Shown here: positions 1 to 64,000 of the stretch, piece after piece
Layout: each line of letters begins with the position of its first letter
Numbering within the stretch: position 1 is the stretch's first letter
Sequence record: MN047793.1
DNA: 64,000 bases
Strand: one strand, 5' to 3'
Notes under the pieces: generated by a model
What the model was told of the DNA's origin: nothing
Database searches by the model: none
What the model saw: only the letters and a program-made list of their open reading frames with translations
Position numbers and translations under genes: made by a program

Positions 1-85
1 ATCCATTAATTTTTAATTTAATTCCACGCAACGGAATTGATTTATTTCAGTTCACGGTCAGCATCACTCCAGAACTGGAACACCT

Positions 86-301
86 TCAGAAGGCTTTTAT
101 GACTGCCAGAGGAATTCCAGTAGACCGTCCATAAGTGCATTTATTCTCTGCGATTATCAATGATTCTAACTGCTCATAACACATGGAGCACCCTTTACCG
201 GCTCCAGTATTTTGCATTAATTCTCCAATCGTCTTGCTACCGTTGCGAATAGCTTCAGCCAAATCACTATCTGTAAGACCCATACACAAACATACGTACA
301 T
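86..301 (-). CDS. bfd: Bacterioferritin-associated ferredoxin (Bfd-like [2Fe-2S] protein)
   Basis: MYVCLCMGLTD...GAGKGCSMC: CxC plus CxxC spacing and about 70 aa length typical of Bfd. Confidence 0.85.
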   Translation of the reverse strand: MYVCLCMGLTDSDLAEAIRNGSKTIGELMQNTGAGKGCSMCYEQLESLIIAENKCTYGRSTGIPLAVIKAF

Positions 302-305
302 AAAA

Positions 306-327
306 AAGCCCTGAATACTCAGGGCTT
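306..327 (-). terminator. Intrinsic terminator hairpin
   Basis: AAGCCCTGA-N4-TCAGGGCTT followed by a T-run on the minus strand, downstream of 365..1498 and abutting the bfd start. Confidence 0.75.
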
Positions 328-364
328 AATATATAACATCTGTACGTAATGTCAAGTAGTACTG

Positions 365-1498
365 TTATTCTGTATCACTATGACGTTCAATGGATGCCTT
401 TGATCCTTTCGGCCAATTATGCTTGTCATCTTTCCATTCTTGAGTACATTCGCTCTTTGTTCCAGAGAATTGAATGGTATACTTATCGGAGTCTGGAGTC
501 TTTACTTTTAATACCCACAAGTCATCCTTTCCTTCCTTCACATACGAATTAAGCGCATTTGCTAGCCAGTTAACTAACTGTGGCGGGAAGAATGTTGTGA
601 TAGGTGACATAAGAGTACTAAAATACACTTGTGCCTTCTTAATACCTTCAGCATCACCAGCGGCAACATTTTCTAGAATTTGGTTTAGCGCATCAACCGC
701 ATTCTGTTTGACCCCATCATTATCAAACCCTTTATCATCATATGCGACAATAGCTGCTTCAAGTTCTTGAATGCGACTCTTAACCACAGACTTAACACTA
801 GATGGTAGACGGATTTTAGTAGACAAATCTTTCGCCTTTGTATCGTTTTCTTTCGGAGCATTCTGATAATCTACTTCTGGTGCCTTAGTTGTAGCATCCT
901 TTTCTAGAATCATAGCAGCGATTTGCTCAGGAGTAAGCTTAACAGATTCCTTTACTTCCTTGTCATCTTTCTTTTTAGCTTTCTTATCTGAATCATCTTC
1001 GTCAGTATCCTTCTTCTCAGACTTATCATCCTTGTCTTTTTCAGACTTATCATCCTTGTCTTTTTCAGACTTATCATCCTTGTCCTTATCGGAATCGTCG
1101 TCTTTGTCGTCTTTCTTTTCTGTCTTCTTTTCATCAGAATCTGCATCTTTATCAGACTTTTTCTCTGAATCATCTTCGTCTTCGTCAGTATCCTTCTCCG
1201 AAGATGAGTCGCCGTCCTTTTTCTTAAAAGCTTCAGGTACTTCAGGTACTTCAGCAGCCTCTTTAACCTTCTCGGCTGGTGCATCTAGTTTAGCTAGAGC
1301 AGCTTTAACAACCTTAAGTTCTTCTTCAGCGTTCTTATATTGAAATGATGAACGTGATGCTGTCAAAAGCACTGACTGTAGTGAAGTTTTTGCTTTATTA
1401 AGTTCCGCTTTGTCAGATTTCTCATATTTCTTTTCAACAGAAACCGATTCTGTAATTGGGATACCTGATAATTCTTGTAGACGTTGAGTAAAATTCAT
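365..1498 (-). CDS. Hypothetical protein with central D/K/E/S low-complexity region; candidate internal head protein
   Basis: 377-aa ORF; KDKDDKSE repeats; N-terminus MNFTQRLQE. Confidence 0.6.
   Translation of the reverse strand: MNFTQRLQELSGIPITESVSVEKKYEKSDKAELNKAKTSLQSVLLTASRSSFQYKNAEEELKVVKAALAKLDAPAEKVKEAAEVPEVPEAFKKKDGDSSSEKDTDEDEDDSEKKSDKDADSDEKKTEKKDDKDDDSDKDKDDKSEKDKDDKSEKDKDDKSEKKDTDEDDSDKKAKKKDDKEVKESVKLTPEQIAAMILEKDATTKAPEVDYQNAPKENDTKAKDLSTKIRLPSSVKSVVKSRIQELEAAIVAYDDKGFDNDGVKQNAVDALNQILENVAAGDAEGIKKAQVYFSTLMSPITTFFPPQLVNWLANALNSYVKEGKDDLWVLKVKTPDSDKYTIQFSGTKSECTQEWKDDKHNWPKGSKASIERHSDTE
1017..1084. repeat. 24-bp coding tandem repeat, nearly 3 copies
   Basis: unit tcagacttatcatccttgtctttt, encoding KDKDDKSE on the minus strand. 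Confidence 0.85.
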
Positions 1499-1508
1499 AA
1501 TTAGTTCC

Positions 1509-1844
1509 TTAAACTGTTTGTGACCAGCTGGCGTGTTGCCCTCTAGCTTCTCGTAAAGCTTTGACCGCTACTGCAATCAATTCAATGTATTGCTTCCAGC
1601 GATTTTTTAAATACGCTAAAGGTTTTGGCACTTCTAATTCAGCAAAAGCGGCGTCAACCAATTCTACTGCACTACGCCAATTCTTTTCTAAATCTTTGGC
1701 AGACTTATTTATCTCTTTCTTTAAAGCAGACATAGTATCCGCAGGAAATTCATACTGCGGATCAGTTTCTATAAACACAATCTTTTTCTTTTCCGGCTTC
1801 TTTTCTTTCTTTTCATTCAGAAGCTGTAGGAATTGAAATGTCAT
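1509..1844 (-). CDS. Hypothetical protein
   Basis: 111-aa ORF tightly packed in the operon; N-terminus MTFQFLQLLNE. Confidence 0.65.
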   Translation of the reverse strand: MTFQFLQLLNEKKEKKPEKKKIVFIETDPQYEFPADTMSALKKEINKSAKDLEKNWRSAVELVDAAFAELEVPKPLAYLKNRWKQYIELIAVAVKALREARGQHASWSQTV

Positions 1845-2230
1845 TTCTTAATTTCCTTGGATTTTACGGCATCCTTTTCTGCCTTAGCTTTGGCTTTACG
1901 ATATTCATCAATCGATTTCTTATAGAACTTATTAGATTCGACCGATTTAGATACAAGATCAGAAATCGCAATTAGATTGTCAAATAGGTTGGTTGCCTGC
2001 TCTGGCGTAATAACATAATACACCTTGTCCTTATTAGAGTCTTTAGCCGCTTCTTCAGCCATCTCTTGCCGATTCCATACGTCCCACTCAACTGTCTTAA
2101 GATTAAGTACAGGGGTTGCGTCTGGATCAACAATAACAAACTCCTGGGTAGTGGGTACAACCTTTTGTCCTGTAGCACAGGAGGCCAGTACCATTGCTAA
2201 TAGCACAGATAGTAGGATATTATTTTTCAT
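1841..2230 (-). CDS. Outer-membrane lipoprotein, probable o-spanin
   Basis: Start re-assigned to ATG at 2230 (MKNNILLSVLLAMVLASC): signal peptide with LASC lipobox; overlaps the end of the upstream membrane/coiled-coil gene. Confidence 0.75.
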   Translation of the reverse strand: MKNNILLSVLLAMVLASCATGQKVVPTTQEFVIVDPDATPVLNLKTVEWDVWNRQEMAEEAAKDSNKDKVYYVITPEQATNLFDNLIAISDLVSKSVESNKFYKKSIDEYRKAKAKAEKDAVKSKEIKK

Positions 2231-2651
2231 TGGTTTTTCCTTTTGATGCATTCTCAATTCGAGTAAACACATCTTTACTTAAAGCGTTAACTTCACTTTT
2301 AATCTGCTTACTATTGCTGCCATTAGGAACAGGCTTACTGATCTTACCTAAATTGTTAAGGCGATTGTTTAGTGTGCTAGTTTCACTATTAATGTCTGCA
2401 ATGGTAGCACGTAGGTCTGCTATATCAGATAGTGCTTTTCTAGTATCAGCTTTGAACGTCTCAAATTGAGTCGTTACTACATTAACGCGGTCTGTAAGTA
2501 CAGAGTTTTTATTAGCCAAAACAACTGCCTCAGCAGCTAACGTTTGGCTACGCTGAAACTGCCATACTACCCCAATAGTTAATAGGGACATGATGACAAT
2601 GATTAGTATCCATTTGTATGCTGTAATTTTTGCTTTGATTGTAGTGAACAT
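2220..2651 (-). CDS. Probable i-spanin
   Basis: Single N-terminal TM helix (WILIIVIMSLLTIGVVW) followed by a long coiled coil; directly upstream of a lipoprotein. Confidence 0.75.
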   Translation of the reverse strand: MFTTIKAKITAYKWILIIVIMSLLTIGVVWQFQRSQTLAAEAVVLANKNSVLTDRVNVVTTQFETFKADTRKALSDIADLRATIADINSETSTLNNRLNNLGKISKPVPNGSNSKQIKSEVNALSKDVFTRIENASKGKTNEK

Positions 2652-2671
2652 GATATTTTCTCGGTATGCTT

Positions 2672-2679
2672 TATTTATC
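2672..2679 (-). promoter_or_regulatory. Late promoter motif GATAAATA
   Basis: TAAATA core about 20 nt upstream of the i-spanin start. Confidence 0.6.
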
Positions 2680-2699
2680 CGAGATACTAATCAAAATTA

Positions 2700-2999
2700 T
2701 TAATTTTGGTACTTGCGACGTATATCACGTTCATTTGTCGCCAGTCTATTTTCCAACCCATTAGTTTGTTGGGTGAGGTGACTTAATGCTCTACGAATTA
2801 CTTCAATCTTAGTTGATAGTGTGGTGTCAATCTTTTTTAGATAATTATCTGTCTTTAAGTTATACGATCGCTGATGTTTTTCCATATCAGCAATCTTAGC
2901 TCGCAAGGTTTTAATCTCGCGATCTTTTTCACGCAACGCAGAATCGACCTCACTCCTAAGTGAGGCCAATTCTTTTTGTACTGATTTTAAATCATCCAT
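2700..2999 (-). CDS. Hypothetical coiled-coil protein
   Basis: 99-aa heptad-rich ORF overlapping the exonuclease stop. Confidence 0.6.
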   Translation of the reverse strand: MDDLKSVQKELASLRSEVDSALREKDREIKTLRAKIADMEKHQRSYNLKTDNYLKKIDTTLSTKIEVIRRALSHLTQQTNGLENRLATNERDIRRKYQN

Positions 3000-3579
3000 C
3001 GATACAATTCCTAAAAATCTTATTTAGAATTCTATAAGACTTCAAAGTATATCTGATGTCTTCTAATGCGTTGTGTTCTTTACGTGGAGGGAATCCAATT
3101 TTCTCAAAAAGTTCATCCGAATCAAATGCACCGACTGCTAACAGCCCAACGGGAAATGAATCTAATGCTCTATGTGAAATTTTTAATTTGATATCAAATT
3201 TACGTAGTAATGCCTTAAAGAATGGTTTATCAAAACTTACTACATTATGACCCAACAGTGTTATAGCACTATTAATATCAAAATGCTTCATTATAAACTC
3301 TACGATAAGAATGGTAGCCTCTTCTTCATCAATTCCATTTTCTTCTAAGTATTCTTTACTTAGTCCATGGATTTCTTCAGCCTTAACATTCCACTGCGAC
3401 TCACCATTCCATTTAATTTCTAGGTATAGTGAGTCAATTTCCGCGTATGTAGTAACATCACTTACGATAAGGCCAATGGATACCATTTGGTACCCATCTG
3501 AGGGATCATCACCAAATGCCATACCACTGGTTTCACAATCAATAGCTAAAATCTTGCTGAAATGACTTCCCCTGCTCAT
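2992..3579 (-). CDS. DEDDh 3'-5' exonuclease (DnaQ-like superfamily)
   Basis: ExoI AIDCETSG, ExoII GHNVVSFD, ExoIII HNALEDI. Confidence 0.85.
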   Translation of the reverse strand: MSRGSHFSKILAIDCETSGMAFGDDPSDGYQMVSIGLIVSDVTTYAEIDSLYLEIKWNGESQWNVKAEEIHGLSKEYLEENGIDEEEATILIVEFIMKHFDINSAITLLGHNVVSFDKPFFKALLRKFDIKLKISHRALDSFPVGLLAVGAFDSDELFEKIGFPPRKEHNALEDIRYTLKSYRILNKIFRNCIDG

Positions 3580-4277
3580 TCGCTTGCTCGGTTACGTAAA
3601 ATGCGTAATACAACGGCTTGTAATTCAGAGGCTGCAACAAAAGTATTACCCTCTACATTATTGATTACTTGGGTAACATTCTCCGGTTCTAGTGGTTGTT
3701 CGGATGCATGATCTGAAGTTATAATCTTCGCCTGTCCTTCTCTCACAACACGAATGACCACACCGTTTTGGTGTTTTACAAAGAGTGCTTCATTATCAAA
3801 GCGTACATCGGTAACAAATGCGATATCTACGCCAGATGTTAGAATGGTGGATTGTAAAGACTTGATCCAAATATCGTCTCGAATGCCCTTTCGACATGCT
3901 TCGGTTCCCAATTGCTGGGCCATCTGTCGAGGCGACATATTCCAATAACTAATATTTTCTTCTTTCAATTTGCGATCATAAAATGATTCGAGTGGTACAT
4001 TGAAAATTACCGATGCTGCTCGCTTCAGGTTATCAGCAAATGCGAAGCATTCTACTTTTAATCCATGATCTTTCTGTAGAGAAAGACGGACCATGTTTGC
4101 TACCGTATCCTTGCCTGCCCCTGCTAGACCATTGATACCAATAATTACTGGTATATTATATACAGGTGGAGCGTATTGACCCATTGCAATTGTTTCTGGG
4201 TTGACTTCTGAAAAAACTGACATAAACTTATCCTTGCTGTTGTAACCCATTATATTTGAGTTACAACAGCAAGTCAA
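3576..4277 (-). CDS. Deoxynucleoside monophosphate kinase (T4 gp1-like); true start probably one of the downstream ATGs
   Basis: GINGLAGAGKDT P-loop, FADNLK, RQMAQQLGTE, VTDVRFDNE, HASE. Confidence 0.85.
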   Translation of the reverse strand: MTCCCNSNIMGYNSKDKFMSVFSEVNPETIAMGQYAPPVYNIPVIIGINGLAGAGKDTVANMVRLSLQKDHGLKVECFAFADNLKRAASVIFNVPLESFYDRKLKEENISYWNMSPRQMAQQLGTEACRKGIRDDIWIKSLQSTILTSGVDIAFVTDVRFDNEALFVKHQNGVVIRVVREGQAKIITSDHASEQPLEPENVTQVINNVEGNTFVAASELQAVVLRILRNRASE

Positions 4278-4280
4278 GAG

Positions 4281-4937
4281 TTATTGAGGTAAACCAGTGA
4301 TGCTCAAGAATTGTACATTACCGGTGGTGGTAGTTTCTGCACGCTGGGAACCATCCTTAGATTCTTGGGCACCGGGGTCAACGTCGGTTCCCGCTAAAAT
4401 TGCACGACGAATCTGGGTCTCACGCTTAATGTCGTTACCAACATTATAAATCCATAACTCTTCAAAGTTACCATCATCCATTTTGCGCTTATAGACTAAA
4501 TTCGCCCCACGTACTGTGCGGATTTCGCCTTGAAAATTTGTATCTTCTGGTGTATCAGAACCAGTAACGTCATCTGCGGATAACCCATCATCGTCAGATA
4601 ATTCTACACTATCAATACTTTGATTACCAATGTCTTCGGAAGCAGTAGCGTCATCAAAATCTTCAACAGCATTACTGAAGCCTGCTACATCATCGCCATC
4701 AGCATTTTCCGCATCTAAATTAAATTCACCAGAATCATCATCGACAAAATCGTCAATTGGCATAGAACCAAGATCACTGAAATCTAAGGGAGTATACTCT
4801 GTTTCCTCTTCTTGACCAAATTCCGCGCCTAATAGCGCATCAAGATCAATGTCCCCCAGTGCATCCAAATCTAGTTCAGTATCATCATCTAGATTAAACG
4901 CACGCATTTCTTCCCGTAGAGCTTTCAAAGTTTTCAT
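4281..4937 (-). CDS. Highly acidic hypothetical late protein
   Basis: 218 aa, Asp-rich N-terminal half; TATAAATA upstream; N-terminus MKTLKALREE. Confidence 0.6.
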   Translation of the reverse strand: MKTLKALREEMRAFNLDDDTELDLDALGDIDLDALLGAEFGQEEETEYTPLDFSDLGSMPIDDFVDDDSGEFNLDAENADGDDVAGFSNAVEDFDDATASEDIGNQSIDSVELSDDDGLSADDVTGSDTPEDTNFQGEIRTVRGANLVYKRKMDDGNFEELWIYNVGNDIKRETQIRRAILAGTDVDPGAQESKDGSQRAETTTTGNVQFLSITGLPQ

Positions 4938-4961
4938 TATAGGTTCCGTTTGCTTTGATAA

Positions 4962-4969
4962 TATTTATA
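4962..4969 (-). promoter_or_regulatory. Late promoter TATAAATA
   Basis: Exact T4 late consensus 25 nt upstream of ATG 4937. Confidence 0.75.
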
Positions 4970-5042
4970 AACTTTTAACCCATAACACATGAAATTATGA
5001 ATTCCTAAATAATGTAAATGGAAACAGCAAGTTAAGGCAAAT

Positions 5043-5480
5043 ATGAAAAAGCACACCGCGATCCCTCTAATTACAGAGCCACACCCGGAAGGCTATAATG
5101 GCTACCCGTTTATTACTCTTATCCGTTACAACGATGTAAACACTATTAACATTATCGACAATGTGGTGAATAAACAGATTATTGGGTACGTCCTAGATTT
5201 GTGTGCTCCAGCAGGACTTGATGAACAGGCAGTAGTTTCTATTGCAGAAGATTGGTTTTATAGTGACCGACAAAAACGATATCCACTATCCGTAGAATTT
5301 TCTAGACGTGAGTTATCTGGAGTAATGGCCCCGATTCTTCGATGCTATCCTACTGAATATGTAACACGAGTGATTGGACCCCTTCCAGAATATAAAATGG
5401 GTGGCGTCTTTAAGACAAAGAAGAAACGTAAGAAATCAATTCCTGCCGACATTGATTTCGTAGACCGCCGATTTAAATAA
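5043..5480 (+). CDS. Hypothetical protein
   Basis: 145-aa ORF on the opposite strand filling the gap; CTAAATA at 5005..5011 upstream. Confidence 0.65.
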   Translation: MKKHTAIPLITEPHPEGYNGYPFITLIRYNDVNTINIIDNVVNKQIIGYVLDLCAPAGLDEQAVVSIAEDWFYSDRQKRYPLSVEFSRRELSGVMAPILRCYPTEYVTRVIGPLPEYKMGGVFKTKKKRKKSIPADIDFVDRRFK

Positions 5481-5859
5481 GAGTCTTAAGTACGCTGTAC
5501 TTTACCGATTCTGTAGCGTTTTTGAATTCATCTTTTACGGTATCAGTTTGGTCAATCATACTGGTACCTTCGTCGGTTAATTGACCAGTATCATCAATTA
5601 GATTATTATTGACAAGAGTCTCTTGTCCAGCGTCAGTAACTCCTGCACGCTTTCCTGTATCATCTATATTAACTAGACCCATACTACGAAGCTGCTGGCG
5701 GGCCTGTATGACGTTCTCTGAGCCGGTAGTGGTGTCGTATGCAGTCTCAGGCGTAGGGGCTGCATAGATGCACACAAGGACGTTCTTCTGAGTGTCAGTA
5801 AGTCTGGCAGCGGGTGGAGCTTGTGGCGGTAATGCCGCCAGTTCTTTTAGAAATTTCAC
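5473..5859 (-). CDS. Hypothetical protein, possible winged-helix fold
   Basis: LTDTQKNVL...LRSMGLV...VTDAGQE pattern; resembles 55913..56398. Confidence 0.55.
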   Translation of the reverse strand: MKFLKELAALPPQAPPAARLTDTQKNVLVCIYAAPTPETAYDTTTGSENVIQARQQLRSMGLVNIDDTGKRAGVTDAGQETLVNNNLIDDTGQLTDEGTSMIDQTDTVKDEFKNATESVKYSVLKTLI

Positions 5860-6422
5860 AATATTTCAGCCTTGATGAGATGTAGTTGTAACACGATAAG
5901 AAGAGCGTAAGGAATTGCATGCGATTTTCGTAGATCACTAGGGTCACGTTTCGTATACAATTCTTTTATTACTGCTTTCTTGTTCTTAGCATATTTATCC
6001 ACTAGCTTGATTTTATTAGGTCTGATGATCGCTAAACAATCTGCTAATTCAGATACTGAACTAGGTTTAATTTTCTGGATAGTTTCAAAATGCTTGGCTA
6101 AATGAAATAGCTTCTCAACCACTTCAGGGTCTTCTAACAGAGTCCAGTCAGGCTCTATCTTTAGTAGTTCCCGAATCTCATCTTTAGATTCAAAGTTGTC
6201 CAGAATGTTAAGGTTCAACATGTCGATTTTAAAGAAGCCATGGTCTTGGGCTTCTTTATAAGGAATGGCTGCTAAGCCACTTACTTTATCTACCGGAATA
6301 TTCTGAAAGTATACCCCAACATTATGCTTCTTAAGTTCTCCATTCTCCACAATCGATGCGTGAGTGATCTTAAATAAGCTGTCCGGTTTAAATTTTGGGG
6401 TAATGTCGATGTCGATATCCAT
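5856..6422 (-). CDS. dnaE: DNA polymerase III alpha (DnaE)-like C-terminal half: palm acidic motif plus fingers remnant
   Basis: Starts MDIDIDI (PDxDxD), KHNVGVYF (HAAGVVI), GFFKIDMLNL (KFDFLGL), IKPSSVSELADCLAIIRP, RKSHAIPYA (NKSHAAAYA). Confidence 0.8.
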   Translation of the reverse strand: MDIDIDITPKFKPDSLFKITHASIVENGELKKHNVGVYFQNIPVDKVSGLAAIPYKEAQDHGFFKIDMLNLNILDNFESKDEIRELLKIEPDWTLLEDPEVVEKLFHLAKHFETIQKIKPSSVSELADCLAIIRPNKIKLVDKYAKNKKAVIKELYTKRDPSDLRKSHAIPYALLIVLQLHLIKAEIL

Positions 6423-6453
6423 TGGCGCAGTCTACCAGACTTCCAAATGTAAA

Positions 6454-7134
6454 TCAATATCCGTGCATGTTTTTGATGATGGTAATTAATTCATCAGTGT
6501 TAGTTGCCAACTGTATCATCTTGGTGTACTTAAATCTATGCTCTTCCATAGTTTTAAGAATCTCATTGGCGGTTCGCTTAAGGTTCATAACCTCTTCTAC
6601 TACTTGGCTACGTGTCCATCCATTTAATTTTTTAGAAGCTTCGATAATTGGAAATTCATTCAAACTTTTCGGCTTAGGATTCATACCAAGATAACGTACT
6701 ACCTCATCAAACTTAGCGTTAATTAGACTAATATTTTCGGGGATTAAGTTGACAGCCCAATCAGAATGTAACGACTTCAATATATTCATCGCATCAGACT
6801 TAGCAATATTGATATCAGTCAAATCGATCTGATACTTTTTTTGTCTCATAGTTCGACTAGAGATAAACTCGCGTACTGGAGTTGCCTTTTCTAAGGCATC
6901 CAATTGGGTGGCTGCGTCTTCCTTAGTATCCACAGTAGATCGCTTTACACTTCTAACCTTCGTTCGCCAATCGTTCCATCTGGCACGTGATTCGAATGAA
7001 AGCTCATTATCTTCCAATTGTGTCCAGTCACTAGTGGATAACAATAGCTGTCGCTTTGCTATTACTTCTGCCCATTCTCTATCGATGTATTCCGACGTTT
7101 TTTCTAAACGACGAATTTTAATTTTCTCAACCAT
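6454..7134 (-). CDS. Tail fibre assembly chaperone-like protein
   Basis: LLLSTSDWTQLEDN...WNDWRTKVRSV matches the SDWTQLPD...W..YR..LRD motif of phage tail assembly chaperones; lies downstream of the fibre cluster. Confidence 0.65.
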   Translation of the reverse strand: MVEKIKIRRLEKTSEYIDREWAEVIAKRQLLLSTSDWTQLEDNELSFESRARWNDWRTKVRSVKRSTVDTKEDAATQLDALEKATPVREFISSRTMRQKKYQIDLTDINIAKSDAMNILKSLHSDWAVNLIPENISLINAKFDEVVRYLGMNPKPKSLNEFPIIEASKKLNGWTRSQVVEEVMNLKRTANEILKTMEEHRFKYTKMIQLATNTDELITIIKNMHGY

Positions 7135-7301
7135 TAGATTGAATCAAATTCTTTTAAGGATTGACCGATCATAGTGAAGTCAAATCCACTATCATCCACT
7201 TCAAATACTTTATTTCCCTGACGGGCCATATCTTCAATATTAACCGGCTTTACTGAATAGCCAACAATTACATCATCACTCGTTCTAACGAAAATAAACA
7301 T
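7134..7301 (-). CDS. Small hypothetical protein (55 aa, not in ORF track)
   Basis: MFIFVRTSDDVIVGYSVKP...EFDSI; GAGGA SD; TAATG coupling to next gene; CTAAATA at 7325..7331. Confidence 0.7.
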   Translation of the reverse strand: MFIFVRTSDDVIVGYSVKPVNIEDMARQGNKVFEVDDSGFDFTMIGQSLKEFDSI

Positions 7302-7350
7302 ACAAGTTCCTCAACTTATATGTCTATTTAGAGTGTCAAAAAATGATGTA

Positions 7351-7827
7351 TTACTGTGCAGATTGGTTGGTTCCAGAGCTTCCACCGCCGCCACCGCCGC
7401 CACCGCCGCCACCGCCACTACTTGCAGCAGCTACTACATAACGGTTAATTGAAACGTTATATGTCATACCACCAGTAACTACCTGACCAGCAGCATCAGT
7501 CACTTGATAATTCACACGTAATGTTCCACTAATAGTTAATGAGCACATATTAGATGATGTAAACCCGTAACCGAATTGTGGGGAAGCGCCACCGCCACCT
7601 GGGAATGCTGACATATTCAATGTCGCATTCGATGCAGTAGGAACTTGTGGATATGAAAATGTCGTGGTGTATGGTGCTTGCCCACCACTAATATTCAAGT
7701 TACAGAAATCTGTTGCAGTACCAGAACCACATGATGCAGAATATGATTGATTTTCTGTGAATGCTGCACAATCACCACTCATGTTTACTACAAGTTGTGG
7801 GATGATATTATTACATACAATTGCCAT
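7351..7827 (-). CDS. Cys-containing, Gly-tailed putative virion protein
   Basis: Beta-rich S/T/G/N composition, C-terminal poly-Gly; own AATAAATA motif at 7848..7855. Confidence 0.55.
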   Translation of the reverse strand: MAIVCNNIIPQLVVNMSGDCAAFTENQSYSASCGSGTATDFCNLNISGGQAPYTTTFSYPQVPTASNATLNMSAFPGGGGASPQFGYGFTSSNMCSLTISGTLRVNYQVTDAAGQVVTGGMTYNVSINRYVVAAASSGGGGGGGGGGGGSSGTNQSAQ

Positions 7828-7853
7828 AATTTACTCTTAATTCTCAATATTTA

Positions 7854-9440
7854 TTAGCAAGTACCCAGTACCTGACCGGTTTCGTTATCCACAATAGTAT
7901 AGTCACTAGCAATCTGCCAAGTGCGGTTATTACCGCTACTACTTACTAATACTGGAGTCATATTAATAGTAATCGTGAATGTACGGGAGCCTACAGTAAT
8001 AGTATCAGTAACTGTTTGTGCTGTTGTACCATAAACTTGACGATTATACGGAGTTTCACCTACACCATTTAATGTAACTTTCAGGTTTAATTGAATAGCT
8101 GGTGTAGCGTTATAATATTGTACATTTCCTCTTACTGGATTCAATGCGATAGTCTGCGTAGACACAAACGATGTGGCATTATTACAAGCACAGTATGACG
8201 TACACTGGTTATAATCACCATTACCACCTGATGAGTTGGTGAATGTGGTGAATGTTCCGCCAGGAACAGATGACGCTACGAAACCTGTGCAGTATCCACC
8301 ATTGAAGCCGTTTAGCGGTGGAGTACCCGGCATATTACGACATGCATAACGCGGTGCGGCTGTCGGAGTTGGTGTCGGAGTTGCTGGTTGCGGTGCTGGG
8401 CGACAAATCTGAAGGCTTGATTGGTTCGGGGGAATGAACGCTTGAGTTGTGTCTAATACCGGGCCAGCTGTCTCGTTTGCCGTAGATGCACATACGTTGG
8501 AGAAATCACCACTACGAGTGAATGTAAATGAATATCCAGTAGCTGGTGCAGGATGATTCAAGGAAACTGTATAACAAATCTGTGCGCCAGGAAGAACTTG
8601 ACCAGTAGGATTAGCAGTAATAGTCGTAGAGTAAACTAATTGAGTTACTGACGGCGTTAACGATGGTGCTGGTGTACCAGTACGAGTCATTGTTGGTGTT
8701 GGTGTCGGTGATACACCTGCCGTTGGTGTTACTGATGGAGTTGGTGATACTACTGGCGTAGATGTACGTGTCGGCGTCATCGTTGGAGTTGGTGATGGGG
8801 CCGGAGTAGCAGAAGGAATTGGCAATTGTGAGCCTAAATTCTTATTACCCTTAATACCTACGATCAGGTAGTTGGCACATCCAAATACAGCACTGGTGCC
8901 ACCTTCAGGATTATAGAACATAGTTACATTTGCTTGGTCATCCGTTACACACTGTAGGTATGTAAAGCTGGTGTCCATAACGAATGGCGTTACAATCCAT
9001 GCACATTCATCATAATCAAACACATAACCATGCTGGTTTTGTGGTTTAGGTAATTGGCTACCATGTGCAATTACGCCCCAGTTAGATGCAATATCTCCTA
9101 CCATACCTAATGCTAGCCATGATGAACCCGTCCAAGCATATAATGATTCTTGAGTAATATTGTACCAAAGTTGTCCCTGAACTGGCTTTGTCAATAGACG
9201 TTTAGTAGTATCAGCAATAAATGATGTTGAGGTTAAGTCAGGATTACCCGGTAATAGGGGGTTTTCTTTGCACGCAAAATTCTCCAGCAAGTGGAGAAAG
9301 TTAGCATTCATATCACGACCATATTCTAGTCGCTTTCTACCAAACAACGAAAGGTCAGTTGACGAATTATCAACGTTGGTCTCCGATACTACAATAGGAG
9401 CTTTATTCTTGTCGGTATATTTAACGGTATATTCTGTCAT
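7854..9440 (-). CDS. Fibre-like paralog 1: conserved N-module, Pro/Thr linker, Ig-like domain, second linker, Cys-rich tip
   Basis: Shared motifs GRKRLEYG, LLENFAC, GQLWYN, NWGVIAHG, ANYLIVGI; PTPTPT linkers. Confidence 0.65.
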   Translation of the reverse strand: MTEYTVKYTDKNKAPIVVSETNVDNSSTDLSLFGRKRLEYGRDMNANFLHLLENFACKENPLLPGNPDLTSTSFIADTTKRLLTKPVQGQLWYNITQESLYAWTGSSWLALGMVGDIASNWGVIAHGSQLPKPQNQHGYVFDYDECAWIVTPFVMDTSFTYLQCVTDDQANVTMFYNPEGGTSAVFGCANYLIVGIKGNKNLGSQLPIPSATPAPSPTPTMTPTRTSTPVVSPTPSVTPTAGVSPTPTPTMTRTGTPAPSLTPSVTQLVYSTTITANPTGQVLPGAQICYTVSLNHPAPATGYSFTFTRSGDFSNVCASTANETAGPVLDTTQAFIPPNQSSLQICRPAPQPATPTPTPTAAPRYACRNMPGTPPLNGFNGGYCTGFVASSVPGGTFTTFTNSSGGNGDYNQCTSYCACNNATSFVSTQTIALNPVRGNVQYYNATPAIQLNLKVTLNGVGETPYNRQVYGTTAQTVTDTITVGSRTFTITINMTPVLVSSSGNNRTWQIASDYTIVDNETGQVLGTC

Positions 9441-9462
9441 GGTTTGATCTTGTTAATAAGTC

Positions 9463-9470
9463 TATTTATA
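9463..9470 (-). promoter_or_regulatory. Late promoter TATAAATA
   Basis: Exact consensus 23 nt upstream of ATG 9440. Confidence 0.75.
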
Positions 9471-9480
9471 CTTACGCATT

Positions 9481-10113
9481 TCAGCCAATATTAGTTGGTG
9501 TCATTGGTACACCATTATTGTAATTACCACGAATACCAATAATCAAATAATTTGCTAAACCTGGGAGAGCATTACTCGTTCCAGATAATCTATATTGCAT
9601 AGTAACTAGTGCTGTAGAATCTGTACCACAGCTAATTAATGACGGCTTTCCTACTACACCAGCAGGAGATACCATCCATATACAATCATCGTACTCATAA
9701 GCTAGTCCAGTAATCGGACTAACCGGGCGAGGTAGACGCTGCCCATGCATTATACTTCCCCAGTTGGCAGCATAATTTTCTCTGAGAGGTAGTGGTTTCC
9801 ATTCTAGTCCGTCCCAATAATAAGTCATACTACGCGTACTATTAAACCAAAACTGACCAATCGTGGGCTTAGTTAATTGCTGTAATGATGTACGCGAAAT
9901 ATCTGGTACAGATTTCATGAAATCCGCACTCGGCTTTTCTGGACATGCGAAATTTTCTAGAATATTAAGAAGATTGCGATTAACACTCTCTCCATATTCT
10001 GGGGCAATTCGCCCCGCTAAAGTAACGTCAAGGCTTGAATCATCAAATTCTTGTTCGTTAACAGTGATAGATTGGATATTTCTATCCGTATGTTTGATGT
10101 TATATTCGGCCAT
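9481..10113 (-). CDS. Fibre-like paralog 2: conserved N-module only
   Basis: Same N-module motifs; ends right after GIRGNYNNG with no linker or tip. Confidence 0.65.
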   Translation of the reverse strand: MAEYNIKHTDRNIQSITVNEQEFDDSSLDVTLAGRIAPEYGESVNRNLLNILENFACPEKPSADFMKSVPDISRTSLQQLTKPTIGQFWFNSTRSMTYYWDGLEWKPLPLRENYAANWGSIMHGQRLPRPVSPITGLAYEYDDCIWMVSPAGVVGKPSLISCGTDSTALVTMQYRLSGTSNALPGLANYLIIGIRGNYNNGVPMTPTNIG

Positions 10114-10131
10114 AGTGATATTTATTCCCTA

Positions 10132-11424
10132 TTAAACGGGGGTTCCCGCCTGACCGTACAAGGAAATAGTTCCAGTAACAATCTGTGATGAATCATTCTT
10201 TCTACGAATCTGGAAATTTACATACATGTTCACAACGTCGCGAGTACTTGCAATCGACCATGACAAACCATTGCCTCCCATGTCATACCATACGGCACCG
10301 TTACCCGGTGTGTTAGGTCCTGCTGGAGTACTAAATGATGAGCTTGCAGGAAATTGAGCATCGAAGCTTGATACGAATGCCAATTCGAATTCGGATGGAC
10401 TTCCGCTGAGAAGCCATTGGGTTTTAGATAGCGATCCTCCGCGATTTTGTGAGTAACCTACCGTTCCGTTATTTCTAAATCCAACAGCTGCGCCAACTTG
10501 TGCGCCAGTGTTTACCTGTGACGCAGCAGAGTATTCACCACCTACAATGATATTAGATAGTGGCGGCTTGGGCGTCGGTGTAGGACTGGCGGGTGGGGTA
10601 CTCGATGGTGCTGGTGTATTGGATGGCACTGGAGTATTGGATGGCACTGGAGTATTGGATACTACCGGCGTTGGTGACATCGTTGAGGTTGGCGTCGGAG
10701 TTGGTGCTGCTGCCGCAGAACGTGTAATAGATGGTGTGACTGATAACGTTGGAGTAGGCGTTACCGTCGCCGTCATCGTAGGAGTAACGGTAGGAGTAGG
10801 TGATGGTGCCGGTACTGCTGGATATGGACCACTTACGGCATTGCCACCAATACCGATGATTAAGTAGTTTGCGGTACCATTATGGAATTCCGTTCCACCA
10901 GAATACCGATATCTAATCGTAACCGTAGCATTATCATCTGTAGTACAGTTTAAGAAACCTACTTTTCCTAGAATAATCGATGGGGCTACCGACCAAATAC
11001 ATTCATCGTAATCGAACACTCTACCTGTGATCGGACTAACTGGTTTCGGAATTTGTTGTCCATGAATTACCTGTCCCCAGTTGGCAGCATATGCTTCACG
11101 GGATGGTAATTGAATCCACTCAGTACCTGACCAGTGGAACATATTACCTCGTGAAGTATTGTACCAAAATTGCCCAACCGTTGGGTTAGTTAACTGACTT
11201 TTACTTGTTACAGAAAGATCAGGAGAAATTGGATTACTTTGACTAAGTTCCGGACATGCGAAATTCTCAAGGATATTTAATAAGTCCTCGTTTAGAATTT
11301 CACCGTATTCGCGCCTAATCTTCCCTAACAATGTAACATCTAGGTCAGTATCGTTTACACGTTTACCCGGAACAGTAATTGGTGGGAAGCTACTATCAGT
11401 CTTGTTTACAATATAATCGGCCAT
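10132..11424 (-). CDS. Fibre-like paralog 3: N-module, Pro/Thr linker, beta-rich tip
   Basis: Shared N-module; TPVPSN repeats; tip similar to that of 14893..16146. Confidence 0.65.
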
Positions 11425-11439
11425 ATCAATATTTACCTA

Positions 11440-12732
11440 TTAGCACCGGCCGATACCAGTGTTGAAGCTGTAATTTGCTGATAATGTACCATTTGCTGCA
11501 TTATTATCACCACTACTCTTATACCAATTAGCGTTCACAACCATTACGTGGTTTACGCCATTTAGGTTGAAGTTGAAGTTGAACGTACCTGATGAAGTGT
11601 TACTCACTGATGATGGAATACGAGCGAACAATTCAACGTCGCCAGTCGTCGCACCATTAGATGCTGATACTCTAACCACGAATCGAACCGATGGGAATGT
11701 ATTCGCCATATTCGTAAACACTCGGATAACACTACCACTACATGAGTGAGAATTAGGGCCACCAGCCGCACAATAACATGCAGATGGTGTTCCTACCTGA
11801 CTGCTTCTACGTAGCGGGGTCCATACCAATTGGGTGTCACCATATCCCATACAGAATGTAGATACCGTATAGCAGTATGTAATTGGTGCAGGAGTCGGTG
11901 TTGAACTTGGTACCGGTGTAGGACTTGGTACTGGCGTATTCGAAATCTGCGGTGTTGGTGACGGTACTGGTGTTGGACTGCGAGTTAGTGTAGGGGTAGG
12001 CGTAATAGTTGCCGTAATAGTTGCCGTCACCGTTGGCGTCGGAGATGGTGTTGACGTTTGTGTCGGTGCTGGTGTCGATGAAGGTGATGGGGTTGGGGTT
12101 GGTGACGGCATTAATGGCGGTACTACTACACCATTATTATGATTCCCATCAATACCAATAATCAAGTAGTTTGCGATACCGGGTACAATCATTTCTGTAT
12201 TGGCATAGCGATAATGCATCGTCACTTGGGATGACGCATTAGTATTACAATTCATTAAATCGATTGTGCCGTTAATTGCTGCTGGAGATACTGACCAAAT
12301 ACATTCATTATAGTCAAATACTCTACCTTGAAAGTTAACTGGCTTCGGTAACTGTTGACCATTCATAACTTGGCCCCAGTTAGCAGCATAGGCTCCACGA
12401 TTTGGTATAGGATTCCATCGAGTACCATCATAGTAGTACATCAATTCTCGTGATGAATTATACCAAAATTGCCCTATGGTAGGGTTATTCAGCTGAGTCT
12501 TTGTAACACTTAATAAATCTGGAGTAGCAGTGAAAATACCTGTTGTTGCAGGGTCTTCGGGACAAGAGAAATTTTCAAGCAGATTTAGCAAGTCTTCATT
12601 AACGCCTTCTCCATAATTCTGTAGGATTCTACCAAACAAAGTTACGTCGTATGAGGTCTCATCGACTGTATCTTCAGATACAGTCGTGGTAGGTACGTTG
12701 ATATCAGTGCGTCTAACAATATAATCAGTCAT
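11440..12732 (-). CDS. Fibre-like paralog 4: N-module, Pro/Thr linker, Cys-rich tip
   Basis: Shared N-module; tip begins YCYTVSTFC...[15 protein letters not shown]. Confidence 0.65.
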
Positions 12733-12739
12733 ATACTAA

Positions 12740-14860
12740 TTAGGTTCCTGAAGGTGTTGGTGTCACCGACGTAGTTCTAGTCACTGATGGTGTTGGTGTT
12801 ACTGGAGTACTTTTCGTCACGGACGGTGTTGGTGTCGGTGTTGGTGTCACCGGAATATTAGGTACAATGAATGCTACTTCCACTGATTCGCGGTTAGCTG
12901 GAAGAGTCTGCACGGTATCACCATTAGTAAACGCGGTACCAGTATAGTTGATGATGGACATTACCGTATTCATTGAATCAGCAACATTCAGAGCTAGAAC
13001 TGTATTATTACGTACGGCAATTGAATTTAATGCGGTAGTAGCAAATCGTCCAATCAGAGATGTAGTAGCTTCAACTACTAACTGTCCGGCATTGATGGTA
13101 ATACAATCAAATGCGGTACGTGTTGGAGCAGCGGTAGGCGGATATGCTATGAATAGCTTTCCTGTCACATTATCAAATGTCATGGTGGCAACTGTATCAG
13201 ACGCAATAGTAGAGTAATCTAATGTGTCTACTAAAGTGAAGCCCACACCATCTTCAAATCTGTATGCAATCAATTCATTATCGCCATTGATTACCGTAAT
13301 GAATTCTGAATCATATGCGGCTACTGAAATTGAGGGTGATGACACACTGAGGGTGTTAGAGTCTGCAACAAATGTGGTTCCATTAAACGTATGAGTGGTG
13401 AATATGTATGTGAATGGGTCCGCTTCGGTATTGTTTACCATCATCACTTTACCATTACCTAATTTATGCACAGAATGAACGTCACGACCATCGTATTTGA
13501 TGTTGGCTACCTCATTAAATGTGCTACCAGTAAATGTAAACGCACTCAGTTTAGTTTCGATGTTACTTACAGCGGTAGTGGTATTAATTGAGGCAACATA
13601 GATGAAATTGTCGTCCACTGTCAATTCACGTGAACGATATTCACTGCTGGAACCATCAATAGCATTGATGTTATATACGCCAGACCCCAAGTTTACGCCG
13701 AATGCAAATAAGCTGTTTTCTGTAGTAGAAACATAATATTGTCCAAACATCTTACCTACTTTCGGTTGAATTGGAGCAACCTGATAGTATGCAGGATTAT
13801 ACATGGATGTTGATGTATAAGATTGGTTGAATAATTTTGTTGTCCCTAACTTACGAACATAGTACGCTTCGTCGCCATAATCCGGGTTTAGCGGACGCAG
13901 TGCTACCGCAAAAATATCACCGTTATTTGGCACTAACGATGGGGTTACCGTTATGCTAGGCGTTGGAGTAAATGTAGTTGTAGGAGTAGGCGTAGGTGTT
14001 GTCGTTGATGTTGGGGTTAATGTCATCGACGCAGTTACTGTTGGCCCTGGGGTTCCTGTTGGTGATGGAGTCGGTGAAGCTTCACGTGTTGGTGATGGTG
14101 TAATAGTACGGGTCACTGTCGGCGTAGGCGTAACAGTAAATGTTGGGGTGATCGTTGGGGTGATCGTTGGGGTCGCAGAACGTGTTGGTGTTGGTGTTGC
14201 TGTAGCTACTGGAGTAGATGTTGGGGCCGCTCCTGATTGGCATCCGATGGTGCCACGATTTTCGTTATCACGAATACCGATAATTTGATAGTTAGCAAAA
14301 CCATTATTCAATGCAGTCTGGCCTTCAAATCGGAATTGCATTGTTACACGTGCAATAGGGTCACTAAAGCAATGAACAAAGTCTACTTCCTGGGGCAGGT
14401 TGAATGGCGATACGGTCCATGCACATTCATCAAGTGAAAAATTATATCCATCAGATGAAATTGGCATTGGAATAAATTGTCCATGGCCGATAACTCCAGA
14501 ATTACCAGCAACATCATTTACCGTACTAAGAGCACGCCATGTACCAAGGGATGTACGCACGAATGGTTTGTTCTGTGTACTGTTGTACCAAATCTGTCCT
14601 GTAGTAGGATTTTCTAATAAGTTACCAAATGCAGTGTTTAAGTTTGGAGTTCCTGGGTTACCCGGTTCTTCTGGGCACGCATAATGCTCAAGAACATGTA
14701 GAATGTTCTCGTTAAAGATTTCACCATACTCCAATCGGGTCTTACCAATAAGAGCAATGTCTAATTGGTCAGTAATTAATGCCGATTTCTGGATTTGGAT
14801 AGTTCCTTTGTCCAGATTGGTGTAATAGATCACGTAACTATTGTCTGCGCAGTTTGCCAT
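12740..14860 (-). CDS. Fibre-like paralog 5: N-module, Pro/Thr linker, large beta-rich (propeller-like) domain, terminal Pro/Thr tail
   Basis: Shared N-module; about 350-aa beta-strand-rich domain; GATAAATA at 14882..14889. Confidence 0.6.
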
Positions 14861-14892
14861 TTTAAATTCCGAATATCGTCTTATTTATCCCG

Positions 14893-16146
14893 TTACTGAA
14901 CGGTTACTTGTAACACAATCACACCGTTACCCATAACGAAATTATCCGCGTCGCGTCGCACTTGTACATTAAGGGTTAATGTATACGTTCCTGGGGACGT
15001 TGAAGAGTTTTGAATCTCCCACGTTCTATTGATTGAACAATTTAGCCATGTATCCAAAAACCCTGTAGGAGTTACATTACCTGATACGCGGGTCGCTCTA
15101 ACTGAATAATTTGCCGGGTCATCATTGATCAACCATCGGGTAGGAATGTTAAACCCATTCGAATCGTATACTACCACAAGCTGAGTATTTAAAATAGAAT
15201 ATCCTACCTTGAGAGTAGACCCTACCCCCGTGGTACGTGCCACAGTTTGATTACTTAAATCAACTGTAATAGGTGCTGGACGACTTGGTGTAATGGTTGG
15301 GGTGATCGTTGGTGTTGGGGTCGGTGTCGGTGTTACTGATCGGGTCTGTGACGGCACAGGTGTCCCACTACGGGTTACCGTTGGTGTTGGTGTGGCACTA
15401 CGGGTCTGTCCGGGTGTCCTCGTTAGTGTGGGTGTTGGGGACCCTGTAACCGATGGCGTCTTTGTTGGGGTCAACGTTGGAGTAAACGTAGGCGTTGGGG
15501 TTAATCCCGGAATATTTGGGGTCGGGAACGGAACGCCATGATTACGGGTGTCTCTAATTCCAATAATCTGATAATTGGCTAAGCCGTTAAAGAGTGTTGG
15601 ACTTCCAGCACGTCTATATTGAGTGAATACCCTAGCATTAGAATCGGTATAACATGAAAGAAATATAATGCGTTGAGGTTCGGCAAATCCGAATGGGGAA
15701 ACTACCCACGAACATTCAGAATATGGGTACACGTAACCGTCAATAGAACTTACTGGTCGTGGTAATTGTTGACCGTGAGCAATAACACCAGAATTCCCAG
15801 CTACTGTGTCATTCTGTGCAAGAGCCATCCATACAGCACCATTCCATGCATGTGGAGTGTTCGTAGTTTTATTATACCAAATCTGACCTACCGTCGGCTT
15901 AGACAATTGTGGTACATACACTTGGGACAAATCTGGAGTATTAGGCTTATCTGCGTCTTCTCGTGCAGCAAAGTGCTCAAGCAGATGAACGATGTTAGTA
16001 TTGAATACTTCACCATACTCCAGGCGGTTTTTACCAATAAACACGATATCACCGGCAGTGGTAACTACCGATGACCGGGGCACGACGATTGGGGTTTTAT
16101 CTTCGTCTGTGTAATAAACTTGGTAGCGAAAGCTCGGATTACTCAT
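14893..16146 (-). CDS. Fibre-like paralog 6: N-module, Pro/Thr linker, beta-rich tip
   Basis: Shared N-module; tip WLINDDPANYSVRATRVSG...VQVRRDAD. Confidence 0.65.
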   Translation of the reverse strand: MSNPSFRYQVYYTDEDKTPIVVPRSSVVTTAGDIVFIGKNRLEYGEVFNTNIVHLLEHFAAREDADKPNTPDLSQVYVPQLSKPTVGQIWYNKTTNTPHAWNGAVWMALAQNDTVAGNSGVIAHGQQLPRPVSSIDGYVYPYSECSWVVSPFGFAEPQRIIFLSCYTDSNARVFTQYRRAGSPTLFNGLANYQIIGIRDTRNHGVPFPTPNIPGLTPTPTFTPTLTPTKTPSVTGSPTPTLTRTPGQTRSATPTPTVTRSGTPVPSQTRSVTPTPTPTPTITPTITPSRPAPITVDLSNQTVARTTGVGSTLKVGYSILNTQLVVVYDSNGFNIPTRWLINDDPANYSVRATRVSGNVTPTGFLDTWLNCSINRTWEIQNSSTSPGTYTLTLNVQVRRDADNFVMGNGVIVLQVTVQ

Positions 16147-16172
16147 TAAATATTAGGTCTTTAAGATTCTAA

Positions 16173-16180
16173 TATTTATA
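16173..16180 (-). promoter_or_regulatory. Late promoter TATAAATA at the head of the fibre array
   Basis: Exact consensus 27 nt upstream of ATG 16146. Confidence 0.75.
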
Positions 16181-16183
16181 CAG

Positions 16184-16873
16184 CTAGATTTTTAATTCAC
16201 TAACGATCTTTCGCATCGTATTTAATGACTTAGGGTCCTTCTTAAAGTTTTCTGCCCACGTATTGTGATCGATTACCGTTCCGATCAAAATTTTTTGTTC
16301 AGGAGAAGCTTCCGTTCTCATGTGTGAGATGAATCCTTTACTAATAAGCAGAATCCATGGACTTAACTTTCTAGCTACTACTAGTCTCATTATATCCGAC
16401 GACTCCATATGCTCAAACACTTCATCCAATTCACATTCGAAATGGTTGGATAAATCATACATGGTATCGATAGTTATTGATGCCATCTCTATGGGCGTCT
16501 TACTTGCATCAAAATGATGTAGATAGTCCGTGTAGATATCCATACTCGTCCACTGGGTTGGCATTATACCTTTATCAATCATAAACATAATGTAATGCTT
16601 ACGATCTGGGATACCTACTCGACTACAGAATTTACAAAATTCTACGAATGCATTGAAGTATTTGGACTCCATGAATACGTCCTGGCCTTTAACTGCACGT
16701 CCCTGAGCATTCATCCATGCTTTATAACAGTAGTATGCAGACTTACCTTTATTAGTCTGCATATATTCGTGACGTGTTTTTGCCTCACATTTATGCTTAT
16801 CCAGCCTTACCTGAGTGGTGAGCTTTTTGCAGCAATGTGGACATTCAAAGAAAGGTTTAACGTGTCCCGTCAT
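16184..16873 (-). CDS. Hypothetical protein with N-terminal C2H2/C2HC-type zinc finger
   Basis: FECPHCCKKLTTQVRLDKHKC. Confidence 0.65.
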   Translation of the reverse strand: MTGHVKPFFECPHCCKKLTTQVRLDKHKCEAKTRHEYMQTNKGKSAYYCYKAWMNAQGRAVKGQDVFMESKYFNAFVEFCKFCSRVGIPDRKHYIMFMIDKGIMPTQWTSMDIYTDYLHHFDASKTPIEMASITIDTMYDLSNHFECELDEVFEHMESSDIMRLVVARKLSPWILLISKGFISHMRTEASPEQKILIGTVIDHNTWAENFKKDPKSLNTMRKIVSELKI

Positions 16874-17322
16874 TTTAGTTCAGTTTTTATCTTTTTGATT
16901 TGCTCTTTATCATACCCAAGGTCTTCTGCCATGTCTAGAACATCTTCCAATGTCAACCGTGGCAGATATCCAATAGCCTCAGACTTACTAATATCATAAT
17001 ACTGTGCTATAGCGCTAACTGATACGGCAGCTTTTTTATCTTTACCCTTTTTCTTGATCCAAGAATAACGTTTAGATTTGCTGTCAGAGCATGCCGTCAG
17101 AAGTAGGTACATTAGTTTTGGGTGCTTATGCAACTTAAAGACCAAGGGGTTCACAATACTATTGATCAATTGCAACTGCTTTGGGCTTCCACTAGAAGCC
17201 CATCGCATGGTAAGTAGAGGAACAAACCCTTTTTGCTGTTCCAACGAAAGATTCTCGATAAAGGAGAAATTACCCTTATCCATTTCCTTCAACGTCTCAA
17301 AAATGTCTAATTTCTCGCTCAT
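16870..17322 (-). CDS. gp62: Clamp loader small subunit (gp62-like)
   Basis: Position two genes after gp44; F.PLLTMRWAS, HPKLMY, YSWIKKK, IAQYYDISKSEA pattern. Confidence 0.65.
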   Translation of the reverse strand: MSEKLDIFETLKEMDKGNFSFIENLSLEQQKGFVPLLTMRWASSGSPKQLQLINSIVNPLVFKLHKHPKLMYLLLTACSDSKSKRYSWIKKKGKDKKAAVSVSAIAQYYDISKSEAIGYLPRLTLEDVLDMAEDLGYDKEQIKKIKTELK

Positions 17323-17633
17323 CGTTCTTTAGGAATTGATAGTTTAGCATTACAGAACTTGCAGGATATATGAGTTCCATTATGAATCAATGAATTCTTC
17401 GGATGAATACATTCTTTCACCATGGCCTGTCGCATCACAAACACCTTATCTAGAATTTCCTGACGGGCATATTGAAGAGCAATAATCTGCTCTTCTAGTG
17501 GACTCATTTCTTGAACCACTTGCTCGATCTTCTTCTGCCGTCTACTCCAAGACAACTTCTCATTCTTGTCTGTGAAGTTAGCAACATTCTTAAGATCGCG
17601 TTCAATTTGTTCCGGCGTCAATGGTGTACTCAT
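17319..17633 (-). CDS. Hypothetical coiled-coil protein with C-terminal zinc-binding motif
   Basis: CIHP...CKFC; translationally coupled on both sides. Confidence 0.6.
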   Translation of the reverse strand: MSTPLTPEQIERDLKNVANFTDKNEKLSWSRRQKKIEQVVQEMSPLEEQIIALQYARQEILDKVFVMRQAMVKECIHPKNSLIHNGTHISCKFCNAKLSIPKER

Positions 17634-18568
17634 TATACATTACCCAGTCGGATAAACATAGCAGCAGCATTAATTTCGGGATCAGCAACTTGAGAATGAC
17701 GGAACAAATGGTCACCGATAATAACCACGCCTTGACTCCACTTATCATGATCGCCCTTAAACTTTCCAAGTTCATGCAAGTTTTCGTAAAGGAAACGATA
17801 TACTTCATCCCATTCATCATCGCTAACAACTGAACTAACTGCCTCACGGATACCTTTATAGTTATCCCCTTCAATCATTTCAACGATCTTAAGTTCAAAG
17901 TCAGCGGATTCATCGTCAGATGCTTCTTCAAATGGCTTCAATCGTCCATCGAAAGAGTTCTTATCGAGAGTTTCTAATACTTTACGGAAATCTGGATAAC
18001 ATGCGTCAACGTATGCTTCAACGTCATCAAGGTTTGCTTTGACCTTTTCTTTAGATAAGACGACTGCTGCACGCTCTAGCATTTGGTCTTTATCCATAGA
18101 CTTATATTCAATAACTTGTGTACGTGAGTCACTAAGCTCAGGAATAAGCTTCTGGGGCTTATTGCACGTTAGTACAAATCTGGCGTTATCGGAATATTCT
18201 TCCATCATAGATTTTAGTGTACCTTGCGCATTCGGGGTTAAACCATCAGCCTCATCCAATAGAACGATTTTGATATCACCCATAGCCATAGTAGAGATGA
18301 AGTTCTTTACCTTAGTGCGTACGGTTTCGATGTTATTATCATCGGATGCGTTTAATTTTAAGAAATCTACATCATCAACTTCAAGAAGTGATTTGAGTAG
18401 TAATGCAAGGGATGTTTTACCTGTACCGCGATGTCCCTTTAGAAGAACATTAGGGATACTTTTGTCCTCGACCCAGCGTTCGATCAGTTGGCGGTGTGCT
18501 TCATCCTTAAAAATATACTCATCTAGAGTTTTTGGACGATATTTGATGGACCATAGTTGTTTTGCCAT
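17633..18568 (-). CDS. gp44: Clamp loader large subunit (gp44/RFC-type AAA+ ATPase)
   Basis: KYRPKTL, GHRGTGKTS, LNASDD, LLDEADGL, FVLTCN. Confidence 0.92.
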   Translation of the reverse strand: MAKQLWSIKYRPKTLDEYIFKDEAHRQLIERWVEDKSIPNVLLKGHRGTGKTSLALLLKSLLEVDDVDFLKLNASDDNNIETVRTKVKNFISTMAMGDIKIVLLDEADGLTPNAQGTLKSMMEEYSDNARFVLTCNKPQKLIPELSDSRTQVIEYKSMDKDQMLERAAVVLSKEKVKANLDDVEAYVDACYPDFRKVLETLDKNSFDGRLKPFEEASDDESADFELKIVEMIEGDNYKGIREAVSSVVSDDEWDEVYRFLYENLHELGKFKGDHDKWSQGVVIIGDHLFRHSQVADPEINAAAMFIRLGNV

Positions 18569-18586
18569 TTAAAATAATACCTCAAT

Positions 18587-18624
18587 GTATTGGGGTATTA
18601 TACATAAGATTTCGACAAAATCAA
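18587..18624 (-). promoter_or_regulatory. Possible sigma70-type promoter for the clamp loader operon
   Basis: TTGATT-N16-TATAAT on the minus strand, GAGG SD downstream. Confidence 0.45.
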
Positions 18625-19430
18625 GCCTCGGGAGTATCCTCAGTCTTTGAATGAGCTACTTTCTTTTCAATGTAGCTTCTTAAAGAATCCATATCCACCT
18701 TTTGCTTCTTTTCTTCCATTTCGAATAAGGCCTTCTCTGCCGCCTTTTCTTCCTTTCTGATACGAATAGCAATATTAGTGGCAATTGTCAAGGCAATTGC
18801 AAGAGGATCAAATACTGATATTAAAATTATAATGAACCAGAATACGGCAGTGTTAGGGTTCTTACCCATTACTTCTGCAATAAACATGATCGGTCCAACC
18901 TTAGCTTTTACGTTAACTTGTTGAGTTTTTAATGTCTGTAACTCTGGAGTGATTTCAGCTAATCGCGAGTCTATAACCTTACGTTCTTCCGCAAAGCTCT
19001 TTACCAGACGTTCCTTTGCTCTAACATAGTTCGGACCAACATCAGCAATTTGTTTATCTATTTGAACTTTACGCTCTTGTAATTGCTTAGTTTCCGCGTC
19101 ATACAATTCTATCTTTTGCTGCATTTCGGCTAATGGTATAGTGTCTTTTTGGTATGCTGCACTAAGGAATCCGAAGATTCCCATTGACGTAATTATCATT
19201 AGTACGAATATGGCTGATATCAAATACAGCTTTAGTGTCATACCAATACTCTTAGCATAACGATATAAAAACGATGTTGCTACTAGCTTACCTGCTTCCA
19301 GTGACGCACCCATAATGATTACTGGAATTAATGCTCCCGTAAACAAATGCGCCAATCCATATACCGAAAAGAAAGCTGCTGACGCGGCAATAGCCAACGT
19401 CACCAGTACTAGTACAACAATAAAAGCCAT
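18621..19430 (-). CDS. Multi-pass membrane protein with coiled-coil loop
   Basis: Three N-terminal hydrophobic helices, coiled coil, fourth helix AVFWFIIILISVFDP. Confidence 0.7.
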   Translation of the reverse strand: MAFIVVLVLVTLAIAASAAFFSVYGLAHLFTGALIPVIIMGASLEAGKLVATSFLYRYAKSIGMTLKLYLISAIFVLMIITSMGIFGFLSAAYQKDTIPLAEMQQKIELYDAETKQLQERKVQIDKQIADVGPNYVRAKERLVKSFAEERKVIDSRLAEITPELQTLKTQQVNVKAKVGPIMFIAEVMGKNPNTAVFWFIIILISVFDPLAIALTIATNIAIRIRKEEKAAEKALFEMEEKKQKVDMDSLRSYIEKKVAHSKTEDTPEA

Positions 19431-19741
19431 TACATAATGTCCTTGGGTTTTTCCGAAGTGACTAAAGCTACGTAACTCTCATCAGTACGCCATAGCTTCT
19501 TTCCGTCTACGTCTACTGCCAAAGTCCACTTTAGTGGGTCAATTAAAATGTAGTCACCTACTGCAACTTCTGTCACTTCTGGACCAATCTTAACTGCTCT
19601 GCCCCAACGAGCCTTATTAGCGTCAAAGTCGTTACCGGCTAACGTAAAGCCCCATTCAGTTTCATTACGGAAAAAACCGTCACGAGTAGCTTGACAGAAA
19701 TCAAAGGCAATGCTTTTCTTAAGTAGTGTATATTCGGTCAT
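19430..19741 (-). CDS. GroES-like co-chaperonin (divergent copy)
   Basis: WGRAVKIGPEVTEVAVGDYILI matches the GroES G.V.AVG....V.VGD.V motif. Confidence 0.65.
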   Translation of the reverse strand: MTEYTLLKKSIAFDFCQATRDGFFRNETEWGFTLAGNDFDANKARWGRAVKIGPEVTEVAVGDYILIDPLKWTLAVDVDGKKLWRTDESYVALVTSEKPKDIM

Positions 19742-20079
19742 ACTGTTCCCTTTACAATTCTACGCTTAGGTTGACCCTCTGCAACGATTACAGTTTCAGG
19801 AAGTACTTCATGCGGCTGGGCCTCTTTCTGCATAGCCACATCACTTGCGCGACGGCGACGGTCTTCTTCCATTGCGGCTCGCACAGATGCTTCGTTCGTC
19901 TGCTGTTTAGCTAGAATTTCATCAGCTTTCTTTCGTGAACCACGGCGACGCTTTTTATCAATGAATCGCTCGCGCTGAGTTACAGTGTCTGGGGTTGGTG
20001 CATTCATAATTCTATTCTTGATATCCATTAAATCGAAATCAACAATTTCTCCACGAACGCTTTTTACTTTTCTACTCAT
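19738..20079 (-). CDS. Hypothetical protein
   Basis: 113-aa charged ORF; AATAAATA at 20104..20111. Confidence 0.6.
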   Translation of the reverse strand: MSRKVKSVRGEIVDFDLMDIKNRIMNAPTPDTVTQRERFIDKKRRRGSRKKADEILAKQQTNEASVRAAMEEDRRRRASDVAMQKEAQPHEVLPETVIVAEGQPKRRIVKGTV

Positions 20080-20109
20080 TTGGTTATATTCCTAAACTAG
20101 GGTTATTTA

Positions 20110-20658
20110 TTATCTGAAAAATTCGCTTAACTCTAAGCCGTATTTGATAGAATCTACATCATGCAGTCCAATAAGATATAAACAATATGAGCAACATGAA
20201 CTTCCACGTCCAGTTCCCCATACCACATTATTTCTCTCAAACTCTTCAACTATGTAGATGACCACCGTTAGAATATCAACTAGATCATATTCTTTGTATA
20301 AAGCAAGTTCTTCATCTACTCGCTCCATACGCTCATCGATATCTTCCTGTGAAAAATCATCTGATGATTCTAATTCATTTAGAAGTTTAGATAGTATGTA
20401 TTTCTTAACATCGATAGTCTTATACTTATCTGGAACTATCCATGCCGTATCGTATTCACCAAATTCCGTCTTTTTGCCTAGTTGGTCTTTTGGATTGAGA
20501 CTATTAAACTGTCTAATATCTTTGGATAATTCGGTGATAAAAATAGAACTGTCCAGCGTATTGCCGGACAGTACATAGTCATACAATGCTTCTGGTTCAA
20601 AAGAAGAATCTCCGTCATACCAGAGAATTCTTCCATTGAGTTTTGTTGCATTATTCAT
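20110..20658 (-). CDS. dnaE: DNA polymerase III alpha (DnaE)-like N-terminal half
   Basis: ERVDEELALY...YIVEEFERNNVVWGTGRGSSCCSYCLYLIGLHDVDSIKYGLELSEFFR matches DnaE RL..EL..I...G.GRGS..GSLV.Y.LGIT.VDP.KY.LLFERFL; no PHP domain. Confidence 0.8.
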   Translation of the reverse strand: MNNATKLNGRILWYDGDSSFEPEALYDYVLSGNTLDSSIFITELSKDIRQFNSLNPKDQLGKKTEFGEYDTAWIVPDKYKTIDVKKYILSKLLNELESSDDFSQEDIDERMERVDEELALYKEYDLVDILTVVIYIVEEFERNNVVWGTGRGSSCCSYCLYLIGLHDVDSIKYGLELSEFFR

Positions 20659-21035
20659 TATTCAAATTGACCAGTCGTGATAATCTTTTCTCCAGCAGGA
20701 ACGCCATTGGTGGTCCCTTGGGTACGCTGCGGCTCTGATACTGCGTCTAGTGCGCTCCCTCCAGCATTAAGTACTGGCGGTGGTGCTAGCGGTGGCTGTC
20801 CACCATAGCCCAGCGGAGCTAATACAGGACCACGCATTACTTGCGGTGATGCCCCAGCCTTATTACCATCCTTCAATTTATAGATAATATCTAAAATCAT
20901 GGCCCACTGTTCGGCATTGGGTACCCAATTCTCGCCCTGTAATGAATATGCTCCATGTAACCACATTTTAAATTCATTAATTGTCCACTCAGGCTTTTTA
21001 CTCAGGTGGTTAGTTGTCTTTTTCTTAGTTGCCAT
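20658..21035 (-). CDS. Hypothetical protein
   Basis: 125 aa; TAATG-coupled to the DnaE N-half. Confidence 0.65.
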   Translation of the reverse strand: MATKKKTTNHLSKKPEWTINEFKMWLHGAYSLQGENWVPNAEQWAMILDIIYKLKDGNKAGASPQVMRGPVLAPLGYGGQPPLAPPPVLNAGGSALDAVSEPQRTQGTTNGVPAGEKIITTGQFE

Positions 21036-21047
21036 ATTAGTCTCCTA

Positions 21048-21536
21048 TTAAGGTAAAATGTCACCGACTGTACAGTCACGTAGCATTTTCGTATAGTTAT
21101 CTGTTGGCGAAATACATACCCAATGATGTGGGCCTGCCGTATGGCAGAGCATTACGTTCTTATTCATACTTGGTGTATGGATAGTTCCGTAAGTATTATA
21201 GTCAACGACGTTTACTACATTTTTTGTTACTTTATTATGTTTATGATCAAAAAGGAATGCTGAGAAATCCCCACGGGTTAGTTCCGAGATTTCGATAATA
21301 TCGATCTGGGATGTTTCGGGTGAATAAATCAGAATATTCCAGTCTGCTGGGGCTTCTACCACATAGCCACCTACGTTAAAAGCGATTACCGGTGTGGTAA
21401 TTTCTTCCAACATCACTAGATCGTTTAACATAAAGTCCCGTTCGTTAAGATTGAGGACCCAAAAATGATCTGTTGATAGTGGTGTATCGATACTATCAAT
21501 TAGTATCGGGTAGGATTTTTCATCGGAGATTACCAT
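21048..21536 (-). CDS. Hypothetical protein, possible degenerate Hint (intein-like) fold
   Basis: VGGYVVEAPADWNILI...IEISELTRGDF resembles Hint G..I..T.DH.FL...A.EL..GD; catalytic residues absent. Confidence 0.4.
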   Translation of the reverse strand: MVISDEKSYPILIDSIDTPLSTDHFWVLNLNERDFMLNDLVMLEEITTPVIAFNVGGYVVEAPADWNILIYSPETSQIDIIEISELTRGDFSAFLFDHKHNKVTKNVVNVVDYNTYGTIHTPSMNKNVMLCHTAGPHHWVCISPTDNYTKMLRDCTVGDILP

Positions 21537-21561
21537 TTAATTTTATTCCATGCTGATATCG

Positions 21562-23103
21562 TTAGTATACAACGATATCATCCACATTGTCAAATAAATT
21601 TGCGTAGTCAATGTCCCGACGCTTAAAGTTGTATTTTTGCTCATTATAGAACTTAATACGCTCCTTCATATGCTTTGTACCAAAATTAAGATCACTGCAT
21701 ACATCATACACGTTAACGCTATCCTTATCCTTGGCCTTTCTTAAACCACGACCAATAGACTGGATAATCTGAATGAAGCTCTTGCCTGGATCAATTAAGA
21801 ATAAATTGAAGATTCGTTTAATATTCAAACCTGTTGATGCCAACTGGAATGTAGACACAACTACTACGTCATTGTGATCGGTGAATAATGCATAAATTTT
21901 CTTACGAACTTCAGATTCATCTTGGCCGTATACAAAATATGCATTCTCGATTGAATCTGCTAACTTCTTACCAAAGGGAATACCATTAACCAATACGAAC
22001 GCATTTCCTGATTCTTTTACTGAAGTTTCTACAAGATTAGCAATGAATTCGATTCTCTTCTTATTCTTTTGTAGATACGTCTTTTCTGCTGGATAATCCG
22101 GATAAAATTCTTTCTTAAACTTTTTATATGTCGTCTTGGCAGCTTCTTCAGGTCTCGCATTTTTGAAGTAGTTCCACTCAGGAGTTAAATCTTCTACTAG
22201 ACAATACAACTTCAATCGAAGTGCTGCTAACCATCCTAATTCTATCAACTCACTTGCTGGGACTTCATATACAACTTCACCAAGTACATATGTCACAGAC
22301 ATCGCTTCTGCTGGTTCCTTTGGAAGGGTACCTGTTAATCCGCACCGAATGAGTGAAGTACTTCCATAATTTACGATCATATCCTTAAGAACGTTTGCTG
22401 CTGCACCATGACATTCGTCAACGATGATCACATCAAATGCCGACATTAAGGTAGGGTTGTTTTGTAGAGATTGCCAAGTAGATACTACATTCTTAGCATT
22501 AGGCTCCTTAACATCCCCAAAGTATCTACCAACTTCAATATTAAACTTAGAAATATCTGCTGATGTCTGGTTAATAAGGTCTTTATTAGGTACGATGATA
22601 ATACAACGGAAATTACAGTGCTTGTTGTATACGTCTACAAGGGCGGCGGCGGCGATTGATTTACCAGCGCCAGTACCAGCTAATAGGATTCCGCCTACGT
22701 TGCTGGTAAGAGCATTTACACCATTTACTTGATGGTCGCCTAAAACAATAGGGTTACCCTCATCGTCAGTAAAGTCACTAAAATAGTGCTTATCGATCAG
22801 GGGCACTTCAACATTAGCAGGGCTTCTGTTATCTACAATCTTTATCTTATATCCCATATGCTTCAAGTCTGGGATAATATAACTTAGTAAGTTGATTGAT
22901 GTCTTACCATTCTTATTAAAGAATCTAATCTTGCCATCCCATCTTCCTGTCTTGTATTGAGGTTTAAAAATGTATCCTTTGGTAAAGAATCCAAGGGCAT
23001 TATAAAAATGTTCATAATGCTGGCGCTCTAATCCAACGACTACAACGTTTAACTCATCCAAGATTTTAATGGTAGCGACTTGCTTAGGTTCTGATGACGA
23101 CAT
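21562..23103 (-). CDS. uvsW: UvsW-like SF2 DNA helicase
   Basis: AGTGAGKS, IVDECHG, GLTGT, ASTGLNI, QSIGRGLR; follows uvsY. Confidence 0.9.
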   Translation of the reverse strand: MSSSEPKQVATIKILDELNVVVVGLERQHYEHFYNALGFFTKGYIFKPQYKTGRWDGKIRFFNKNGKTSINLLSYIIPDLKHMGYKIKIVDNRSPANVEVPLIDKHYFSDFTDDEGNPIVLGDHQVNGVNALTSNVGGILLAGTGAGKSIAAAALVDVYNKHCNFRCIIIVPNKDLINQTSADISKFNIEVGRYFGDVKEPNAKNVVSTWQSLQNNPTLMSAFDVIIVDECHGAAANVLKDMIVNYGSTSLIRCGLTGTLPKEPAEAMSVTYVLGEVVYEVPASELIELGWLAALRLKLYCLVEDLTPEWNYFKNARPEEAAKTTYKKFKKEFYPDYPAEKTYLQKNKKRIEFIANLVETSVKESGNAFVLVNGIPFGKKLADSIENAYFVYGQDESEVRKKIYALFTDHNDVVVVSTFQLASTGLNIKRIFNLFLIDPGKSFIQIIQSIGRGLRKAKDKDSVNVYDVCSDLNFGTKHMKERIKFYNEQKYNFKRRDIDYANLFDNVDDIVVY

Positions 23104-23548
23104 GCTCTAACTCTTTCTCTCTGATCTTTACTATATTATTTAATACATAAGACCGTTGTTTGAATGCTTCAACCACACTTCTGGCTTTGTCATACAACTC
23201 TTGGACAATTAATAATACTTCGTGTACTTCCAAATAGTCAGGATTAGCATCAATCACTTTCATTATGCTACTATCCGTATATTCCCTTTTATATGTATCC
23301 TTAGCATGTTTAAATAGTTCGCCACGTACTTGATTCTCTAACATCTCCACGAACTCTAAACTGTATTTCAGTTCTACTGCGATTTCGTCATAGTAGGCGA
23401 ACCATGATGCGTGCTCGACGCAACATAGCTCAAGATTTTTACCATCAATTACTAGTTTTTCTTCCCAGCCAGCAAGCTGCTTTCTGGCATCATCGAGATT
23501 ATCGGCCACTTTGACCAATTTATCTCTCCATGGTTTTGACTTACTCAA
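23084..23548 (-). CDS. uvsY: UvsY-like recombination mediator
   Basis: Size, helical pattern, VVEAFKQRSYVLNNIVKIR; position between uvsX and uvsW. Confidence 0.7.
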   Translation of the reverse strand: MSKSKPWRDKLVKVADNLDDARKQLAGWEEKLVIDGKNLELCCVEHASWFAYYDEIAVELKYSLEFVEMLENQVRGELFKHAKDTYKREYTDSSIMKVIDANPDYLEVHEVLLIVQELYDKARSVVEAFKQRSYVLNNIVKIREKELEHVVIRT

Positions 23549-24141
23549 TGTACTTTACCTAGGTCCGCTTTCTCATACATCATGAGTTTTTGAATTTGGG
23601 CGTCAGTGAGACTTTCTGCTGGAAAGCCTAATACTTCTACGGGTTTCGTTACTGAATCTGTAATGACAACCTTAGAAGGATCATTCAATAAAAGTTCTTC
23701 GTACTGTTCCGCTGCCTTATCTAAAACCTTAGATAGGTTTTCTGGGGTCATACTTAGAGCACTTCCAATTTTACTGATACGCTCCACGTGATCAATTAAC
23801 TCATCTACCGTTGCCATCTCCAACATAATTATTGGAAACGCAAACTTAACGAACTTATTATATTGATTTACATTACTTTCGTCAACCACTGTGCTAACAT
23901 CATTAATTATAACAGTTTCACCAATCTCTAGTGCCATATTACCTGACACTAATACTGCCTTATCTGTACCGTCAATACTTTCAATGCTATGCCATACAAT
24001 ACGACGGTTAGGAGCATTAAAAAGTTTTTGGAATGCGGGCGTTAGCCGATCTTCCGCTAACTTTAAAATATCGGTAGTATTGGTGTTATAGATTGCAGTA
24101 CGTTCTTCAAGTAGTTTGAAAATTTTACCAAGATGGCTCAT
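23545..24141 (-). CDS. Hypothetical protein
   Basis: 198-aa ORF with AGGA SD, coupled to uvsY. Confidence 0.65.
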   Translation of the reverse strand: MSHLGKIFKLLEERTAIYNTNTTDILKLAEDRLTPAFQKLFNAPNRRIVWHSIESIDGTDKAVLVSGNMALEIGETVIINDVSTVVDESNVNQYNKFVKFAFPIIMLEMATVDELIDHVERISKIGSALSMTPENLSKVLDKAAEQYEELLLNDPSKVVITDSVTKPVEVLGFPAESLTDAQIQKLMMYEKADLGKVH

Positions 24142-24157
24142 ATATGGTCCTGAGTGA

Positions 24158-24183
24158 AAGAGGCTTAGTTTCCTAAGCCTCTT
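24158..24183 (-). terminator. Hairpin with GAAA loop downstream of uvsX
   Basis: AAGAGGCTTAG-GAAA-CTAAGCCTCTT on the minus strand; short U-tract. Confidence 0.6.
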
Positions 24184-24200
24184 CTGTTTACTTATTAAAC

Positions 24201-25304
24201 TTAATCTTCTTGTGCAGCTTCCATCAATTTACGCTTGCGGGCATCTGCCGGAGATTCGACGGCTTCAACGATTTCTCCCTCAGTAGTATCTTCAATATCC
24301 TTATCTTCCTGAGCAATCATTGCTTCTAGAATTTCATCTTTGTATTCGTCAAAATTCTTACTCTGGAACTTTTTATCACCAAAAGTATACCATGCACCGT
24401 TCTGTTCAACGATACCCAAGCTAGCGGCTACCTGAAGAAGACCAAAGTATGGGTCCATACCAGTGGAATATGGGACTTCGATGGATGCTGACTGGAACGG
24501 CTTAGTGAAACGTGTTTTAAATCCATATGCCTTTAGACGAATACCCGCATATTGAGTATCGCTACGGCCAGGAATCTTCTTAGCATCTTCATCCTTAAGC
24601 ATGAACTTTGTTACTAGCAGAATTTGAGAGAATGCGTATTTTGCAGACTCCGTAAATTTCCACGCAGTTTGTGGATTCTTCTGTAGCATTGGGTCCTGTT
24701 CTTGGAATACCTGCTTAGTACATACGATAGAGATATTCAGACTCTTAATATCATGCACCCAATCTGCCAACATCGCCTTTACCTGCTTAGCGTGCTGTCC
24801 CTGATCACCCTTAACATCACCCTTTTCATAGTTAGCCGCCTGACTATCAGTGCGAAGCATATCCACTGAATCTAAGATGATTAGGAATGGTTGTGTTTCA
24901 CCATGCTTACGGTACGACTTAAGGAATGACATAACCTGTACAGTAGCCTGTGGGATGGTTGAAATACCACGATATACATAATCGTCGCGTGTAGTATCCA
25001 CACCTAATGCTTCCATAAAGTCTTCATCAAGAGCATTTTCCGAGTCTAATACGAATAGACCGCATCCTTGCTTCTGCGCTTCACGTGCAATATTACCAAT
25101 AATAAAACTCTTACCTGCGGAAGATGGTCCGGTTACAGCGGCCAACCGTCCCTGTCCGATGCCGCCACGATACATACCTGAGATAATTTTGTTGAGTAGG
25201 AAGTTACCTACACTAATCCAATAACGCGGACGCTCAGACCTGATCGAAATTCCGCCTTCTTCTAATTTCTTTTCGTCTTTTCTTACTTCTTTTAAAAATG
25301 ACAT
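24201..25304 (-). CDS. uvsX: UvsX/RecA-family recombinase
   Basis: GPSSAGKS Walker A, LDSENALD, IILDSV, KTRFTKPF; start set to ATG 25304 after GAAGGA. Confidence 0.92.
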   Translation of the reverse strand: MSFLKEVRKDEKKLEEGGISIRSERPRYWISVGNFLLNKIISGMYRGGIGQGRLAAVTGPSSAGKSFIIGNIAREAQKQGCGLFVLDSENALDEDFMEALGVDTTRDDYVYRGISTIPQATVQVMSFLKSYRKHGETQPFLIILDSVDMLRTDSQAANYEKGDVKGDQGQHAKQVKAMLADWVHDIKSLNISIVCTKQVFQEQDPMLQKNPQTAWKFTESAKYAFSQILLVTKFMLKDEDAKKIPGRSDTQYAGIRLKAYGFKTRFTKPFQSASIEVPYSTGMDPYFGLLQVAASLGIVEQNGAWYTFGDKKFQSKNFDEYKDEILEAMIAQEDKDIEDTTEGEIVEAVESPADARKRKLMEAAQED

Positions 25305-25324
25305 ACTATTTCCTTCTAACATTT

Positions 25325-25356
25325 AAGTTAAAGGGGCATTTCTGCCCCCTTAACTT
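25325..25356 (-). terminator. Hairpin with GAAA loop downstream of gp32
   Basis: AAGTTAAGGGGGCA-GAAA-TGCCCCTTTAACTT on the minus strand. Confidence 0.6.
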
Positions 25357-25375
25357 GGTATTACATGAGGCTGGA

Positions 25376-26365
25376 TTACTTCTTAGCTGCTGCGGCCTTA
25401 GCCTTGCGGGCACGTAGGCGAGCAATGATGTCATCACCATCATCGTCCTCACTAGTAGATTCGGCTTCGGCTTCAACTTCCTCTTCCTTCTCTTCATTCA
25501 CAGCAGAAGTCTTGGAAGAACGAGTCTCTTTTTCAGAATCCGGTGCCTTATCTTCCTTCACAGGAGTTGGCTTAGCTTCGCTCTTCTTAGGTTCAGCCTT
25601 TTCGGACTTCTTACTTTGAGCCGGTGTGGAGTCATCTTCGTAATCTTCACCAGTTAGATGAGCACTTAGCATGTTCTCAACTTTCTCAAAACCGAAATCC
25701 GCAGGTAGAAGAGTTTTTAGGTCAATCAGTTCTACGCTATCACGTAGCTCTGCATCAACTGCTGATGGACGACGTGCGAAGCCTGAGCCTACTGCGTAGG
25801 TACCATATTCGCCCTGTGGAGTCTTCTTGATGATAAAATCGTAGCCTTCATCTAGATCGGTGAAATCGCCAAGGTCATCATTGGAAATTTGTTCCTTGAT
25901 CTTTTCCATCAACTGGTAACCAAACTGGGTGTTTAGAACCTTACCTTCGTAAGTTTCACCCTTATCATTTGGTTCTAGCGGGTCTTCTACTACGAGTACA
26001 CGGACAAGACTGGTCTTGTTACGGTAGAAATACTTACCGTCCTTAGAAGTCTTACCTTCTTCCTTGTAATACTTACGGGATAGATTACAGATTGGGCATT
26101 CTTCGCCATACATAGCACGGCATGGGATACGCTTATCCTCACCATTAATACCAATCTTATGTTCTAGTTTGTCAATGAAGAAGATATAATCGTTGTCTTC
26201 ATTTTTGTCTGGTAGAATACGAACTCGGGCACTTTCACCGACCTTCATCTGCCAGAATGGGTAAATTTCGCTGTTGCCGAAATTACCGCCACCACTTTCT
26301 TTCTTTTCTTTTTCTTTGTTTAGCTTAGCTTTCAACTGTTCAATACGTGATAATTTAGTAGTCAT
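25376..26365 (-). CDS. gp32: Single-stranded DNA-binding protein (gp32-like)
   Basis: VRILP, CRAMYGEECPIC zinc site, GYDFIIK, acidic C-terminal region. Confidence 0.85.
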   Translation of the reverse strand: MTTKLSRIEQLKAKLNKEKEKKESGGGNFGNSEIYPFWQMKVGESARVRILPDKNEDNDYIFFIDKLEHKIGINGEDKRIPCRAMYGEECPICNLSRKYYKEEGKTSKDGKYFYRNKTSLVRVLVVEDPLEPNDKGETYEGKVLNTQFGYQLMEKIKEQISNDDLGDFTDLDEGYDFIIKKTPQGEYGTYAVGSGFARRPSAVDAELRDSVELIDLKTLLPADFGFEKVENMLSAHLTGEDYEDDSTPAQSKKSEKAEPKKSEAKPTPVKEDKAPDSEKETRSSKTSAVNEEKEEEVEAEAESTSEDDDGDDIIARLRARKAKAAAAKK

Positions 26366-26505
26366 TATAGTGTCCTCTGATATGTTCTATTAACTTTCTA
26401 ACGTTCTCGTACCAAAATTTCTGGTACAAAACTATTTAGTGCAAAACCGATGTTGTGTCACCGGTATGGAACATATCATACTTACTTAACTATAATTAGC
26501 AACAC

Positions 26506-27045
26506 TTATCTGATTATTTTTTCTTGGCGAAGATAATTGGTCAACTTGATTATATGTTTGCAGAGGCCTGAGACCTTCTGTGGGTTGACTGGAGGGTAAG
26601 TGTCTGTCTTGCGACGGTATGGCTCTGGAGCATCGCCTGTAAGCGCTCCGTCACGCTGGTCCCATACAGAGAAACGGAAGTAAAAGTCAAGACATGTGCA
26701 TCGAACTTTTACATTGGATTTGTAGGGACGTATTGGGTCAATGAAGTATGTTGAGCCATCGGTTGCTTGAATTTGTTGGCGTCCATGTCCACCTTCAGTA
26801 AAGTACTGAACTCCCGAGAAGACGATAATAGTTTCATAAAACTTGTCTTTCGATTTAGTTCTTGACTTTGCTGTTAAAGTTTTTTCCTGAAGAGAAGGTA
26901 ATAGATTTACCTCATGAACCTGTACCTTATTAGCATTCTGTTCACGTGGCGAGTCCTTGATGGTCGCACCACGTTTAGTCTGAGCAATAAGTTGGTTATA
27001 TGTTAGCTCAAGAAGCAGCTGGTGATCATTTCCGCAAGAGCACAT
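26506..27045 (-). CDS. Hypothetical protein with SWIM-type zinc finger
   Basis: VRCTCLDF...GLCKHI (CxC...CxH). Confidence 0.65.
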   Translation of the reverse strand: MCSCGNDHQLLLELTYNQLIAQTKRGATIKDSPREQNANKVQVHEVNLLPSLQEKTLTAKSRTKSKDKFYETIIVFSGVQYFTEGGHGRQQIQATDGSTYFIDPIRPYKSNVKVRCTCLDFYFRFSVWDQRDGALTGDAPEPYRRKTDTYPPVNPQKVSGLCKHIIKLTNYLRQEKIIR

Positions 27046-27545
27046 CAATACTCATCCGATGTGCTGAAACGAGAAAGCGGAGATGCGTCTGACCCACGAT
27101 CTAGTGATACCGAACCAGCTACAATTTTGTCAATATATTGGCTTAAGTATCCAGCTACTAACCTTTTCAAAAATTGTTCTTTTTCTGAATCCTGAATCTT
27201 ATCAGGTAGGTTGTTATCATTAAGGACATTAATCTTAATACTAGCACCATTTAATCCATGGCCGTCTAGTAGCTTATCTGTACTTACGGGTGCTGATGGG
27301 AAGACTTGTACTTGGTATACTCCATTCTCTCCACGCTCGATGCGTAGTGCAATTTCAGTTACTCGCTCTTCCGACTCAAACCCATCATCGTGGCGAACTT
27401 CCATAATAACGTAACTACCTTTAACGATGAAGTCACCAATACGAACAGCCGGTACGCTGGTTTGTACCTTTTTCTGTTCTTCGGTCAATGACTGAACCAC
27501 AGATTCGGTTACTACTTTATTCACTAACTTTTTAAGAAATTCCAT
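27045..27545 (-). CDS. Hypothetical late protein
   Basis: 166 aa; GATAAATA at 27566..27573. Confidence 0.6.
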   Translation of the reverse strand: MEFLKKLVNKVVTESVVQSLTEEQKKVQTSVPAVRIGDFIVKGSYVIMEVRHDDGFESEERVTEIALRIERGENGVYQVQVFPSAPVSTDKLLDGHGLNGASIKINVLNDNNLPDKIQDSEKEQFLKRLVAGYLSQYIDKIVAGSVSLDRGSDASPLSRFSTSDEY

Positions 27546-27571
27546 ATATCACCTAATTATCAAGATATTTA

Positions 27572-29224
27572 TCAGGTCAAGATAAATGGCATTACAGTTT
27601 CGTCATCATCGTATTCTTCGGTGATACCTTCACGGTCATCATCACTGTATTCCCACTTACCTTCCATCTCAATTTCTGCTCCTACACTGTACATCTTAAC
27701 ATATGCACGGTCATCGTAGCTAGCCAGTTCTTCTAGAATATGGAATATAATCAAACATGCAGCAATACAGTCGTCCGTAGCTCCTGGGTTAGCAGCATAG
27801 GAGCCTTCACGTCTGACGTAGTTCTTCATCTCATGGAACAACATGTCAGAGTTTACAGTTACTAATCCTCGTTCAAATAGTTCTTTGAATTTTAATGCGG
27901 CTTTAATTTTTTTACCCTGGTTGGTGTTGATACCAATACGCTTAGCGCCAGAATCGGAAACCATCGTAGCATACATTGGTGGGTTTTCATCGTTCTCATA
28001 TAGAGACAACATACCCTGACCAACACCATTATTTTCAATGGAGAAATATACCTCTTTGGTGAATATTTCCAAGAATTTAATGATGTTCTTAAATTGGGTG
28101 TACATCACTGGTGATGACATACTATTACTTCTATATTCCATTACTTGAATAAGTGATGGGAATTCGAATACCTGAATAACTGAATAGTCATCACCGGAAC
28201 CGGTGGCCGGGTCAACACCTACAATATAGGTGGCACTCTTATCAAGTTTCTTAAAGAATTTATGTCCAGACACTCGATAAGGATATGATGGCACATACTC
28301 TGGATGATCTTTATTCGGATCGAGGGCCAAAATGTTTTCGATACGTCTCTTTAGTACTTCTTCGGCTTGAGTGATGTAATATGAATCAAATAGTGTTCTA
28401 TCTGACGATAAGAAGCGACATTCAAATTCCTGTTCCCATTTACGTTCGCCAAGCTTACTAATCATAGCATGCTTGAACTTGGCATCACGCCCTGGCGGCT
28501 GATCCCACTTTACCCATAATGGGATAAAGTCGTCTTCTACTCTTTCTTCTGGAATTCTCGCAACTGATGCGAACCACGTTCTAGCGAATAGATTACTATC
28601 TCCGTTAGGAGTGGAGGTAATAATCATTGAACCACCCGTTGAAATGGTTGGTAGAATAGAATCCCAGAATTCTTCCTGTACGTGTGGCTTAACGAACGCC
28701 AACTCGTCACAGTAAATTAATGAGATTGATAGACCACGACCAGAATCTTTAGATGTTGTGGTTGATACGATACGAGACTTGTTGTCAAATGAACATGTAT
28801 GCTTGTTCCAGTTATCGTCATCGATACCCGGCTTCAACCAATTTGGTAACTCTTCATAAGCAAATCGAATCTTAGAAATAAGCTCCATCGCATTTGATGA
28901 TTTGTTTGAAGCAATAAGAACCGTCTTTTCAGGCTGAAATATAGCATACCATAAAAGAAATGCACATGATGTTTCTGTTTTACCTGTCTGTCGTGCAGAG
29001 AGAATAATATTGAATCGATTTTCCATATACATCTTTACCAGTTCTTCCTGATAATCGTATAAGGCAAAGCTGATTTTACCACGTTTAGGATGCTTAATCT
29101 TTACGTAGTTTCTGATAAAATAAATTGGATCACGTTCACATCGATCCAATTCAATAATCTGCTCGTGGGTATATGCTACTTGTTGGTGGGCTTTCTTAAG
29201 CCCCGGATTACTACGACCGGCCAT
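27572..29224 (-). CDS. gp17: Terminase large subunit
   Basis: SARQTGKT Walker A, IYCDELAF Walker B, ITSTPNG, nuclease GVDPATG, IENN, DDCIAA. Confidence 0.95.
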   Translation of the reverse strand: MAGRSNPGLKKAHQQVAYTHEQIIELDRCERDPIYFIRNYVKIKHPKRGKISFALYDYQEELVKMYMENRFNIILSARQTGKTETSCAFLLWYAIFQPEKTVLIASNKSSNAMELISKIRFAYEELPNWLKPGIDDDNWNKHTCSFDNKSRIVSTTTSKDSGRGLSISLIYCDELAFVKPHVQEEFWDSILPTISTGGSMIITSTPNGDSNLFARTWFASVARIPEERVEDDFIPLWVKWDQPPGRDAKFKHAMISKLGERKWEQEFECRFLSSDRTLFDSYYITQAEEVLKRRIENILALDPNKDHPEYVPSYPYRVSGHKFFKKLDKSATYIVGVDPATGSGDDYSVIQVFEFPSLIQVMEYRSNSMSSPVMYTQFKNIIKFLEIFTKEVYFSIENNGVGQGMLSLYENDENPPMYATMVSDSGAKRIGINTNQGKKIKAALKFKELFERGLVTVNSDMLFHEMKNYVRREGSYAANPGATDDCIAACLIIFHILEELASYDDRAYVKMYSVGAEIEMEGKWEYSDDDREGITEEYDDDETVMPFILT

Positions 29225-29243
29225 TAGTTATTCTCTATAACAG

Positions 29244-29939
29244 TTATTTAGAGCTAACTAGTTCAAAATCTTCATCCCACACATTCTGTCCGACCTTTTT
29301 AATTATATTATCTTTGTATTCAGTATCTGTAGATACATCAGGCCATCTAATAGTTATCTTATGCTCATCTGAATAACTATCCCATACATTCTTACATACT
29401 GAGGTAAGTTTACCTGTAGCAACTAAAATTACTTTACCAGATGATGCTCTGGTCGATGCTGACACCGCATCTAATGGAATTTTAGTAAATCCATTTACAT
29501 CTAATAGAAATACGGTATTGGCACTTCTTCCTCTTCCGGTATTAATCGAATTAATGTCTAAAACGATGATTGCATCATTATCGAATTTAATACATCTGTT
29601 ATTTGATACAACAATTTTGGGCTTTAAGAAATCTGGTAGAGTATCAATAGCATTCAATAATGTAGTACGTAATTCTCCAAGCTGACTTAATTTACTGGTG
29701 ACAGCCAATGTCAGGTGGCGTGGTTTAAATAACAATTCCCATAAAATATACGCCACACTTGCATATGATGTTCCACTTTCTCTATACGCATTAACTAATA
29801 GTAGTTGTGAAGAATCTATACGATTAAGTAGTTCGACCTGATGGTCGTATAATGGTCGTACACCATCACCCATATAAGTATTAATGAAGTATTGGTGATC
29901 GGTTTCGCATTTTACATATTCGGTAATGATGTCAGTCAT
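29244..29939 (-). CDS. Terminase ATPase-domain paralog with degenerate P-loop, no nuclease domain
   Basis: CETDHQYFINTY/LYDHQ vs CERDPIYFIRNY/LYDYQ in gp17; YRESGTS vs ARQTGKT; WDEDFEL vs WEQEFEC. Confidence 0.7.
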   Translation of the reverse strand: MTDIITEYVKCETDHQYFINTYMGDGVRPLYDHQVELLNRIDSSQLLLVNAYRESGTSYASVAYILWELLFKPRHLTLAVTSKLSQLGELRTTLLNAIDTLPDFLKPKIVVSNNRCIKFDNDAIIVLDINSINTGRGRSANTVFLLDVNGFTKIPLDAVSASTRASSGKVILVATGKLTSVCKNVWDSYSDEHKITIRWPDVSTDTEYKDNIIKKVGQNVWDEDFELVSSK

Positions 29940-29993
29940 ATATAAGTCTCTAAGTTGTGAATTATATAGACGCAAATAAAAACTGTGAGCATA

Positions 29994-30017
29994 AAAAAGG
30001 GCCTTTCGGCCCTTTTT
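29994..30017 (-). terminator. Intrinsic terminator, GAAA loop
   Basis: AAAAAGGGCC-GAAA-GGCCCTTTTT. Confidence 0.8.
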
Positions 30018-30018
30018 A

Positions 30019-31161
30019 TTATCCTAGTAAGATTTCTGTGTGGGTATTATACGATTTCAGTAAATCACTTACATCGAGCAACTTATAGTAATTACTTACA
30101 TCATTTTCATATGTACCATATCGTGTTGCAAACTTTGCTGTAGGATGAAACGAATCTGGGGTAATGGATACGCCTAATGGTAACACTGTTGTATATGGAG
30201 CAAATATGTAGCCTACGTCAACTGGACCGGATTTACCCTTATAACCAATAAGAACTTTTCCGGAAAGACTACTAGCCATTGATGAATACACCTGAATGTC
30301 GTTACTTAACGTTCCTACGTGTATGATACTTGAATAACTACAATCACCACTAAATGTAGTTCCCACTGACTCAAATAGTTTGCTATTTTGTAATAATGAC
30401 ACAACATCAGGTGATGTCACTATCACATTACTATTACCGCGCAGTGTGTCGCGTGCAATAGCACGACTGTCTCGGTTAATTGATTGTATCAATTTTCCGA
30501 CTATTGCTTCTACTGAATTTGCTGAAAGTTCTACCAGTGAAGTTTTATCAGCTAATTCTGTTAGGTTATGCAATACTAAAGTTGTAATTTCATTTGAAAT
30601 TTCTGATCCAACAGCATTAACCAATTCAGTAGTAATATCTAAGTCATGTCGATTATTAAAATCTTGAGCCGCTTCAATACTATATTGAACATTAAGTTTT
30701 TTACTAAAAGCTTCTACCACATTACTAACAATTTCTAATTTAGCAGTTGGTAAAAGCTGCCCAATTCCTAACAATGTTCCGCCAGCATCAGATTTAGGCG
30801 GTGTATATTTCATAATAAACACCTTTGATACCGGTGCTGATATGGGTTGAACTCCTACAATAGGGTCCAATTCCGCATAAGCGTTAACGGCTCTAAACAC
30901 AATATCTAATGTTCTATGAGCTTCGTCACTATCTTTAGTTGATTCCATAATCAACTTTACTTGAACAGGTAATACATATTTAAGCAATTCAGACGATGGA
31001 GAGGTTTCTAGAAAATGTTCTACTTTAGCGTCCAGCTGCTTTTGTAATAAAGCCGCTTCCTTCTTAACAACCCATTTCTTAATTTCTGACAGCCACTTGC
31101 GAGTAGTTACTGGACTGAGTTTATTTAACAGAAACTCTTCAACCTTTTTTAAATTTAACAT
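30019..31161 (-). CDS. Major capsid protein paralog (gp23/gp24-like)
   Basis: IVGVQPISAP, YSIEAAQD, IARDTLRGNSN, LIGYKG, VGYIFAPY, ATRYG all align with the MCP at 45720..47111. Confidence 0.8.
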   Translation of the reverse strand: MLNLKKVEEFLLNKLSPVTTRKWLSEIKKWVVKKEAALLQKQLDAKVEHFLETSPSSELLKYVLPVQVKLIMESTKDSDEAHRTLDIVFRAVNAYAELDPIVGVQPISAPVSKVFIMKYTPPKSDAGGTLLGIGQLLPTAKLEIVSNVVEAFSKKLNVQYSIEAAQDFNNRHDLDITTELVNAVGSEISNEITTLVLHNLTELADKTSLVELSANSVEAIVGKLIQSINRDSRAIARDTLRGNSNVIVTSPDVVSLLQNSKLFESVGTTFSGDCSYSSIIHVGTLSNDIQVYSSMASSLSGKVLIGYKGKSGPVDVGYIFAPYTTVLPLGVSITPDSFHPTAKFATRYGTYENDVSNYYKLLDVSDLLKSYNTHTEILLG

Positions 31162-31211
31162 ATTAATCCTTAGTTTGATTTTATATAGTGGTACTTTTGA
31201 AACGTGAGCGC

Positions 31212-32117
31212 TTAACTAGTCCATGTAGAGTCGTGATTTACGTTGTTATCATAAATCGCCCATTCTACAATATCTTTAGCTCCAAACTCATAACCGCTTT
31301 CGGCCAGTTCACCTTTAAGGCGCCCTAATCGTGCTAGAAAGGTTTCATAATCACAATCATTATGACGAATAGTAATCATGAAGATAACTGTACCATTGTT
31401 ATGTTTTTTAAGCGCATTACGTGATAAATGTGACCCTGGGTGACGCTTACATAGGTAATAAAGACTTTCTTCCTTACCATCTGGTACCGTAACTGGAATA
31501 TGAGCTTCAAAGTAGTTGTCATCTGATCGTTCAGTAGATGAATGCGGGTGCCACGGCACCGTCTCAATCTTCTGCCTTACTACCCGATAGCCACGGTCTT
31601 CCAATTCAACAGTAATACGATCTACCTCATCGATTACCGTCTTATTAGTACCTACTAAGGTAGATGAGGTCATTACATCCTTAATAACTCCATTAGATTT
31701 TGTATGGAGGTCAAGCACTACTGGCTTTACTCCGATATCCTTACAGTCGATAAGGAACTTCTCATAAGATTCAGCCTGTTTGACTGTTACATGAATCTCA
31801 TAAGGATATGCGTCTTGACTAGGCATACTCTGAAGTTTTTCCCAATAGTAAGTCTTTTGGGTAAGGGCTTTGATCAGCTTTTCGTCAGAAATTTTACAGC
31901 GCATAGCGATTGATGCTGCTACTAGAATTACGTCAGCTACCGCAAGAGCAAGCATCTCCTTATCTACAAACTTATGGCGTGAGCCTTCAGCATTATCGTA
32001 TGGTAGGACAACCTTTGCCAGTTCTCCACCTTCTTCAAATAGTTTAAGGGCTTGTTGAGATAGCGACTTACTATCTTTCAGAGATAGTTGCCGAATGTGT
32101 TCAATTAGTTCTTTCAT
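31212..32117 (-). CDS. MazG-like NTP pyrophosphohydrolase domain fused to an uncharacterised C-terminal domain
   Basis: LKLFEEGGELAK...VADV; C-terminal YEIHVTV and YFEAHIPV. Confidence 0.6.
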   Translation of the reverse strand: MKELIEHIRQLSLKDSKSLSQQALKLFEEGGELAKVVLPYDNAEGSRHKFVDKEMLALAVADVILVAASIAMRCKISDEKLIKALTQKTYYWEKLQSMPSQDAYPYEIHVTVKQAESYEKFLIDCKDIGVKPVVLDLHTKSNGVIKDVMTSSTLVGTNKTVIDEVDRITVELEDRGYRVVRQKIETVPWHPHSSTERSDDNYFEAHIPVTVPDGKEESLYYLCKRHPGSHLSRNALKKHNNGTVIFMITIRHNDCDYETFLARLGRLKGELAESGYEFGAKDIVEWAIYDNNVNHDSTWTS

Positions 32118-32160
32118 TACAAGTTTCCATTAATGTTTAAATAGTATCATATTTCAGATA

Positions 32161-32194
32161 AAAAGAAAAGGACGATTTCTCGTCCTTTTCTTTT
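32161..32194 (-). terminator. Intrinsic terminator, GAAA loop
   Basis: AAAAGAAAAGGACGA-GAAA-TCGTCCTTTTCTTTT. Confidence 0.85.
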
Positions 32195-32211
32195 TCATAT
32201 TAGTTGAGGAA

Positions 32212-32778
32212 TCACTTACGAATTTGAATTCCGTCATCAACACCAGTAGCATAAGCCTTATTGGAATGTGTGCTGGTGATAACTTTAATTTCATCAAGGT
32301 CAATGCGTGGGAAATCATTTACCTTACTGAGCCAGAATCCTGACCATAGACGCTTAAGCTGGGTAGTGTAAGCCCGCTTTTGGTCAATCAATTCTCTCTG
32401 AGAATTAGTGAACTCTTCTCGATTGGCTTCGATGCGCTGAGATAGTCGTGTATACAATGTGGGGTCTAGGTTAGGATTCTGTTCCTTAATCCATTGCATA
32501 ACAGCACCGGACCCATTCTCGCCATAGCGACCCTGCATTGCAGCAGCATATACTTCTTTCAGGTCATCACGATACATTGTGTTAACCTGTGCCATTTCAG
32601 CAATCTGAGTAGAGTGCTTACCTAACATTTGTTGGTTATCAGTTAGCTTGGCTTTCAACGATTCCTCGGTTGAGACACCATAGTTATCATACGATACGTA
32701 AGAAACTACAGCAGTGAGGCCAACAAGAGCAGTAATAAACAGTAGAGCAGCTAGAATTACAACAGTGAGCTTATTCAT
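32212..32778 (-). CDS. Membrane-anchored helical protein (LemA-like topology)
   Basis: N-terminal TM helix then all-helical soluble domain. Confidence 0.55.
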   Translation of the reverse strand: MNKLTVVILAALLFITALVGLTAVVSYVSYDNYGVSTEESLKAKLTDNQQMLGKHSTQIAEMAQVNTMYRDDLKEVYAAAMQGRYGENGSGAVMQWIKEQNPNLDPTLYTRLSQRIEANREEFTNSQRELIDQKRAYTTQLKRLWSGFWLSKVNDFPRIDLDEIKVITSTHSNKAYATGVDDGIQIRK

Positions 32779-32779
32779 T

Positions 32780-33985
32780 TTATTTCCTTTTTAGAATTTT
32801 GTAGTAATCACTACGGGTTAGGTTTCGGTGGTTATGTACAAGTGAATCGAATGGGTTGTTATTATAAAAGTACAGCGTCATCCCTGTCAAGATAATTAAT
32901 TGAAAGATTACGAATCCAAGTAGTGCTGCCATAGATGGTGTGTATTCATCTTTAAGGTATTCATAGTCTTTCATTTCCTTACGGTGAAAATATTCTTTGA
33001 TAGATGAAGTAATCGTAGTCCCTAAAATCAATGGGTCATCAAATTTACCCGTCTTAGCAACATCTTTTATACGGTCACGTAATTGAACTGCAAGCATTTC
33101 ATTACCAGAATTTTTACCAAAGGTAATCGTATCTACCCATGTAAGTTGTCCAGATTCCATACCCATAATTACAATAACGTCATTTTTCTTACCGCCTAAC
33201 CAAGCACGCTCTAGAGCATATCTATATTCAGGCAAATTAGTTCCTACAAATACTGCAATGATATTGACTTGTTTAGTTCCACCAAGAACACGCAATTCAT
33301 TATTTAAAAATAAATTAAGCTCTTGGGCCTTCGGATACGATGCTTTTACCTGAACGATGCGATTATATCGATAATAATCATAAATTTCAGGATACGCAGG
33401 AATCATACCCGCCCACTTTGTGATGTCAGCGTCTTTCTCTTTCATTGAAAAGAGGCTTGATGGAGAAGCCATTACATAATTCAAATACGTATCACTATTT
33501 GATGCAGGCTCTCCAATTTTAACTTCACTCCATCGTGGAGGAGTGTTTACTCCTTGCCGGTCAATACGTGATATTTCCATTGTACCGACGGTAGTATACA
33601 CATTCCAATCATAGTCTACGCTATGTTCATAACATGTTGAACATGTAGTAGTACATGTCCGTTGCGCTCCTGTGCCGGAGCATGATTGATAACAATTACA
33701 TTGGTAGCTATGACTGCACGATACGGTCTGCTGCTCCTTACCAGTAACACTACCGTTTACGATAGCATAATCATACATGTCCTTATAATAAACACATGCT
33801 AGAAAAATTCCGCCTACAAGAGATGTAATAGATGCTTTAACCAGCATCTCTGTTGTACTAATCTTATGAGGAAATAGTAGATGTGCAGCCACAGACCAAA
33901 CAACAATAACAACGATGCTGATGATAAACAGAATCATGAGAGGTTTCCTAAATGTTGACTTATAATAAATCAACAAATTCTTCAT
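32780..33985 (-). CDS. Membrane protein with Cys-rich periplasmic segment and C-terminal TM helix
   Basis: Two N-terminal TM helices, CSHSYQCNC...CTTTCSTCYEH, C-terminal TM. Confidence 0.65.
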   Translation of the reverse strand: MKNLLIYYKSTFRKPLMILFIISIVVIVVWSVAAHLLFPHKISTTEMLVKASITSLVGGIFLACVYYKDMYDYAIVNGSVTGKEQQTVSCSHSYQCNCYQSCSGTGAQRTCTTTCSTCYEHSVDYDWNVYTTVGTMEISRIDRQGVNTPPRWSEVKIGEPASNSDTYLNYVMASPSSLFSMKEKDADITKWAGMIPAYPEIYDYYRYNRIVQVKASYPKAQELNLFLNNELRVLGGTKQVNIIAVFVGTNLPEYRYALERAWLGGKKNDVIVIMGMESGQLTWVDTITFGKNSGNEMLAVQLRDRIKDVAKTGKFDDPLILGTTITSSIKEYFHRKEMKDYEYLKDEYTPSMAALLGFVIFQLIILTGMTLYFYNNNPFDSLVHNHRNLTRSDYYKILKRK

Positions 33986-33993
33986 GTCAAGTA

Positions 33994-34143
33994 CTATCGT
34001 ACATGTGGATCAACACCTGTTCCTGAACAGAACATGCACGTGGTTGGACCATTCTCTTTACACGCTTCACATATAACGGTCCCATCACACGTTTCGCATA
34101 GCAATACTCCACTACCTAAACAAATTAAACACTCATCATGCAT
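33994..34143 (-). CDS. 49-aa DnaJ-type zinc-finger mini-protein (not in ORF track)
   Basis: MHDECLICLGSGVLLCETCDGTVICEACKENGPTTCMFCSGTGVDPHVR: four CxxC, two with CxxCxGxG. Confidence 0.75.
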   Translation of the reverse strand: MHDECLICLGSGVLLCETCDGTVICEACKENGPTTCMFCSGTGVDPHVR

Positions 34144-34876
34144 CAATATAGTCCACTGAGTGATAATTTGACATAGTTCTTTTCATAATTGAATAAGCAT
34201 ACGGACTTATAATAACAAGCCGTGGTACTACTTCCTCGGTAACAGTAATTCTGTCCAAGGCATTAGCCTCATACATTCCATCATAAGGCATATATGACGG
34301 TTTATTAAGTTTTCTGTGTCTGAGTGAAGCTATATCCGCCTGTATTCTATAAAAGTTATCATCAGTCATGGCTCCGCATGGATCGTCTATACAGATTGTA
34401 TTGATATCATATGGTATGCGATACCCTCGGTATACACTAGACATAGTTTCCCATTCGAGCATTGTCTTATTGTATTCATTGGAAATTATATTACTACCCC
34501 TGGTGCGTGCTAAGTCATTACGTAAGTACATATATGCAGTTTCATACATATCTTTACTATACGCATAATGGTGATTATTAGGCACTATTAATAAATTACT
34601 TATATTATAATAAACGGAAATTTCCCATAGCAAATAATTCGCTATAATTGTACTAATTCCTCTCCCACGGTTAGTATTATGTGTATTAATAAACACATAA
34701 TCGTTAGACAACATCGAATCTAAAATTCGTTGCTGTAATTTGTTAATTCGCCTACCTTGAAGGCCCATATGAAGCATGATGGAGGTATTTGCACATCTAG
34801 ATAACATAAAAAATCCTACATTTGACTGTAGGATTTTTTCATACTTATTACGACTTGTCAATACTTGGCTCGCCAA
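34136..34876 (-). CDS. Second, more degenerate terminase-ATPase-like protein
   Basis: NKLQQRILDSM...NRGRGISTIIANYLLWE parallels LYDHQVELL...RESGTSYASVAYILWE; ICIDD at Walker B position. Confidence 0.45.
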   Translation of the reverse strand: MASQVLTSRNKYEKILQSNVGFFMLSRCANTSIMLHMGLQGRRINKLQQRILDSMLSNDYVFINTHNTNRGRGISTIIANYLLWEISVYYNISNLLIVPNNHHYAYSKDMYETAYMYLRNDLARTRGSNIISNEYNKTMLEWETMSSVYRGYRIPYDINTICIDDPCGAMTDDNFYRIQADIASLRHRKLNKPSYMPYDGMYEANALDRITVTEEVVPRLVIISPYAYSIMKRTMSNYHSVDYIDA

Positions 34877-36558
34877 CGTCCATTTATAATATGAATTAGA
34901 GTGCGCTTACCATCTGGGTACACCACGGCATGCGTAGTTAGCCATGAACTAGGGCCGCTATTATAGCCTAAGTCCAGTTCGCTACTAGTACCCACTTGAT
35001 AAACGCCTTCATAAATTCCTGGGCTATGACTATGACCAATGATTGCCTTGGCTCCAATCTTACTCATATTCTGAATTGATCCGCGAGCACCGTTTGGTCC
35101 TTGGTCGCCATGGAATCCCAGTTCGATATTACCTACTGTCAAGGATTCATCACGCTTTAAGAAATGGGTATTGTCCGCAGCCTTTAAACCGGTCTGCTGA
35201 TCTGGATTGAAGCACCAGAATTCAAATGGATCAAACGCAGAGAACCTACCATTACCAGTCTGCTTGACACTCTTATACTGGTTATATTTCATATAGTAAA
35301 AGAATCGTGCATTCTTTGGATCATTTAATGGATTAGCTTCGCGTAGCCAACGGTCAAATGCTTCGTCGTGATTACTCTTAACGATAACATTTAATGATTC
35401 TGGATCATTGTACTTGTCCACCAAGTCCGCAGAAATTTGTAGTTCCGCTTCAACATCATCGTTACCAATTAAATGCTTTGCGAAGTTAAGTAAATCGTCT
35501 CCACGGTGATGGTGATTACGTGAATAGAAGTCAGTAAGGTCATGGAACACGCGCATCTCTGGACGTAAGACTTTGACGATACTATCTTCATTTGAGTAGG
35601 TAGCAGCTTCTACTTGCTTATCCAGAAACATTGCATGCGTATCGCCGGTCACTAATGCTGCTACACGATGGCCTGTAGTAATTTCATTAGTTGTGTAATA
35701 CGAGTCTAGATCATAGAATGATCCATCTGAATGGGAATGGACGTGACGAATATGGAATTCTTCATCAGTTACTTCCACTACCAACGCAGCAAGACTGTGG
35801 TGGAACTCACCCTTAAATCCTGCTTTGGAATCAGTATAGTTAGGGATAGTTACCGCACCAGTTGTAGTAAGAATCTTAGGAAGTTCCTTATTTGGCGTAG
35901 GTACAGTCTTTAGTTGAACCTTTGGGTGTCCGAACACTGCTGATGATGAACCAGTATATCCCTCAAATCCTGAAAGAGGTTGTACGGCTGTTGGTTGAAT
36001 CTTAACACCGCCGACAAGTACTAATTCTGGACAGATTTTTAGATTACCACGAACCATATACGGGTCTAATGCACTATCCCAAGTCTCATAATCTTTATCT
36101 GTGAATACTGATGTAGGATTCTTGTATCGATATGGAATGACTAAAAGTTCTGCGTTATTTTCTTCGCAATAATTTAATAGCGAAGCAAAAAACGGTTGAT
36201 GGATAGGTGTGTTATTTTGCGCGGAAGTAATCAGGTAACGGCCGACGCGACGTGGACCATCTGATTTAATCGTGTCAACGATGCTGCTAGCAGATGCGAT
36301 CTTACTTTTTGCTTCAGCAATTTCTTTACGAAACTTATCAAGTTTATCTGGAGTTAGCGTGGACACGCCATCTTTAAGTTTTGGTAGAGATACACCAGAT
36401 TGGTACTTGACGTTTAGGACACGACGCCTAATAGAATCTGCTTTGATTCCGAAGAAATCGGCAAGATCATTATTGGTCCACTTGTGTTTATGTGCGGTGC
36501 GATAATGTAGAACGAAATCTTCTAACTCTTGACGACGCTTTATATCTTTATGAGACAT
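34858..36558 (-). CDS. Large calcineurin-like metallophosphoesterase/nuclease with N-terminal HTH-like region (T5 A1-like)
   Basis: ITSAQNNTP, GDTH, HDLTDF, SNHD, FHGD, GHSHS. Confidence 0.65.
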   Translation of the reverse strand: MSHKDIKRRQELEDFVLHYRTAHKHKWTNNDLADFFGIKADSIRRRVLNVKYQSGVSLPKLKDGVSTLTPDKLDKFRKEIAEAKSKIASASSIVDTIKSDGPRRVGRYLITSAQNNTPIHQPFFASLLNYCEENNAELLVIPYRYKNPTSVFTDKDYETWDSALDPYMVRGNLKICPELVLVGGVKIQPTAVQPLSGFEGYTGSSSAVFGHPKVQLKTVPTPNKELPKILTTTGAVTIPNYTDSKAGFKGEFHHSLAALVVEVTDEEFHIRHVHSHSDGSFYDLDSYYTTNEITTGHRVAALVTGDTHAMFLDKQVEAATYSNEDSIVKVLRPEMRVFHDLTDFYSRNHHHRGDDLLNFAKHLIGNDDVEAELQISADLVDKYNDPESLNVIVKSNHDEAFDRWLREANPLNDPKNARFFYYMKYNQYKSVKQTGNGRFSAFDPFEFWCFNPDQQTGLKAADNTHFLKRDESLTVGNIELGFHGDQGPNGARGSIQNMSKIGAKAIIGHSHSPGIYEGVYQVGTSSELDLGYNSGPSSWLTTHAVVYPDGKRTLIHIINGRWRAKY

Positions 36559-36569
36559 GTTATTTCCTG

Positions 36570-37064
36570 TTATTCTTTATCTTTCTTTACTTCTACTACT
36601 TCAACATCAATGGTGTTCTTTTCTTCAGCTTCACGTGCATCACGAAGCTGTTTTAGTAAATCATTACGATCCATAACAAGTAGAGTTTGTGAGTTTGTGC
36701 TTTTACTAGCAGCATTCTTTCTCGCAATAAGTCTATCTTTGTTTTCTTTAAGTTGTGCCTTTTTTGATAATGCCGCCAGAGCAGTATTCAATAATTGATT
36801 ACTTACTTCGGTAAGGCGAGCAACTAACTTAGTGTCCGCAGTGTCAACCATTTCTTGGATATTATCATATCCACTTAAGGCAGCGTCTGCGATTTCTTGG
36901 AAAGATGATTCAATTTCCTTATCCTTTGGATCAAACTCTTCATAATCTGCAATCTCTGTATTACGTTGGTACTTAATTACCTCCGTAGTTCCTGGCTCTA
37001 TGTTCAAAAAATCCTCTAACGGGTTTTCTGCAAGTTTTTCGATTATGTCAATTTTGCGAATCAT
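36570..37064 (-). CDS. Probable terminase small subunit (gp16-like)
   Basis: ARLTEVSNQLL...TNSQTLLVMDRNDLLKQL resembles gp16-type R..EV...L....NN.L~G...DL.K.L; AATAAATA at 37087..37094. Confidence 0.5.
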   Translation of the reverse strand: MIRKIDIIEKLAENPLEDFLNIEPGTTEVIKYQRNTEIADYEEFDPKDKEIESSFQEIADAALSGYDNIQEMVDTADTKLVARLTEVSNQLLNTALAALSKKAQLKENKDRLIARKNAASKSTNSQTLLVMDRNDLLKQLRDAREAEEKNTIDVEVVEVKKDKE

Positions 37065-37089
37065 GATTGGATACCTTTAGTGACTCTAT

Positions 37090-37344
37090 TTATTGGTCAC
37101 TAGAGGTTGTGTCCTGTGTTTTCTTTGAAACCCATTCCGTGATTTGTTCCTTAATCTGAACCAGTTTAGCATTGTACAATATCTCAGTCTGCTCCAATTT
37201 AAACACCGCATTGGTACGATCTTGATTATACACGTCCAATGTTTTAATTTCATTTTGAATCTCAAGTGGTAAGTCTAACACAGAAACCGATTGGTTATCT
37301 ACTGTGATGTTTTCTGTTGGAACTGTAACAAGTGGGTATTTCAT
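37090..37344 (-). CDS. Hypothetical protein
   Basis: 84-aa ORF coupled to the helicase stop. Confidence 0.6.
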   Translation of the reverse strand: MKYPLVTVPTENITVDNQSVSVLDLPLEIQNEIKTLDVYNQDRTNAVFKLEQTEILYNAKLVQIKEQITEWVSKKTQDTTSSDQ

Positions 37345-38894
37345 TTTGAATCTCCAAGATAGTTAATCGATGACATCAAATCTTCTAGGCCGTTTCCGTT
37401 AGATAATTTTTTCTTAATTACCTTTTTGGGTGGAACTGGCTCAGGGGTATCTTCTTCCCACGGTACTGCGTCTAATGGAGTAGATGTCGCTACAGGAGTT
37501 GGTTTACTGCTAGGCTTATCATCGTCATAAGATAATAATGCCTGCCCATCATTGTCTTCCTGACTATCATCAGCGGTATAATTATCTCCACCTGGGAGCT
37601 TAAGATTAGTCGTCAGACTATTCATGAGTTTCTTCTTTTTAGAAGGAATTGCCATGATGTTCGTGGTCTTAACGATACCGTCCGTAATTTGTAGAGTATC
37701 CGCGTTGAATTTAAGCTGTTTTGATGTTCCTACTGCTGATGAAGATCGCGTTTTTAAGAAATGAATAATCATATCTCCTTGTACACGCATAGCAGGGTCC
37801 ATAAAGATTGAAATATAATTATCCACAGTGTTTACCTTAGTAATACCACCAGCAATTACGCCTTGGTCTGGTGATGGCATGCGTAACGCTTCGCGATTCT
37901 GCTGGGATGCAGATAGCATGATAGCATCATAGACGTAAGCTACTTCCGAAAGCTGTTCTGACTTCAGCTTATCTTGCTCCGATACTCCCATAGACTTAAC
38001 GCCACCATTTGGGGTCATTAGATCGAGGTAGTCAACAATAATTACATCAGGCTTGGCATTGAATGTAAGTTCGTAATGCTTTAAGTATGATCGAATATCG
38101 TTAGCAGTAGACCCGTTAGGAATACGTTTGATTAAGAATGAACCACCATTAGTGGACTGCTCCATTAATCGCTGGCTGATTAATGGAATATTATCCTTCC
38201 ACTCCATCGCCTTAGTTCCAGACATAATTGCGCTGTTACGCAAAAAGATCATGTCTTCTGAAAGTTCTAAGGATAACAGTAGGACTCTATATCCACGTGC
38301 TGCATAGTTTGCACCAATATTGGCAAGCATGATGGATTTACCACCACCAGAGTTTGCCGAGAATAATGTAAATTGCTTACGCGCAAGTCCACCACCCAAC
38401 GGCTCATCGATACCAAGAATTCCGGTAGGTTCGTATATTTGATGATCTACAAGGCGTCGTAGACGTTCTTCAGGGTCCACGAACATGTCCACACCCACAT
38501 CCTTAGCCAGTCCAATTTCTAGTGCTGCTTGGATAGCTTGGTGGATTGTAGAGAATTGTTGTGTATCCCGACTCATTACCTTTGGGATAGAGTCTTGGAT
38601 AGCATTAAATAATGCTTGTTGCTTACAGAATAACTCAATCTCATCACATGTAGACTGTTCTTCTGATACCGGAATAATTCCACGTTCCTCATAGTCCATT
38701 TCACCGAACTTTGCAACTACAGCTTTCATGCTGGGGATATTGTGGTATTTTTCGTAATACTCCGTGATGTATTGGACCGTGGGTCGATACTCGGGATCAA
38801 AAAATTCAGAATCTAGGATGCTGATACATCTTGAAAACACTTCTTTACTCGAAAGAAGCGTTTCAATGGTTAGTTTTTGTTCGTTAGAATTCAT
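37341..38894 (-). CDS. gp41: Replicative DnaB-like helicase (gp41-like)
   Basis: ANSGGGKS, LSLELSE, IIVDYLDLM, SASQQNR, FLKTR. Confidence 0.9.
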   Translation of the reverse strand: MNSNEQKLTIETLLSSKEVFSRCISILDSEFFDPEYRPTVQYITEYYEKYHNIPSMKAVVAKFGEMDYEERGIIPVSEEQSTCDEIELFCKQQALFNAIQDSIPKVMSRDTQQFSTIHQAIQAALEIGLAKDVGVDMFVDPEERLRRLVDHQIYEPTGILGIDEPLGGGLARKQFTLFSANSGGGKSIMLANIGANYAARGYRVLLLSLELSEDMIFLRNSAIMSGTKAMEWKDNIPLISQRLMEQSTNGGSFLIKRIPNGSTANDIRSYLKHYELTFNAKPDVIIVDYLDLMTPNGGVKSMGVSEQDKLKSEQLSEVAYVYDAIMLSASQQNREALRMPSPDQGVIAGGITKVNTVDNYISIFMDPAMRVQGDMIIHFLKTRSSSAVGTSKQLKFNADTLQITDGIVKTTNIMAIPSKKKKLMNSLTTNLKLPGGDNYTADDSQEDNDGQALLSYDDDKPSSKPTPVATSTPLDAVPWEEDTPEPVPPKKVIKKKLSNGNGLEDLMSSINYLGDSK

Positions 38895-38975
38895 GCTGTT
38901 CCGTTACTTATGGCGAGAACATTAGCATTTGTAATTATAATTATCAAGTGCTTTATTGCATGACAAAACTAATAG

Positions 38976-40634
38976 TTAAGATTTTTTATTATAATCTTCT
39001 GAAAGTTTAGATGGTGGAGTCACCGAAGACGTTTCCGGATTATCGTATTCTTGGAGAAGTGGCTTAGCGTCTCGTATACTAGCACGAGTATCCCTTTCAA
39101 GGAATAGCCATTTATTCTTCTTAGCAGACCATCTATAAAGTCGTGCAGGAATGTTCTTACCTACATATGTATACGTGAGACGATGGTATGCACCATCATC
39201 TGGGTTTTTGGGCCATTCATCTGATTCAGTAAACGATTCACCATTAGGCGGCATAGCGTCTAATCCATACACGCTACGATTTCTATCATGGCGTCGCATA
39301 TCTTTACCTTTCTTATCACCCCAATCAATTACATCCTGAGATAATTTAGCTACACCAGAATAATCAACACCTTTCTCCGGGACCATAGTATTAGCCTCCG
39401 CATCAATATTTTGAGTAATACTTGAATAGTCTTGGTATTTCTTATTATTGACACCATCATCAATATCCATCAAGCCGGACTCGTTCATAGTACGGGTCAA
39501 TTTACCCATAATATCCTGTGTCTCTTGAGTAGCCATTGCTGGCTTACAAGTCAGTTTCTGTATAGTCGGTTTCCATGTAGGGGTGTAGCCATTAATGCTC
39601 CAACCCACATCGTGAACTTCTAAGTACTTTAACACCGGCTTCATGTCTGGAGTATACTGTGTCTCACTAGGGAGTTGAACAATATCACCAATTACAAATG
39701 GACGGCCTAATCGTGCTACCGTATTACGGAAGCCAACTTCGAGATATACGTTATCAGTATCAAATGCCATGCCCCATTTATTATTAACACTCTGCACGTC
39801 GTTAGGCATATATGAGCATTTCATGGTAACAGCTTCTTCCTGATAATCGCGGTCACGATTCTCTAAAAGGAATTTGTCTTGAATATTTGATATAGCAGTT
39901 TTTTCGTAATCGATTAACTGAAGTGCTCTTACTGACCAAAAATCATCAACCCCGCCATTAAATTTGACAGGACGTAATCTCCAGTATCTTGAGGGTACAC
40001 TAGAATTGAATGATAATGTCGCCATACCATCACAGTCGGCTACATCTACCATAGCTACACCAAACCACTTCTTACCATCAACCGAACGCTCAACGCGTAC
40101 TTTAGTAACTCGATTAACTGAGTTACACCCCTGAACAATTTTGATTGTAGAAATATTCTTTTTTACGTAGGTTTCGATACCGTAGCGTACACGACCATTT
40201 TCCAGTAGAATTGGACCAAAGTCGTATCCAATGAATGCTTTCCCTACAACATCCGCGCCAGTTTCCGCAGAACGCCATTCGGTCACATACTTATCGAATG
40301 CGTTCTTTGGGGGGAAGTTTCCAAGATAACTGCTAGCCATTGACGCACCCGTGCCACTAAGATCAGTTAACGACCCCTGTTCGTGAACGCCTAGTAATTT
40401 ATGTACATTTAATATAGCGCCACCAACATTGATTACTTCCTCAATATAATCAGTGATTACACAGGTCTCATCACTTTGACTTAAATCCCAAGGGCTACAT
40501 GGGTCATTTTCTGGGCACAAGGTAGTACCATCCGGTTGCACTACACAACCGGTATTAGTATCAACCCCATTTTCATCAATCGTACATTCGTTATATTGTC
40601 CGCCGCACGGCTTACATGGATTATTCATACTCAT
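38976..40634 (-). CDS. gp14: Neck/head-completion protein (gp14-like) with inserted F5/8 type C (discoidin) domain
   Basis: Follows gp13; IQDKFLLENRDRDY; insert ASSYLG...KNAFD...WRS...GYDFG...RSVDGKKW...SRYWRL. Confidence 0.65.
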   Translation of the reverse strand: MSMNNPCKPCGGQYNECTIDENGVDTNTGCVVQPDGTTLCPENDPCSPWDLSQSDETCVITDYIEEVINVGGAILNVHKLLGVHEQGSLTDLSGTGASMASSYLGNFPPKNAFDKYVTEWRSAETGADVVGKAFIGYDFGPILLENGRVRYGIETYVKKNISTIKIVQGCNSVNRVTKVRVERSVDGKKWFGVAMVDVADCDGMATLSFNSSVPSRYWRLRPVKFNGGVDDFWSVRALQLIDYEKTAISNIQDKFLLENRDRDYQEEAVTMKCSYMPNDVQSVNNKWGMAFDTDNVYLEVGFRNTVARLGRPFVIGDIVQLPSETQYTPDMKPVLKYLEVHDVGWSINGYTPTWKPTIQKLTCKPAMATQETQDIMGKLTRTMNESGLMDIDDGVNNKKYQDYSSITQNIDAEANTMVPEKGVDYSGVAKLSQDVIDWGDKKGKDMRRHDRNRSVYGLDAMPPNGESFTESDEWPKNPDDGAYHRLTYTYVGKNIPARLYRWSAKKNKWLFLERDTRASIRDAKPLLQEYDNPETSSVTPPSKLSEDYNKKS

Positions 40635-43567
40635 CCTAAAATGAAATGGCTTCGCATTCCAACACCAACAGCATCTTGCATTACCATATCTGATAATTCG
40701 TCTTCTAATGCTGTGCGTTCAGCTTCTACTTGAGTAGATAGTTCACTAGCATTTAATGTAGTTGAACCATTTGGACCCGGTAATGTTTGGAACTTACCTC
40801 TAACAGCGGCCAACATACTTTTGGCTTCCATAATTGCCCAACGCTGAATAAAATGGGAGGTCTCGCGGTCAGTTAATAGGTCTTGCTCTGTACGTTCAAT
40901 CATACAATCAATCAATACTCGTTCCTTACCGCCAAGTGAACTATGCATACGTAGCTCACGTGTTCGCTCTGTCCACTGATACATTATTCTCTCGGCAAAT
41001 AAGGTTTCTAACTCTTCCAAGTAAGAAGCGGTCAAGTGATATGTCAAAATATCGAATGTTCCCAGAGTATACATCTGCTGGAGTGCGGCATAAGAGAACA
41101 TATCATTCTGAGCATAATTCGTTTTAAATGCAGTACCACGTGTTCTATAAATGCTCGTGATATTGGTAATCTTATTGAAGCCAACACACTCATTAGTTAA
41201 TTGATAAACTTGTTGGTTTGGCTTCATATCTAGGAAGAATAACCCTCGTAGATAGCCGAAACTAGAACGCTTACGAATAACAAGTAATGCATTATCAATA
41301 GCGTAGTCCAATTGTTCTTTAGTAAGCTCTACTGTAACTGATGGAGCACCTAATGCAATACGAATCGTGTCAGCAAGCTTACGACGCTCTACAGGGTCAC
41401 CATCGTCACCGATACCTAGCTGCTTATAGGACGGGCCTCCTACTAGACCTGTAGAGCCTCCCACGGCATCATGATACATCACTGATGGACGTAGATAGGT
41501 GAATAGATTGTCGGTTTCGATTAGTACTTTAAATTCAGTATCACAGTCTGTACAACCACGCTTCTTTGTTCTGAAGCGAAGCGTTTCACGTTCTTCCTTA
41601 CAGGTACGGTATCTAAATTCCACACTAGCAAACGCGGTTGTAGGAATCCATGTAACTCCGTCCCATTCTAATAGAACGTCATCAATGGTGTTAAACCATA
41701 CGTCACCCTTTTTTGGTATTAACGGAATCGTACTGAAATATACTTGAACCCATTCACCATTACGGCGGACCATTAACTCCTGCATGTCCGGATTATACCA
41801 GAACACATCGTCAGAGATTAGATATGGATTATTATCAGAAATGATAGGAGAAAGGTCAATCCAGTTTGCACCGTCCCATTCCTTCCATTTATCTTTCCAG
41901 TTCCAAATAGTTCCAACTGGAAGATTCTTCGGGTCATACTCACTAAAGATCACTTCAGCCTCATCACAGCCGGCTGTTAAGATTTTAATAATTTTGTTAG
42001 TAGTTGGATTGTACCACACTGCACAGTCCGGCAGTGCTGATGGAATTCGTGGGTCAGTTGCCGTCTGATAGAACGCTGCTACTTCAACCCACTTCCCATT
42101 TACCGCATCCCATGCAAAGATTTTATCTCTTACAGAATTCCACCATGTATCACATGATTTACGATTGGTAGGGTCAGTCGCGAATGCCAAATATCCAGCT
42201 TCTACCCATGTGTCGTTAGCAGCATTACGTTGATAGAATTTTCCGGTTGATGGGACAAACCAATACATTCCTGCAACTGGTACAGGGGTCTTAGGAAAAT
42301 TACCAGATTTAGTAGGTTCTTTATACACTACATTTTCTAGTAAAACAAATTCTCCATTAAGAAGTACTTTCATCTTCTTTTCGGTTTCATCGTACCAATA
42401 AGTACCTTCATCGAGCATATTAGGATCAACAGCCCAATAGATTACATTAGCATCTTCCCATTTTTTAAATTCTGTAGACCAATGGAAAATACCTAAAGTT
42501 GTAGTGTCGTACCAATACGTGTTACTTCCGATTAACGGTGGAAGAAGTGGATTGCGCTCAGAAATGAACACACATAGTTTACACCAATGGTTGTTATCCC
42601 ATTCCCAAGCATCTGTACCATCAAACCAAATCTGCCCATCAACAGGTTTCGTTGGGTCAGTTTCCTGAACGATAATATTAGTGACCTCTACCCATCCATT
42701 ACTTTGGTAAAGTGATAGCTTCTTTGTTTCTGGACTATACCAATATGTCCCGATTAATGGGATTGCCGGATTACTTTTTGACCAGATTAAATCTTGTTCT
42801 AGATTTTTCCAACCATCCCAGAGAAATAACGCTTCATTAGCTTCATCAAGGTAATATTCTCCTGTATTAGGAGCATTAGGTCCGCGTGGTGGACATGCAG
42901 ATTCTGCGAATGCTACATTAATAGCATCTACTAAAGATTTATATGTTAAGGCTTCACGACCCTTTATAACAAACTCGTGACGCTTACAGCACATCTGTAT
43001 AGCAAACTTATATTCACGATTTGCTTCTAAGCCACTTAAATTATTGATAGAAACTGGTACCTGTGAAACGATACTGATATCTTGATATGCAGACGTATCG
43101 TCAGTCAGCTTTTCGCCCACACCACTTGGTAGAGAATATGCATGCACACCTTCTCTATGGTATCGACCTTGTGCGTCTACTGCATATCCAGAAATATAAT
43201 ATGGGGTACGTGGAGACAAACCGTCTATATCTAATGATACGGTCTTTTTGTCATTATAAAAAGCACCTACTACCAGAGAAGTATCTAATTTATCTCCGAC
43301 ATGTACGTCACGATCCCCCGTAGCGTCAGCATTATAATACTTGGCGTCTTTGGGGGAAGTGCTCAGATAATTAGCTGGTACATTGTCAAGAGTTACTACA
43401 ATACCGTCATATGCTTGATTTTCAGCATTACATCCAACTGATGGACGAGGAATGTTCCAAGTAATACGACCAGTCGTTTCTGATAAACGAACGAACTTGA
43501 TGGTAATCTCTTGACCTTCTTTGCGGATTTGATCCGGGCCATCTGCGAATTTAGTATATGTTCCCAT
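40631..43567 (-). CDS. gp13: Neck protein (gp13-like C-terminal domain) with FN3-like N-terminus and Trp-rich repeats
   Basis: LGAPSVTVELTKEQLDYAIDNAL, GKFQTLPGP, LNASEL; GLSPRTPYYISGYAVD; many G..W(Y/F)...W repeats. Confidence 0.75.
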   Translation of the reverse strand: MGTYTKFADGPDQIRKEGQEITIKFVRLSETTGRITWNIPRPSVGCNAENQAYDGIVVTLDNVPANYLSTSPKDAKYYNADATGDRDVHVGDKLDTSLVVGAFYNDKKTVSLDIDGLSPRTPYYISGYAVDAQGRYHREGVHAYSLPSGVGEKLTDDTSAYQDISIVSQVPVSINNLSGLEANREYKFAIQMCCKRHEFVIKGREALTYKSLVDAINVAFAESACPPRGPNAPNTGEYYLDEANEALFLWDGWKNLEQDLIWSKSNPAIPLIGTYWYSPETKKLSLYQSNGWVEVTNIIVQETDPTKPVDGQIWFDGTDAWEWDNNHWCKLCVFISERNPLLPPLIGSNTYWYDTTTLGIFHWSTEFKKWEDANVIYWAVDPNMLDEGTYWYDETEKKMKVLLNGEFVLLENVVYKEPTKSGNFPKTPVPVAGMYWFVPSTGKFYQRNAANDTWVEAGYLAFATDPTNRKSCDTWWNSVRDKIFAWDAVNGKWVEVAAFYQTATDPRIPSALPDCAVWYNPTTNKIIKILTAGCDEAEVIFSEYDPKNLPVGTIWNWKDKWKEWDGANWIDLSPIISDNNPYLISDDVFWYNPDMQELMVRRNGEWVQVYFSTIPLIPKKGDVWFNTIDDVLLEWDGVTWIPTTAFASVEFRYRTCKEERETLRFRTKKRGCTDCDTEFKVLIETDNLFTYLRPSVMYHDAVGGSTGLVGGPSYKQLGIGDDGDPVERRKLADTIRIALGAPSVTVELTKEQLDYAIDNALLVIRKRSSFGYLRGLFFLDMKPNQQVYQLTNECVGFNKITNITSIYRTRGTAFKTNYAQNDMFSYAALQQMYTLGTFDILTYHLTASYLEELETLFAERIMYQWTERTRELRMHSSLGGKERVLIDCMIERTEQDLLTDRETSHFIQRWAIMEAKSMLAAVRGKFQTLPGPNGSTTLNASELSTQVEAERTALEDELSDMVMQDAVGVGMRSHFILG

Positions 43568-43602
43568 TGTTACTCTCTATTTGTTGGAGTATTTATCACT
43601 AA

Positions 43603-44283
43603 TTAATGATCAACAGGTTCGATGAGTTGACCCTTATACATCTTACCAGTAATATCACCATTTAGACTTCTGATCGAACGCTCGGCATCACCAAGAATCG
43701 TCGTCATTAATAAATTAATCATTAATAATAGAGTGTTCGTTCTGGCGATGTTTGAGGAATAGATACTAGTCTTACCAATAGTTTCTACTTGATTGAATAG
43801 CATGTCGATAAATGGATGAATCCATCGAGAGAACTTAGTGATAACAACGTCCGGAATACCTTCCATTCGAGAATTTGCTGTGGCCGTAGAAACCATTGCA
43901 CTTAATCGGTTAGTAATTTCGATAGTCCACTGTTCTGCTGACCAACTTTTCATTTCAGTTGCAGCAATATCTTTACAGCCGTCTAAAATAGCAGTGATGT
44001 AGATACGCAAAAGATCAATAACGATACGCTGACGTACAGGAGCTTCAGGGAATACTTCAAGATTCGGTATCTCAAATGCTAGTCTATACTGTGCAGTAGA
44101 AAACACTGTGTGGTAACGTAATTCAGTTTCGTTACCCACACGAATACCACTACGCTCGGCAATCTTCTTAAAATTGATCTGTTTAATCCACTGCATAGCA
44201 GCAGTACCGCCAAGACATAGTAGGATGAAGGCAACAAGACCCGGCCACCCTACTTGTAGCAGTATTTTCGCAAAGATTTCCAC
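43603..44283 (-). CDS. Single-TM membrane protein, holin candidate (T4 T-like topology)
   Basis: One N-terminal TM plus about 190-aa soluble domain; close to the endolysin; AATAAATA at 44309..44316. Confidence 0.4.
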   Translation of the reverse strand: MEIFAKILLQVGWPGLVAFILLCLGGTAAMQWIKQINFKKIAERSGIRVGNETELRYHTVFSTAQYRLAFEIPNLEVFPEAPVRQRIVIDLLRIYITAILDGCKDIAATEMKSWSAEQWTIEITNRLSAMVSTATANSRMEGIPDVVITKFSRWIHPFIDMLFNQVETIGKTSIYSSNIARTNTLLLMINLLMTTILGDAERSIRSLNGDITGKMYKGQLIEPVDH

Positions 44284-44307
44284 TGTTGATCCTAATAGTT
44301 TATACTA

Positions 44308-44655
44308 TTATTTATTTTTCAGTGTAAGGTTATTCGATTTAATTTGTTTACATTTTGTCCCTGTCCAGTCTTGCATCTTATTAGATGTCCAACAGGGGAT
44401 GTATTCTTTGTTGGTGTCCGTGATAACTACGAACTTTTTGAGTATGGGAGTCGTCTTCTCAAACTCCCATAGAATTTTAACTACGTCTGTCGGCTTAAGT
44501 GACAAGTATAATTTCTCTTTATCGTAAGATTCCAATACAGGAATTTTACAGTACTTAGTCACAGTGTACTCAATAGTATGGGTAATGTTTTCTACCCCTG
44601 CTTTTTTGAGCAATTCCTTTGCTTCATAGTACTGTTTAAATGAGATATGTTTCAT
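44308..44655 (-). CDS. Hypothetical protein
   Basis: 115 aa; N-terminus MKHISFKQYYE. Confidence 0.6.
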   Translation of the reverse strand: MKHISFKQYYEAKELLKKAGVENITHTIEYTVTKYCKIPVLESYDKEKLYLSLKPTDVVKILWEFEKTTPILKKFVVITDTNKEYIPCWTSNKMQDWTGTKCKQIKSNNLTLKNK

Positions 44656-44657
44656 GC

Positions 44658-44924
44658 TTACCGTAAGTCAATGTATGCCAATTCTAAGTTACTGCGGATA
44701 AAAATATCCCAGCCACATATATCTAGTCTTTCACTTTCCGTAATGAAATCCACAATGAATACATTACCATGAATGTAGCCAGATATGAAGTCTACAACTT
44801 CTCCGGCTACTTTACGTCCATAATAAACCTTACCTTCATCAATAAACCAAACGGTGTCAATATTAATATCAACACCGTAGTTAGTTATGGCTCTCTTAAA
44901 ATATCGTTGTTGATCAATATTCAT
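44658..44924 (-). CDS. Hypothetical protein
   Basis: 88-aa ORF coupled to the endolysin stop. Confidence 0.55.
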   Translation of the reverse strand: MNIDQQRYFKRAITNYGVDINIDTVWFIDEGKVYYGRKVAGEVVDFISGYIHGNVFIVDFITESERLDICGWDIFIRSNLELAYIDLR

Positions 44925-45637
44925 TTAATATTTAAAATGGTCTTTGCTAGCTTGAGATATTTCTGTCGATCATCTAGGCCATTAGGAGTTGCTTTGTGTT
45001 CAGAATTTCCTAGGTTAATAACTTTGGATACTCTGAGAACATCATCTTTATCCGCCCATTTTGATAGATTGTTATTATCCCAATACCACAATGATGATAA
45101 CACCGCATCTAATGGCTGTGCAGCTAGTGTCGGGTCATCAACTAAACGATTATCTCCATACTGAGCTTGTGAATATGATGCATAATTTCCTTTACCTGTT
45201 AACTGGAAGTATCCACGACCACGATACTTAAATCCATCACCACTAGCTTCATTACCATTACCGTTTCGATTAGCATATGCTCGATTAGCAATAGCTTCTG
45301 GCTTACGTGCATATTGATTACGAATTGCATCAGTAGGAAAATACTTGGAGAAAGTAATTGCTAGACCGTCCGCACTATAATTTGTATTTTCAGTAGTTTT
45401 ACTGAAAAGGGTAGATTCATGTGCAGCTTGTGCTAAAAAATGTGCGATGCGAAGTGGTGTATTTACTTTGCTGGCACTAATAGCTTTTACGATTACATCA
45501 GCTGCATCAGCTGGTAGCTTTGGAGCAAATTTTAGTAGTAATTCTTTAGTTAATATAGACACAGAGGTCTCCTTTACTGGTAATAGGTCTAGCCCTGGAG
45601 TTTCAAAATACTTGATAAAAGGGTTGAATTCGTTCAT
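44921..45637 (-). CDS. Glycoside hydrolase family 19 endolysin
   Basis: RIAHFLAQAAHES, YRGRGYFQLTGKGNY, VSKVIN; start set to ATG 45637 because the longer frame runs through the terminator. Confidence 0.9.
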   Translation of the reverse strand: MNEFNPFIKYFETPGLDLLPVKETSVSILTKELLLKFAPKLPADAADVIVKAISASKVNTPLRIAHFLAQAAHESTLFSKTTENTNYSADGLAITFSKYFPTDAIRNQYARKPEAIANRAYANRNGNGNEASGDGFKYRGRGYFQLTGKGNYASYSQAQYGDNRLVDDPTLAAQPLDAVLSSLWYWDNNNLSKWADKDDVLRVSKVINLGNSEHKATPNGLDDRQKYLKLAKTILNIK

Positions 45638-45665
45638 AAGATTATTTATTATTAATTGACCACAC

Positions 45666-45702
45666 AAAAAGAAATGGAGCCTTTCGGCTCCATTTCTTTT
45701 TT
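45666..45702 (-). terminator. Intrinsic terminator after the major capsid gene, GAAA loop
   Basis: AAAAAGAAATGGAGCC-GAAA-GGCTCCATTTCTTTTT. Confidence 0.85.
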
Positions 45703-45719
45703 CTTCAACCACCAATCAA

Positions 45720-47111
45720 TTAGACTTGGCTTAGGTTTAGGACATTTAGACGACCGTAGTAGTCGGCTGAGTTACCTAGTGACGTGGTTGGGTCAGTGAA
45801 GGCTAGCTTCGCGTAACGTGTCATTAGGGACATGCTTGGGTTGTAGGTATCAGCATTTAGCACAACACCGCTTGCCATTAGAGGAATGTATGGGCAGTAG
45901 AAGTAGCCTGCGTCAGTTTCACCGTTACCACCCTTGTAACCTAGTAGGATACGGTTTGTTGCGCTTGCGCCTAGTTGCTCTTGGTTCCAAATGTAGCTGT
46001 AAACCTTGATGGTGCCGTTTAGAGTACCAACCAACATTGTGTTGTTCGGACCCTTGAATGAACCAGCAACCGCAGGAGCGAACACAGCCTTAGCAGCTGA
46101 CTGTAGGATTGACACGATGACTGGAGAAACTACGATGTAGTTAGCAGCACCACGACGAGTCTTACGAGCGATTTCGTTCGCGATTTCGTTGATGTATACG
46201 GCTAGGTGTGAGTAACGGTCACCTGACCATGCTGGAGCATAAGCACCACCGGCTGAAGCGTTGAAATCGAAGGTGCGAACAGTACCAGCTAGGCCGTATA
46301 GGTCCTGGATGATTTCTGAGTCTAGTTCCTGTACGATTTCTGCTGAAAGAACCTTAGTCATTTCTGACTCTAGGTCTAGGCCGTGCTGGCTGTTTAGGTC
46401 CTGCATAGCTTCGATTGTCCAACCAGCCTGTAGCTTACGTGAACCAGCTTCGACAGCCTGTGAGATGACCTTTAGGCTCATCTTACGACCACCTGAAGAC
46501 TCTAGGTGTCCGCCACCGCCACCTAGTAGTGAACCACCTACTGGTACGCTGTAAGCACCGAAGTTCATGGTACCAGCATCGTATGAAGTTACGTTGTCAG
46601 CAGCCGGTGAACCCCATGCAGTACCTTGACCAGTAGCAGCATTGATGTTACCCGGTGAAGCTGGGCCTAGGCCTGAAGAACCGGCAGGAACGCCAGTACC
46701 GATTGTGCCTGAGTAGAACTGACGGATTGGCTTGGCGTTACCGAAAGCTTCGTCACCAGCTACGATGTCATATCCACCAAATAGTGAACGTGATGCAGCG
46801 TGCTGTGCGTCTTCAGCGTAGGTATAGCGCATGGTGTAAGCCTGTGAAACTGGGCCTGACATCGGCTGCACACCGACTAGTTCTGTTGCGATGGTGCCTG
46901 GGATAATACGGCGAATCATCGGAAGAAGAGTCTTACGGAAATTAGCAATATCAGCAGTTTGTACAGCACCGGCAGAAGCAGTTTCGTTTAGAAGAGCAGA
47001 CTTCTGGTTTTCTAGTAGCGGAGCTACGATGCTTTTCTGGTCAGGTGATAGACCTTCTAGTAGAGCGGACTTAGCTTCCTGCCAGCCAGTGGTTAATAGT
47101 TCGGTAGACAT
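45720..47111 (-). CDS. gp23: Major capsid protein
   Basis: LVGVQPMSGP, WTIEAMQDL, IARKTRRGAAN, LGYKG, GYFYCPY, MTRYA; AGGAG SD. Confidence 0.95.
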   Translation of the reverse strand: MSTELLTTGWQEAKSALLEGLSPDQKSIVAPLLENQKSALLNETASAGAVQTADIANFRKTLLPMIRRIIPGTIATELVGVQPMSGPVSQAYTMRYTYAEDAQHAASRSLFGGYDIVAGDEAFGNAKPIRQFYSGTIGTGVPAGSSGLGPASPGNINAATGQGTAWGSPAADNVTSYDAGTMNFGAYSVPVGGSLLGGGGGHLESSGGRKMSLKVISQAVEAGSRKLQAGWTIEAMQDLNSQHGLDLESEMTKVLSAEIVQELDSEIIQDLYGLAGTVRTFDFNASAGGAYAPAWSGDRYSHLAVYINEIANEIARKTRRGAANYIVVSPVIVSILQSAAKAVFAPAVAGSFKGPNNTMLVGTLNGTIKVYSYIWNQEQLGASATNRILLGYKGGNGETDAGYFYCPYIPLMASGVVLNADTYNPSMSLMTRYAKLAFTDPTTSLGNSADYYGRLNVLNLSQV

Positions 47112-47191
47112 TTTTAACTCCTATGTTATGTAAATTTGTCTTAAAATTTGAAACGTTTATTACTTTATACAGCCTAAATAATCAGCTTAAA

Positions 47192-48148
47192 TTAGTGGTT
47201 AATGCCGGCTAGACGCTGAAGATGTAGAGCACCTTCACTTAGTTGTGCCGGGGCTGGTTTTTCTTCTGGTTTAACACCTTCAGAATCGCCAGTTACCAAT
47301 ACAACTGGTTCTTGCACGGGTTCAGCCACTGGGGCTTGCTCACCTTCGGCTAGTACAGGTTCCACAGGAGTGGTACTTTCCTTCTCCGAACTATCTACAC
47401 TTTCGTGTAATACACGACCAATAAACTTCTGGTAGGATTCTTCAAGCTTATCCGTAGGGACAGTCTTTAGAATTGCTTCCATAATTTCGCGAGGGTGACC
47501 CTGTAGTGAAGCTAGGGTTTCATCAAGCTTGGTCTTACGCTCTAAACGAGCAGTTTCTTTTGCAGCTTCAGCAAGCGCTTCATCGCGTGTTGCTAATTCT
47601 TTACGGGCTTCTTCTAGTTGAGCAGTTAGCTCTTCTACACCATTATCAGCAGCAGTGAATTGCTCAACTTCAGACTGGAATGCTTCGAAGATTTTACGAC
47701 CGAGATTGATTTTACGAACTTCGGCAATAGATTCTTTTAGCTCTTCAACTTCTTCAGTTAGGCGCATTTCTAGGAATGTATCTAGACGCTCAACTAATGT
47801 GGTCATATCTTGTTGTACTGCTTCAGCCAACTTTGCACGTTCTGTAACTAATTCAGCGGCCTTTTCAACTTCAAGATCGCGGAACTTTTCGATGTCATCA
47901 CGTAGCTCTTCTAACTGTTCCTTTAACATCTCTTCAACCTTAGTATCGAGGGCTTCAATTAAAGCCTCACGGTCAGCAGCAAACTGCGTAGCGTATTCGA
48001 CAACTAGGGCATCCGTTTTTTCAGCAACTTGACGATTGACTTCAGTATCAACCGCTTCGTTCATTGCAGTCTGGATAGTGTCGGCAAGTTCAGTACGAGC
48101 TTCCTCGTTCAGTACTTCCGATAAAACCTTTTCTAGTAGTTCTTTCAT
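47192..48148 (-). CDS. gp22: Prohead scaffolding/core protein
   Basis: Acidic coiled coil immediately upstream of MCP; GRKIFEAF, KFIGRVL; start ATG 48148 with GGAG. Confidence 0.8.
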   Translation of the reverse strand: MKELLEKVLSEVLNEEARTELADTIQTAMNEAVDTEVNRQVAEKTDALVVEYATQFAADREALIEALDTKVEEMLKEQLEELRDDIEKFRDLEVEKAAELVTERAKLAEAVQQDMTTLVERLDTFLEMRLTEEVEELKESIAEVRKINLGRKIFEAFQSEVEQFTAADNGVEELTAQLEEARKELATRDEALAEAAKETARLERKTKLDETLASLQGHPREIMEAILKTVPTDKLEESYQKFIGRVLHESVDSSEKESTTPVEPVLAEGEQAPVAEPVQEPVVLVTGDSEGVKPEEKPAPAQLSEGALHLQRLAGINH

Positions 48149-48190
48149 AACCTTTTCAACTCCTGATATAATTTGCAAAAATTACCCTAT

Positions 48191-48198
48191 TATTTATA
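48191..48198 (-). promoter_or_regulatory. Late promoter TATAAATA for scaffold-capsid operon
   Basis: Exact consensus upstream of the scaffold gene. Confidence 0.8.
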
Positions 48199-48300
48199 TA
48201 GGCTGAATTTAATTTCATATAATGATATGCATACATATCTAAGTTGTTGTTTTATAAGGTATTTTTATTTGTACAATATTTCAAAAATTATCTTAAGGTG

Positions 48301-48329
48301 TTGATTGTCAAGGATAAATCTGGTATATT
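48301..48329 (+). promoter_or_regulatory. Sigma70-type promoter
   Basis: TTGATT-N17-TATATT with TG extension, upstream of ATG 48352. Confidence 0.55.
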
Positions 48330-48351
48330 CGCCTTAATAAAAGGTATCTAT

Positions 48352-48585
48352 ATGTCAGAATTAAATTCCCGCGCATCACTATTAAGTGCCAAATACATTC
48401 GTCAGGCCAGTCCTGACATGATGTTACCTCCCACTAAAAAACGTGGCTTACAAGCTGAAATCAATAAAATTGATTCAGTTCGTAAAACAATAATTAATAA
48501 CAATATTGATAAAATGGAACTACTAAGGTTCCGTACCGAACTACAGAAATTGGTGTCGGCAACTAATGAATTAATCTCAGGCTGA
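48352..48585 (+). CDS. Hypothetical protein
   Basis: MSELNSR start with AAGG SD; 77 aa. Confidence 0.55.
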   Translation: MSELNSRASLLSAKYIRQASPDMMLPPTKKRGLQAEINKIDSVRKTIINNNIDKMELLRFRTELQKLVSATNELISG

Positions 48586-48610
48586 TCTAAATATTCCACT
48601 ACGGTGAAAT

Positions 48611-48877
48611 ATGATTAGTCTAAAAGATTACACGGAGTTATTACGTATTATAGAAATTGATATTAAAGATGCTGATCCGCACACAGCATATAATGTTGCA
48701 AAAGAGTTATCGGTCATTTACCTAAAATGTACGTACTCTATAAGTCAACCTAACTTAATTTCTAGGTTGACCAGTTTAAGCGGATATCTCACTAAAACAT
48801 GTCCTCATGAAAGTGATATTGCTAACATGCTTCTTTTGGATATTATTGAGAAGATAAAAAAAGAAAACGCTGCTTAG
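48611..48877 (+). CDS. Hypothetical protein
   Basis: 88 aa; ends inside the terminator hairpin. Confidence 0.55.
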   Translation: MISLKDYTELLRIIEIDIKDADPHTAYNVAKELSVIYLKCTYSISQPNLISRLTSLSGYLTKTCPHESDIANMLLLDIIEKIKKENAA

Positions 48878-48900
48878 TATTTCAACTTAAGCAGCGTTTT
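48864..48900. terminator. Bidirectional terminator
   Basis: AAAACGCTGCTTA...TAAGCAGCGTTTT between convergent genes. Confidence 0.75.
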
Positions 48901-48916
48901 TAAAAAATTACTAGTT

Positions 48917-49627
48917 TTACTTACTAATATTTCTAGAATAAAATTCATCCATAAGTACAGTTATATACGTACTCACATGATGATACTTCGTGCAGTTCAA
49001 GAATTTTACTTTTGGTTTGATCCAGAATTCTGGCTTAGCTCTGCTCCATCCTGCAAAGAAAAAGCTTGGTGGAAGGTTAGGTACGAAGTCACCTAAGACT
49101 CTATAGCCTAAGTAATTTACTGAATCCAATAACTTTTCATTGAAGAATACTAACGGGGAAGCAAAGGCAATTGCGCAGGCTTTATAGTGTTCGGCAGCAA
49201 TTAATGCTAAAGCACCGCCTAATGAGTGTCCAGTGAATATAACAGACTTATTCACAGAAATTAATTCAGAAATCACTTTGTCACAATCAGCAAAAGCCAT
49301 CACGAACCCACGATGTGCCTTTTTACCAGATTTAGTTTTCTTTGGAATAAAATTTAGTGCCCTTTTGGTATTGGACCATAAAGAGAATTCTGTCCCACGG
49401 AAAGCAATAAATTCCTGTCCCATGTATTTTACATAAATGAACTTCAACCCATTAATCTCTACAACAGTCAATGTAGTTATGTTAAGTTCTTTACATATCT
49501 TCTCGATAAATTCATTACTGAAATATACTAGAACAGATAATAGTAATGATACACCATTAACGTCTAGCTTATCTTGAGCTAAAATATGTTTGTACAATTT
49601 GCGAAACGAAAGTAGACGGGCGTCCAT
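48917..49627 (-). CDS. Class 3 lipase / alpha-beta hydrolase
   Basis: AFRGTE, AHRGF, FTGHSLGG nucleophile elbow, GDFVPNLP, C-terminal His. Confidence 0.85.
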   Translation of the reverse strand: MDARLLSFRKLYKHILAQDKLDVNGVSLLLSVLVYFSNEFIEKICKELNITTLTVVEINGLKFIYVKYMGQEFIAFRGTEFSLWSNTKRALNFIPKKTKSGKKAHRGFVMAFADCDKVISELISVNKSVIFTGHSLGGALALIAAEHYKACAIAFASPLVFFNEKLLDSVNYLGYRVLGDFVPNLPPSFFFAGWSRAKPEFWIKPKVKFLNCTKYHHVSTYITVLMDEFYSRNISK

Positions 49628-49657
49628 GATTTATCCTCATAAGGTATATCTTATGTA

Positions 49658-49945
49658 TCAAAAATGACGGTCTATATCTGATAGAAATTCTTCGCAGATG
49701 GTCTTGAAATATTCAATATCGGAAGTGCTTAGAGTGGAGCCGTAAGGTAATCCAGATACTGCTTTATTATTCGACATAAGCTTCTTCAATGTCACATAGT
49801 CATAGATTACTTGATCGTCAGCCTTAATATGCCATACAATTAATCTTTGATAATCTTTGGTAGCAGCAAACGCTTTGTCCCAATACGTATACCAGTCAGA
49901 AGTTTTAAACTCTGAATATACTTGATATGTGATATCTTTATTCAT
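49658..49945 (-). CDS. Hypothetical protein
   Basis: 95 aa, TAATG-coupled. Confidence 0.55.
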   Translation of the reverse strand: MNKDITYQVYSEFKTSDWYTYWDKAFAATKDYQRLIVWHIKADDQVIYDYVTLKKLMSNNKAVSGLPYGSTLSTSDIEYFKTICEEFLSDIDRHF

Positions 49946-50145
49946 TATGCGTCTTGTGTATAGTGATTAATTTTGCCACATGATTGACATGTACGAGTAT
50001 ATACATTTTCTACCCTATATGGTGGCTCATTTGTATAGAATGCATTCCTAGACCAATAGACATCAGTACTTTTCAAAAGCGTTGATTTACCCCAGACGTG
50101 CCATCCAAATTTACATAACAATTGCGATGATCTACTAAATTGCAT
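49945..50145 (-). CDS. Small Cys/His protein
   Basis: Start re-set to ATG 50145; LLCKFGWHVW...RTCQSCGK, a pattern common in small phage proteins. Confidence 0.6.
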   Translation of the reverse strand: MQFSRSSQLLCKFGWHVWGKSTLLKSTDVYWSRNAFYTNEPPYRVENVYTRTCQSCGKINHYTQDA

Positions 50146-50302
50146 CACTGACCTCAACGGCAGTATCAGCCTGATGGTCTTCACATGATTTATGTGTACC
50201 ATTAAAACATGATTCACACCAATGTTTAACCATCCATAATGTAGGTCTCAAGATATCAATTGCACCTACTACAGCCATAATTTCTTGCGGACAAATATGC
50301 AT
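50135..50302 (-). CDS. Small hypothetical protein (55 aa, not in ORF track)
   Basis: MHICPQEIMAVVGAIDILRPTLWMVKHWCESCFNGTHKSCEDH...; GGAAG SD; overlaps next start. Confidence 0.55.
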   Translation of the reverse strand: MHICPQEIMAVVGAIDILRPTLWMVKHWCESCFNGTHKSCEDHQADTAVEVSDAI

Positions 50303-50318
50303 AATCGCTTCCAAATAG

Positions 50319-50340
50319 CTTCTCCCCTTTCGGGGAGAAG
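50319..50340 (-). terminator. Hairpin with GAAA loop after groES
   Basis: CTTCTCCCC-GAAA-GGGGAGAAG. Confidence 0.55.
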
Positions 50341-50348
50341 ATTAATTT

Positions 50349-50660
50349 TTACAGTTTAAAGTCTTTAACCAATACCGCAAACACGTCATCAGTTCGTACC
50401 ATTCGATGAGTCTTGTCTAGTTCAACGCCAGTACTAATACTAATCAGTACAGTGTCTCCAACCTTGATTCCTGTTGGAATATATGAACCAGTCTTATCAC
50501 ACCACTTACCGGGACCAACGTCCAGCACTAGCGCATTTACGGTGGGGGAGATGGATTGTGGGTCTTGGATCAACAGGAGTCCGCTGGCAGTCTGTGTCTG
50601 CTTTGTACGTTCTTCTACTTGAAGAATTACGGAGTCTCCAAGAGCTTTATACTGGGTCAT
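50349..50660 (-). CDS. groES: GroES co-chaperonin
   Basis: KALGDSVIL, TASGLLL, VLDVGPGK, IKVGDTVL, DDVFAVL. Confidence 0.88.
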   Translation of the reverse strand: MTQYKALGDSVILQVEERTKQTQTASGLLLIQDPQSISPTVNALVLDVGPGKWCDKTGSYIPTGIKVGDTVLISISTGVELDKTHRMVRTDDVFAVLVKDFKL

Positions 50661-50848
50661 ACTAGTTCTCCTGTGACTGGTGCGGAATCTTCTGCGCGAT
50701 ACATGACATCTGACAGTACAGTTTCCATTGTTGTTACAACTTCACGCAATTTACCCTTTTCGGTAGCGGTAAGAGCGTTAAAATTTCTTTTTGATGCCGG
50801 GGATTCGCGATTTAATTTACGAAGCATCTTTGCCATTTTACCATTCAT
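50657..50848 (-). CDS. Hypothetical protein
   Basis: 63 aa with GAGG SD, coupled to groES. Confidence 0.6.
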   Translation of the reverse strand: MNGKMAKMLRKLNRESPASKRNFNALTATEKGKLREVVTTMETVLSDVMYRAEDSAPVTGELV

Positions 50849-50889
50849 ATAATTTCCTCAATTAAGTTAATAGTCTATCAGAACAATCA

Positions 50890-51396
50890 TCATAAATCAA
50901 CATATTGTTTAATTATGTTAACATCATTTGATAAAGTAAGGTGACCATTATGATCCCTAAACCATCCAAACTGTGCATCAGTTTTATTACCATACACCAA
51001 TACTTGCATCACTTTATTTCTACTATCATAATCATAAAGTTTTAGCATAGATTTATTGGATACAGGCATAACCATTATGTAGTTAGGAGCAGTTTTAGTC
51101 TTTTTGTGGATATCAGTTAGATTAAGCTTCATTATCCGCATCATATACTCATCTTTCCGATATTCTGTTTTCGGAACACCAGTTATAGAAGTAATAACCG
51201 TCAATAATTCATCACAGACATCCAATACACTTAATCTCGTAGCTCTATTCTTTACTAAAATTAACTGACATACTGCCGTTAATTCGAGTTGATAGAAATC
51301 TAATACAAATTGAGGTAGATGGTGATGTGAGGTACTAAAGTATTTTTGTGCATACGTAAAATATGCCTCTTTCTCGGATAATGAGAGTTTAATCAT
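50890..51396 (-). CDS. Hypothetical protein
   Basis: 168 aa, ATGA-coupled to the SLOG gene. Confidence 0.55.
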   Translation of the reverse strand: MIKLSLSEKEAYFTYAQKYFSTSHHHLPQFVLDFYQLELTAVCQLILVKNRATRLSVLDVCDELLTVITSITGVPKTEYRKDEYMMRIMKLNLTDIHKKTKTAPNYIMVMPVSNKSMLKLYDYDSRNKVMQVLVYGNKTDAQFGWFRDHNGHLTLSNDVNIIKQYVDL

Positions 51397-51938
51397 CGTG
51401 CGCCAGCTAATAGATAAAAGTTTTCGAAAGCATCCATGTATCGTCCAGTAGTGACACTACCTAAATTTAGACATGGAACGTTGTACTTTTTGGCTAACTT
51501 AATTGCTGTGGCCGTTCCGCCTGTCAGGAGTCCGCCAGGAGTCCAGCATATCACAAACTTACTAGGAGTATCTAACGTCTTACCAAGTATTTGATATACA
51601 TTGCGTCCATGAAGTCGCTGCCCTTGACAGTTGTTATATAACATCTTTGGGGAATCCCACTTAGGATGTACAGACTTTGCGATAGCTAATGCCTTATCGC
51701 ACACTCCATATAGTGGAGACTGATGGCCTTTAAATCCCTGTTCAATGATGTAGATGCGCTTATTGTCTGGATTAATTATTCCATTTTCAAAGAATCTATC
51801 AGCGCCCCTAGCACCTCCAGAACGTAATATATAACCCTCACTTTCTAGAAAAGTAGATATACGGGTCATCACTGTTCCTACCTCTTCCGGAGTCTCACGT
51901 GATCCTATCCCTGCAAAATATTCAGCATCATCCATCAT
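51393..51938 (-). CDS. SLOG-superfamily protein (DprA/Smf/YspA-like)
   Basis: FAGIGSRETP, LRSGGARGADRFFE, RNVYQILG, VICWTP, GGTATAI. Confidence 0.8.
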   Translation of the reverse strand: MMDDAEYFAGIGSRETPEEVGTVMTRISTFLESEGYILRSGGARGADRFFENGIINPDNKRIYIIEQGFKGHQSPLYGVCDKALAIAKSVHPKWDSPKMLYNNCQGQRLHGRNVYQILGKTLDTPSKFVICWTPGGLLTGGTATAIKLAKKYNVPCLNLGSVTTGRYMDAFENFYLLAGAR

Positions 51939-52360
51939 TTCAGTAATACCGATATCCAACTGACATTACCACGTAATACTGCATTAAGAAAGATTTCTGC
52001 TTCTATATCTAAATTTACATTACGAATATTATGTAATGGCATTTGGAAAATTTGTTCATCTTCCATCGTTTTAATAGAATCAAACTGAGTATTAGGCAGT
52101 TTGATATACATGAATAGTACTGACATATCCACTGACTGGCTCTGAAGTATTCCAATATGTTGCCAGTCTTGGGGATCAGTACTTACTCCACACTCTTCGG
52201 CAAACTCACGGGCCATAGCCTCATTAGGTGAATTATCGGTGTCTTCTATTTTCCCACCAAGTCCGTTATATTTTCCAGCAAGAAATTTTGGCCGGTTCTT
52301 TAAAACCAACGCCACTTTCTTCATATCATAATCAAACGCAAATCCGCACACATAATTCAT
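51935..52360 (-). CDS. Nudix hydrolase
   Basis: GGKIE...EAMAREFAEECG Nudix box. Confidence 0.9.
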   Translation of the reverse strand: MNYVCGFAFDYDMKKVALVLKNRPKFLAGKYNGLGGKIEDTDNSPNEAMAREFAEECGVSTDPQDWQHIGILQSQSVDMSVLFMYIKLPNTQFDSIKTMEDEQIFQMPLHNIRNVNLDIEAEIFLNAVLRGNVSWISVLLK

Positions 52361-52896
52361 AGAGCATTTCCTAAAGGGTCTTCTTCACTGCCAAACAATT
52401 CTAGTGCCTTACTATAATTCTCATACGAGAATCCATTATAAGGGTCAGTTTGGATAAATCTTTTATGTTGATGGTCATGGAAGTCATAGCTATCATCAAC
52501 AATAATATACTGAAAATTGGTAATACCTACTGTATGGCTGTCGATCCATGCCTGGATTTCGTCCCCACGAAATCCATTATCGTGACGGCCAGTAACACCT
52601 ATGATGCGTTCATCTGGTCCACTAGACCAACCAAATTCCGTATGGAAAATTTTCCGAATATCATTAATGTTTATGGCTTTACGCCATGCAGATGACACTA
52701 CAATATAAGCATCGAGTTTATTACAAATCTGCCAGATTAACTTTACAGCCACAGGGTCAAATCCTGATGCAATCTTATGTCCTGCCAGGATGGCATGTTT
52801 AGCCTGCAATGCGTTAACACATTTCTGGTCAGCTACGACACTTCGTACTGAATTAATAACTCCATCAAAATCGAGGAAGATAATTTTCTTTTTCAT
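52357..52896 (-). CDS. HAD-family phosphatase (Swiss Army Knife RNA-repair-like type)
   Basis: IFLDFDGVIN, VVSSAWR, RGDEI, IIVDD, TDPYNGF. Confidence 0.8.
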   Translation of the reverse strand: MKKKIIFLDFDGVINSVRSVVADQKCVNALQAKHAILAGHKIASGFDPVAVKLIWQICNKLDAYIVVSSAWRKAININDIRKIFHTEFGWSSGPDERIIGVTGRHDNGFRGDEIQAWIDSHTVGITNFQYIIVDDSYDFHDHQHKRFIQTDPYNGFSYENYSKALELFGSEEDPLGNAL

Positions 52897-53333
52897 TGTA
52901 AGAATCCATCACGTACTTTCATAATAATTTTACCTAAATGGTTTTGTCCCACTCCATTACAGATACCCCAATACACATCACCCCATGTGTTTCCTTCAAG
53001 AATCAGCATACCTCTAGTGTCTAGAAGTTTTTGTCTTAAAGTATCATTGGATGCATATTTCTCCCGAGTGAACTGTTCCATCAGAATGAGTTTTACATCA
53101 TCCCAATCTGGACGTACTGTAATCCTTCCACCTTTTTCTATAGGTTTACCATATGACTTTGCCTTGCCCGGCGTTTCCGCAGACATGATTAGTAGGTAAT
53201 CTTGTAGATTGGTAGTTTTAGCAGCCTGATAGTAATGCTCTACCGACAATAGTCTAGTATAATCATGAATCCAAAAGTTAGATAACCATCGGTTCTCACC
53301 ACTAAACTCTGCAATTATTGATGTGTACTTCAT
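52893..53333 (-). CDS. NADAR family protein (YbiA / T4 gp30.3-like)
   Basis: WLSNFW, SVEHYYQAAK, AKSYG, WDDVK, EGNTWGDVYWG, GQNHLGKIIMKVR. Confidence 0.9.
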   Translation of the reverse strand: MKYTSIIAEFSGENRWLSNFWIHDYTRLLSVEHYYQAAKTTNLQDYLLIMSAETPGKAKSYGKPIEKGGRITVRPDWDDVKLILMEQFTREKYASNDTLRQKLLDTRGMLILEGNTWGDVYWGICNGVGQNHLGKIIMKVRDGFLQ

Positions 53334-53399
53334 TTTCTGTACAAAACCTATGAGTTAGATAAATATGATAATACCATAACTGGACATAAAGGACAACCC

Positions 53400-53978
53400 A
53401 TGAAATTGCTACAAGAACTACATTCTGACAACCTACTACAACAACTAGAAAGAAATATCAATTTTCTTGAAGCTGAGCGTAATGAACTTCTTACATATGA
53501 AGTCCGTATTGTAGAATTCGGTCATGATGAGAATACACTTAACCAAATCTTAAATGATGCTGAACGAAGAATTGAAGCAGCCCGCCGTGGTATGTCCTTA
53601 GCTAGTAAAATTAAAGACCCTGCCGAACGTAAACTTCATATCAGTAAGATGATGAGTCATCTTAACCGCACTCGTACGTTACTAGATCGTGTAGTTAAAG
53701 AATTCTTCCCTGAAAAGCCGGGTGCCGAATCTACGGGTACTCAGACTGGTAGTTCCGATGAATATCTAACCCCACAACAAGCTGCTGAAACTTTAGGGGT
53801 TCATACCAGCAAACTCCAATCATTAGTGTCATCAGGTAAATTAAAGATGTATAACGATGGTGGTAGATGGGCACTTAAGGGTTCAGAAGTTCAAGCCATG
53901 CTTAATGGTGGTGCTAGTGCAAAGCCGCAACCCGGCTCTACCAGTAACAGAGCTAATTTCATGCAATATGTTAAATAA
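53400..53978 (+). CDS. Late protein with N-terminal helical domain and C-terminal excisionase-like HTH
   Basis: YLTPQQAAETLGVHTSKLQSLVSSGKL...GGRWAL; GATAAATA at 53358..53365. Confidence 0.7.
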   Translation: MKLLQELHSDNLLQQLERNINFLEAERNELLTYEVRIVEFGHDENTLNQILNDAERRIEAARRGMSLASKIKDPAERKLHISKMMSHLNRTRTLLDRVVKEFFPEKPGAESTGTQTGSSDEYLTPQQAAETLGVHTSKLQSLVSSGKLKMYNDGGRWALKGSEVQAMLNGGASAKPQPGSTSNRANFMQYVK

Positions 53979-54007
53979 AATAAACCCGCCTTTGGCGGGT
54001 TTATTTT
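53977..54007. terminator. Bidirectional terminator
   Basis: AAAATAAACCCGCC-TTT-GGCGGGTTTATTTT. Confidence 0.85.
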
Positions 54008-54192
54008 TAGTACTGACCGTTATTTTTGAACCAATTGCCTTTAAGGGTAATCCCTGAAGCATATACACGGTTATCTCTAACCATTGGTGCATCTTCTTCA
54101 CAATCACATTTCTGCGAATTCTCTGTGGATGATGTCACCAAACGGTCTTTTTCCGTTTGGCATTTGGTACAAATATAAGTAAAAATAGGCAT
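54007..54192 (-). CDS. FmdB-like zinc ribbon protein
   Basis: MPIFTYICTKC...CDC...ITLKGNW; GGAG SD; CTAAATA at 54212..54218. Confidence 0.75.
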   Translation of the reverse strand: MPIFTYICTKCQTEKDRLVTSSTENSQKCDCEEDAPMVRDNRVYASGITLKGNWFKNNGQY

Positions 54193-54222
54193 CACAAATC
54201 TCCAAAAAGACTATTTAGAATT

Positions 54223-54789
54223 TCATTTTGCGAATTCATTTACTTGTTTACGAGAATCCATAAAGCTTTTAACCTCTTCATATGCCAGTGGGCGGTATGG
54301 GGCATATCCTAGAACGAACGGCGCGTCTACACCAACGTCTACGGACTTACCATAGGGTTCCATAGTTCCATGACAATGACCATGAAGCTGCCATCCACCA
54401 TGTGCTGAATAGTTCCATGAACGGCCAGGAAAATGGTCTAGAACAATCTTCTGTTTGTCCACACTCAGTACCTTACGCTCGTACATACTTTCGAACAGAC
54501 CTCGTTCTACTAGGAACTCTCGGTTCTTCTTAAGTAGATGGCAGTGATTACCAAATACAGCATGCTTGTGTCCATTAAGTCGTGATAGAACGTCAACTAC
54601 CTTTTCCATGTTGGACAAAAATGTGAAGTCTCCTAATTGCCACACGGTATCCTGTGGTTTGACTACCTCGTTCCAAGCTTTGATTAGGCCTTCATTCATA
54701 TCATCAACATCCGTGAACGGACGGTTACTATGCTTGATAGAGTTGGCATGCCCAAAATGTAAATCGGATGTAAAAAATAGAGATGACAT
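54223..54789 (-). CDS. Calcineurin-like metallophosphoesterase
   Basis: FTSDLHFGH, LGDF, GNH, DHFP, LHGHCH. Confidence 0.88.
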   Translation of the reverse strand: MSSLFFTSDLHFGHANSIKHSNRPFTDVDDMNEGLIKAWNEVVKPQDTVWQLGDFTFLSNMEKVVDVLSRLNGHKHAVFGNHCHLLKKNREFLVERGLFESMYERKVLSVDKQKIVLDHFPGRSWNYSAHGGWQLHGHCHGTMEPYGKSVDVGVDAPFVLGYAPYRPLAYEEVKSFMDSRKQVNEFAK

Positions 54790-54791
54790 AA

Positions 54792-55388
54792 TTATATACA
54801 GTGGTTGAATAAATGTGAGATTTTATTATAGCATACTACTCGATCAAATGTAAAGGTCTTTGGCATAGATTTCCATACCTTTTCTAACTTATAAGGCTCT
54901 TTGCCTGGAGTGTACCATACTCGGTGATCACGCATAAAAAAGTAGAACATGGTGTATGCATTAGCTTTCTGAATGTATTCAGGAATGTTTACATCCACAT
55001 TCCATTCTTTAAATTGTGCTACTGTCCGACGTTCGCAATCAATTTCGACATTGTAGTAGGCTACTACAGATTTATCTAAATCTTTTTCAGTGAAACCGTC
55101 TTGTCCATTAATCCAATCCCAAATTTTACTATTGTTCTCAAGTGCTTCCCATACTGCCGCCCTTTCAAGGTACTGCCGCATATGGGAGAATTCATGAACC
55201 AATAGTTCTAAATTCCCACCCTTGGCAATAGCCAGGGTGGGTGTGGCTCCGTCTACTCCTGGGTCAAAATATCCATTAGATTTAATCCCATCCTGTAATG
55301 CGACGGTCTTTCCTCTACCTTGATAGAATCTAATTCCGTTTTCTTTACATTCTTGTTTTACTAGACGCTTAACTTCATCAAATTGCAT
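54792..55388 (-). CDS. Hypothetical protein with HExxH motif (zincin-like)
   Basis: LLVHEFSHMRQ, downstream EIDCE. Confidence 0.6.
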   Translation of the reverse strand: MQFDEVKRLVKQECKENGIRFYQGRGKTVALQDGIKSNGYFDPGVDGATPTLAIAKGGNLELLVHEFSHMRQYLERAAVWEALENNSKIWDWINGQDGFTEKDLDKSVVAYYNVEIDCERRTVAQFKEWNVDVNIPEYIQKANAYTMFYFFMRDHRVWYTPGKEPYKLEKVWKSMPKTFTFDRVVCYNKISHLFNHCI

Positions 55389-55401
55389 TTAAATCCTAAT
55401 A

Positions 55402-55785
55402 TTACAATAGTGGGTATTTCTTGGTATACGGGTCCAAAATTTCTGAACTATGTGGACCAATGGCGATACACGTATTCGTCGGTACACCATTGAATACCGT
55501 ATGTCCATTGTCAGTGATTAGACTAACACGAAGTCCAGCAGCTTTCACCTTCTCATAAAGCTCAATAAGTTTCTTTTCGCTTTTTACTGATACTGCAATC
55601 TTAGTAAATGAGCCAGTTATCCATTCCTTAAGGTCAGGGTCCTCTAATCCAAGACATAGGCTATCTTCGACTCTCCGCATAGAGTCCAACAACACCTTCA
55701 TCGAAGCATGGGCCGCTTGGGCCGCTATCTTTCCCGGACCCATACCCAAATCAGTTCTCACGACTATAATTTGTTTCACACTCAT
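55402..55785 (-). CDS. pth2: Peptidyl-tRNA hydrolase, Pth2 type
   Basis: KQIIVVRTDLGMGPGKIAAQAAHAS, TKIAV, ITDNGHT, TCIAIGP. Confidence 0.92.
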   Translation of the reverse strand: MSVKQIIVVRTDLGMGPGKIAAQAAHASMKVLLDSMRRVEDSLCLGLEDPDLKEWITGSFTKIAVSVKSEKKLIELYEKVKAAGLRVSLITDNGHTVFNGVPTNTCIAIGPHSSEILDPYTKKYPLL

Positions 55786-55809
55786 AACACACTCCTTTGA
55801 CGATTTAGC

Positions 55810-55838
55810 ATAATACCACAATCACTCAGGCTTGACAA
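55810..55838 (-). promoter_or_regulatory. Sigma70-type promoter for the pth2 operon
   Basis: TTGTCA-N17-TATTAT with TG extension on the minus strand. Confidence 0.65.
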
Positions 55839-55871
55839 ACGTAAAAATGTGGCTAGACTTTGGTCCTACGT

Positions 55872-55879
55872 TATAAATA
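55872..55879 (+). promoter_or_regulatory. Late promoter TATAAATA
   Basis: Exact consensus upstream of ATG 55913. Confidence 0.75.
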
Positions 55880-55912
55880 CCTAAAACGCTATTCCAACAG
55901 GACACCATATAA

Positions 55913-56398
55913 ATGAAAATTCAATCAATTCTTAACGAAGATTTTGCTCCGACCACTCCTCCTACCGCTACTGATGATACTGGCGCGGCACCACAGACCC
56001 CCGTTGAAGACGGTGGTGATAGTCTTCGTTTCAATGATCTAAGTGCTGCACAAGTTGGTACCCTAAAGCGTATTGCTAGCGGTGCTATCGATGTTGATAG
56101 TGCTAGCGACAGTGACTATGACACTATGGTAGAACTAGCTGACCTCGGCCTTCTAGACCAAGAATATAATGTCAATGAACGTGGACAGAAAGTTATTGCT
56201 ATCGCCAAGCGTCTAGGCGGAAGCTCTGATATCTTAGCAGCCCGCGCTAAGCAAGATAAGTTACGTGGTGGGGCTGGTGCTCCTCAAGTTACTAATGATG
56301 GTGGTTTGGATACTGCCGATCTAGGTAATGATGTTCCTCCTGCTGAAGATTCCGAACTAGATGACGATGGTGAATACGATTTTCGTCTAAACCGTTAA
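55913..56398 (+). CDS. Hypothetical late protein, possible winged-helix core
   Basis: MKIQSILNE start; LSAAQVGTL...LADLGLL...VNERGQK. Confidence 0.6.
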   Translation: MKIQSILNEDFAPTTPPTATDDTGAAPQTPVEDGGDSLRFNDLSAAQVGTLKRIASGAIDVDSASDSDYDTMVELADLGLLDQEYNVNERGQKVIAIAKRLGGSSDILAARAKQDKLRGGAGAPQVTNDGGLDTADLGNDVPPAEDSELDDDGEYDFRLNR

Positions 56399-56420
56399 TT
56401 TTTGTTTTCACTCCTGAGAA

Positions 56421-56454
56421 CTAAAAAACCCACCGAAAGGTGGGTTATTTTTAG
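56421..56454. terminator. Bidirectional terminator, GAAA loop on plus strand
   Basis: AACCCACC-GAAA-GGTGGGTT with flanking A and T runs. Confidence 0.8.
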
Positions 56455-56467
56455 CAACAACTTTATA

Positions 56468-57103
56468 TTACTTGTTATACTTCAAATACTGCGCTACGAA
56501 TTCATGTACACTTTTCTTAATGTACTTCTGTGCATCAGGGTCGTGAAGAAGAGCCTCTGACAGACTAAGAATTTTGCGACCTGATTTAAGTTCTTCTAGT
56601 GCCTCATATACCGGCGTCGGGTAAGCACCTTGAGCCGATGGTGTAGCCACCAAATCAATCGTCTGTAGGTTGAAGTTAGATACGATAGATTCATTAACTA
56701 CGCCAGTACCACGACTAGATACACCATAACGAACGCCTGAATTAGCAAGCTCTTTAGCAATCTTACCGACTGGAGTATCTAGTAGCTTCATCTTACCATG
56801 AACGTTGGGGCCATCCATCCATACCTCAGTAATTACATGCGATACACATGCGAGGTTAATGGAAATTCGATCAGCGGGATGGTCCAATTCACCAAATACA
56901 CCGCCATACTCTTTGATACTCTGCTTCATCCCATTCACCGCCATAGACATTTCAGTCATAGGGTAAATACGACCATTACGGTTTTTTACATCAGCTTGCA
57001 TAACGATGCCTGATAAGAATACATTCTTACCGTCGTTTTGTGCTTCTGTAATAATATTACCTTGAGCAGCATTAAGATGCTCGACCAGAATCTTACTTTC
57101 CAT
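56468..57103 (-). CDS. gp21: Prohead protease
   Basis: NRNGRIYP, GELDHP, LLDTPVG, GVSSRG, DLVATPS. Confidence 0.95.
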   Translation of the reverse strand: MESKILVEHLNAAQGNIITEAQNDGKNVFLSGIVMQADVKNRNGRIYPMTEMSMAVNGMKQSIKEYGGVFGELDHPADRISINLACVSHVITEVWMDGPNVHGKMKLLDTPVGKIAKELANSGVRYGVSSRGTGVVNESIVSNFNLQTIDLVATPSAQGAYPTPVYEALEELKSGRKILSLSEALLHDPDAQKYIKKSVHEFVAQYLKYNK

Positions 57104-57516
57104 TACACATCCCCTCTTTTGGTGTATCGGCTGATTAGGAATGAGTACAACTCTTCCAATGCACTAAATTCTTTACTGAAGCGTCCACCATCTTCGATGA
57201 AATTGATACCGCTGTCGAAGTCAACCGGGTCACTTTGTAGTACACCGACCTGTTTACCTTCAACAAATACACGGTCTCCACGTAGACGCACTGGGCTATC
57301 CACTTGAGCATCAAACATCTCTGAAACTGCTACTAGCTTACTTTCCTGTACTGGCGTTGGTGCAGGTTCTACTACTGGTTCTACTACCGTAGTGTTATAT
57401 CCAAGCACTTCTTGAGTTTTAGCACTCACGTAAGTACTGAATGCAGCTTTTGCAGCTTCCATATCATCGTTGATGATGCCATCGATTACTGCGCTTAGTT
57501 GTTCACGTTTATCCAT
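57103..57516 (-). CDS. Hypothetical protein in prohead cluster (gp67/gp68 position)
   Basis: TAATG-coupled to gp21; synteny only. Confidence 0.5.
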   Translation of the reverse strand: MDKREQLSAVIDGIINDDMEAAKAAFSTYVSAKTQEVLGYNTTVVEPVVEPAPTPVQESKLVAVSEMFDAQVDSPVRLRGDRVFVEGKQVGVLQSDPVDFDSGINFIEDGGRFSKEFSALEELYSFLISRYTKRGDV

Positions 57517-57529
57517 TATTTTGGTCCTG

Positions 57530-57754
57530 TTATTGAATTGCGTTTACTATCTTTAAGTATGTAGATAGTTTATGGTGATCGCATACATCAGCCTTTTTAG
57601 TCGGCGTCTTTACTGGTTTTGATTCTTTAGATGTAGTAATTTTGTCAGACTGTTTTGACTGAACAACGTTATTACCAAATAATGTAGTATTAGGGTTTGC
57701 AATGTTTGCAAAATAAAACCCTGATTCATTTAAGTAGTCAGAAAATTTATTCAC
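57530..57754 (-). CDS. Small hypothetical protein
   Basis: Probable GTG start overlapping upstream stop giving MNKFSDYLNES. Confidence 0.45.
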   Translation of the reverse strand: MNKFSDYLNESGFYFANIANPNTTLFGNNVVQSKQSDKITTSKESKPVKTPTKKADVCDHHKLSTYLKIVNAIQ

Positions 57755-58097
57755 CACCGCCACCTTCTCCTCCACCATCAGATTCCCCAGTATTGGAGTT
57801 ACTGTTGTGCCATCCAGCAGGAGCTATGCCTGTCCCATGCTTACCTTTAGCAAGCGTCGGTAGTTTCTTCTTTTTTGTGGGAATTGTTTTCGTGGTGAAT
57901 ACGTTAGGTACTGTTGCTCCACCGTCCGGTGCACCCGGTAATGTACGGGTCTTTACATTACCGAAATCTTCGGAAACCACGTCTCCCTTTAATAGGGTGC
58001 GTACTCGACTTTCCAAATACGCCTTTAAATGGATACTCGCTTGTTCTGTCTGTCCCAAGCGAAACGCTTCCAACATTTTCTGTAAATCTACATTCAT
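57747..58097 (-). CDS. Hypothetical late protein with Gly/Glu tail
   Basis: AGAG SD-like, AATAAATA at 58119..58126. Confidence 0.55.
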   Translation of the reverse strand: MNVDLQKMLEAFRLGQTEQASIHLKAYLESRVRTLLKGDVVSEDFGNVKTRTLPGAPDGGATVPNVFTTKTIPTKKKKLPTLAKGKHGTGIAPAGWHNSNSNTGESDGGGEGGGGE

Positions 58098-58147
58098 AAT
58101 AATTCTCTATTGTAGATTTATTTATTACACCAACAGTTATCCGTTAC

Positions 58148-59914
58148 TTATTTTGGCTGATTTTGATTATTTTGTTGAGGTTTAGGTGTATTAGGTTGGT
58201 TGCCGCCTTTAGCTGATGCTCCTGCGTTACCTTCATCTCCTGCATCAGGATTATCAGTATCAACATTGTTACCATCTAGTCCAGAATCATCACCGAGTTC
58301 ATCTAGGCCAGCCTGATCCCCGCCGCCACCTTGGAACCCTCCACCGCCTCCACCGCCAGCTAGACCACCGTCAAATCCACCAGCTTCTGCATCCTCTGGG
58401 AAATAAAGAATTGGTAGGTCACGAATACTGTCCTTATTCGGGTCAATACCACGCTCTTCCCGTAGCATACGTTCATTGGTGTTGATTTCTTCCTCAGTTA
58501 ACTGTCCGTACTTCTTCATAGCAAATCGCTTAGAGAAGTGTCCAATACCATCAGCAGAAATTAACGTATTAAGTAGTTCAGTATCCATCTGCTGCTCTTT
58601 AGACTTAGAGAAGTTGGACGGTTGTGGTAACTCTAAATGATATAGCGACGGGTCAATACGAATATTATTGTCATGTAGGAATCGCTTAAATTCTTTATCA
58701 AATACTTTTTCGATATTCGCTTGTAAACGTTCGATATACAATGAAAACTTAATTTCTTGAAGATATGCAATACCTACACGACCATCATTGAAAATAGCTC
58801 CGCCGTCAGATGAACCATTAATATAAGATTGGGGGATGCGTAACCCCATCCACATCTTATTGAAGAAGTAATCTAGGTCTTGTAGTTCACCTAAGTTCTG
58901 TCCGCCAGGAAGTACGTCTACACGACTACCTTTACCCTCATGGTTTTCAGAGAAAAAGAAATCCTCATTCATTGATGCTGGATTATAAATGCTATCAATT
59001 GAACTAGTTCCGTCAGAATTTTTAGCCGGAATCTTCTTCTGTTTAATTTCGTTTCTAATTTGTTCTAAATGTGTTGCCACTTTATGTGGCGGCATTCTAC
59101 CAGTATTAATAGTGAATACTCGACGCTCTGGTGCACGTTGAACACGATAAATGATTAACGCATCTTCTAGAAGTTCTTTTTGCTTAAACGCTTTATATGA
59201 TGTACGTAAAATAGAATTACCGAATGGTGCTTCATCACTCATATCATCACTTAAAGTGAAGCGAATAACATCATCCTTATCAAATACACTTACCGCATTA
59301 TCACCAATATGATTATTACTTGATAGATTAAAAGCAACTCCCATACTAGCCATTTGAGGAACGGCCGTTTTGGAATCACTCTTAATATGCCAGCCCTTGA
59401 CATCAGTAATATCAATTTCTGAAACTATAGCTCCAATAACACTCTTTGGATGTACGACAATATACTTACCATTCTTCTTTTTTGGTCTAAAAAAGAATAA
59501 GTCGCCATATTTTACTGTATTTCTACAAATTGGAAACATACGGTCTCTCCAATTATGGAGTACGCACCATGTTTTTAATGCCGCTTTTAACGTAGTTACT
59601 GTATTAGCCGGTACTAGGTTATTACCACTAGGCGTTACCGTTAATTGTAACGGCTCATGATTTTTGCCGTTATTACCGCACATCTCTTCTGCAATAATAT
59701 CTAATGCCATAGCAACATGAACGTCATTATCCATAACATCATATTCTCGGTATCGATGTAAACGAGAGGATGACCCTTGAACTAGGCGATTATACCAAGC
59801 ATGATTACCATAAGCTCCCGAACCGGTAGTGTCGTGACTATCGAGAGTGTCCACTCCTTGCGGATTAGGAGTTACGATTTTATAAAATGATGTTACTTTA
59901 GGGGTCATTGACAT
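58148..59914 (-). CDS. gp20: Portal protein
   Basis: EDALIIYRVQRAPERRVF, EDFFF, LPGGQNLGE, L.IP.S; CATAAATA at 59935..59942. Confidence 0.95.
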   Translation of the reverse strand: MSMTPKVTSFYKIVTPNPQGVDTLDSHDTTGSGAYGNHAWYNRLVQGSSSRLHRYREYDVMDNDVHVAMALDIIAEEMCGNNGKNHEPLQLTVTPSGNNLVPANTVTTLKAALKTWCVLHNWRDRMFPICRNTVKYGDLFFFRPKKKNGKYIVVHPKSVIGAIVSEIDITDVKGWHIKSDSKTAVPQMASMGVAFNLSSNNHIGDNAVSVFDKDDVIRFTLSDDMSDEAPFGNSILRTSYKAFKQKELLEDALIIYRVQRAPERRVFTINTGRMPPHKVATHLEQIRNEIKQKKIPAKNSDGTSSIDSIYNPASMNEDFFFSENHEGKGSRVDVLPGGQNLGELQDLDYFFNKMWMGLRIPQSYINGSSDGGAIFNDGRVGIAYLQEIKFSLYIERLQANIEKVFDKEFKRFLHDNNIRIDPSLYHLELPQPSNFSKSKEQQMDTELLNTLISADGIGHFSKRFAMKKYGQLTEEEINTNERMLREERGIDPNKDSIRDLPILYFPEDAEAGGFDGGLAGGGGGGGFQGGGGDQAGLDELGDDSGLDGNNVDTDNPDAGDEGNAGASAKGGNQPNTPKPQQNNQNQPK

Positions 59915-59965
59915 AGATATTCTTTAGCTTTGGTTATTTATGGCGGTCCGGATATAGTGAGCAGA

Positions 59966-62689
59966 TTAGAATTTAGACATATACGTTTCTTGCAGCGAAT
60001 CAATCTGCTGTTGGGCACGAGTGCGTACATTCTCATGAGCACGGTCTCTCTCTTCCCGTTCACGATCTTCTTTCTTAGCGCCCTTCATTTCACCTAATGC
60101 TTCTTCTTGGATAGCTACCAATCTATTCATAGGGTCTAACTGATTAGCAGGTATCGCGTTACCATCAGCATCACGTTGAATATTATTAACACCATCAATA
60201 GCTACATTAATACCATTATTACGCTTACCATCTACCAATGAGCTATTTCTACTACGAGTAGCCGCACTAACTAATTGATTAAGTTGCTGAACTGCTGCTG
60301 CACGATCAGCCTCTTCTTCCTGTACATTTCCGAAAATCGTACCGTTCCATGTACCAACCTGCCGCATACGGACAAATTCGTCTATATCGCTTTGGTCATA
60401 CTTTCCAGTTTTAGATACACGGTCAGCAATTCCAGACCATGAAGAACTGTTTTGGTTACCAGCCCAGTCAGAAATCGCAGTAGCTCCATATCCAAGTGGG
60501 TTCAGTATTTTACTTACGTTTTTGTAGAGGTTGTTGTCACTGTAGTAGGCATCCTGGCCTTGGCTACTCGCCATCGAGCCTATACCCCATCCTGCGGCTC
60601 CAGCAAGACCTACACCACCCAATCGTGATCCTACACCAGCTGCCGCCGCTCCAGCGCCACCACCGGCTCCTAGTCCGAACAAGCTACCTAATCGTGCTCC
60701 TAGTCCGGCTCCAGCGCCCGCACCGCCACCAGCCCCAAACACGGAGCCTACCGCACGAGACGCGTACTTACTAATCAAATACGTCTTTGCCACATCACCT
60801 ACCGTGTTAGCAGCACCCATTAGCATTCCGGCTCCTGGGGCTTTAGTACCTCCACGAATAGTTTCAGAAAATTCCTGCACGGCCAAATCGAATTTAGAAA
60901 CACTGTCCTGTTGTAACTTGGCATTAGTGTCCATAGTCTTCGTGAAATCCTCGAAACTGATGTTTCCACGAGAATTACGAATATTCTGTGCCGCAATGTC
61001 AGCCTCACCACCAGACGCAATATCATAACCAGCGTTTCTCTGGAAGATGTCTGAGATAAGTTGGGTACGCATAAAATCACTAATACCTGCGGAGAATCCA
61101 CCGTTTCGTGCAGTATTAGATGAACCGGCCCGGTTCGCATTATTAAAACTATTGCGACGGGCACGTAGTTCAGCATATGAAGTCTTTTCACTAGCATTCA
61201 AATCGAAACCAGCATCACCACGTCTAAGGATATCGGTCTCTAATGAGGATTGTGTTCCACCTTGGCGGACAAATTCATTAGATGCCAATTGGGAGAATAT
61301 ACCCTTACGGATTCTGTCCCCAATATCGGCATATCGTGCATTATGACGCATCTGTTCCTGTTGCTGCATGAATTGGATGTCATAACCCATCCACTTCACT
61401 AACTGCATTCTAGTTGCTAATTCTTTTTGGATGGCAGCTTGTTGTTCTAAAGTACCCGCCTTACTGAAATCTAATAAATTAGATGTCTGGGTAGAGTAGT
61501 CCTGAATCATTGCAGCAGCTTCTTGAATCGTTCCACCAAATGATTGTTGGATGCGTTGAGCATCCTTTTGTAGGGTAGAGTTCAAATCGCTGTCAAATTT
61601 ACGGCCAGTACGATACGCACTACGCATCATCCCTTGGGTAAAGTCTAAGGCTTCCTTACCTGTGATACCAACCATCTTAGCCTGATCAGCCCAAGTCTTT
61701 AGTGTACCGTCAGAAACCGAATTAACCCGCTTACCAAATTCGCTGATTACATTTAGTACATCACGATTCGTAGCACGGAATTGGTTCAATTCATCTGAAG
61801 ATACGCCCATACCAAACGACTGCATGTACTGGTTTTCTGTAAAACCTGTCTGTAGTCTTGATTGTATGAAGTTAGGTACCGACTTTACATCATTGATTGC
61901 TCCCGAGCCAATACTCTTAGTGAAATTGGACAAAGAACTCTGAAAGTCTTTTTTGGCCTTATTTAAACTATTAGTAAGATCCGCAAGGAAGTTTTTATTT
62001 AACGCACTAATAGCAGCATACTGTTCATTTAACTGCTCAACACCTAAACGGGCATTATCCGTTAACTTGGTACCAGAGTTTGACAGCAGACGTTTTAGAA
62101 ATTTATCTAATGGTCCATTAATAAATGCATCAGCACCATGGACGCCACTTTGCTCAACCTTGGCACGTGCGTCCTGAATTTTTTTCAGCTTGGCATTAAA
62201 CACTACCTGATTAGCAGCATAATGCTCTTGGTTTTGAACAAGGTCATTAACTGCTTCCGTTAATTCTGCATAGTCAGAATTTAGTTCAGTTAGCTTCTTT
62301 ACGTTACCGCCGACTGCCTTGATATAATCCATACCTTGCTTCGCAGCTTTAGCATAAATCTGACTTTGGGTTTCAGCGGCATTTTGAACAACATCCTCTA
62401 AATTAGAAAATGCTTTATTCAATGGGTTTATGGACTTAATGGTTTCCTTAAAATGGTCAGCAATACTTCTTCCACCACTTTTGAATGACTGCTGAAGCTC
62501 TTCTAAATTTTTAGCAATAGCAAGAAGATTTTCATTTGTCTGTTGGATGGATTTATTACTACCTCCACGGCTTGGTCGAGAGCTACCAGACCCATTATTA
62601 CCCGAAAATGAGTTTCGGCTCTTTAGTTGGTTAGTTAGTTCTTCAACCGCTTTTCGCAGTAATTCTAAATTTCGATCAGTCTGTGACAT
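59966..62689 (-). CDS. Large helical virion protein, tape-measure-like
   Basis: 907 aa, long alpha-helical/coiled-coil character, Gly/Ala-rich hydrophobic stretch; AATAAATA at 62719..62726. Confidence 0.45.
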   Translation of the reverse strand: MSQTDRNLELLRKAVEELTNQLKSRNSFSGNNGSGSSRPSRGGSNKSIQQTNENLLAIAKNLEELQQSFKSGGRSIADHFKETIKSINPLNKAFSNLEDVVQNAAETQSQIYAKAAKQGMDYIKAVGGNVKKLTELNSDYAELTEAVNDLVQNQEHYAANQVVFNAKLKKIQDARAKVEQSGVHGADAFINGPLDKFLKRLLSNSGTKLTDNARLGVEQLNEQYAAISALNKNFLADLTNSLNKAKKDFQSSLSNFTKSIGSGAINDVKSVPNFIQSRLQTGFTENQYMQSFGMGVSSDELNQFRATNRDVLNVISEFGKRVNSVSDGTLKTWADQAKMVGITGKEALDFTQGMMRSAYRTGRKFDSDLNSTLQKDAQRIQQSFGGTIQEAAAMIQDYSTQTSNLLDFSKAGTLEQQAAIQKELATRMQLVKWMGYDIQFMQQQEQMRHNARYADIGDRIRKGIFSQLASNEFVRQGGTQSSLETDILRRGDAGFDLNASEKTSYAELRARRNSFNNANRAGSSNTARNGGFSAGISDFMRTQLISDIFQRNAGYDIASGGEADIAAQNIRNSRGNISFEDFTKTMDTNAKLQQDSVSKFDLAVQEFSETIRGGTKAPGAGMLMGAANTVGDVAKTYLISKYASRAVGSVFGAGGGAGAGAGLGARLGSLFGLGAGGGAGAAAAGVGSRLGGVGLAGAAGWGIGSMASSQGQDAYYSDNNLYKNVSKILNPLGYGATAISDWAGNQNSSSWSGIADRVSKTGKYDQSDIDEFVRMRQVGTWNGTIFGNVQEEEADRAAAVQQLNQLVSAATRSRNSSLVDGKRNNGINVAIDGVNNIQRDADGNAIPANQLDPMNRLVAIQEEALGEMKGAKKEDREREERDRAHENVRTRAQQQIDSLQETYMSKF

Positions 62690-62749
62690 TGGATAAGTAA
62701 GCCATTAAGGTTATAGTGTATTTATTTGCTTACCATTTTCATAAAGTAG

Positions 62750-62778
62750 TTGACATTATATTTGAATATAGATATTAT
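62750..62778 (+). promoter_or_regulatory. Sigma70-type promoter for the late sigma gene
   Basis: TTGACA-N17-TATTAT. Confidence 0.75.
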
Positions 62779-62809
62779 ACGTACATCGGCTCTATACAGG
62801 AATTTACTT

Positions 62810-63397
62810 ATGACCGAACTTAAGACCAAGAAAAAGAAGAACTATATTAATAACTCTGACCTTCTGATTGAAATCGAGAAGAGTCATAAGCAAAACCGTA
62901 TGACTGAAGAACTCGGAAATATGCTATTGCTGCTAAACAAACGGTATATCCAAATTCCTCGTTTTGCGAAATATACGTACACTGATGATATGCAAGGCTT
63001 TGCTCTTCTTACATTATGTAAGATTTGGAAAGGTTTCGATGCATCAAAAAGTCAAAATCCATTCGCGTATTTTACCCAATGTATCCATAATGCATACTTC
63101 CAGTTTAATAACTTAGAACGTAAGCAGCGAGATATTAAGGATGAGATTCGTATCAATAATGGCCTAAACGCATCATTTAACTATGCGGACCGAATGAATG
63201 CAGATTCGAGCGACAGCGATGCCAGTGGTGACATAGATTATATGGACATTCATGACTCTATCGATCCATATAAGGAAGATAGTGCATATGATCCCACTGC
63301 TCCAGGCGAAGTCATTGTTTTGGATGCTGCCGAAATCAAGGTTCTTGAAATTGGTGCAGAGTTTTTCAGTGATGATGTAATTGGTGAAATCGATTAA
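62810..63397 (+). CDS. gp55: Late-transcription sigma factor (gp55-like)
   Basis: NYINNSDL, YTYTDDM, FDASKSQNPFAYFTQ, ERKQRDIK; start ATG 62810 after AGGA. Confidence 0.88.
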   Translation: MTELKTKKKKNYINNSDLLIEIEKSHKQNRMTEELGNMLLLLNKRYIQIPRFAKYTYTDDMQGFALLTLCKIWKGFDASKSQNPFAYFTQCIHNAYFQFNNLERKQRDIKDEIRINNGLNASFNYADRMNADSSDSDASGDIDYMDIHDSIDPYKEDSAYDPTAPGEVIVLDAAEIKVLEIGAEFFSDDVIGEID

Positions 63398-63424
63398 AAA
63401 AAGGCCCGCTAAGCGGGCCTTTTT
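63398..63424. terminator. Bidirectional terminator
   Basis: AAAAAGGCCCGC-TAA-GCGGGCCTTTTT between convergent genes. Confidence 0.85.
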
Positions 63425-63999
63425 TATGCTACATCTTCTTCTGAATTAAGGATGGTAGAGAACCCATTCCTTAATTCAATTTCAAGTCTGCTATCGAACA
63501 TGTTACTTACTTCATCACGGTGTGAGATAACAAACATACTTAACTTGTTCTCAATACCAATAGCCTTGATCATCTTCGCCGCAAGGGATACTCCGACGTT
63601 ACCAAGACCCACGTCTAGGCACTCATCAAGGATACAGAGGTTGATACGTCCGAAACGTGACTGGAGTACGTCACGGAACGCGAACGCAAGGCATAGATTC
63701 ACACGGGCCTTCTGACCCGCAGAGAAATTACCATACTCATAAGGCTCAGAGAACTGAGAAATAGACACGTCCATTTGTTCAGTAAACTGAATTTTGTGAG
63801 GCAGTCCAATCTTATCCAAATTATAGCGGAGCCTACTGTTCAACAGGGGGATGCTCTTGTTAAGTAAGGCTTTACGTACAAATGAATCTTTTTTGGTCAA
63901 CAACTTCAGCAAGAAGTCTTGATGCTTAATCTTCTTATCTAGAACGTTAACGCGATCATGGTCTGCTGCTTCCAGCACCGTTTCCTTTAACGAATCGAC
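63424..63999 (-). CDS. gp46: Recombination endonuclease ATPase subunit (gp46/SbcC/Rad50-like), C-terminal part; 5' end outside window
   Basis: FSAGQK signature, ILDECLD Walker B/D-loop, VISHR; frame open to window edge. Confidence 0.9.
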   Translation of the reverse strand, partial: VDSLKETVLEAADHDRVNVLDKKIKHQDFLLKLLTKKDSFVRKALLNKSIPLLNSRLRYNLDKIGLPHKIQFTEQMDVSISQFSEPYEYGNFSAGQKARVNLCLAFAFRDVLQSRFGRINLCILDECLDVGLGNVGVSLAAKMIKAIGIENKLSMFVISHRDEVSNMFDSRLEIELRNGFSTILNSEEDVA

Positions 64000-64000
64000 T

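Follow-up and report, generated by a model that had tools for sequence, protein, structure and literature searches.

Two distant genes of Xanthomonas jumbo phage Xoo-sp13 probably encode the halves of one minimal DNA polymerase III alpha core

Results and Discussion

Analysis of a 64,000-nucleotide stretch (the window) from the genome of Xanthomonas phage Xoo-sp13 (MN047793), a jumbo phage of Xanthomonas, revealed two genes that, judging from their sequences, appear to encode pieces of one minimal C-family nucleotidyltransferase. The pieces would assemble non-covalently, most likely into an accessory polymerase of a T4-type replisome, a reading that we hold with somewhat better than even confidence. 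The split enzyme as such is real and probably functional. A split minimal Pol III alpha is already known in this phage group from the work of Iyer, Anantharaman, Krishnan, Burroughs and Aravind (Viruses 2021, PMC7824862), which bears out the caution, voiced when only the sequence had been read, that similar fragments might already be annotated in related phages. New here are the rare natural single-chain versions, the location of each half in its own conserved replication block, and the intact family B polymerase elsewhere in the genome.

Gene organisation

The N-half and C-half genes lie on the same strand, separated by 13.7 kb, and their products together comprise 370 aa (Table 1). The N-half gene is absent from the CDS annotation of MN047793, and the C-half gene is Xoosp13_218 in GenBank, labelled 'hypothetical protein'. 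Both genes are provided with a start codon of their own; that of the N-half overlaps the upstream stop (TAATG), and this gene is closed by a tandem TAA TAA. No strong Shine-Dalgarno sequence was found for the C-half gene.

Table 1. Coordinates of the two halves and of associated features in the Xoo-sp13 window
Feature	Position	Strand	Description and basis
N-half, minimal Pol III alpha	20110..20658	-	182 aa; ORF call, PF07733, phrog_11127, hhalign to DnaE
C-half, minimal Pol III alpha	5856..6422	-	188 aa; ORF call, phrog_11778, AF2/Foldseek
Small convergent ORF	5043..5480	+	145 aa, basic C-terminal tail; phrog_11637 E 1.5e-31
DnaQ-like 3'-5' exonuclease (context)	2992..3579	-	PF00929 RNase_T E 3.4e-6; annotation 'DNA polymerase III epsilon subunit'
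gp44-type clamp loader (context)	17633..18568	-	MN047793 annotation

Homology and structure of the two halves

The N-half, whose C-terminus reads ...VVWGTGRGSSCCSY...YGLELSEFFR-stop, starts with a small conserved alpha/beta domain (residues 1-80) for which no structural or domain match was found. The helical N-terminal palm follows at residues 82-182; it includes the GRGS triphosphate-binding loop (150-153) and ends in EFFR. The protein matches Pfam family PF07733 (DNA_pol3_alpha) with 37.7 bits (E 2.3e-9), above the cut-off of 23.9, and phrog_11127, 'DNA polymerase', with E 1.3e-54. Comparison of its family profile with E. coli DnaE by hhalign aligned residues 82-182 with DnaE 286-393 (probability 94.6%, E 6.8e-8). 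The 229 homologues among those listed are 114-207 aa long, nearly all 175-207 aa; EFFR is the terminus in 37 of 37 aligned, and G148, G150, R151, G152 and S153 are invariant in this set. The AF2 model of the isolated N-half (pLDDT 84) is confident except for residues 145-182 at the GRGS end, which should be the part that packs against the C-half sheet; its Foldseek structural match is weak (probability 0.69, E 0.14).

The C-half begins with MDIDIDI and also carries FFKIDMLNL and RKSHAIPYA. Its carboxylates lie in the DxDxD metal-binding strand (D2, D4, D6), with the third carboxylate in the KID motif (K65, D67), and its reduced fingers hold RPNK (134-137) and KSHAIPYA (166-173). The match to phrog_11778, 'DNA polymerase', is strong in E-value (1.6e-75), while hhalign to E. 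coli DnaE gave weak sequence support (E 0.025), and a profile search of the PDB yielded no matches. The relationship to DnaE put forward by the sequence-only reading is upheld at profile level for the N-half, and the sequence similarity of the C-half to DnaE lies below curated thresholds. The structural model of the C-half (AF2, pLDDT 90.5) gave a clearer result: all 14 of the best Foldseek matches in the PDB are Pol III alpha / DnaE (probability 0.87-1.0), and those below are noise (probability 0.08 or less) with the single exception of a 'DNA polymerase' entry at 0.30. In place of a helical thumb the model contains a beta-hairpin and a loop. Both finger motifs, RPNK and KSHAIPYA, are invariant, but the PF17657 score reaches only 19.9 bits (E 4.9e-4), under the cut-off of 22, and no more than about 120 of some 350 finger residues are left. 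Homologues of the C-half number 1447, with lengths of 186-203 aa among 120 listed. The MDIDID start and the catalytic residues are preserved in 34 of 34 aligned, the invariant positions of this set being M1, D2, D4, D6, K65, D67, R134, P135, R165, H168 and Y172.

Motif correspondence with DnaE and the split point

The motifs of E. coli DnaE can be followed across the break. GRGS at DnaE 361 (361-364) corresponds to N-half 150, and FERF 388-391 to LSEF 177-180. In the C-half, DIDID 2-6 corresponds to DFDVD 401, KID 65-67 to KFD 553-555, RPNK 134 to RPGP 639 and KSHAIPYA 166 to KSHSAAYA 758, so that the DnaE carboxylates D401, D403 and D555 are matched by the invariant D2, D4 and D67. The spacing between D6 and K65 is 59 residues vs 148 in E. 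coli DnaE, and the C-half stops 15 residues past KSHAIPYA. The replacement of the FERF arginine by glutamate that the sequence-only reading noted holds, R390 being aligned with E179 in an ungapped alignment; it speaks against the proposed enzyme and, as that reading suggested, may change substrate use. A mostly conserved Arg/Lys lies three positions after Glu179, at the C-terminus of the N-half.

No other Pfam domain, including PHP (PF02811), was found in either half, and the Pfam scan and motif mapping detected no clamp-binding, HhH, OB or tau-binding parts, in line with the minimal core that had been proposed. The N-half ends 2 residues past the equivalent of DnaE F391 and the C-half begins 1 residue before that of D401, which leaves no room for intein halves. 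Neither the EFFR end (37 aligned) nor the MDIDID start (34 aligned) carries extra residues, and neither half has an intein Pfam match; the pieces must therefore stay separate. Coordinates, both ORF ends and motif mapping agree that a C-family core is cut just before the DxD strand, as first read from the sequence. Among 150 diverse representatives, each of a cluster at 50% identity, nearly all complete members have DxDx[DE] inside their first 18 residues, and since the same point recurs across them the break is not a matter of chance.

Proposed mechanism

In the proposed enzyme, the helical N-terminal palm would come from the N-half, as would the GRGS loop, whose DnaE counterpart grips the triphosphate of the nucleotide to be added. 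The C-half would contribute the beta-strands with the three metal-binding carboxylates D2, D4 and D67, together with cut-down fingers bearing RPxK and KSHxxxYA. Once assembled, the halves would add nucleotides to a 3'-OH via two-metal chemistry. Because thumb, PHP, clamp-binding, HhH and OB parts are absent, the enzyme would probably be distributive or partner-dependent, and templated DNA synthesis by a predicted enzyme without a thumb or other DNA-binding domains is not assured. The comparisons show homology, a fixed split point, purifying selection, natural fusions and synteny; that the halves pair and are catalytic, which DNA they act on and what they do for the phage is what we infer, the pairing from comparative evidence. 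No biochemical, genetic or published assay work on any member of the split family was found in the literature.

Genomic context and role

Each half lies in its own conserved block of replication genes. The block order of N-half, small ORFs and clamp loader is also present in 121Q (gp56-gp60), Paride (0087-0090) and contig L017, and the C-half block of relatives includes primase and gp41 helicase. Downstream of the C-half, the small convergent ORF is homologous to antisense ORFs directly after the C-half in 121Q (gp17) and PA5oct (gp221), and its homologues also follow fused genes on contigs L011 and L019; it has no Pfam match and is a candidate for an associated factor. The DnaQ-like exonuclease gene is located 2.3 kb downstream of the C-half, in the same place as in the closest relative (L015), and in 121Q a DnaQ-like gene (gp9) is found 4.3 kb from the C-half. 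This exonuclease could be a putative proofreading partner.

According to the annotation of MN047793, Xoo-sp13 is a T4-like jumbo myovirus with gp32-type SSB, UvsW helicase, clamp loader and gp23-type capsid. The family B polymerase expected of such a replisome is encoded outside the window (Xoosp13_313), with all exonuclease and polymerase motifs intact in the Pfam and motif check. Since the halves reside in replication blocks and a complete family B polymerase is present, the most likely role is that of an accessory replisome polymerase rather than of the main replicase; it would, for example, extend primers, fill gaps or act in repair. The sequence-only reading had favoured a non-replicative role; the location in replication blocks agrees no less well with an accessory task at the replisome.

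Iyer et al. 2021 (PMC7824862) offered as one possibility that the pair is a true second replicative polymerase that copies one strand, so that leading- and lagging-strand synthesis would be shared out between it and the family B enzyme. We consider this unlikely. The embedding of both genes in replisome gene blocks and the very strong conservation of the C-half speak for it, but the thumb, clamp-binding, HhH and OB elements normally required for processive synthesis are absent, and the phage has a complete family B polymerase that includes an exonuclease; in T4-type replisomes the family B polymerase serves both strands.

Also decidedly unlikely is a nucleotidyltransferase without DNA-copying activity, in which the Pol-beta-type core alone would produce untemplated tails, a nucleotide signal or a modification. 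Many Pol-beta-fold enzymes are not templated polymerases, and both the retention of a bare Pol-beta-like core and the Glu in place of R390 would suit such an activity. However, the invariant RPxK and KSHxxxYA finger motifs, which contact the incoming dNTP and the template, are specific to C-family polymerases, and the conserved neighbours encode clamp loader, primase and helicase rather than defence or modification functions.

Distribution, selection and natural fusions

Separate genes for the two halves are found in some 100 isolate phages (about 96-102 records) and across hundreds of metagenomic clusters, broken at the same point throughout, and homologues of the two co-occur on the same contigs. 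In comparison with the closest relative, dN is 0.085-0.099 for the C-half and 0.17-0.18 for the N-half, with dS saturated, and maximum-likelihood omega is 0.02 and 0.09, respectively, which puts dN/dS far below 1. In this comparison the clamp loader is less conserved than the C-half, as is the N-half. Both halves are under purifying selection, in place of the relaxed selection that would mark decay.

Natural fusions of the two halves were also found. Three proteins from three samples (P0316, P0390 and P0391) run from N-half to C-half in one chain of 375-376 aa, with 11 residues linking the halves; P0381 has the same N-C order but is shorter, and P0387 is a circularly permuted C-N fusion. The clade of 375-376-aa N-C fusions nests among split forms in the tree, and at least these fusions therefore look secondary. 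The fused forms argue that both halves work as one enzyme. Together with co-occurrence on contigs, the complementary catalytic motifs and the low AF2 confidence at the GRGS end, fusions in both orders lend indirect support to the non-covalent heterodimer suggested earlier.

These observations make it very improbable that the two proteins act independently, or that one or both are non-catalytic structural remnants. The genes are indeed far apart in different conserved blocks, and the N-half, the less conserved of the two, bears an additional N-terminal domain, but neither half alone holds a complete active site, invariant catalytic residues are found on both sides, the halves co-occur, and they have been fused in both orders. 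Pseudogene decay of dnaE or mis-assembly, which might be thought of because the 2017 paper on phage CBB took the N-half for a 'truncated' Pol III alpha, is refuted by two identically ended ORFs in about 100 independently sequenced isolates and hundreds of metagenomic clusters, by dN/dS far below 1, by catalytic residues invariant in both halves, and by a separate start codon for each gene with tandem stops closing the N-half.

Within the preferred reading of an accessory two-piece enzyme, a stronger version can be put forward tentatively, at rather less than even confidence: the pair may be an obligate two-chain, thumb-less polymerase of about 370 aa, the smallest C-family polymerase known and a dedicated accessory of the T4-type replisome, with the sampled family ancestrally split and the single-chain forms, including the permuted one, arising by later re-fusion. 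Such an enzyme might, for example, extend the primers of the neighbouring primase and then hand off to the family B polymerase. If true, it would be a natural model for the modular assembly of a Pol-beta-type palm and would put to the test the suggestion by Iyer et al. that the split enzyme resembles an ancestral Pol III.

Comparison with known systems

The Xoo-sp13 pair is the same system as the split Pol III alpha of group 2.2 jumbo phages (PHROG 11127 and 11778), and nothing essential differs. Iyer et al. 2021 (PMC7824862) described distant genes for an N-terminal NTP-binding part and a C-terminal Mg/template-binding part; the absence of other Pol III domains and the presence of a family B polymerase and a T4-like replisome are common to both. 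The main text of that paper does not name Xoo-sp13, nor does it contain the single-chain and permuted relatives, the derived tree position of the fusions or the convergent ORF.

With bacterial DnaE (E. coli, PDB 2HNH) and PolC the phage pair shares a Pol-beta-like palm with a GRGS loop, three equivalent carboxylates, and the RPGP-like and KSHxxxYA finger motifs. Unlike bacterial DnaE, it comprises 370 aa in two chains vs 1160 aa in one, has no PHP, thumb, beta-binding/HhH, OB or tau-binding parts, carries Glu at the R390 equivalent, and is not the sole polymerase of its genome. The intein-split DnaE of cyanobacteria (DnaE-n / DnaE-c) is likewise a C-family polymerase from two distant genes; it is full length, split inside the fingers region and rejoined by protein trans-splicing, whereas the phage cut lies before the DxD strand with no intein residues at either end. 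Phage-encoded DnaE proteins (phrog_405, phrog_7513 and phrog_13169; e.g. of Clostridium phages) may be the nearest full-size relatives. The N-half matches these full-length or PHP-containing profiles with E 4.4e-11 to 6.9e-4 and the C-half matches phrog_405 with E 1.7e-4; in contrast to the phage pair, the profiles span 461-1190 positions, and related proteins of 540-551 aa carry the PHP domain PF02811.

Source genome and the two genes

The window is identical (100%) to part of the record of Xanthomonas phage Xoo-sp13 (MN047793.1; 309,023 bp), a T4-like jumbo myovirus, with window position 1 corresponding to record position 124,001. The sequence-only reading had described a minimal core of DNA polymerase III alpha (Pol III alpha), split at the palm into two genes 14 kb apart, and both ORFs are present as described on the minus strand. 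The first, termed the N-half, carries the palm part with the GRGS loop and encodes 182 aa ending in ...VVWGTGRGSSCCSYCLYLIGLHDVDSIKYGLELSEFFR. The second, the C-half, encodes 188 aa starting with MDIDIDI and containing FFKIDMLNL, IIRPNK and RKSHAIPYA. In TAATG the N-half start codon overlaps the stop codon of the gene before it, and the N-half closes with tandem TAA TAA; the C-half has its own ATG behind a 31-nt spacer that holds only a weak ribosome-binding site. In the GenBank record the C-half is labelled "hypothetical protein". The N-half gene has no CDS there, falling in the gap between Xoosp13_234 and _235. The 162-aa ORF likewise lacks a CDS; in the nearest metagenomic relative, both are predicted genes.

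Features of the Xoo-sp13 window (window coordinates)
Feature	Position	Strand	Remarks
N-half	20110..20658	-
N-half residues 1-80	~20419..20658	-
C-half	5856..6422	-
162-aa ORF	21048..21536	-
phrog_15511 paralogues, followed by tail-fibre-assembly-chaperone-like gene	7854..16146, plus 6454..7134	-
158-aa ORF	7351..7827	-
145-aa ORF, phrog_11637	5043..5480	+	convergent; invariant Trp, basic C-terminal tail
dNMP kinase	3576..4223	-	just beyond C-half
DnaQ-like 3'-5' exonuclease (PF00929)	2992..3579	-	2.3 kb beyond C-half
978-aa ORF (Xoosp13_253)	40631..43567	-
Clamp loader, UvsW-type helicase, RecA/UvsX, SSB, primase/helicase, terminase, major capsid, portal			in or near window; MN047793 annotation

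The family B polymerase of this phage, Xoosp13_313, lies outside the window and is complete, with Exo I and motifs A, B and C all intact. Xoosp13_253, separated from the primase/helicase gene upstream of it by one ORF and about 1.7 kb, was considered for this role and rejected, since its product has no Pfam match at E <= 0.01 and the true enzyme is Xoosp13_313. A promoter scan returned 51 promoter-like sites against 48 expected, which is chance level and carries no information on expression.

Relationship to Pol III alpha

Both families are labelled "DNA polymerase" in PHROGs, and each half was compared with DnaE by profile. The N-half matched the Pol III alpha NTPase domain PF07733 with 37.7 bits, above the curated cut-off of 23.9. 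With a profile of 37 homologues, its residues 82-182 aligned with residues 286-393 of E. coli DnaE (hhalign; probability 94.6%, E 6.8e-8), and a PDB search with the same profile matched E. coli DnaE (E 1.9e-4). By these profiles the N-half is clearly a relative of Pol III alpha; in a fold search Pol III alpha was also the top match, but a weak one (probability 0.69).

The sequence relationship of the C-half is weaker. It scored 19.9 bits against PF17657, below the cut-off of 22, and E 1.7e-4 against phrog_405; its profile matched the single E. coli DnaE sequence weakly (hhalign, E 0.025) and found no match among PDB sequences. The assignment therefore rests on motifs, the sub-threshold PHROG and Pfam matches and the fold search. 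The AlphaFold2 model of the C-half is confident (pLDDT 90.5, pTM 0.73), and its best 14 Foldseek matches in the PDB are all Pol III alpha or DnaE, with probabilities of 0.87-1.0; later matches have probabilities of 0.08 or less, apart from one 'DNA polymerase' entry at 0.30. It is this predicted structure that settles the kinship.

The motif positions relative to E. coli DnaE agree with those proposed from the sequence alone, including the replacement of the FERF arginine (R390) by glutamate (E179).

Correspondence of motifs between E. coli DnaE and the two halves
E. coli DnaE	Xoo-sp13
GRGS 361	N-half 150
FERF 388-391	N-half LSEF 177-180
DFDVD 401-405	C-half DIDID 2-6
KFD 553-555	C-half KID 65-67
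RPGP 639	C-half RPNK 134
KSHSAAYA 758	C-half KSHAIPYA 166

The distance from the DxD strand to the third carboxylate is only 59 residues in the C-half compared with 148 in E. coli DnaE, so that the thumb is gone; from RPxP/K to KSH it is 29 residues compared with 116, and the C-half continues for 15 residues beyond its last motif. As had also been proposed, no PHP, HhH, OB or intein domain was detected by Pfam in either half, and judging from the protein ends there is no room for intein halves in either. Residues 1-80 of the N-half form a confidently modelled small alpha/beta domain with a conserved RILWYDGDS motif, for which no relative was detectable by fold search. It is missing from one of the natural fusions described below (P0381) and may be a docking domain.

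Distribution and selection

In isolate phage records, tblastn detected the N-half in 102 and the C-half in 96. The halves are always separate, with 11 to 182 kb between them, and share one strand. Among the phages are Rak2-like, 121Q-like and PA5oct-like ones, Atu_ph07, Stenotrophomonas phages and the 141-kb Alishewanella phage Slicko01; phages carrying the split enzyme range from 141 to 490 kb. A large protein collection yielded 229 relatives of the N-half, nearly all those listed being 175-207 aa long, and 1447 of the C-half (186-203 aa among 120 listed), with many pairs sitting on contigs of identical length, taken as the same contigs. When all 1.84 billion cluster representatives were scanned in HMMER with the C-half profile (E <= 0.001), 398 clusters at 50% identity were obtained, and among the best 150 of these nearly all complete proteins have DxDx[DE] within the first 18 residues.

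The split point is conserved in related phages: all aligned N-halves end at EFFR, plus at most three residues, and all aligned C-halves start with MDIDID. Invariant positions include G148, G150, R151, G152 and S153 in the N-half, and D2, D4, D6, K65, D67, R134, P135, R165, H168 and Y172 in the C-half.

Closest to Xoo-sp13 is a metagenomic contig of 326 kb, on which the layout is the same and the halves likewise lie about 14 kb apart. Compared with it, the C-half has 87.8% amino-acid identity and a dN of 0.085-0.099, being conserved above the clamp loader (79% identity), and the N-half has 74.7% identity and a dN of 0.17-0.18. Maximum-likelihood omega was 0.02 for the C-half and 0.09 for the N-half, values which are only rough upper-level indicators since dS is saturated even in this comparison. 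Two ways in which the split might have been spurious, pseudogene decay and mis-assembly, are refuted by the consistently separate occurrence in isolate records, the invariant catalytic residues and these omega values. Judged from these alignments, both halves are kept under strong selection.

Natural single-chain relatives

Natural metagenomic fusions of the two halves (loci L011, L019 and L012) were found, with P0316, P0381 and P0387 among the cluster representatives. In P0316 (375 aa) residues 7-181 match the N-half profile (probability 99.4%, E 8.6e-22) and residues 191-374 that of the C-half (E 1.3e-34), with the junction ...EFIKDNKEGIYNIADFDID... between the two parts. Its relatives P0390 and P0391, each of 376 aa and 78-81% identical, come from other samples, so that P0316 is not a one-off gene call. 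P0381 is a shorter N-C fusion of 336 aa, and P0387 (398 aa) is circularly permuted, with the C-half at residues 6-195 followed by GKGSS...EWFFK at about 270-310; the gene after P0387 is AAA_25 helicase-like. These fusions are the strongest new evidence that the halves work together, and such single chains offer a convenient construct for experimental work.

In a midpoint-rooted maximum-likelihood tree of the C-half (n=115), in which many deep branches are weak, the P0316 clade (375-376 aa) nests inside stand-alone forms (SH-aLRT 96), and P0381 and P0387 are long, weakly placed branches. The fused state requires three changes on this tree, of which strongly supported branches force at least two. 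On contig L013, carrying a stand-alone near relative, no N-half was found within 10 kb of the C-half; a 200-aa gene overlapping the C-half start was rejected as an N-half (hhalign probability 0.4%). The nested clade and this stand-alone relative indicate that the split is probably ancestral and the fusions secondary, within the family as sampled and not as regards its ultimate origin.

Gene neighbourhood

Each half lies in a conserved block of its own. That of the N-half leads through small ORFs, among them a gene called a chaperonin in 121Q, to a gp44-type clamp loader, and recurs in Xoo-sp13, Paride, 121Q and the metagenomic relative. The C-half block of 121Q and PA5oct continues with a small, convergent and overlapping ORF, then a structural gene, a primase and one more gene downstream, for which 121Q has the annotation gp41-like helicase and PA5oct only hypothetical. 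A comparable run in Slicko01 ends in a primase/helicase, and Slicko01 also shares with Xoo-sp13 the order N-half, clamp loader, C-half.

The phrog_11637 ORF is homologous to the antisense ORFs directly after the C-half in 121Q and PA5oct, and also to those that come after the fusions on L011 and L019; Pfam gave no match for it, and its product may be a polymerase partner. The exonuclease and dNMP kinase genes likewise follow the C-half in the closest relative, and 121Q has a DnaQ-like gene near its C-half; the exonuclease may be a proofreader for the mini polymerase.

The 14 kb between the halves in Xoo-sp13 is mostly occupied by six tandem phrog_15511 paralogues (210-706 aa) and the tail-fibre-assembly-chaperone-like gene. 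The paralogues have in common a conserved domain of about 200 aa at the N-terminus, to which five of them add long linkers rich in Pro and Thr and a C-terminal part that varies; the 210-aa copy consists of this domain only. The array looks like a fibre or host-range cassette, and its Pro/Thr codons account for the local switch to positive GC skew at 8-16 kb. The 158-aa ORF in this region ends in 13 consecutive glycines (SSGGGGGGGGGGGGGSSG).

Proposed mechanism and role

The active site is complete in neither half alone. In the model of the N-half by itself, confidence is high except over residues 145-182 (means per block 51-74, lowest at 150-154), the GRGS stretch, which in DnaE packs on the catalytic sheet, here encoded by the C-half. 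As to assembly, activity, substrate and role, we infer that the halves would come together into one Pol-beta-type palm with reduced fingers, in which the N-half would hold the nucleotide triphosphate and the C-half would bind two metals and touch the nascent base pair. The motif map, homology and natural fusions lend support to the structural part of this reading, a two-chain enzyme as first proposed from the sequence alone.

Because it has neither a thumb nor any other DNA-binding domain, this enzyme is expected to be distributive or partner-dependent. That its genes keep their position within replisome blocks, in a phage with an intact family B replicase, points to an accessory polymerase, possibly acting in primer extension, gap filling or repair. 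A strand-specific second replicase would share this genomic setting and is unlikely for an enzyme expected to be distributive. A non-templated or signalling nucleotidyltransferase would fit the reduction to a bare Pol-beta-type core; the replisome neighbourhood speaks rather for DNA synthesis, and this alternative is rated slightly lower. That the halves are independent or non-catalytic proteins accords with their separate genes in every isolate phage, and is improbable in view of the fusions and the incomplete active site of each half. Decay or artefact is refuted by the selection and distribution data. An accessory polymerase is the likeliest of these readings.

Comparison with known systems

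The sequence-only reading anticipated that similar fragments might already be annotated, and one or both halves are indeed named DNA polymerase in many GenBank records. An N-half of 172 aa was noted in 2017, in the paper on phage CBB, as a "truncated" Pol III alpha. The split enzyme was reported by Iyer et al. (2021; PMC7824862) in group 2.2 jumbo phages, beside a family B polymerase; the authors suggested that it cooperates either in synthesising one strand or in repair, and viewed it as a model of an ancestral Pol III. The split minimal Pol III alpha is thus already known as a kind of system and the present finding is not a discovery of it. Relatives with a single or permuted chain, the derived position of the fusions, the conserved convergent ORF and Xoo-sp13 are all absent from the main text of that paper. 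Literature searches found no experimental study of the split enzyme, and the main text of the PA5oct omics paper does not mention it. If active, the pair would define the smallest core with which the replicative polymerase fold of the bacterial type can work, demonstrate that an active site can be built across two polypeptides, and give T4-like replisomes, in a group of phages that is large and widespread, a second, unrelated polymerase.

What the first reader, a model, noticed from the sequence alone, without database searches (positions are those of the whole stretch)
7854..16146. Six-gene array of modular fibre-like proteins: common anchor, mucin-like Pro/Thr stalk, interchangeable tips
Seen: six tandem paralogs share a roughly 200-aa N-module (L.G+.R.EYG, LLENF.CPE, P..GQ.WYN, NWG.I.HG, C.W.VSP, ANY.IIGI) followed by (PT)n linkers and different C-termini: Ig-like plus Cys-rich, none, beta tip, Cys-rich, propeller-like, beta tip. 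Two tips (10132 and 14893 genes) resemble each other (WL...P / QIRR.D.D). Five of six have their own TAAATA, and a fibre chaperone-like gene follows. Established: Pro/Thr linkers are extended spacers in secreted glycanases and are often O-glycosylated. Inference: a multi-specificity adhesion kit (hairs or whiskers) that docks through one shared socket and may be glycosylated.
Basis: partly seen in the sequence, partly recalled or inferred. Interest (0 to 1): 0.72.

Follow-up and report, generated by a model that had tools for sequence, protein, structure and literature searches.

The report
Six phage fibres with mucin-like stalks
A jumbo phage of the rice blight bacterium carries six neighbouring genes for fibre-like proteins that share one docking head, a floppy proline/threonine stalk and different tips, and the same phage encodes sugar-adding enzymes that could coat those stalks, so this is probably an unrecognised kind of host-binding appendage.

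Summary
The window is Xanthomonas phage Xoo-sp13, a 309 kb jumbo myovirus. Genes Xoosp13_227 to 222 are six intact paralogs, all annotated "hypothetical". They share a ~195-aa N-module. Five continue into a 71-105-aa Pro/Thr/Ser stalk and unrelated tips.

The first ~105 residues are homologous to the N-termini of many phage tail-fibre-like proteins. Some of those are detected in virions by mass spectrometry, and they also occur in tandem arrays. In 58 of 58 viral contigs where it is present, a conserved ~200-aa partner gene sits directly upstream of such arrays. Its Xoo-sp13 homolog lies in the baseplate module, beside a glycosylation cassette that includes a PF11397-type glycosyltransferase. 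Among 50,697 phage records that enzyme occurs only in the four phages that carry this array.

Best reading: late-expressed, flexible, probably O-glycosylated virion fibres that dock through one shared adaptor and present several binding tips. Array slots 1, 2, 3 and 6 are conserved among relatives; slots 4 and 5 turn over.

Not shown: virion location of these six proteins, their oligomeric state, glycosylation, or any ligand. The "propeller" and Barwin labels are not supported.

Verdict: new variant of a known kind, interest about 0.66.

The parts
14893..16146 (-). Array slot 1 (Xoosp13_227, 417 aa). N-module 15535-16146; Pro/Thr stalk 15259-15534; small beta tip 14896-15258.
   Evidence: ORF. 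phrog_15511 E 3.8e-133. Stalk is 26% P, 33% T, 8% S. Tip is orthologous in XacN1 (51%) and RAS14 (39%). Tip is related to the slot-4 tip by hhalign, 97.2%.
12740..14860 (-). Array slot 2 (Xoosp13_226, 706 aa). N-module 14237-14860; stalk 13922-14236; ~350-aa distal domain 12872-13921; second Pro/Thr tail 12743-12871 at the C-terminus.
   Evidence: Distal domain is orthologous in XacN1 (38%) and RAS14 (29%). No Pfam family, no PDB relative and no internal repeats.
11440..12732 (-). Array slot 3 (Xoosp13_225, 430 aa). N-module 12133-12732; stalk 11857-12132; Cys-rich tip 11443-11856, ending in a C-terminal Cys. No promoter-like motif of its own.
   Evidence: Tip is orthologous in XacN1 (59%) and RAS14 (31%), with three invariant Cys including the last residue. 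The Barwin hit sits at the cut-off and is not reproduced in orthologs.
10132..11424 (-). Array slot 4 (Xoosp13_224, 430 aa). N-module 10837-11424; stalk 10543-10836; all-beta tip 10135-10542.
   Evidence: AlphaFold with a 105-sequence alignment: residues 1-195 have pLDDT block means 78-97, residues 196-267 are below 50, and the tip blocks are 80-97 with eight strands. The tip has no BLASTP match (E<=1e-3) in XacN1 or RAS14, though profile comparison relates it to the XacN1 slot 4/5 tips. It is found in 15 metagenomic relatives.
9481..10113 (-). Array slot 5 (Xoosp13_223, 210 aa). N-module only: an intact ORF with no stalk and no tip. The orthologous slot is 430 aa in XacN1 and 347 aa in RAS14.
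   Evidence: This counts as one loss of the distal part relative to relatives, with no stop or frameshift inside the ORF. N-module-only proteins of 196-212 aa recur among the family representatives.
7854..9440 (-). Array slot 6 (Xoosp13_222, 528 aa). N-module 8835-9440; stalk 8622-8834; ~255-aa Cys-rich distal part 7857-8621, with a short inner Pro/Thr spacer and a C-terminal Cys.
   Evidence: Distal part is orthologous in XacN1 (68%) and RAS14 (54%). Only weak profile similarity to the slot-3 tip: probability 34%, E 4e-4.
16173..16180 (-). TATAAATA late-promoter-like motif upstream of slot 1. Related motifs: slot 2 at 14882-14887, slot 6 at 9463-9470, the next gene at 7848-7853. Copies lying 11 nt before the ATG: 11430-11435 (slot 4) and 10119-10124 (slot 5).
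   Evidence: The motifs sit at the same positions in XacN1, RAS14 and a metagenomic relative. A late sigma factor is annotated in the genome.
7351..7827 (-). Conserved 158-aa Cys-containing protein with a Gly run, directly after the array and with its own TAAATA motif. Function unknown.
   Evidence: 73% identical to the first 131 residues of XacN1 ORF231 (285 aa) and 51% to RAS14. No Pfam or PHROG family.
6454..7134 (-). Fibre-chaperone-like gene (Xoosp13_219, 226 aa), three genes downstream of the array.
   Evidence: Pfam Phage_tail_APC E 1.8e-5, 24.9 bits against a cut-off of 26.6. PHROG tail assembly chaperone 3.8e-10. It is syntenic in XacN1 and RAS14. Its counterpart after the array of a distant relative carries an unmarked PF16778 hit and aligns at 44% over 86 residues.

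Best explanation
**What the six genes most likely encode**

They encode a set of late-expressed virion appendages: thin, flexible fibres.
- *Head.* Each protein begins with a two-part head. Residues ~1-105 form a docking domain shared with many phage tail fibres. Residues ~110-195 form a beta-sandwich found in the full-length N-module family.
- *Docking (inferred).* The head attaches the protein, probably as a trimer, to one common adaptor. That adaptor would be the phrog_11259-family protein, Xoosp13_299, encoded in the baseplate module.
- *Stalk.* There is no rigid trimeric shaft. The head is followed by a 71-105-residue Pro/Thr/Ser stalk predicted to be extended and disordered. It would tether a small globular tip tens of nanometres away.
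- *Glycosylation (inferred).* The stalks are the most obvious substrates for the phage's own cytoplasmic glycosylation cassette. That cassette holds a PF11397 (GT60-type) polypeptide GlcNAc-transferase homolog, an HtrL-like protein, a weak GT2 and a carbamoyltransferase. The result would be mucin-like stalks.
- *Tips (inferred).* The tips are two related beta-sandwiches, two Cys-rich domains and one 350-aa domain. They would bind different host surface structures for first, reversible contact.
- *Turnover.* Four slots are kept across Xanthomonas and Stenotrophomonas phages. Two slots turn over.

**Shown**
- The domain architecture and the paralogy.
- Homology of the docking domain.
- The conserved adaptor adjacency in other lineages.
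- The promoter motifs.
- Co-occurrence with the glycosyltransferase.

**Inferred**
- Virion location.
- Trimer state.
- The docking partner.
- Glycosylation.
- Binding.
For: **Architecture**
- ORFs, alignments and stalk composition.
- AlphaFold model: confident head, disordered stalk, confident beta tip.

**Docking domain**
- An IMG/VR scan found more than 514 stretches encoding relatives.
- The distant members carry the Phage Tail Collar domain (E 1e-15 to 1e-18), Peptidase_G2/IMC, and PHROG tail-fibre families downstream of the same N-terminus.
- They also sit in tandem arrays of 3-5 genes.
- Cultured relatives are virion proteins. PA5oct gp358 and gp359 are recorded as ESI-MS/MS detected. 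K64-1 gp071, CBB_231 and 121Q gp577 are annotated as virion or structural proteins.
- Foldseek against BFVD with the head-only model returns weak tail-collar and tail-fibre matches.

**Adaptor**
- The partner gene ends less than ~110 nt upstream of the first fibre gene in 58 of 58 loci that contain it.
- PA5oct gp357 is MS-detected and CBB_230 is annotated as structural.
- The Xoo-sp13 homolog lies next to the baseplate wedge genes.

**Late expression**
-.

**Chaperone**
-.

**Glycosylation**
- PF11397 at E 1.5e-76, HtrL_YibB at 2.5e-17, and a carbamoyltransferase.
- Among 50,697 phage records the glycosyltransferase is found only in the four phages that have the stalk-bearing array. The bare docking domain, by contrast, occurs in 93 records.
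- One distant 345-kb metagenomic genome carries the array, the chaperone, the adaptor and the glycosyltransferase cassette together.
- In ~128 kb of the genome scanned, Pro/Thr-rich stretches occur only in these five proteins and at the C-terminus of the giant baseplate-adjacent protein. One 159-aa plus-strand frame (60549-61025) also reached the threshold and is not an annotated gene.
- XacN1 virions show at least two Schiff-positive bands, and no tail fibres were recognised there by microscopy or homology.
- GT60 enzymes start mucin-type O-glycosylation on Ser/Thr-rich domains in protists (PMC8724618).

**Rate contrast**
- Between Xoo-sp13 and XacN1, heads are 60-80% identical and tips 38-68% or replaced. 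Flanking genes are 60-85%.
Against: - No direct evidence places these six proteins in virions. The XacN1 proteome is held only as a figure and could not be read.
- The array lies ~70 kb from the baseplate module, next to replication genes.
- In RaK2 the protein with this docking domain (ORF065) is not among the ten proteins shown to form the adsorption complex. The domain may therefore mark some other virion site.
- No solved structure is related to the head, the adaptor or the tips.
- Foldseek against PDB gives only weak, generic beta-sandwich matches.
- The glycosyltransferase family is very abundant, with 6,851 proteins at E<=1e-10, and could act on other substrates such as DNA, capsid or host glycans.
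- That PF11397 corresponds to GT60 rests on my own knowledge, not on a tool.
- Two of the five TAAATA motifs sit only 11 nt from the ATG, which is unlike the others.
Confidence: 0.55

Rival explanations
1. The proteins are virion decorations of the capsid, neck or tail sheath (Hoc-like or whisker-like) rather than baseplate fibres. They would give non-specific adherence to polysaccharide matrices or protect the particle, without being the receptor-binding proteins.
For: - In RaK2 the protein carrying the docking domain is outside the experimentally defined adsorption complex.
- In K64-1 and CBB it lies next to the tail sheath stabilizer/completion gene.
- The array is far from the baseplate genes.
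- Flexible stalks with small domains resemble decoration proteins more than rigid fibres.
Against: - The docking domain precedes tail-collar and tail-fibre domains in many relatives.
- The conserved partner's Xoo-sp13 homolog is in the baseplate module.
- A tail-fibre chaperone-like gene follows the array in this phage and in a distant relative.
- The giant baseplate-adjacent protein uses the same kind of Pro/Thr spacer.
Confidence: 0.2
2. The proteins are not part of the particle. They would be late, soluble products released at lysis that bind host envelope or exopolysaccharide, for example as decoys or matrix modifiers.
For: - No virion evidence exists for these six proteins.
- No tail fibres were seen on XacN1 by negative stain.
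- Pro/Thr linkers are typical of secreted glycan-active enzymes (established knowledge).
Against: - The translations show no N-terminal signal peptide.
- The N-domain relatives in PA5oct, K64-1 and CBB are virion proteins.
- A conserved virion-associated partner gene and a fibre-chaperone-like gene accompany such arrays.
Confidence: 0.07
3. Some tips are enzymes rather than binders: polysaccharide depolymerases or wall hydrolases, as on Klebsiella jumbo-phage fibres.
For: - The 350-aa distal domain of slot 2 is large enough for a catalytic fold.
- One tip touched the Barwin (double-psi beta-barrel) model at its cut-off.
- Relatives of jumbo phages carry many depolymerase fibres (PMC10253068).
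Against: - No enzyme family was found in any tip by Pfam or by PDB sequence search.
- The Barwin hit is not reproduced in nine of ten orthologs.
- Most tips are 120-140-aa beta-sandwiches.
- Their closest predicted-structure neighbours are small uncharacterised phage proteins.
Confidence: 0.08

Closest known systems
Multi-fibre or multi-tailspike adsorption sets of large phages, such as the RaK2/K64-1 branched fibres (PMC10253068) and the CBA120- and G7C-type branched tailspikes (from my own knowledge)
   Same: Several receptor-binding proteins are encoded side by side. Conserved N-terminal attachment parts and divergent distal parts give one particle several specificities.
   Different: - All six heads here are paralogous copies of one module, rather than interlocking, different adaptor domains.
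- A disordered Pro/Thr stalk replaces the rigid trimeric shaft or beta-helix.
- Tips are small domains with no depolymerase signature.
- No sequence or profile match to those proteins was returned.
Uncharacterised tail-fibre-like proteins that share the same ~105-aa N-terminus: PA5oct gp358/gp359, K64-1 gp071, CBB_231, and hundreds of IMG/VR contigs
   Same: - Homologous N-terminal domain.
- Tandem arrays.
- A conserved partner gene.
- Virion presence in cultured members.
   Different: Those proteins continue into repeat-rich shafts, Collar domains or IMC domains. The Xoo-sp13 family adds a second beta-sandwich, a 20-residue insertion in the docking domain and the Pro/Thr stalk. Its partner gene is displaced to the baseplate module and enlarged by a ~170-aa insertion.
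O-glycosylated Pro/Thr linkers of secreted bacterial glycoside hydrolases (Cellulomonas and Xanthomonas type; established knowledge)
   Same: The composition and length of the spacer, and its role as an extended tether between two folded domains.
   Different: There is no signal peptide, so any glycosylation would have to be cytoplasmic and phage-encoded. The flanking domains are not catalytic or CBM families.
Mucin-type O-GlcNAc initiation by GT60 polypeptide GlcNAc-transferases of protists (PMC8724618), and the related Skp1 hydroxyproline GlcNAc-transferase (own knowledge)
   Same: The phage enzyme matches Pfam PF11397 over its whole length at E 1.5e-76. Candidate substrates rich in Thr/Ser/Pro are encoded in the same genome.
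   Different: The setting is a bacterial virus. Neither the acceptor nor the sugar has been determined. The accompanying tailoring enzymes (carbamoyl- or sulfotransferase, HtrL-like) have no counterpart in the protist pathway.
Phage-encoded virion glycosylation in mycobacteriophages (own knowledge; the work is cited in papers listed), and chlorovirus PBCV-1 capsid glycosylation (as cited in PMC5852040)
   Same: Virus-encoded glycosyltransferases modify virion proteins on Ser/Thr-rich stretches.
   Different: Those systems modify the capsid or tail tube. Here the candidate substrates are dedicated fibre stalks, and the enzyme family is different.

Membership tests
phrog_15511 (PHROGs family of unknown function) | Significant match to the family profile | tested here: met
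   All six proteins match, with E from 2.2e-93 to 1.2e-153. The 528-aa protein covers the whole profile.
Phage tail fibres / receptor-binding fibres | N-terminal domain homologous to that of recognised tail-fibre proteins | tested here: met
   Residues ~1-105 align with N-termini of proteins carrying the Collar domain (PF07484, E 1e-15 to 1e-18), the IMC domain and PHROG tail-fibre families.
Phage tail fibres / receptor-binding fibres | Physical presence in the virion, at the tail or baseplate | not testable with these tools
   Only relatives have evidence: PA5oct gp358/gp359 by ESI-MS/MS, and K64-1 and CBB by annotation. The XacN1 proteome figure is not readable.
Phage tail fibres / receptor-binding fibres | Trimeric fibrous shaft (beta-helix, coiled coil or collagen-like) | tested here: not met
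   The segment between head and tip is 65-71% Pro/Thr/Ser and is predicted disordered, with pLDDT below 50 over residues 196-267. Oligomeric state could not be tested.
Phage tail fibres / receptor-binding fibres | Dedicated assembly chaperone encoded downstream | tested here: inconclusive
   The 226-aa protein at 6454-7134 gives Phage_tail_APC at 24.9 bits against a cut-off of 26.6, and PHROG tail assembly chaperone at 3.8e-10. The counterpart in a distant relative has a clear PF16778 hit.
T4-type late genes | TATAAATA-like motif at fixed distance upstream, in a genome with a gp55-like late sigma factor | tested here: met
   Slots 1, 2 and 6 and the next gene carry the motif 26-32 nt before the ATG. 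The motif is strongly enriched upstream of starts and conserved in relatives. A late sigma factor is annotated. Transcription itself was not measured.
O-glycosylated mucin-like Pro/Thr linkers | Pro/Thr/Ser-rich, low-complexity, disordered spacer | tested here: met
   Among 116 family representatives long enough to judge, 83 have at least 45% P+T at residues 201-260.
O-glycosylated mucin-like Pro/Thr linkers | Actual glycan attachment | not testable with these tools
   The evidence is circumstantial only: the PF11397 cassette, its co-distribution with the array, and unassigned Schiff-positive bands in XacN1 virions.
Barwin / double-psi beta-barrel (PF00967) | Score above the curated cut-off, reproduced in orthologs | tested here: not met
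   21.1 bits against a cut-off of 21 in one protein. Among ten orthologs, nine gave nothing and one gave 15.3 bits.
Beta-propeller (for the 12740 distal domain) | Repeated blade units or a match to a propeller family | tested here: inconclusive
   No Pfam family. Self-alignment window scores are no higher than in shuffled sequence in three orthologs.
Hoc-like / Ig-domain capsid decoration | Tandem Ig-like domains with a capsid-binding module | tested here: not met
   No Ig, fn3 or Big family in any of the six proteins. fn3 and SprB repeats occur in only 1 each of 86 distant family members.

The most novel reading that the evidence does not exclude
A bacteriophage builds its own mucins. A phage-encoded, cytoplasmic, GT60-type polypeptide GlcNAc-transferase would start O-glycans on the Pro/Thr stalks of a family of "tentacle" fibres. 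HtrL-like, carbamoyl- or sulfo-transferases would tailor those glycans differently in different lineages. The fibres would all plug, through one ancient and very widespread but unnamed N-terminal domain, into a single conserved adaptor protein (phrog_11259 family) on the baseplate. On this reading, jumbo phages reported as lacking tail fibres have them in a form that negative-stain microscopy and homology searches miss.
Probability: 0.3. Interest if true: 0.85.

Novelty: new variant of a known kind. Interest (0 to 1): 0.66.

Why it matters
- **A missing adsorption apparatus.** The XacN1 group was described as having no recognisable tail fibres (PMC5852040). This array is the obvious candidate for the missing adsorption apparatus of phages considered for control of rice blight, citrus canker and Stenotrophomonas.
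- **Two large unnamed families.** The docking domain has 4,850 cluster representatives at E<=1e-3. Its partner gene has at least 8,000 proteins. Both are unnamed, have no Pfam family and no solved relative, and almost always sit side by side. Naming and locating this pair would annotate a large block of phage dark matter and help predict receptor-binding genes.
- **A new protein glycosylation route.** A phage-encoded mucin-type glycosylation of fibre stalks would be new for bacterial viruses. It bears on particle stability, stickiness to polysaccharide matrices and recognition by hosts.

Tried and rejected
**Searches that found nothing**
- PDB sequence and profile searches found no relative for the head, three tips, the adaptor or the glycosyltransferase.
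- Foldseek against PDB with the good model gave only weak, generic beta-sandwich hits: pilus adhesin lectin domains at E>=3e-4 and TM<=0.45. I do not read these as homology.
- PF26696 (PTL_trimer) is flagged "faint" in precomputed hits. Local hmmscan did not reproduce it at E<=10, and it appears in no paper.
- No literature was found on RAS14 or CM1.

**Models and fold labels**
- The first AlphaFold run, on six sequences, was poor (pLDDT 59.5). I used it only as a control to tell which domain the BFVD hits matched.
- The Barwin lead was rejected.
- The propeller lead is unsupported.

**Other leads**
- The XacN1 virion proteome and the identity of its glycoprotein bands are held only as images.
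- I suspected a Hint-like extension in XacN1 ORF231, but Pfam does not support it.
- I looked for DNA-level repeats or recent conversion between stalk-coding regions. There is only 60-78% low-complexity similarity and no long identical tracts.
- Single-protein and three-sequence pattern scans of IMG/VR for the glycosyltransferase were too narrow, finding 0 and 1 loci. Co-occurrence was shown instead through exact contig look-ups.
- One N-module-only representative could not be located on a contig.

Full report
**Identity of the window**

Positions 7300-17400 are 100% identical to Xanthomonas phage Xoo-sp13 (MN047793.1, 309,023 bp). The host is Xanthomonas oryzae pv. oryzae. Window position equals record position minus 124,000. 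The six genes are Xoosp13_227 to 222, all annotated "hypothetical protein". The genome has T4-like replication genes, a terminase, a major capsid protein, a portal and a late sigma factor in or near the window.

**The observation**

Six intact ORFs lie head to tail on the minus strand at the stated coordinates. All match one PHROG of unknown function, phrog_15511, with E from 1e-93 to 1e-153. Pfam finds nothing except one borderline Barwin hit.

The proteins share a ~195-200-aa N-module at 37-53% identity to the 9481 protein, with 40 invariant columns. Five continue into a 71-105-residue stretch that is 22-29% Pro, 22-38% Thr and 8-14% Ser. After that come unrelated C-terminal parts. The 9481 gene stops after the N-module. 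The 12740 protein has a second Pro/Thr tail at its very end.

The stalk-coding DNA shows only low-complexity similarity between paralogs. There are no long identical tracts. The composition therefore looks selected rather than produced by recent slippage or conversion. The stalk codons probably (inference) also explain why GC content and GC skew are displaced across 8-16 kb of the window.

**Structure**

The alignment had 105 sequences. AlphaFold models the 10132 protein as follows.
- A confident head covers residues 1-195, with pLDDT block means of 78-97. It has short N-terminal strands, one helix, a beta-hairpin region, then a five-strand sandwich.
- A disordered stalk covers residues 196-267, with pLDDT below 50.
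- A confident eight-strand beta tip follows.

Foldseek against PDB gives no convincing match. Against BFVD, the full model finds its own family. It also finds small (134-147 aa) uncharacterised phage proteins at TM ~0.7. Those small proteins do not appear when the head-only model is the query. That query returns weak tail-collar, IMC-containing and tail-fibre proteins instead. So the small proteins most likely match the tip and the fibre proteins match the head. This inference is indirect, because the tool does not report query ranges and the head-only model is poor.

**What the head is**

A profile of the six heads finds 4,850 cluster representatives at E<=1e-3 and 220 at E<=1e-30 among 1.84 billion proteins. 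In all but two of the best 150 the match starts within the first 22 residues of the protein. Total lengths run from 196 to 1,786 aa. Of the 116 representatives long enough to judge, 83 have a Pro/Thr-rich segment right after the head.

A scan of IMG/VR found more than 514 stretches. The more distant ones match only residues ~4-108. Their ORFs start with a clearly homologous domain. They then continue into repeat-rich shafts, the Phage Tail Collar domain, the Peptidase_G2/IMC domain and PHROG tail-fibre families.

The head therefore has two parts. The first is an ancient docking domain shared with tail-fibre-like proteins. The second is a beta-sandwich found in the full-length N-module family. 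No solved structure is related by sequence.

Among cultured phages the docking domain occurs in 93 records, mostly jumbo phages.
- PA5oct gp358 and gp359 begin with it. Both are recorded as detected in virions by ESI-MS/MS. gp358 is annotated as a tail-fibre/gp10-like protein.
- K64-1 gp071 and CBB_231 are annotated as virion or structural proteins, near tail genes.
- A caution: in RaK2 the corresponding ORF065 is not among the ten proteins shown to form the adsorption complex (abstract of PMC10253068).

**Arrays and a partner gene**

Tandem arrays of 3-5 genes that all begin with this domain are the rule in the IMG/VR loci. An example is L076, with four such genes.

A conserved ~200-aa protein is encoded immediately upstream. 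It belongs to phrog_11259 and has no Pfam family.
- It is present in 58 of the 79 loci.
- In all 58 it ends within about 110 nt of the first fibre gene, on the same strand.
- The same holds for PA5oct gp357 (MS-detected), CBB_230 (annotated structural) and K64-1 gp070.

In Xoo-sp13 the homolog is a 402-aa ORF at record 218,700-219,908, which is Xoosp13_299. It lies after the baseplate wedge genes and a 3,245-aa protein. It keeps both ends of the family and carries a ~170-aa insertion. The family is very large, with at least 8,000 proteins, all unnamed. It has no solved relative.

I take this protein as the best candidate for the shared socket. The basis is conserved adjacency and virion presence in relatives. 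It is an inference, not a demonstration.

**Comparison among relatives**

The same array, in the same place after the clamp-loader genes, exists in XacN1 (ORF237-232), Stenotrophomonas phages RAS14 and CM1, and metagenomic contigs.
- Heads are most similar to the head in the same slot of the other phages. Against XacN1 they are 77-80% for slots 1, 2 and 6, 68% for slot 3, and 60-62% for slots 4 and 5.
- Tips of slots 1, 2, 3 and 6 are orthologous but more diverged, at 51, 38, 59 and 68%.
- Flanking genes are 60-85% identical.
- Slots 4 and 5 turn over. The Xoo-sp13 slot-4 tip has no BLASTP match (E<=1e-3) in XacN1 or RAS14. Slot 5 has no stalk or tip in Xoo-sp13. The XacN1 slot 4 and 5 tips are 75% identical to each other. 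The RAS14 tips differ again.
- A close metagenomic relative has five genes and a distant one has three.

Profile comparison shows that the slot-1 tip, the slot-4 tip and the XacN1 slot 4/5 tips belong to one beta-sandwich superfamily, with probabilities of 95.7-97.2%.

The Cys-rich tips of slots 3 and 6 both end in a conserved C-terminal Cys. They are at best weakly related.

**Expression signals**

TAAATA, usually as A/TATAAATA, is strongly concentrated upstream of starts. Twenty of the 37 minus-strand copies lie in the 60 nt before the 68 annotated starts. They typically sit 26-32 nt from the ATG, including before the portal, terminase and other structural genes.

Slots 1, 2 and 6 and the following 158-aa gene have the motif at that spacing. 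Slots 4 and 5 have it 11 nt from the ATG. Slot 3 has none. All of these positions are conserved in XacN1, RAS14 and a metagenomic relative. With an annotated late sigma factor, late expression is likely but not measured.

**Chaperone**

Three genes downstream, the 226-aa protein at 6454-7134 matches tail-fibre chaperone families weakly. It is syntenic in relatives. In the distant 345-kb relative the gene after the array has a clear Phage_tail_APC hit and aligns with the Xoo-sp13 protein.

**Glycosylation**

A cassette lies directly beside the adaptor gene:
- Xoosp13_298: weak GT2, E 1.2e-3.
- Xoosp13_300: HtrL_YibB, E 2.5e-17.
- Xoosp13_303: carbamoyltransferase.
- Xoosp13_304: PF11397 "Glycosyltransferase (GlcNAc)", E 1.5e-76 over the whole model.

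From my own knowledge, PF11397 is the family of GT60 polypeptide alpha-GlcNAc-transferases and the Skp1 hydroxyproline GlcNAc-transferase. GT60 enzymes initiate mucin-type O-glycosylation on Ser/Thr-rich domains in protists (PMC8724618).

Evidence that ties the cassette to the array:
- In 50,697 phage records this enzyme is found only in Xoo-sp13, XacN1, CM1 and RAS14. These are exactly the phages with the stalk-bearing array. The bare docking domain occurs in 93 records.
- One JGI contig of 344,881 bp carries a three-gene stalk-bearing array with a chaperone. It also carries the adaptor homolog (51% identity) next to a PF11397-HtrL cassette, in which a sulfotransferase replaces the carbamoyltransferase.
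- A second contig of 196,729 bp is implied by matching contig lengths in the two homolog tables.
- In the ~128 kb of the genome examined, Pro/Thr-rich stretches occur only in the five stalks and near the C-terminus of the giant baseplate-adjacent protein. That protein also tethers a small terminal domain through such spacers. One 159-aa plus-strand frame at 60549-61025, which is not an annotated gene, also reached the threshold.
- The XacN1 paper reports at least two Schiff-positive virion bands and two glycosyltransferases. It also reports that no tail fibres were seen or found by homology.

This is suggestive, not conclusive. The cultured phages form one clade. The enzyme family is very abundant. 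The acceptor is unknown.

**Verdict**

The components are a widespread docking domain, a near-obligatory partner gene, a fibre-chaperone-like gene, mucin-like stalks in place of shafts, and a co-distributed glycosylation cassette.

The most likely function is a multi-tip, flexible, probably glycosylated adsorption apparatus. The main alternative is a decoration at another virion site. Virion location, oligomeric state, glycosylation and ligands remain to be shown.

- Only two structure jobs were allowed, so the tips of slots 2, 3 and 6 were not folded.
- No multimer prediction was available.
- The XacN1 proteome figure could not be read.
- No gene in the array carries stops or frameshifts. One slot is a short, tipless form relative to its orthologs.

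Noticed in passing
window 11430-11435 and 10119-10124 (minus strand): The TAAATA motifs of slots 4 and 5 lie only 11 nt before the ATG, with no room for a normal leader. The same odd spacing is conserved in XacN1, RAS14 and a metagenomic relative. It could mean leaderless transcripts or another role for the motif. This is unexplained.
   Followed up: partly
window 7351-7827 (minus); L002:11942-12799: The 158-aa Cys-containing protein after the array ends in a Gly run. Its XacN1 ortholog (ORF231, 285 aa) continues for ~150 more residues after the Gly run. Pfam finds nothing in either. BFVD entries of exactly 158 and 285 aa appeared as weak structural neighbours of the fibre model.
   Followed up: partly
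window 16870-17322 (minus): The record annotates Xoosp13_229 as an 80-aa protein (16870-17112). The 150-aa ORF is 61% identical over its full length to XacN1 ORF239 and matches clamp-loader families weakly. The annotated start is probably too far downstream.
   Followed up: partly
L086:20701-21909 (record 218,700-219,908; outside the window): The annotated start of Xoosp13_299, at 218,874, appears too far downstream. Homologs align from residue 5 of the 402-aa ORF.
   Followed up: yes
L086:18400-19410 (C-terminus of Xoosp13_296, 3,245 aa; outside the window): The giant protein encoded after the baseplate wedge genes also ends with two Pro/Thr spacers, a small Cys-containing segment and a ~110-aa terminal domain. 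Pro/Thr tethers therefore seem to be a general device of this phage's appendages.
   Followed up: partly
L086:20105-28914; L094:10001-15196: The glycan-tailoring enzyme next to the PF11397 transferase differs between lineages. It is a carbamoyltransferase in Xoo-sp13 and XacN1, and a sulfotransferase (PF17784) in a distant metagenomic relative.
   Followed up: partly
family members P0101-P0206 (alignment A4): Among 86 distant proteins with the same head, a few carry Hint_2 (3), PT-HINT, intein-splicing, DUF285, fn3, SprB or Gly_rich_2 domains at the distal end. Most tips have no Pfam family.
   Followed up: no
window 8001-16000: GC content (0.41-0.45 against ~0.38-0.40) and GC skew (+0.06 to +0.12 against negative elsewhere) are displaced over the array. 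This probably reflects the ACN/CCN codons of the stalks on the minus strand and not foreign origin.
   Followed up: partly
window 7857-7859 and 11443-11445 (last codons of the slot 6 and slot 3 genes): Two of the six proteins end in a Cys as the very last residue. For slot 3 that Cys is invariant in the XacN1 and RAS14 orthologs; the slot 6 orthologs were not checked. The heads also have two invariant Cys. Disulfide formation after release is possible but was not examined.
   Followed up: no
L003:9001-10044: The RAS14 slot-5 ortholog is annotated "D-alanyl-D-alanine carboxypeptidase". Nothing seen for its paralogs or orthologs suggests such an activity. The protein itself was not scanned.
   Followed up: no

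Follow-up and report, generated by a model that had tools for sequence, protein, structure and literature searches.

A stand-alone protein with a predicted, non-catalytic Hint fold is encoded between uvsW and the N-terminal piece of a two-gene mini-DnaE in jumbo phage Xoo-sp13

The Xanthomonas oryzae jumbo phage Xoo-sp13 (MN047793.1, 309 kb) encodes a protein of 162 aa that is predicted to have the Hint fold of inteins and Hedgehog proteins, is free-standing, and lacks the residues needed for splicing. We propose, tentatively and at somewhat below an even chance, that it is a binding subunit of the replication–recombination machinery of its phage clade, with a two-piece mini-DnaE polymerase as its likeliest partner, possibly bridged to the UvsW helicase. 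The gene occupies positions 21,048 to 21,536, stop codon included, of the window, by which we mean the whole 64,000-nucleotide stretch analyzed here (window coordinate = record coordinate − 124000). It lies on the minus strand, as do all of the features located below. The open reading frame runs from ATG to TAA and is unannotated in MN047793.1. Having its own start and stop codons, it is set apart from uvsW, which ends 25 nt upstream, and from orf125, which starts 12 nt downstream. The product matches PHROG 11279, a family of unknown function, with residues 1–159 aligned to positions 1–165 of the 166-position profile (E = 4.8e-55).

The AlphaFold2 model of the protein, built from a 26-sequence alignment, is all-β, with a pLDDT of 91.4 and a pTM of 0.86. 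When this model was compared with the PDB by Foldseek, the matches listed were exclusively Hint domains: Hedgehog (6tyy, E = 3.5e-4), the class 3 split intein 6zgq, BIL2, and inteins of DnaB, RecA, DnaE, and VMA. A VIA search of 48,161 representative chains returned the TvoVMA intein as the best match (Z 13.0, rmsd 2.8 Å over 137 residues); the first 32 matches are all inteins, Hedgehog, BIL, or Vint domains, and the next one is unrelated, at Z 2.7. A second AlphaFold2 model, for a member of the most distant subgroup (24% identity), has a pLDDT of 90.6 and retrieves the same list of Hint domains, at Z 11.9; here too the first 32 matches are all Hint proteins, and unrelated chains reach Z 2.7 at most. 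In BFVD, two family members (TM 0.93 and 0.78) are followed by intein-bearing viral proteins. The structure alignments span the model from residue 1 to residues 144–147, which places the Hint fold proper at residues 1–145 (21,102 to 21,536). Beyond it is a conserved C-terminal tail, residues 146–162 (21,051 to 21,101), in the place of a C-extein.

Sequence searches gave no such result. None of 36 diverse members matched the Hint-clan Pfam profiles (Intein_splicing, Hint, Hint_2, PT-HINT, Vint, and Hom_end_hint) at E values up to 5, and the 162-aa protein itself matched no Pfam family of any kind. With a profile search, no intein was retrieved from the PDB sequences, only chance matches to ThsA at E 0.7. 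The neighbors of the protein in a language-model search include Intein_splicing clusters, but only at 0.85–0.86, which we treat as a lead. The resemblance of the motifs to Hint domains is thus not demonstrable as significant by sequence, and it is the predicted structures that make the relationship unambiguous. The original prediction had called a Hint-like fold from motif spacing alone; the five stretches it quoted are all present in the translation of 21,048–21,536, and the structure prediction and fold searches that it suggested as a check return Hint domains for both models.

The catalytic residues of inteins are missing from this fold. Since the model begins, in the structure alignments, at residue 6 of most intein chains, the N-terminus (M-[VIL]-I) has no position for Cys1. 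The stretch corresponding to block B is EAPADWNILI, in which PxxW stands in place of TxxH: P63 does not vary, every member has an aromatic residue at 66, and the stretch contains no His; this placement of block B is a mapping by secondary-structure order and motif spacing, not a residue-level superposition. The fold ends in ..ISPTD (S-P-x-D146) with no His-Asn, and continues as N/V/L/I..-Y rather than with Cys, Ser, or Thr. The residue preceding D146 is variable (T, S, Y, H, N, K, and I, among others). Across 36 diverse members, down to 18% identity, only M1, P63, D79, P122, and D146 are invariant or nearly so, and no nucleophile is kept family-wide in this alignment. Judged by its residues, then, a protein with no exteins, no Cys1, no TxxH, and no His-Asn end is excluded from splicing. 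The absence of Cys1, TxxH, and the terminal His-Asn had been part of the original prediction, and both the alignments and the structure alignment bear it out.

The most conserved stretch of the family is residues 61–82 (xPxxWxILIxDxDTxxLD), in the place of block B of inteins. The tail is as well conserved as the fold in per-column terms, with D146 at 97% and with Y148, K150, L152, and G158-D159-I/L conserved as well. It contains a short helix at residues 157–160 (pLDDT about 78–90) and is modeled with high confidence against the domain. The family is acidic throughout, with pI values of 4.3–5.4 and net charges of −6 to −15, which argues against DNA binding.

Hint domains of inteins, Hedgehog proteins, BILs, and Vint proteins are single-turnover catalysts and, to our knowledge, are always part of a larger precursor. 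The mini-inteins TvoVMA (4o1s), Npu DnaB (4o1r), Mtu RecA (2imz), and Spl DnaX (7cfv) are similar in size to the phage protein and share its fold over about 125–140 residues (Z 12–13, rmsd 2.4–3.0 Å), at 7–15% identity. The phage protein differs from them in that it is free-standing, starts about five residues past the nucleophile position, has PxxW for TxxH, and has neither the His-Asn end nor a +1 Cys, Ser, or Thr. Hedgehog Hint domains (1at0, Z 12.6; 2lwy, Z 10.8) and BIL2 (6tmm, Z 10.1) have the same fold and are put to uses other than splicing. However, they are located C-terminal to or inside their cargo and keep both the Cys nucleophile and TxxH, whereas the phage protein is a separate ORF with neither. 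If the models are right, what is new here is a Hint fold used as an autonomous, non-enzymatic protein.

The class 3 inteins AceL NrdHF (6zgq) and MchDnaB1 (6riy) are among the best Foldseek matches (E = 7.6e-4, TM 0.59–0.63) and, like the phage protein, have no N-terminal nucleophile. They carry a Trp (block B)-Cys (block F)-Thr (block G) motif, WCT (PMC7664689). In the XacN1-like branch, W66, Cys131-His132 on a late strand, and Thr145 may loosely recall this motif. The aromatic residue at position 66 is conserved. Roughly half to two thirds of members have Cys131-His132, which is absent from the distant subgroup; Thr145 is variable and likewise not kept in distant branches. There is no block B His, and there are no exteins. 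Because Cys, His, and Thr are lost in distant members, we do not take the class 3 arrangement (W66/C131/T145) as a property of the family as a whole.

A profile search of 1.84 billion representative sequences found 217 family members at E up to 0.001. Among the 150 matches listed, lengths range from 66 to 204 aa, with full-length members of about 155–190 aa; none is a fusion, and most alignments start at residue 1. An intact ORF of roughly 160 aa is retained down to 18–25% identity. Between close relatives, dN is 0.06 and dS is saturated, with a dN/dS of 0.028 for XacN1 versus its relative L019; synonymous sites are saturated even though the proteins are still 80–90% identical. The gene is under strong purifying selection, which rules out a decaying relic. 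A Hint fold stripped of catalytic residues beside a split polymerase gene would suit a functionless remnant of an intein or mobile element that once split dnaE, and the original prediction had indeed raised a relic of the splitting event. That suggestion does not survive: besides the selection and the intact ORFs of constant length across the clade, the gene lies upstream of the N-half and not at the split, there are no intein halves at the split site, and Xoo-sp13, XacN1, and RsoM2USA have no detectable canonical intein. We consider such a remnant extremely unlikely.

The position of the gene two genes upstream of a DnaE N-half, as first described, is correct. This DnaE N-piece (182 aa; 20,110 to 20,658), also unannotated, matches PF07733 (E = 2.3e-9, positions 15–93 of 260) and phrog_11127 (E = 1.3e-54). 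It consists of a novel N-terminal part of roughly 100 aa followed by a palm segment with a GRGS motif, and it ends in ..EFFR, right before the catalytic Asp motif. The one gene between, orf125 (20,658 to 21,035), occupies this place in XacN1-like phages; its product, conserved in its N-terminal part and in an aromatic C-terminal tail, is rich in Pro and Gly in between and has no Pfam or PHROG match. The DnaE C-piece (188 aa; 5,856 to 6,422) is a separate gene, identified by phrog_11778 (E = 1.6e-75), by positions 572–693 of phrog_405, and by PF17657. It starts with MDIDIDI, the catalytic Asp pair, and contains the third-Asp motif ..KIDML.. and a short finger segment. The break point (..EFFR / MDIDID) is identical in all aligned relatives, with no extra residues, and no split-intein half is found on either piece in any of them. 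The two halves are 14 kb apart on the same strand in Xoo-sp13 and 34–224 kb apart in relatives. The mini-DnaE is an extra enzyme, because Xoo-sp13 encodes, besides it, a normal family-B polymerase of 882 aa whose C-terminal tail is of the T4 type.

The obvious comparison is with the split DnaE of cyanobacteria (Ssp and Npu; 1zde and 4kl5), where DnaE is likewise encoded by two genes with an associated Hint fold. In the cyanobacterial case, one half of an intein is attached to each DnaE half, and the two DnaE halves become ligated. The phage halves, in contrast, have no intein sequence and are broken elsewhere, right before the catalytic Asp pair. Because the phage Hint protein is whole, separate, and chemically dead, covalent joining of the halves is not expected. 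Trans-splicing or ligation to a 370-aa DnaE was accordingly rejected, given the absence of intein halves and of a nucleophile and the distance between the two genes.

On its other side, the Hint gene follows uvsW, which encodes a UvsW-type SF2 helicase (21,562 to 23,103; Pfam ResIII, UvsW_N, and Helicase_C), itself preceded by the gene for a UvsY-like recombination mediator (23,084 to 23,548; phrog_231, E = 4.1e-17, together with synteny and a PF11056 note on a Vibrio phage homologue). In 63 IMG/VR loci, with Hint identities of 35–89%, the gene order is gp32-UvsX-(orf198)-UvsY-like-UvsW-Hint-orf125-DnaE_N-orf113-GroES-like-orf269-clamp loader-...-DnaE_C. In nearly all loci, uvsW is directly upstream of the Hint gene, and the adjacency extends beyond the IMG/VR set to RsoM2USA, RaK2, PA5oct, Atu_ph07, Phosso, SCTP-2, XbC2, Vibrio 2.275.O, Slicko01, and the contigs L083 and L100–L103. 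From the uvsW stop to the Hint start, the median distance is 27 nt (range −17 to +1606 nt). The two codons overlap in 11 of 46 unique loci, and the gap is at most 30 nt in 16 more (27 of 46 together), which suggests translational coupling. Since spacing and frames vary, there is no conserved recoding between the two genes, and we rejected a UvsW–Hint fusion by read-through or frameshift.

There are some departures from this arrangement. In Rak2-like phages, uvsW and the Hint gene are separated by an additional small ORF; contigs L098 and L099 have the Hint gene without uvsW upstream; and in L083, the Hint gene is followed by a lysozyme gene. No DnaE piece is visible within a few kb in the short contigs L083 and L098/L099, and for the most distant subgroups, where further scans of IMG/VR yielded nothing usable, the gene context comes mostly from short contigs of this kind.

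Scans with HMMs resolve the region into two stable blocks: block A, UvsY-UvsW-Hint, and block B, DnaE_N-orf113-GroES-like-(orf269)-clamp loader. Block B, in full DnaE_N-orf113-GroES-like orf103-orf269-clamp loader, is closed by the gene for the clamp-loader large subunit (17,633 to 18,568), which is annotated in the record and syntenic in all lineages. The two blocks adjoin each other in XacN1-like phages, in the Alishewanella phage Slicko01 (141 kb), and in the deeply diverged metagenomic group of L102/L103; in L103, with a start/stop overlap, and in Slicko01, the Hint gene abuts DnaE_N directly. In RaK2, PA5oct, Atu_ph07, XbC2, and Vibrio 2.275.O, block B is distant, and DnaE_C follows the Hint gene after two to four genes. 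Phosso and SCTP-2 have DnaE_C about 5–6 kb downstream of the Hint gene; in RsoM2USA, a distance of about 10 kb separates the Hint gene from DnaE_N. Where the DnaE_N block moved, as in Rak2-like phages and RsoM2USA, the Hint gene stayed with uvsW. Nearness to one or the other DnaE piece thus recurs in a clade whose gene order is otherwise poorly conserved (PMC5852040), and this counts in favor of the mini-DnaE as partner. It counts against the mini-DnaE that uvsW, and not a DnaE piece, is the neighbor found most universally and at the closest spacing.

The Hint gene is a core gene of the XacN1/Rak2-like clade, which includes RaK2, 121Q, PA5oct, Atu_ph07, and XacN1. DnaE_C is found in 96 phage records. 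Searches with Hint proteins of the RaK2 and PA5oct types recover 89 and 90 records, respectively, and one with the Xoo-sp13 type adds five (Xoo-sp13, XacN1, CM1, RAS14, and RsoM2USA). For the Alishewanella pair, the Hint gene of Slicko01 was found by HMM, and that of its sister Slickus01 is presumed. The genus tallies of the Hint gene (about 96 phage records) and of DnaE_C coincide, and tblastn or HMM searches of 11 complete genomes with the split DnaE found the Hint gene in every one. The co-occurrence analysis proposed along with the original prediction agrees with a link to the split DnaE, within one clade, which is monophyletic (PMC5852040). Since the members of this clade share many core genes, such co-occurrence is weak evidence for a specific link; we regard it as suggestive, not decisive. 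In a mirror-tree analysis of 22 genomes, the best covarying partner of the Hint protein is DnaE_N (raw r 0.78; partial r 0.48, third of 36 pairs), followed by UvsW (partial r 0.33), although such signals are inflated for adjacent genes, for which covariation is expected.

How might such a protein act? It would be expressed from the last gene of the recombination cluster gp32-UvsX-UvsY-UvsW-Hint, as an acidic protein of about 18 kDa devoid of splicing or cleavage chemistry, and would act as a non-enzymatic binding subunit of the replication–recombination machinery. Binding would most likely involve its two best-conserved features, the region of the former active site (residues 61–82) and the C-terminal tail leaving it (residues 146–162). 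The likeliest partner would be the clade-specific two-piece mini-DnaE, its N-half first, possibly coupled to UvsW; the occurrence of the Hint gene followed by DnaE_N in three deep lineages (XacN1-like, Slicko01, and the L102/L103 group) points in this direction. That the protein binds anything, and which partner it binds, is what we infer; what the analysis shows is the fold, the absence of catalytic residues, the purifying selection, the synteny, and the co-occurrence.

UvsW is a candidate as serious as the polymerase halves. In T4, a small trihelical protein, UvsW.1, is encoded immediately downstream of uvsW (PMC7824862), and the Hint gene is similarly small and similarly placed, right after uvsW in a UvsX/UvsY/UvsW cluster, although its product is all-β and limited to the XacN1/Rak2-like clade. 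The Hint protein could be an accessory subunit of UvsW only, comparable in function to UvsW.1, its nearness to DnaE being a by-product of an ancestrally contiguous replication–recombination cluster. This would explain why, two contigs apart, the gene immediately follows uvsW in all lineages examined, and would also account for the overlaps and short gaps and for the partial correlation with UvsW. Moreover, because the Hint gene stays with uvsW when block B is elsewhere, a single rearrangement can account for its nearness to DnaE_C. On the other hand, UvsW is found in 1806 phage records, so that about 95% of phages with UvsW have no Hint gene, and the helicase generally works without one; L098/L099 have the Hint gene without uvsW upstream; and a small ORF is already present between the two genes in Rak2-like phages, with UvsW.1 reported in subgroup 2.2 phages (PMC7824862). 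We therefore see a role with UvsW only as not likely, though it is to be taken seriously. Some other non-catalytic role, as a partner of the sliding clamp, gp32, or UvsX/UvsY, or as an acidic decoy or inhibitor of a host protein, would be in keeping with the uniform acidity of the family and with a sigma-70-like promoter match (TTGACA-18-TATACT, 11/12) found by consensus scan at 21,564 to 21,593, inside the 3′ end of uvsW and about 28 nt upstream of the Hint ATG; the total of such sites in the region is not above shuffled expectation, so that the match is a lead only. The tail of the protein (..V/I-G-D-I/L-L..) also faintly resembles the clamp-binding tail of the family-B polymerase, ..SLLFDSLVEY. 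However, the likeness of ..TVGDILP to the latter amounts to a D between hydrophobic residues, which is too thin, and the tail of DnaE_C differs and lacks the motif; we rejected a clamp-binding tail. Universal conservation as a syntenic core gene of a recombination cluster is also unlike typical anti-defense genes, which are variable, and we regard these other roles as clearly unlikely.

There is also the question of whether any chemistry persists. Asp146, conserved and within about two residues of the intein C-terminal Asn position, might cyclize and free the 16-residue C-terminal peptide, since Asn, Gln, or Asp is possible at that position in inteins (PMC7664689), and the conservation of the tail would then have a ready explanation. 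But the penultimate residue is variable and not His, a conserved His to assist is missing from blocks F and B alike, and the tail is modeled firmly against the domain; such residual autoprocessing is very improbable. To return to the binding subunit that we favor, it is tempting to imagine a more specific form of it, in which the Hint fold is re-used as a non-covalent “extein clamp” that assembles a two-gene polymerase without splicing. The dead active-site cleft would hold the end of the N-half (..EFFR) and the start of the C-half (MDIDID..), as an intein holds its splice junctions, these being the ends that must meet to form one catalytic sheet. The clamp might also tether the mini-DnaE to UvsW at recombination intermediates. 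It is an improbable proposal; if true, it would give the Hint fold a new, non-enzymatic function and add a new route by which a split enzyme is assembled.

A catalysis-free Hint fold retained under such strong selection points to an undescribed function in binding or assembly. Two aspects of these phages that are poorly understood, the 370-residue two-piece mini-DnaE and the UvsW-dependent recombination machinery, thereby gain a candidate component. We found no description of it in the literature on the XacN1 polymerase, on split DnaE in jumbo phages, on stand-alone or inactive Hint domains, or on intein-like proteins with UvsW. A comparative study of jumbo phages reports UvsX, UvsY, UvsW, and UvsW.1 in this group and mentions neither the Hint protein nor the DnaE pieces (PMC7824862).

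The Hint gene, the DnaE N-piece, and the nearby UvsY-like gene are all absent from the annotation of Xoo-sp13 (MN047793.1). PHROG 11279 could be relabeled “Hint-fold protein, non-catalytic”. The XacN1 orthologue of the Hint gene is labeled merely “predicted ORF” (ORF247). In one GenBank record, an orthologue of the RaK2 type is named “DnaB domain-containing protein”, which is probably an echo of similarity to DnaB inteins.

The miniature DnaE of Xoo-sp13 is split over two separate genes, which encode an N-piece of 182 aa (window 20110-20658, minus strand) and a C-piece of 188 aa (window 5856-6422, minus strand). The break point, ..EFFR / MDIDID.., lies directly before the catalytic Asp pair and is identical in all relatives. 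In the XacN1/Rak2-like clade, about 96 phage records contain this arrangement, and the phages that carry it also have a normal family-B polymerase. In Xoo-sp13, 14 kb separate the two halves; in RaK2, PA5oct, Atu_ph07, SCTP-2, and Phosso, the distance is 34-224 kb. We found no description of the split mini-DnaE in the literature.

Does the mini-DnaE have a partner exonuclease? A DnaQ/epsilon-like exonuclease gene lies near the C-piece in Xoo-sp13 (window 2992-3579, minus strand). In RaK2 (NC_019526.1 109915-110736) and XbC2 (OP292654.1 204559-205434), the UvsY-like gene and uvsW are on either side of it, and a single cluster holds the exonuclease, the DnaE C-piece, and the gene for the free-standing Hint-fold protein. 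These placements hint at a Pol III-like mini-assembly.

The N-piece has neighbors of its own. Between the Hint gene and the N-piece is orf125 (window 20658-21035, minus strand), which matched no family; its middle is Pro/Gly-rich, and in its relatives the C-terminal tail is conserved, with the pattern ..D-T-S-x-G-x-Y-x-S-x-F-x, and resembles a short linear interaction motif. On the other side, a small GroES-like protein, orf103 (window 19430-19741, minus strand; phrog_931), in PA5oct and Phosso carries the label “chaperonin” or “Co-chaperonin GroES”. Its gene is always the second after the N-piece in all lineages examined, as part of a block DnaE_N-orf113-orf103-...-clamp loader.

Upstream, a near-consensus sigma-70-type promoter candidate (window 21564-21593, minus strand; TTGACA, 18 nt, TATACT; 11/12) falls within the final codons of uvsW, and about 28 nt separate it from the Hint start codon downstream. 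The uvsW homologue of an IMG/VR contig (UViG_3300010429_000069, L028:8446-9972) has one in-frame stop codon, which could be a sequencing error, a pseudogene, or recoding.

Elsewhere in the clade, RaK2 has a weak Intein_splicing match (NC_019526.1 102070-103002; E 1.2e-5, below the Pfam cut-off) within an 893-aa open frame; no such match was found in Xoo-sp13, XacN1, or RsoM2USA.

The annotation of MN047793.1 is without three conserved genes: those for the DnaE N-piece, the Hint-fold protein (window 21048-21536, minus strand), and the UvsY-like mediator (window 23084-23548, minus strand; phrog_231, E 4e-17). In addition, a 150-aa ORF matching clamp-loader small-subunit families (window 16870-17322; phrog_225) is called only as 16870-17112. 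In Escherichia phage vB_EcoM_CRJP21, the Hint-fold gene has a RaK2-type orthologue (OQ708376.1 226500-226994) that is labelled “DnaB domain-containing protein”; this name most likely reflects DnaB-intein similarity picked up automatically, and not a helicase relationship.
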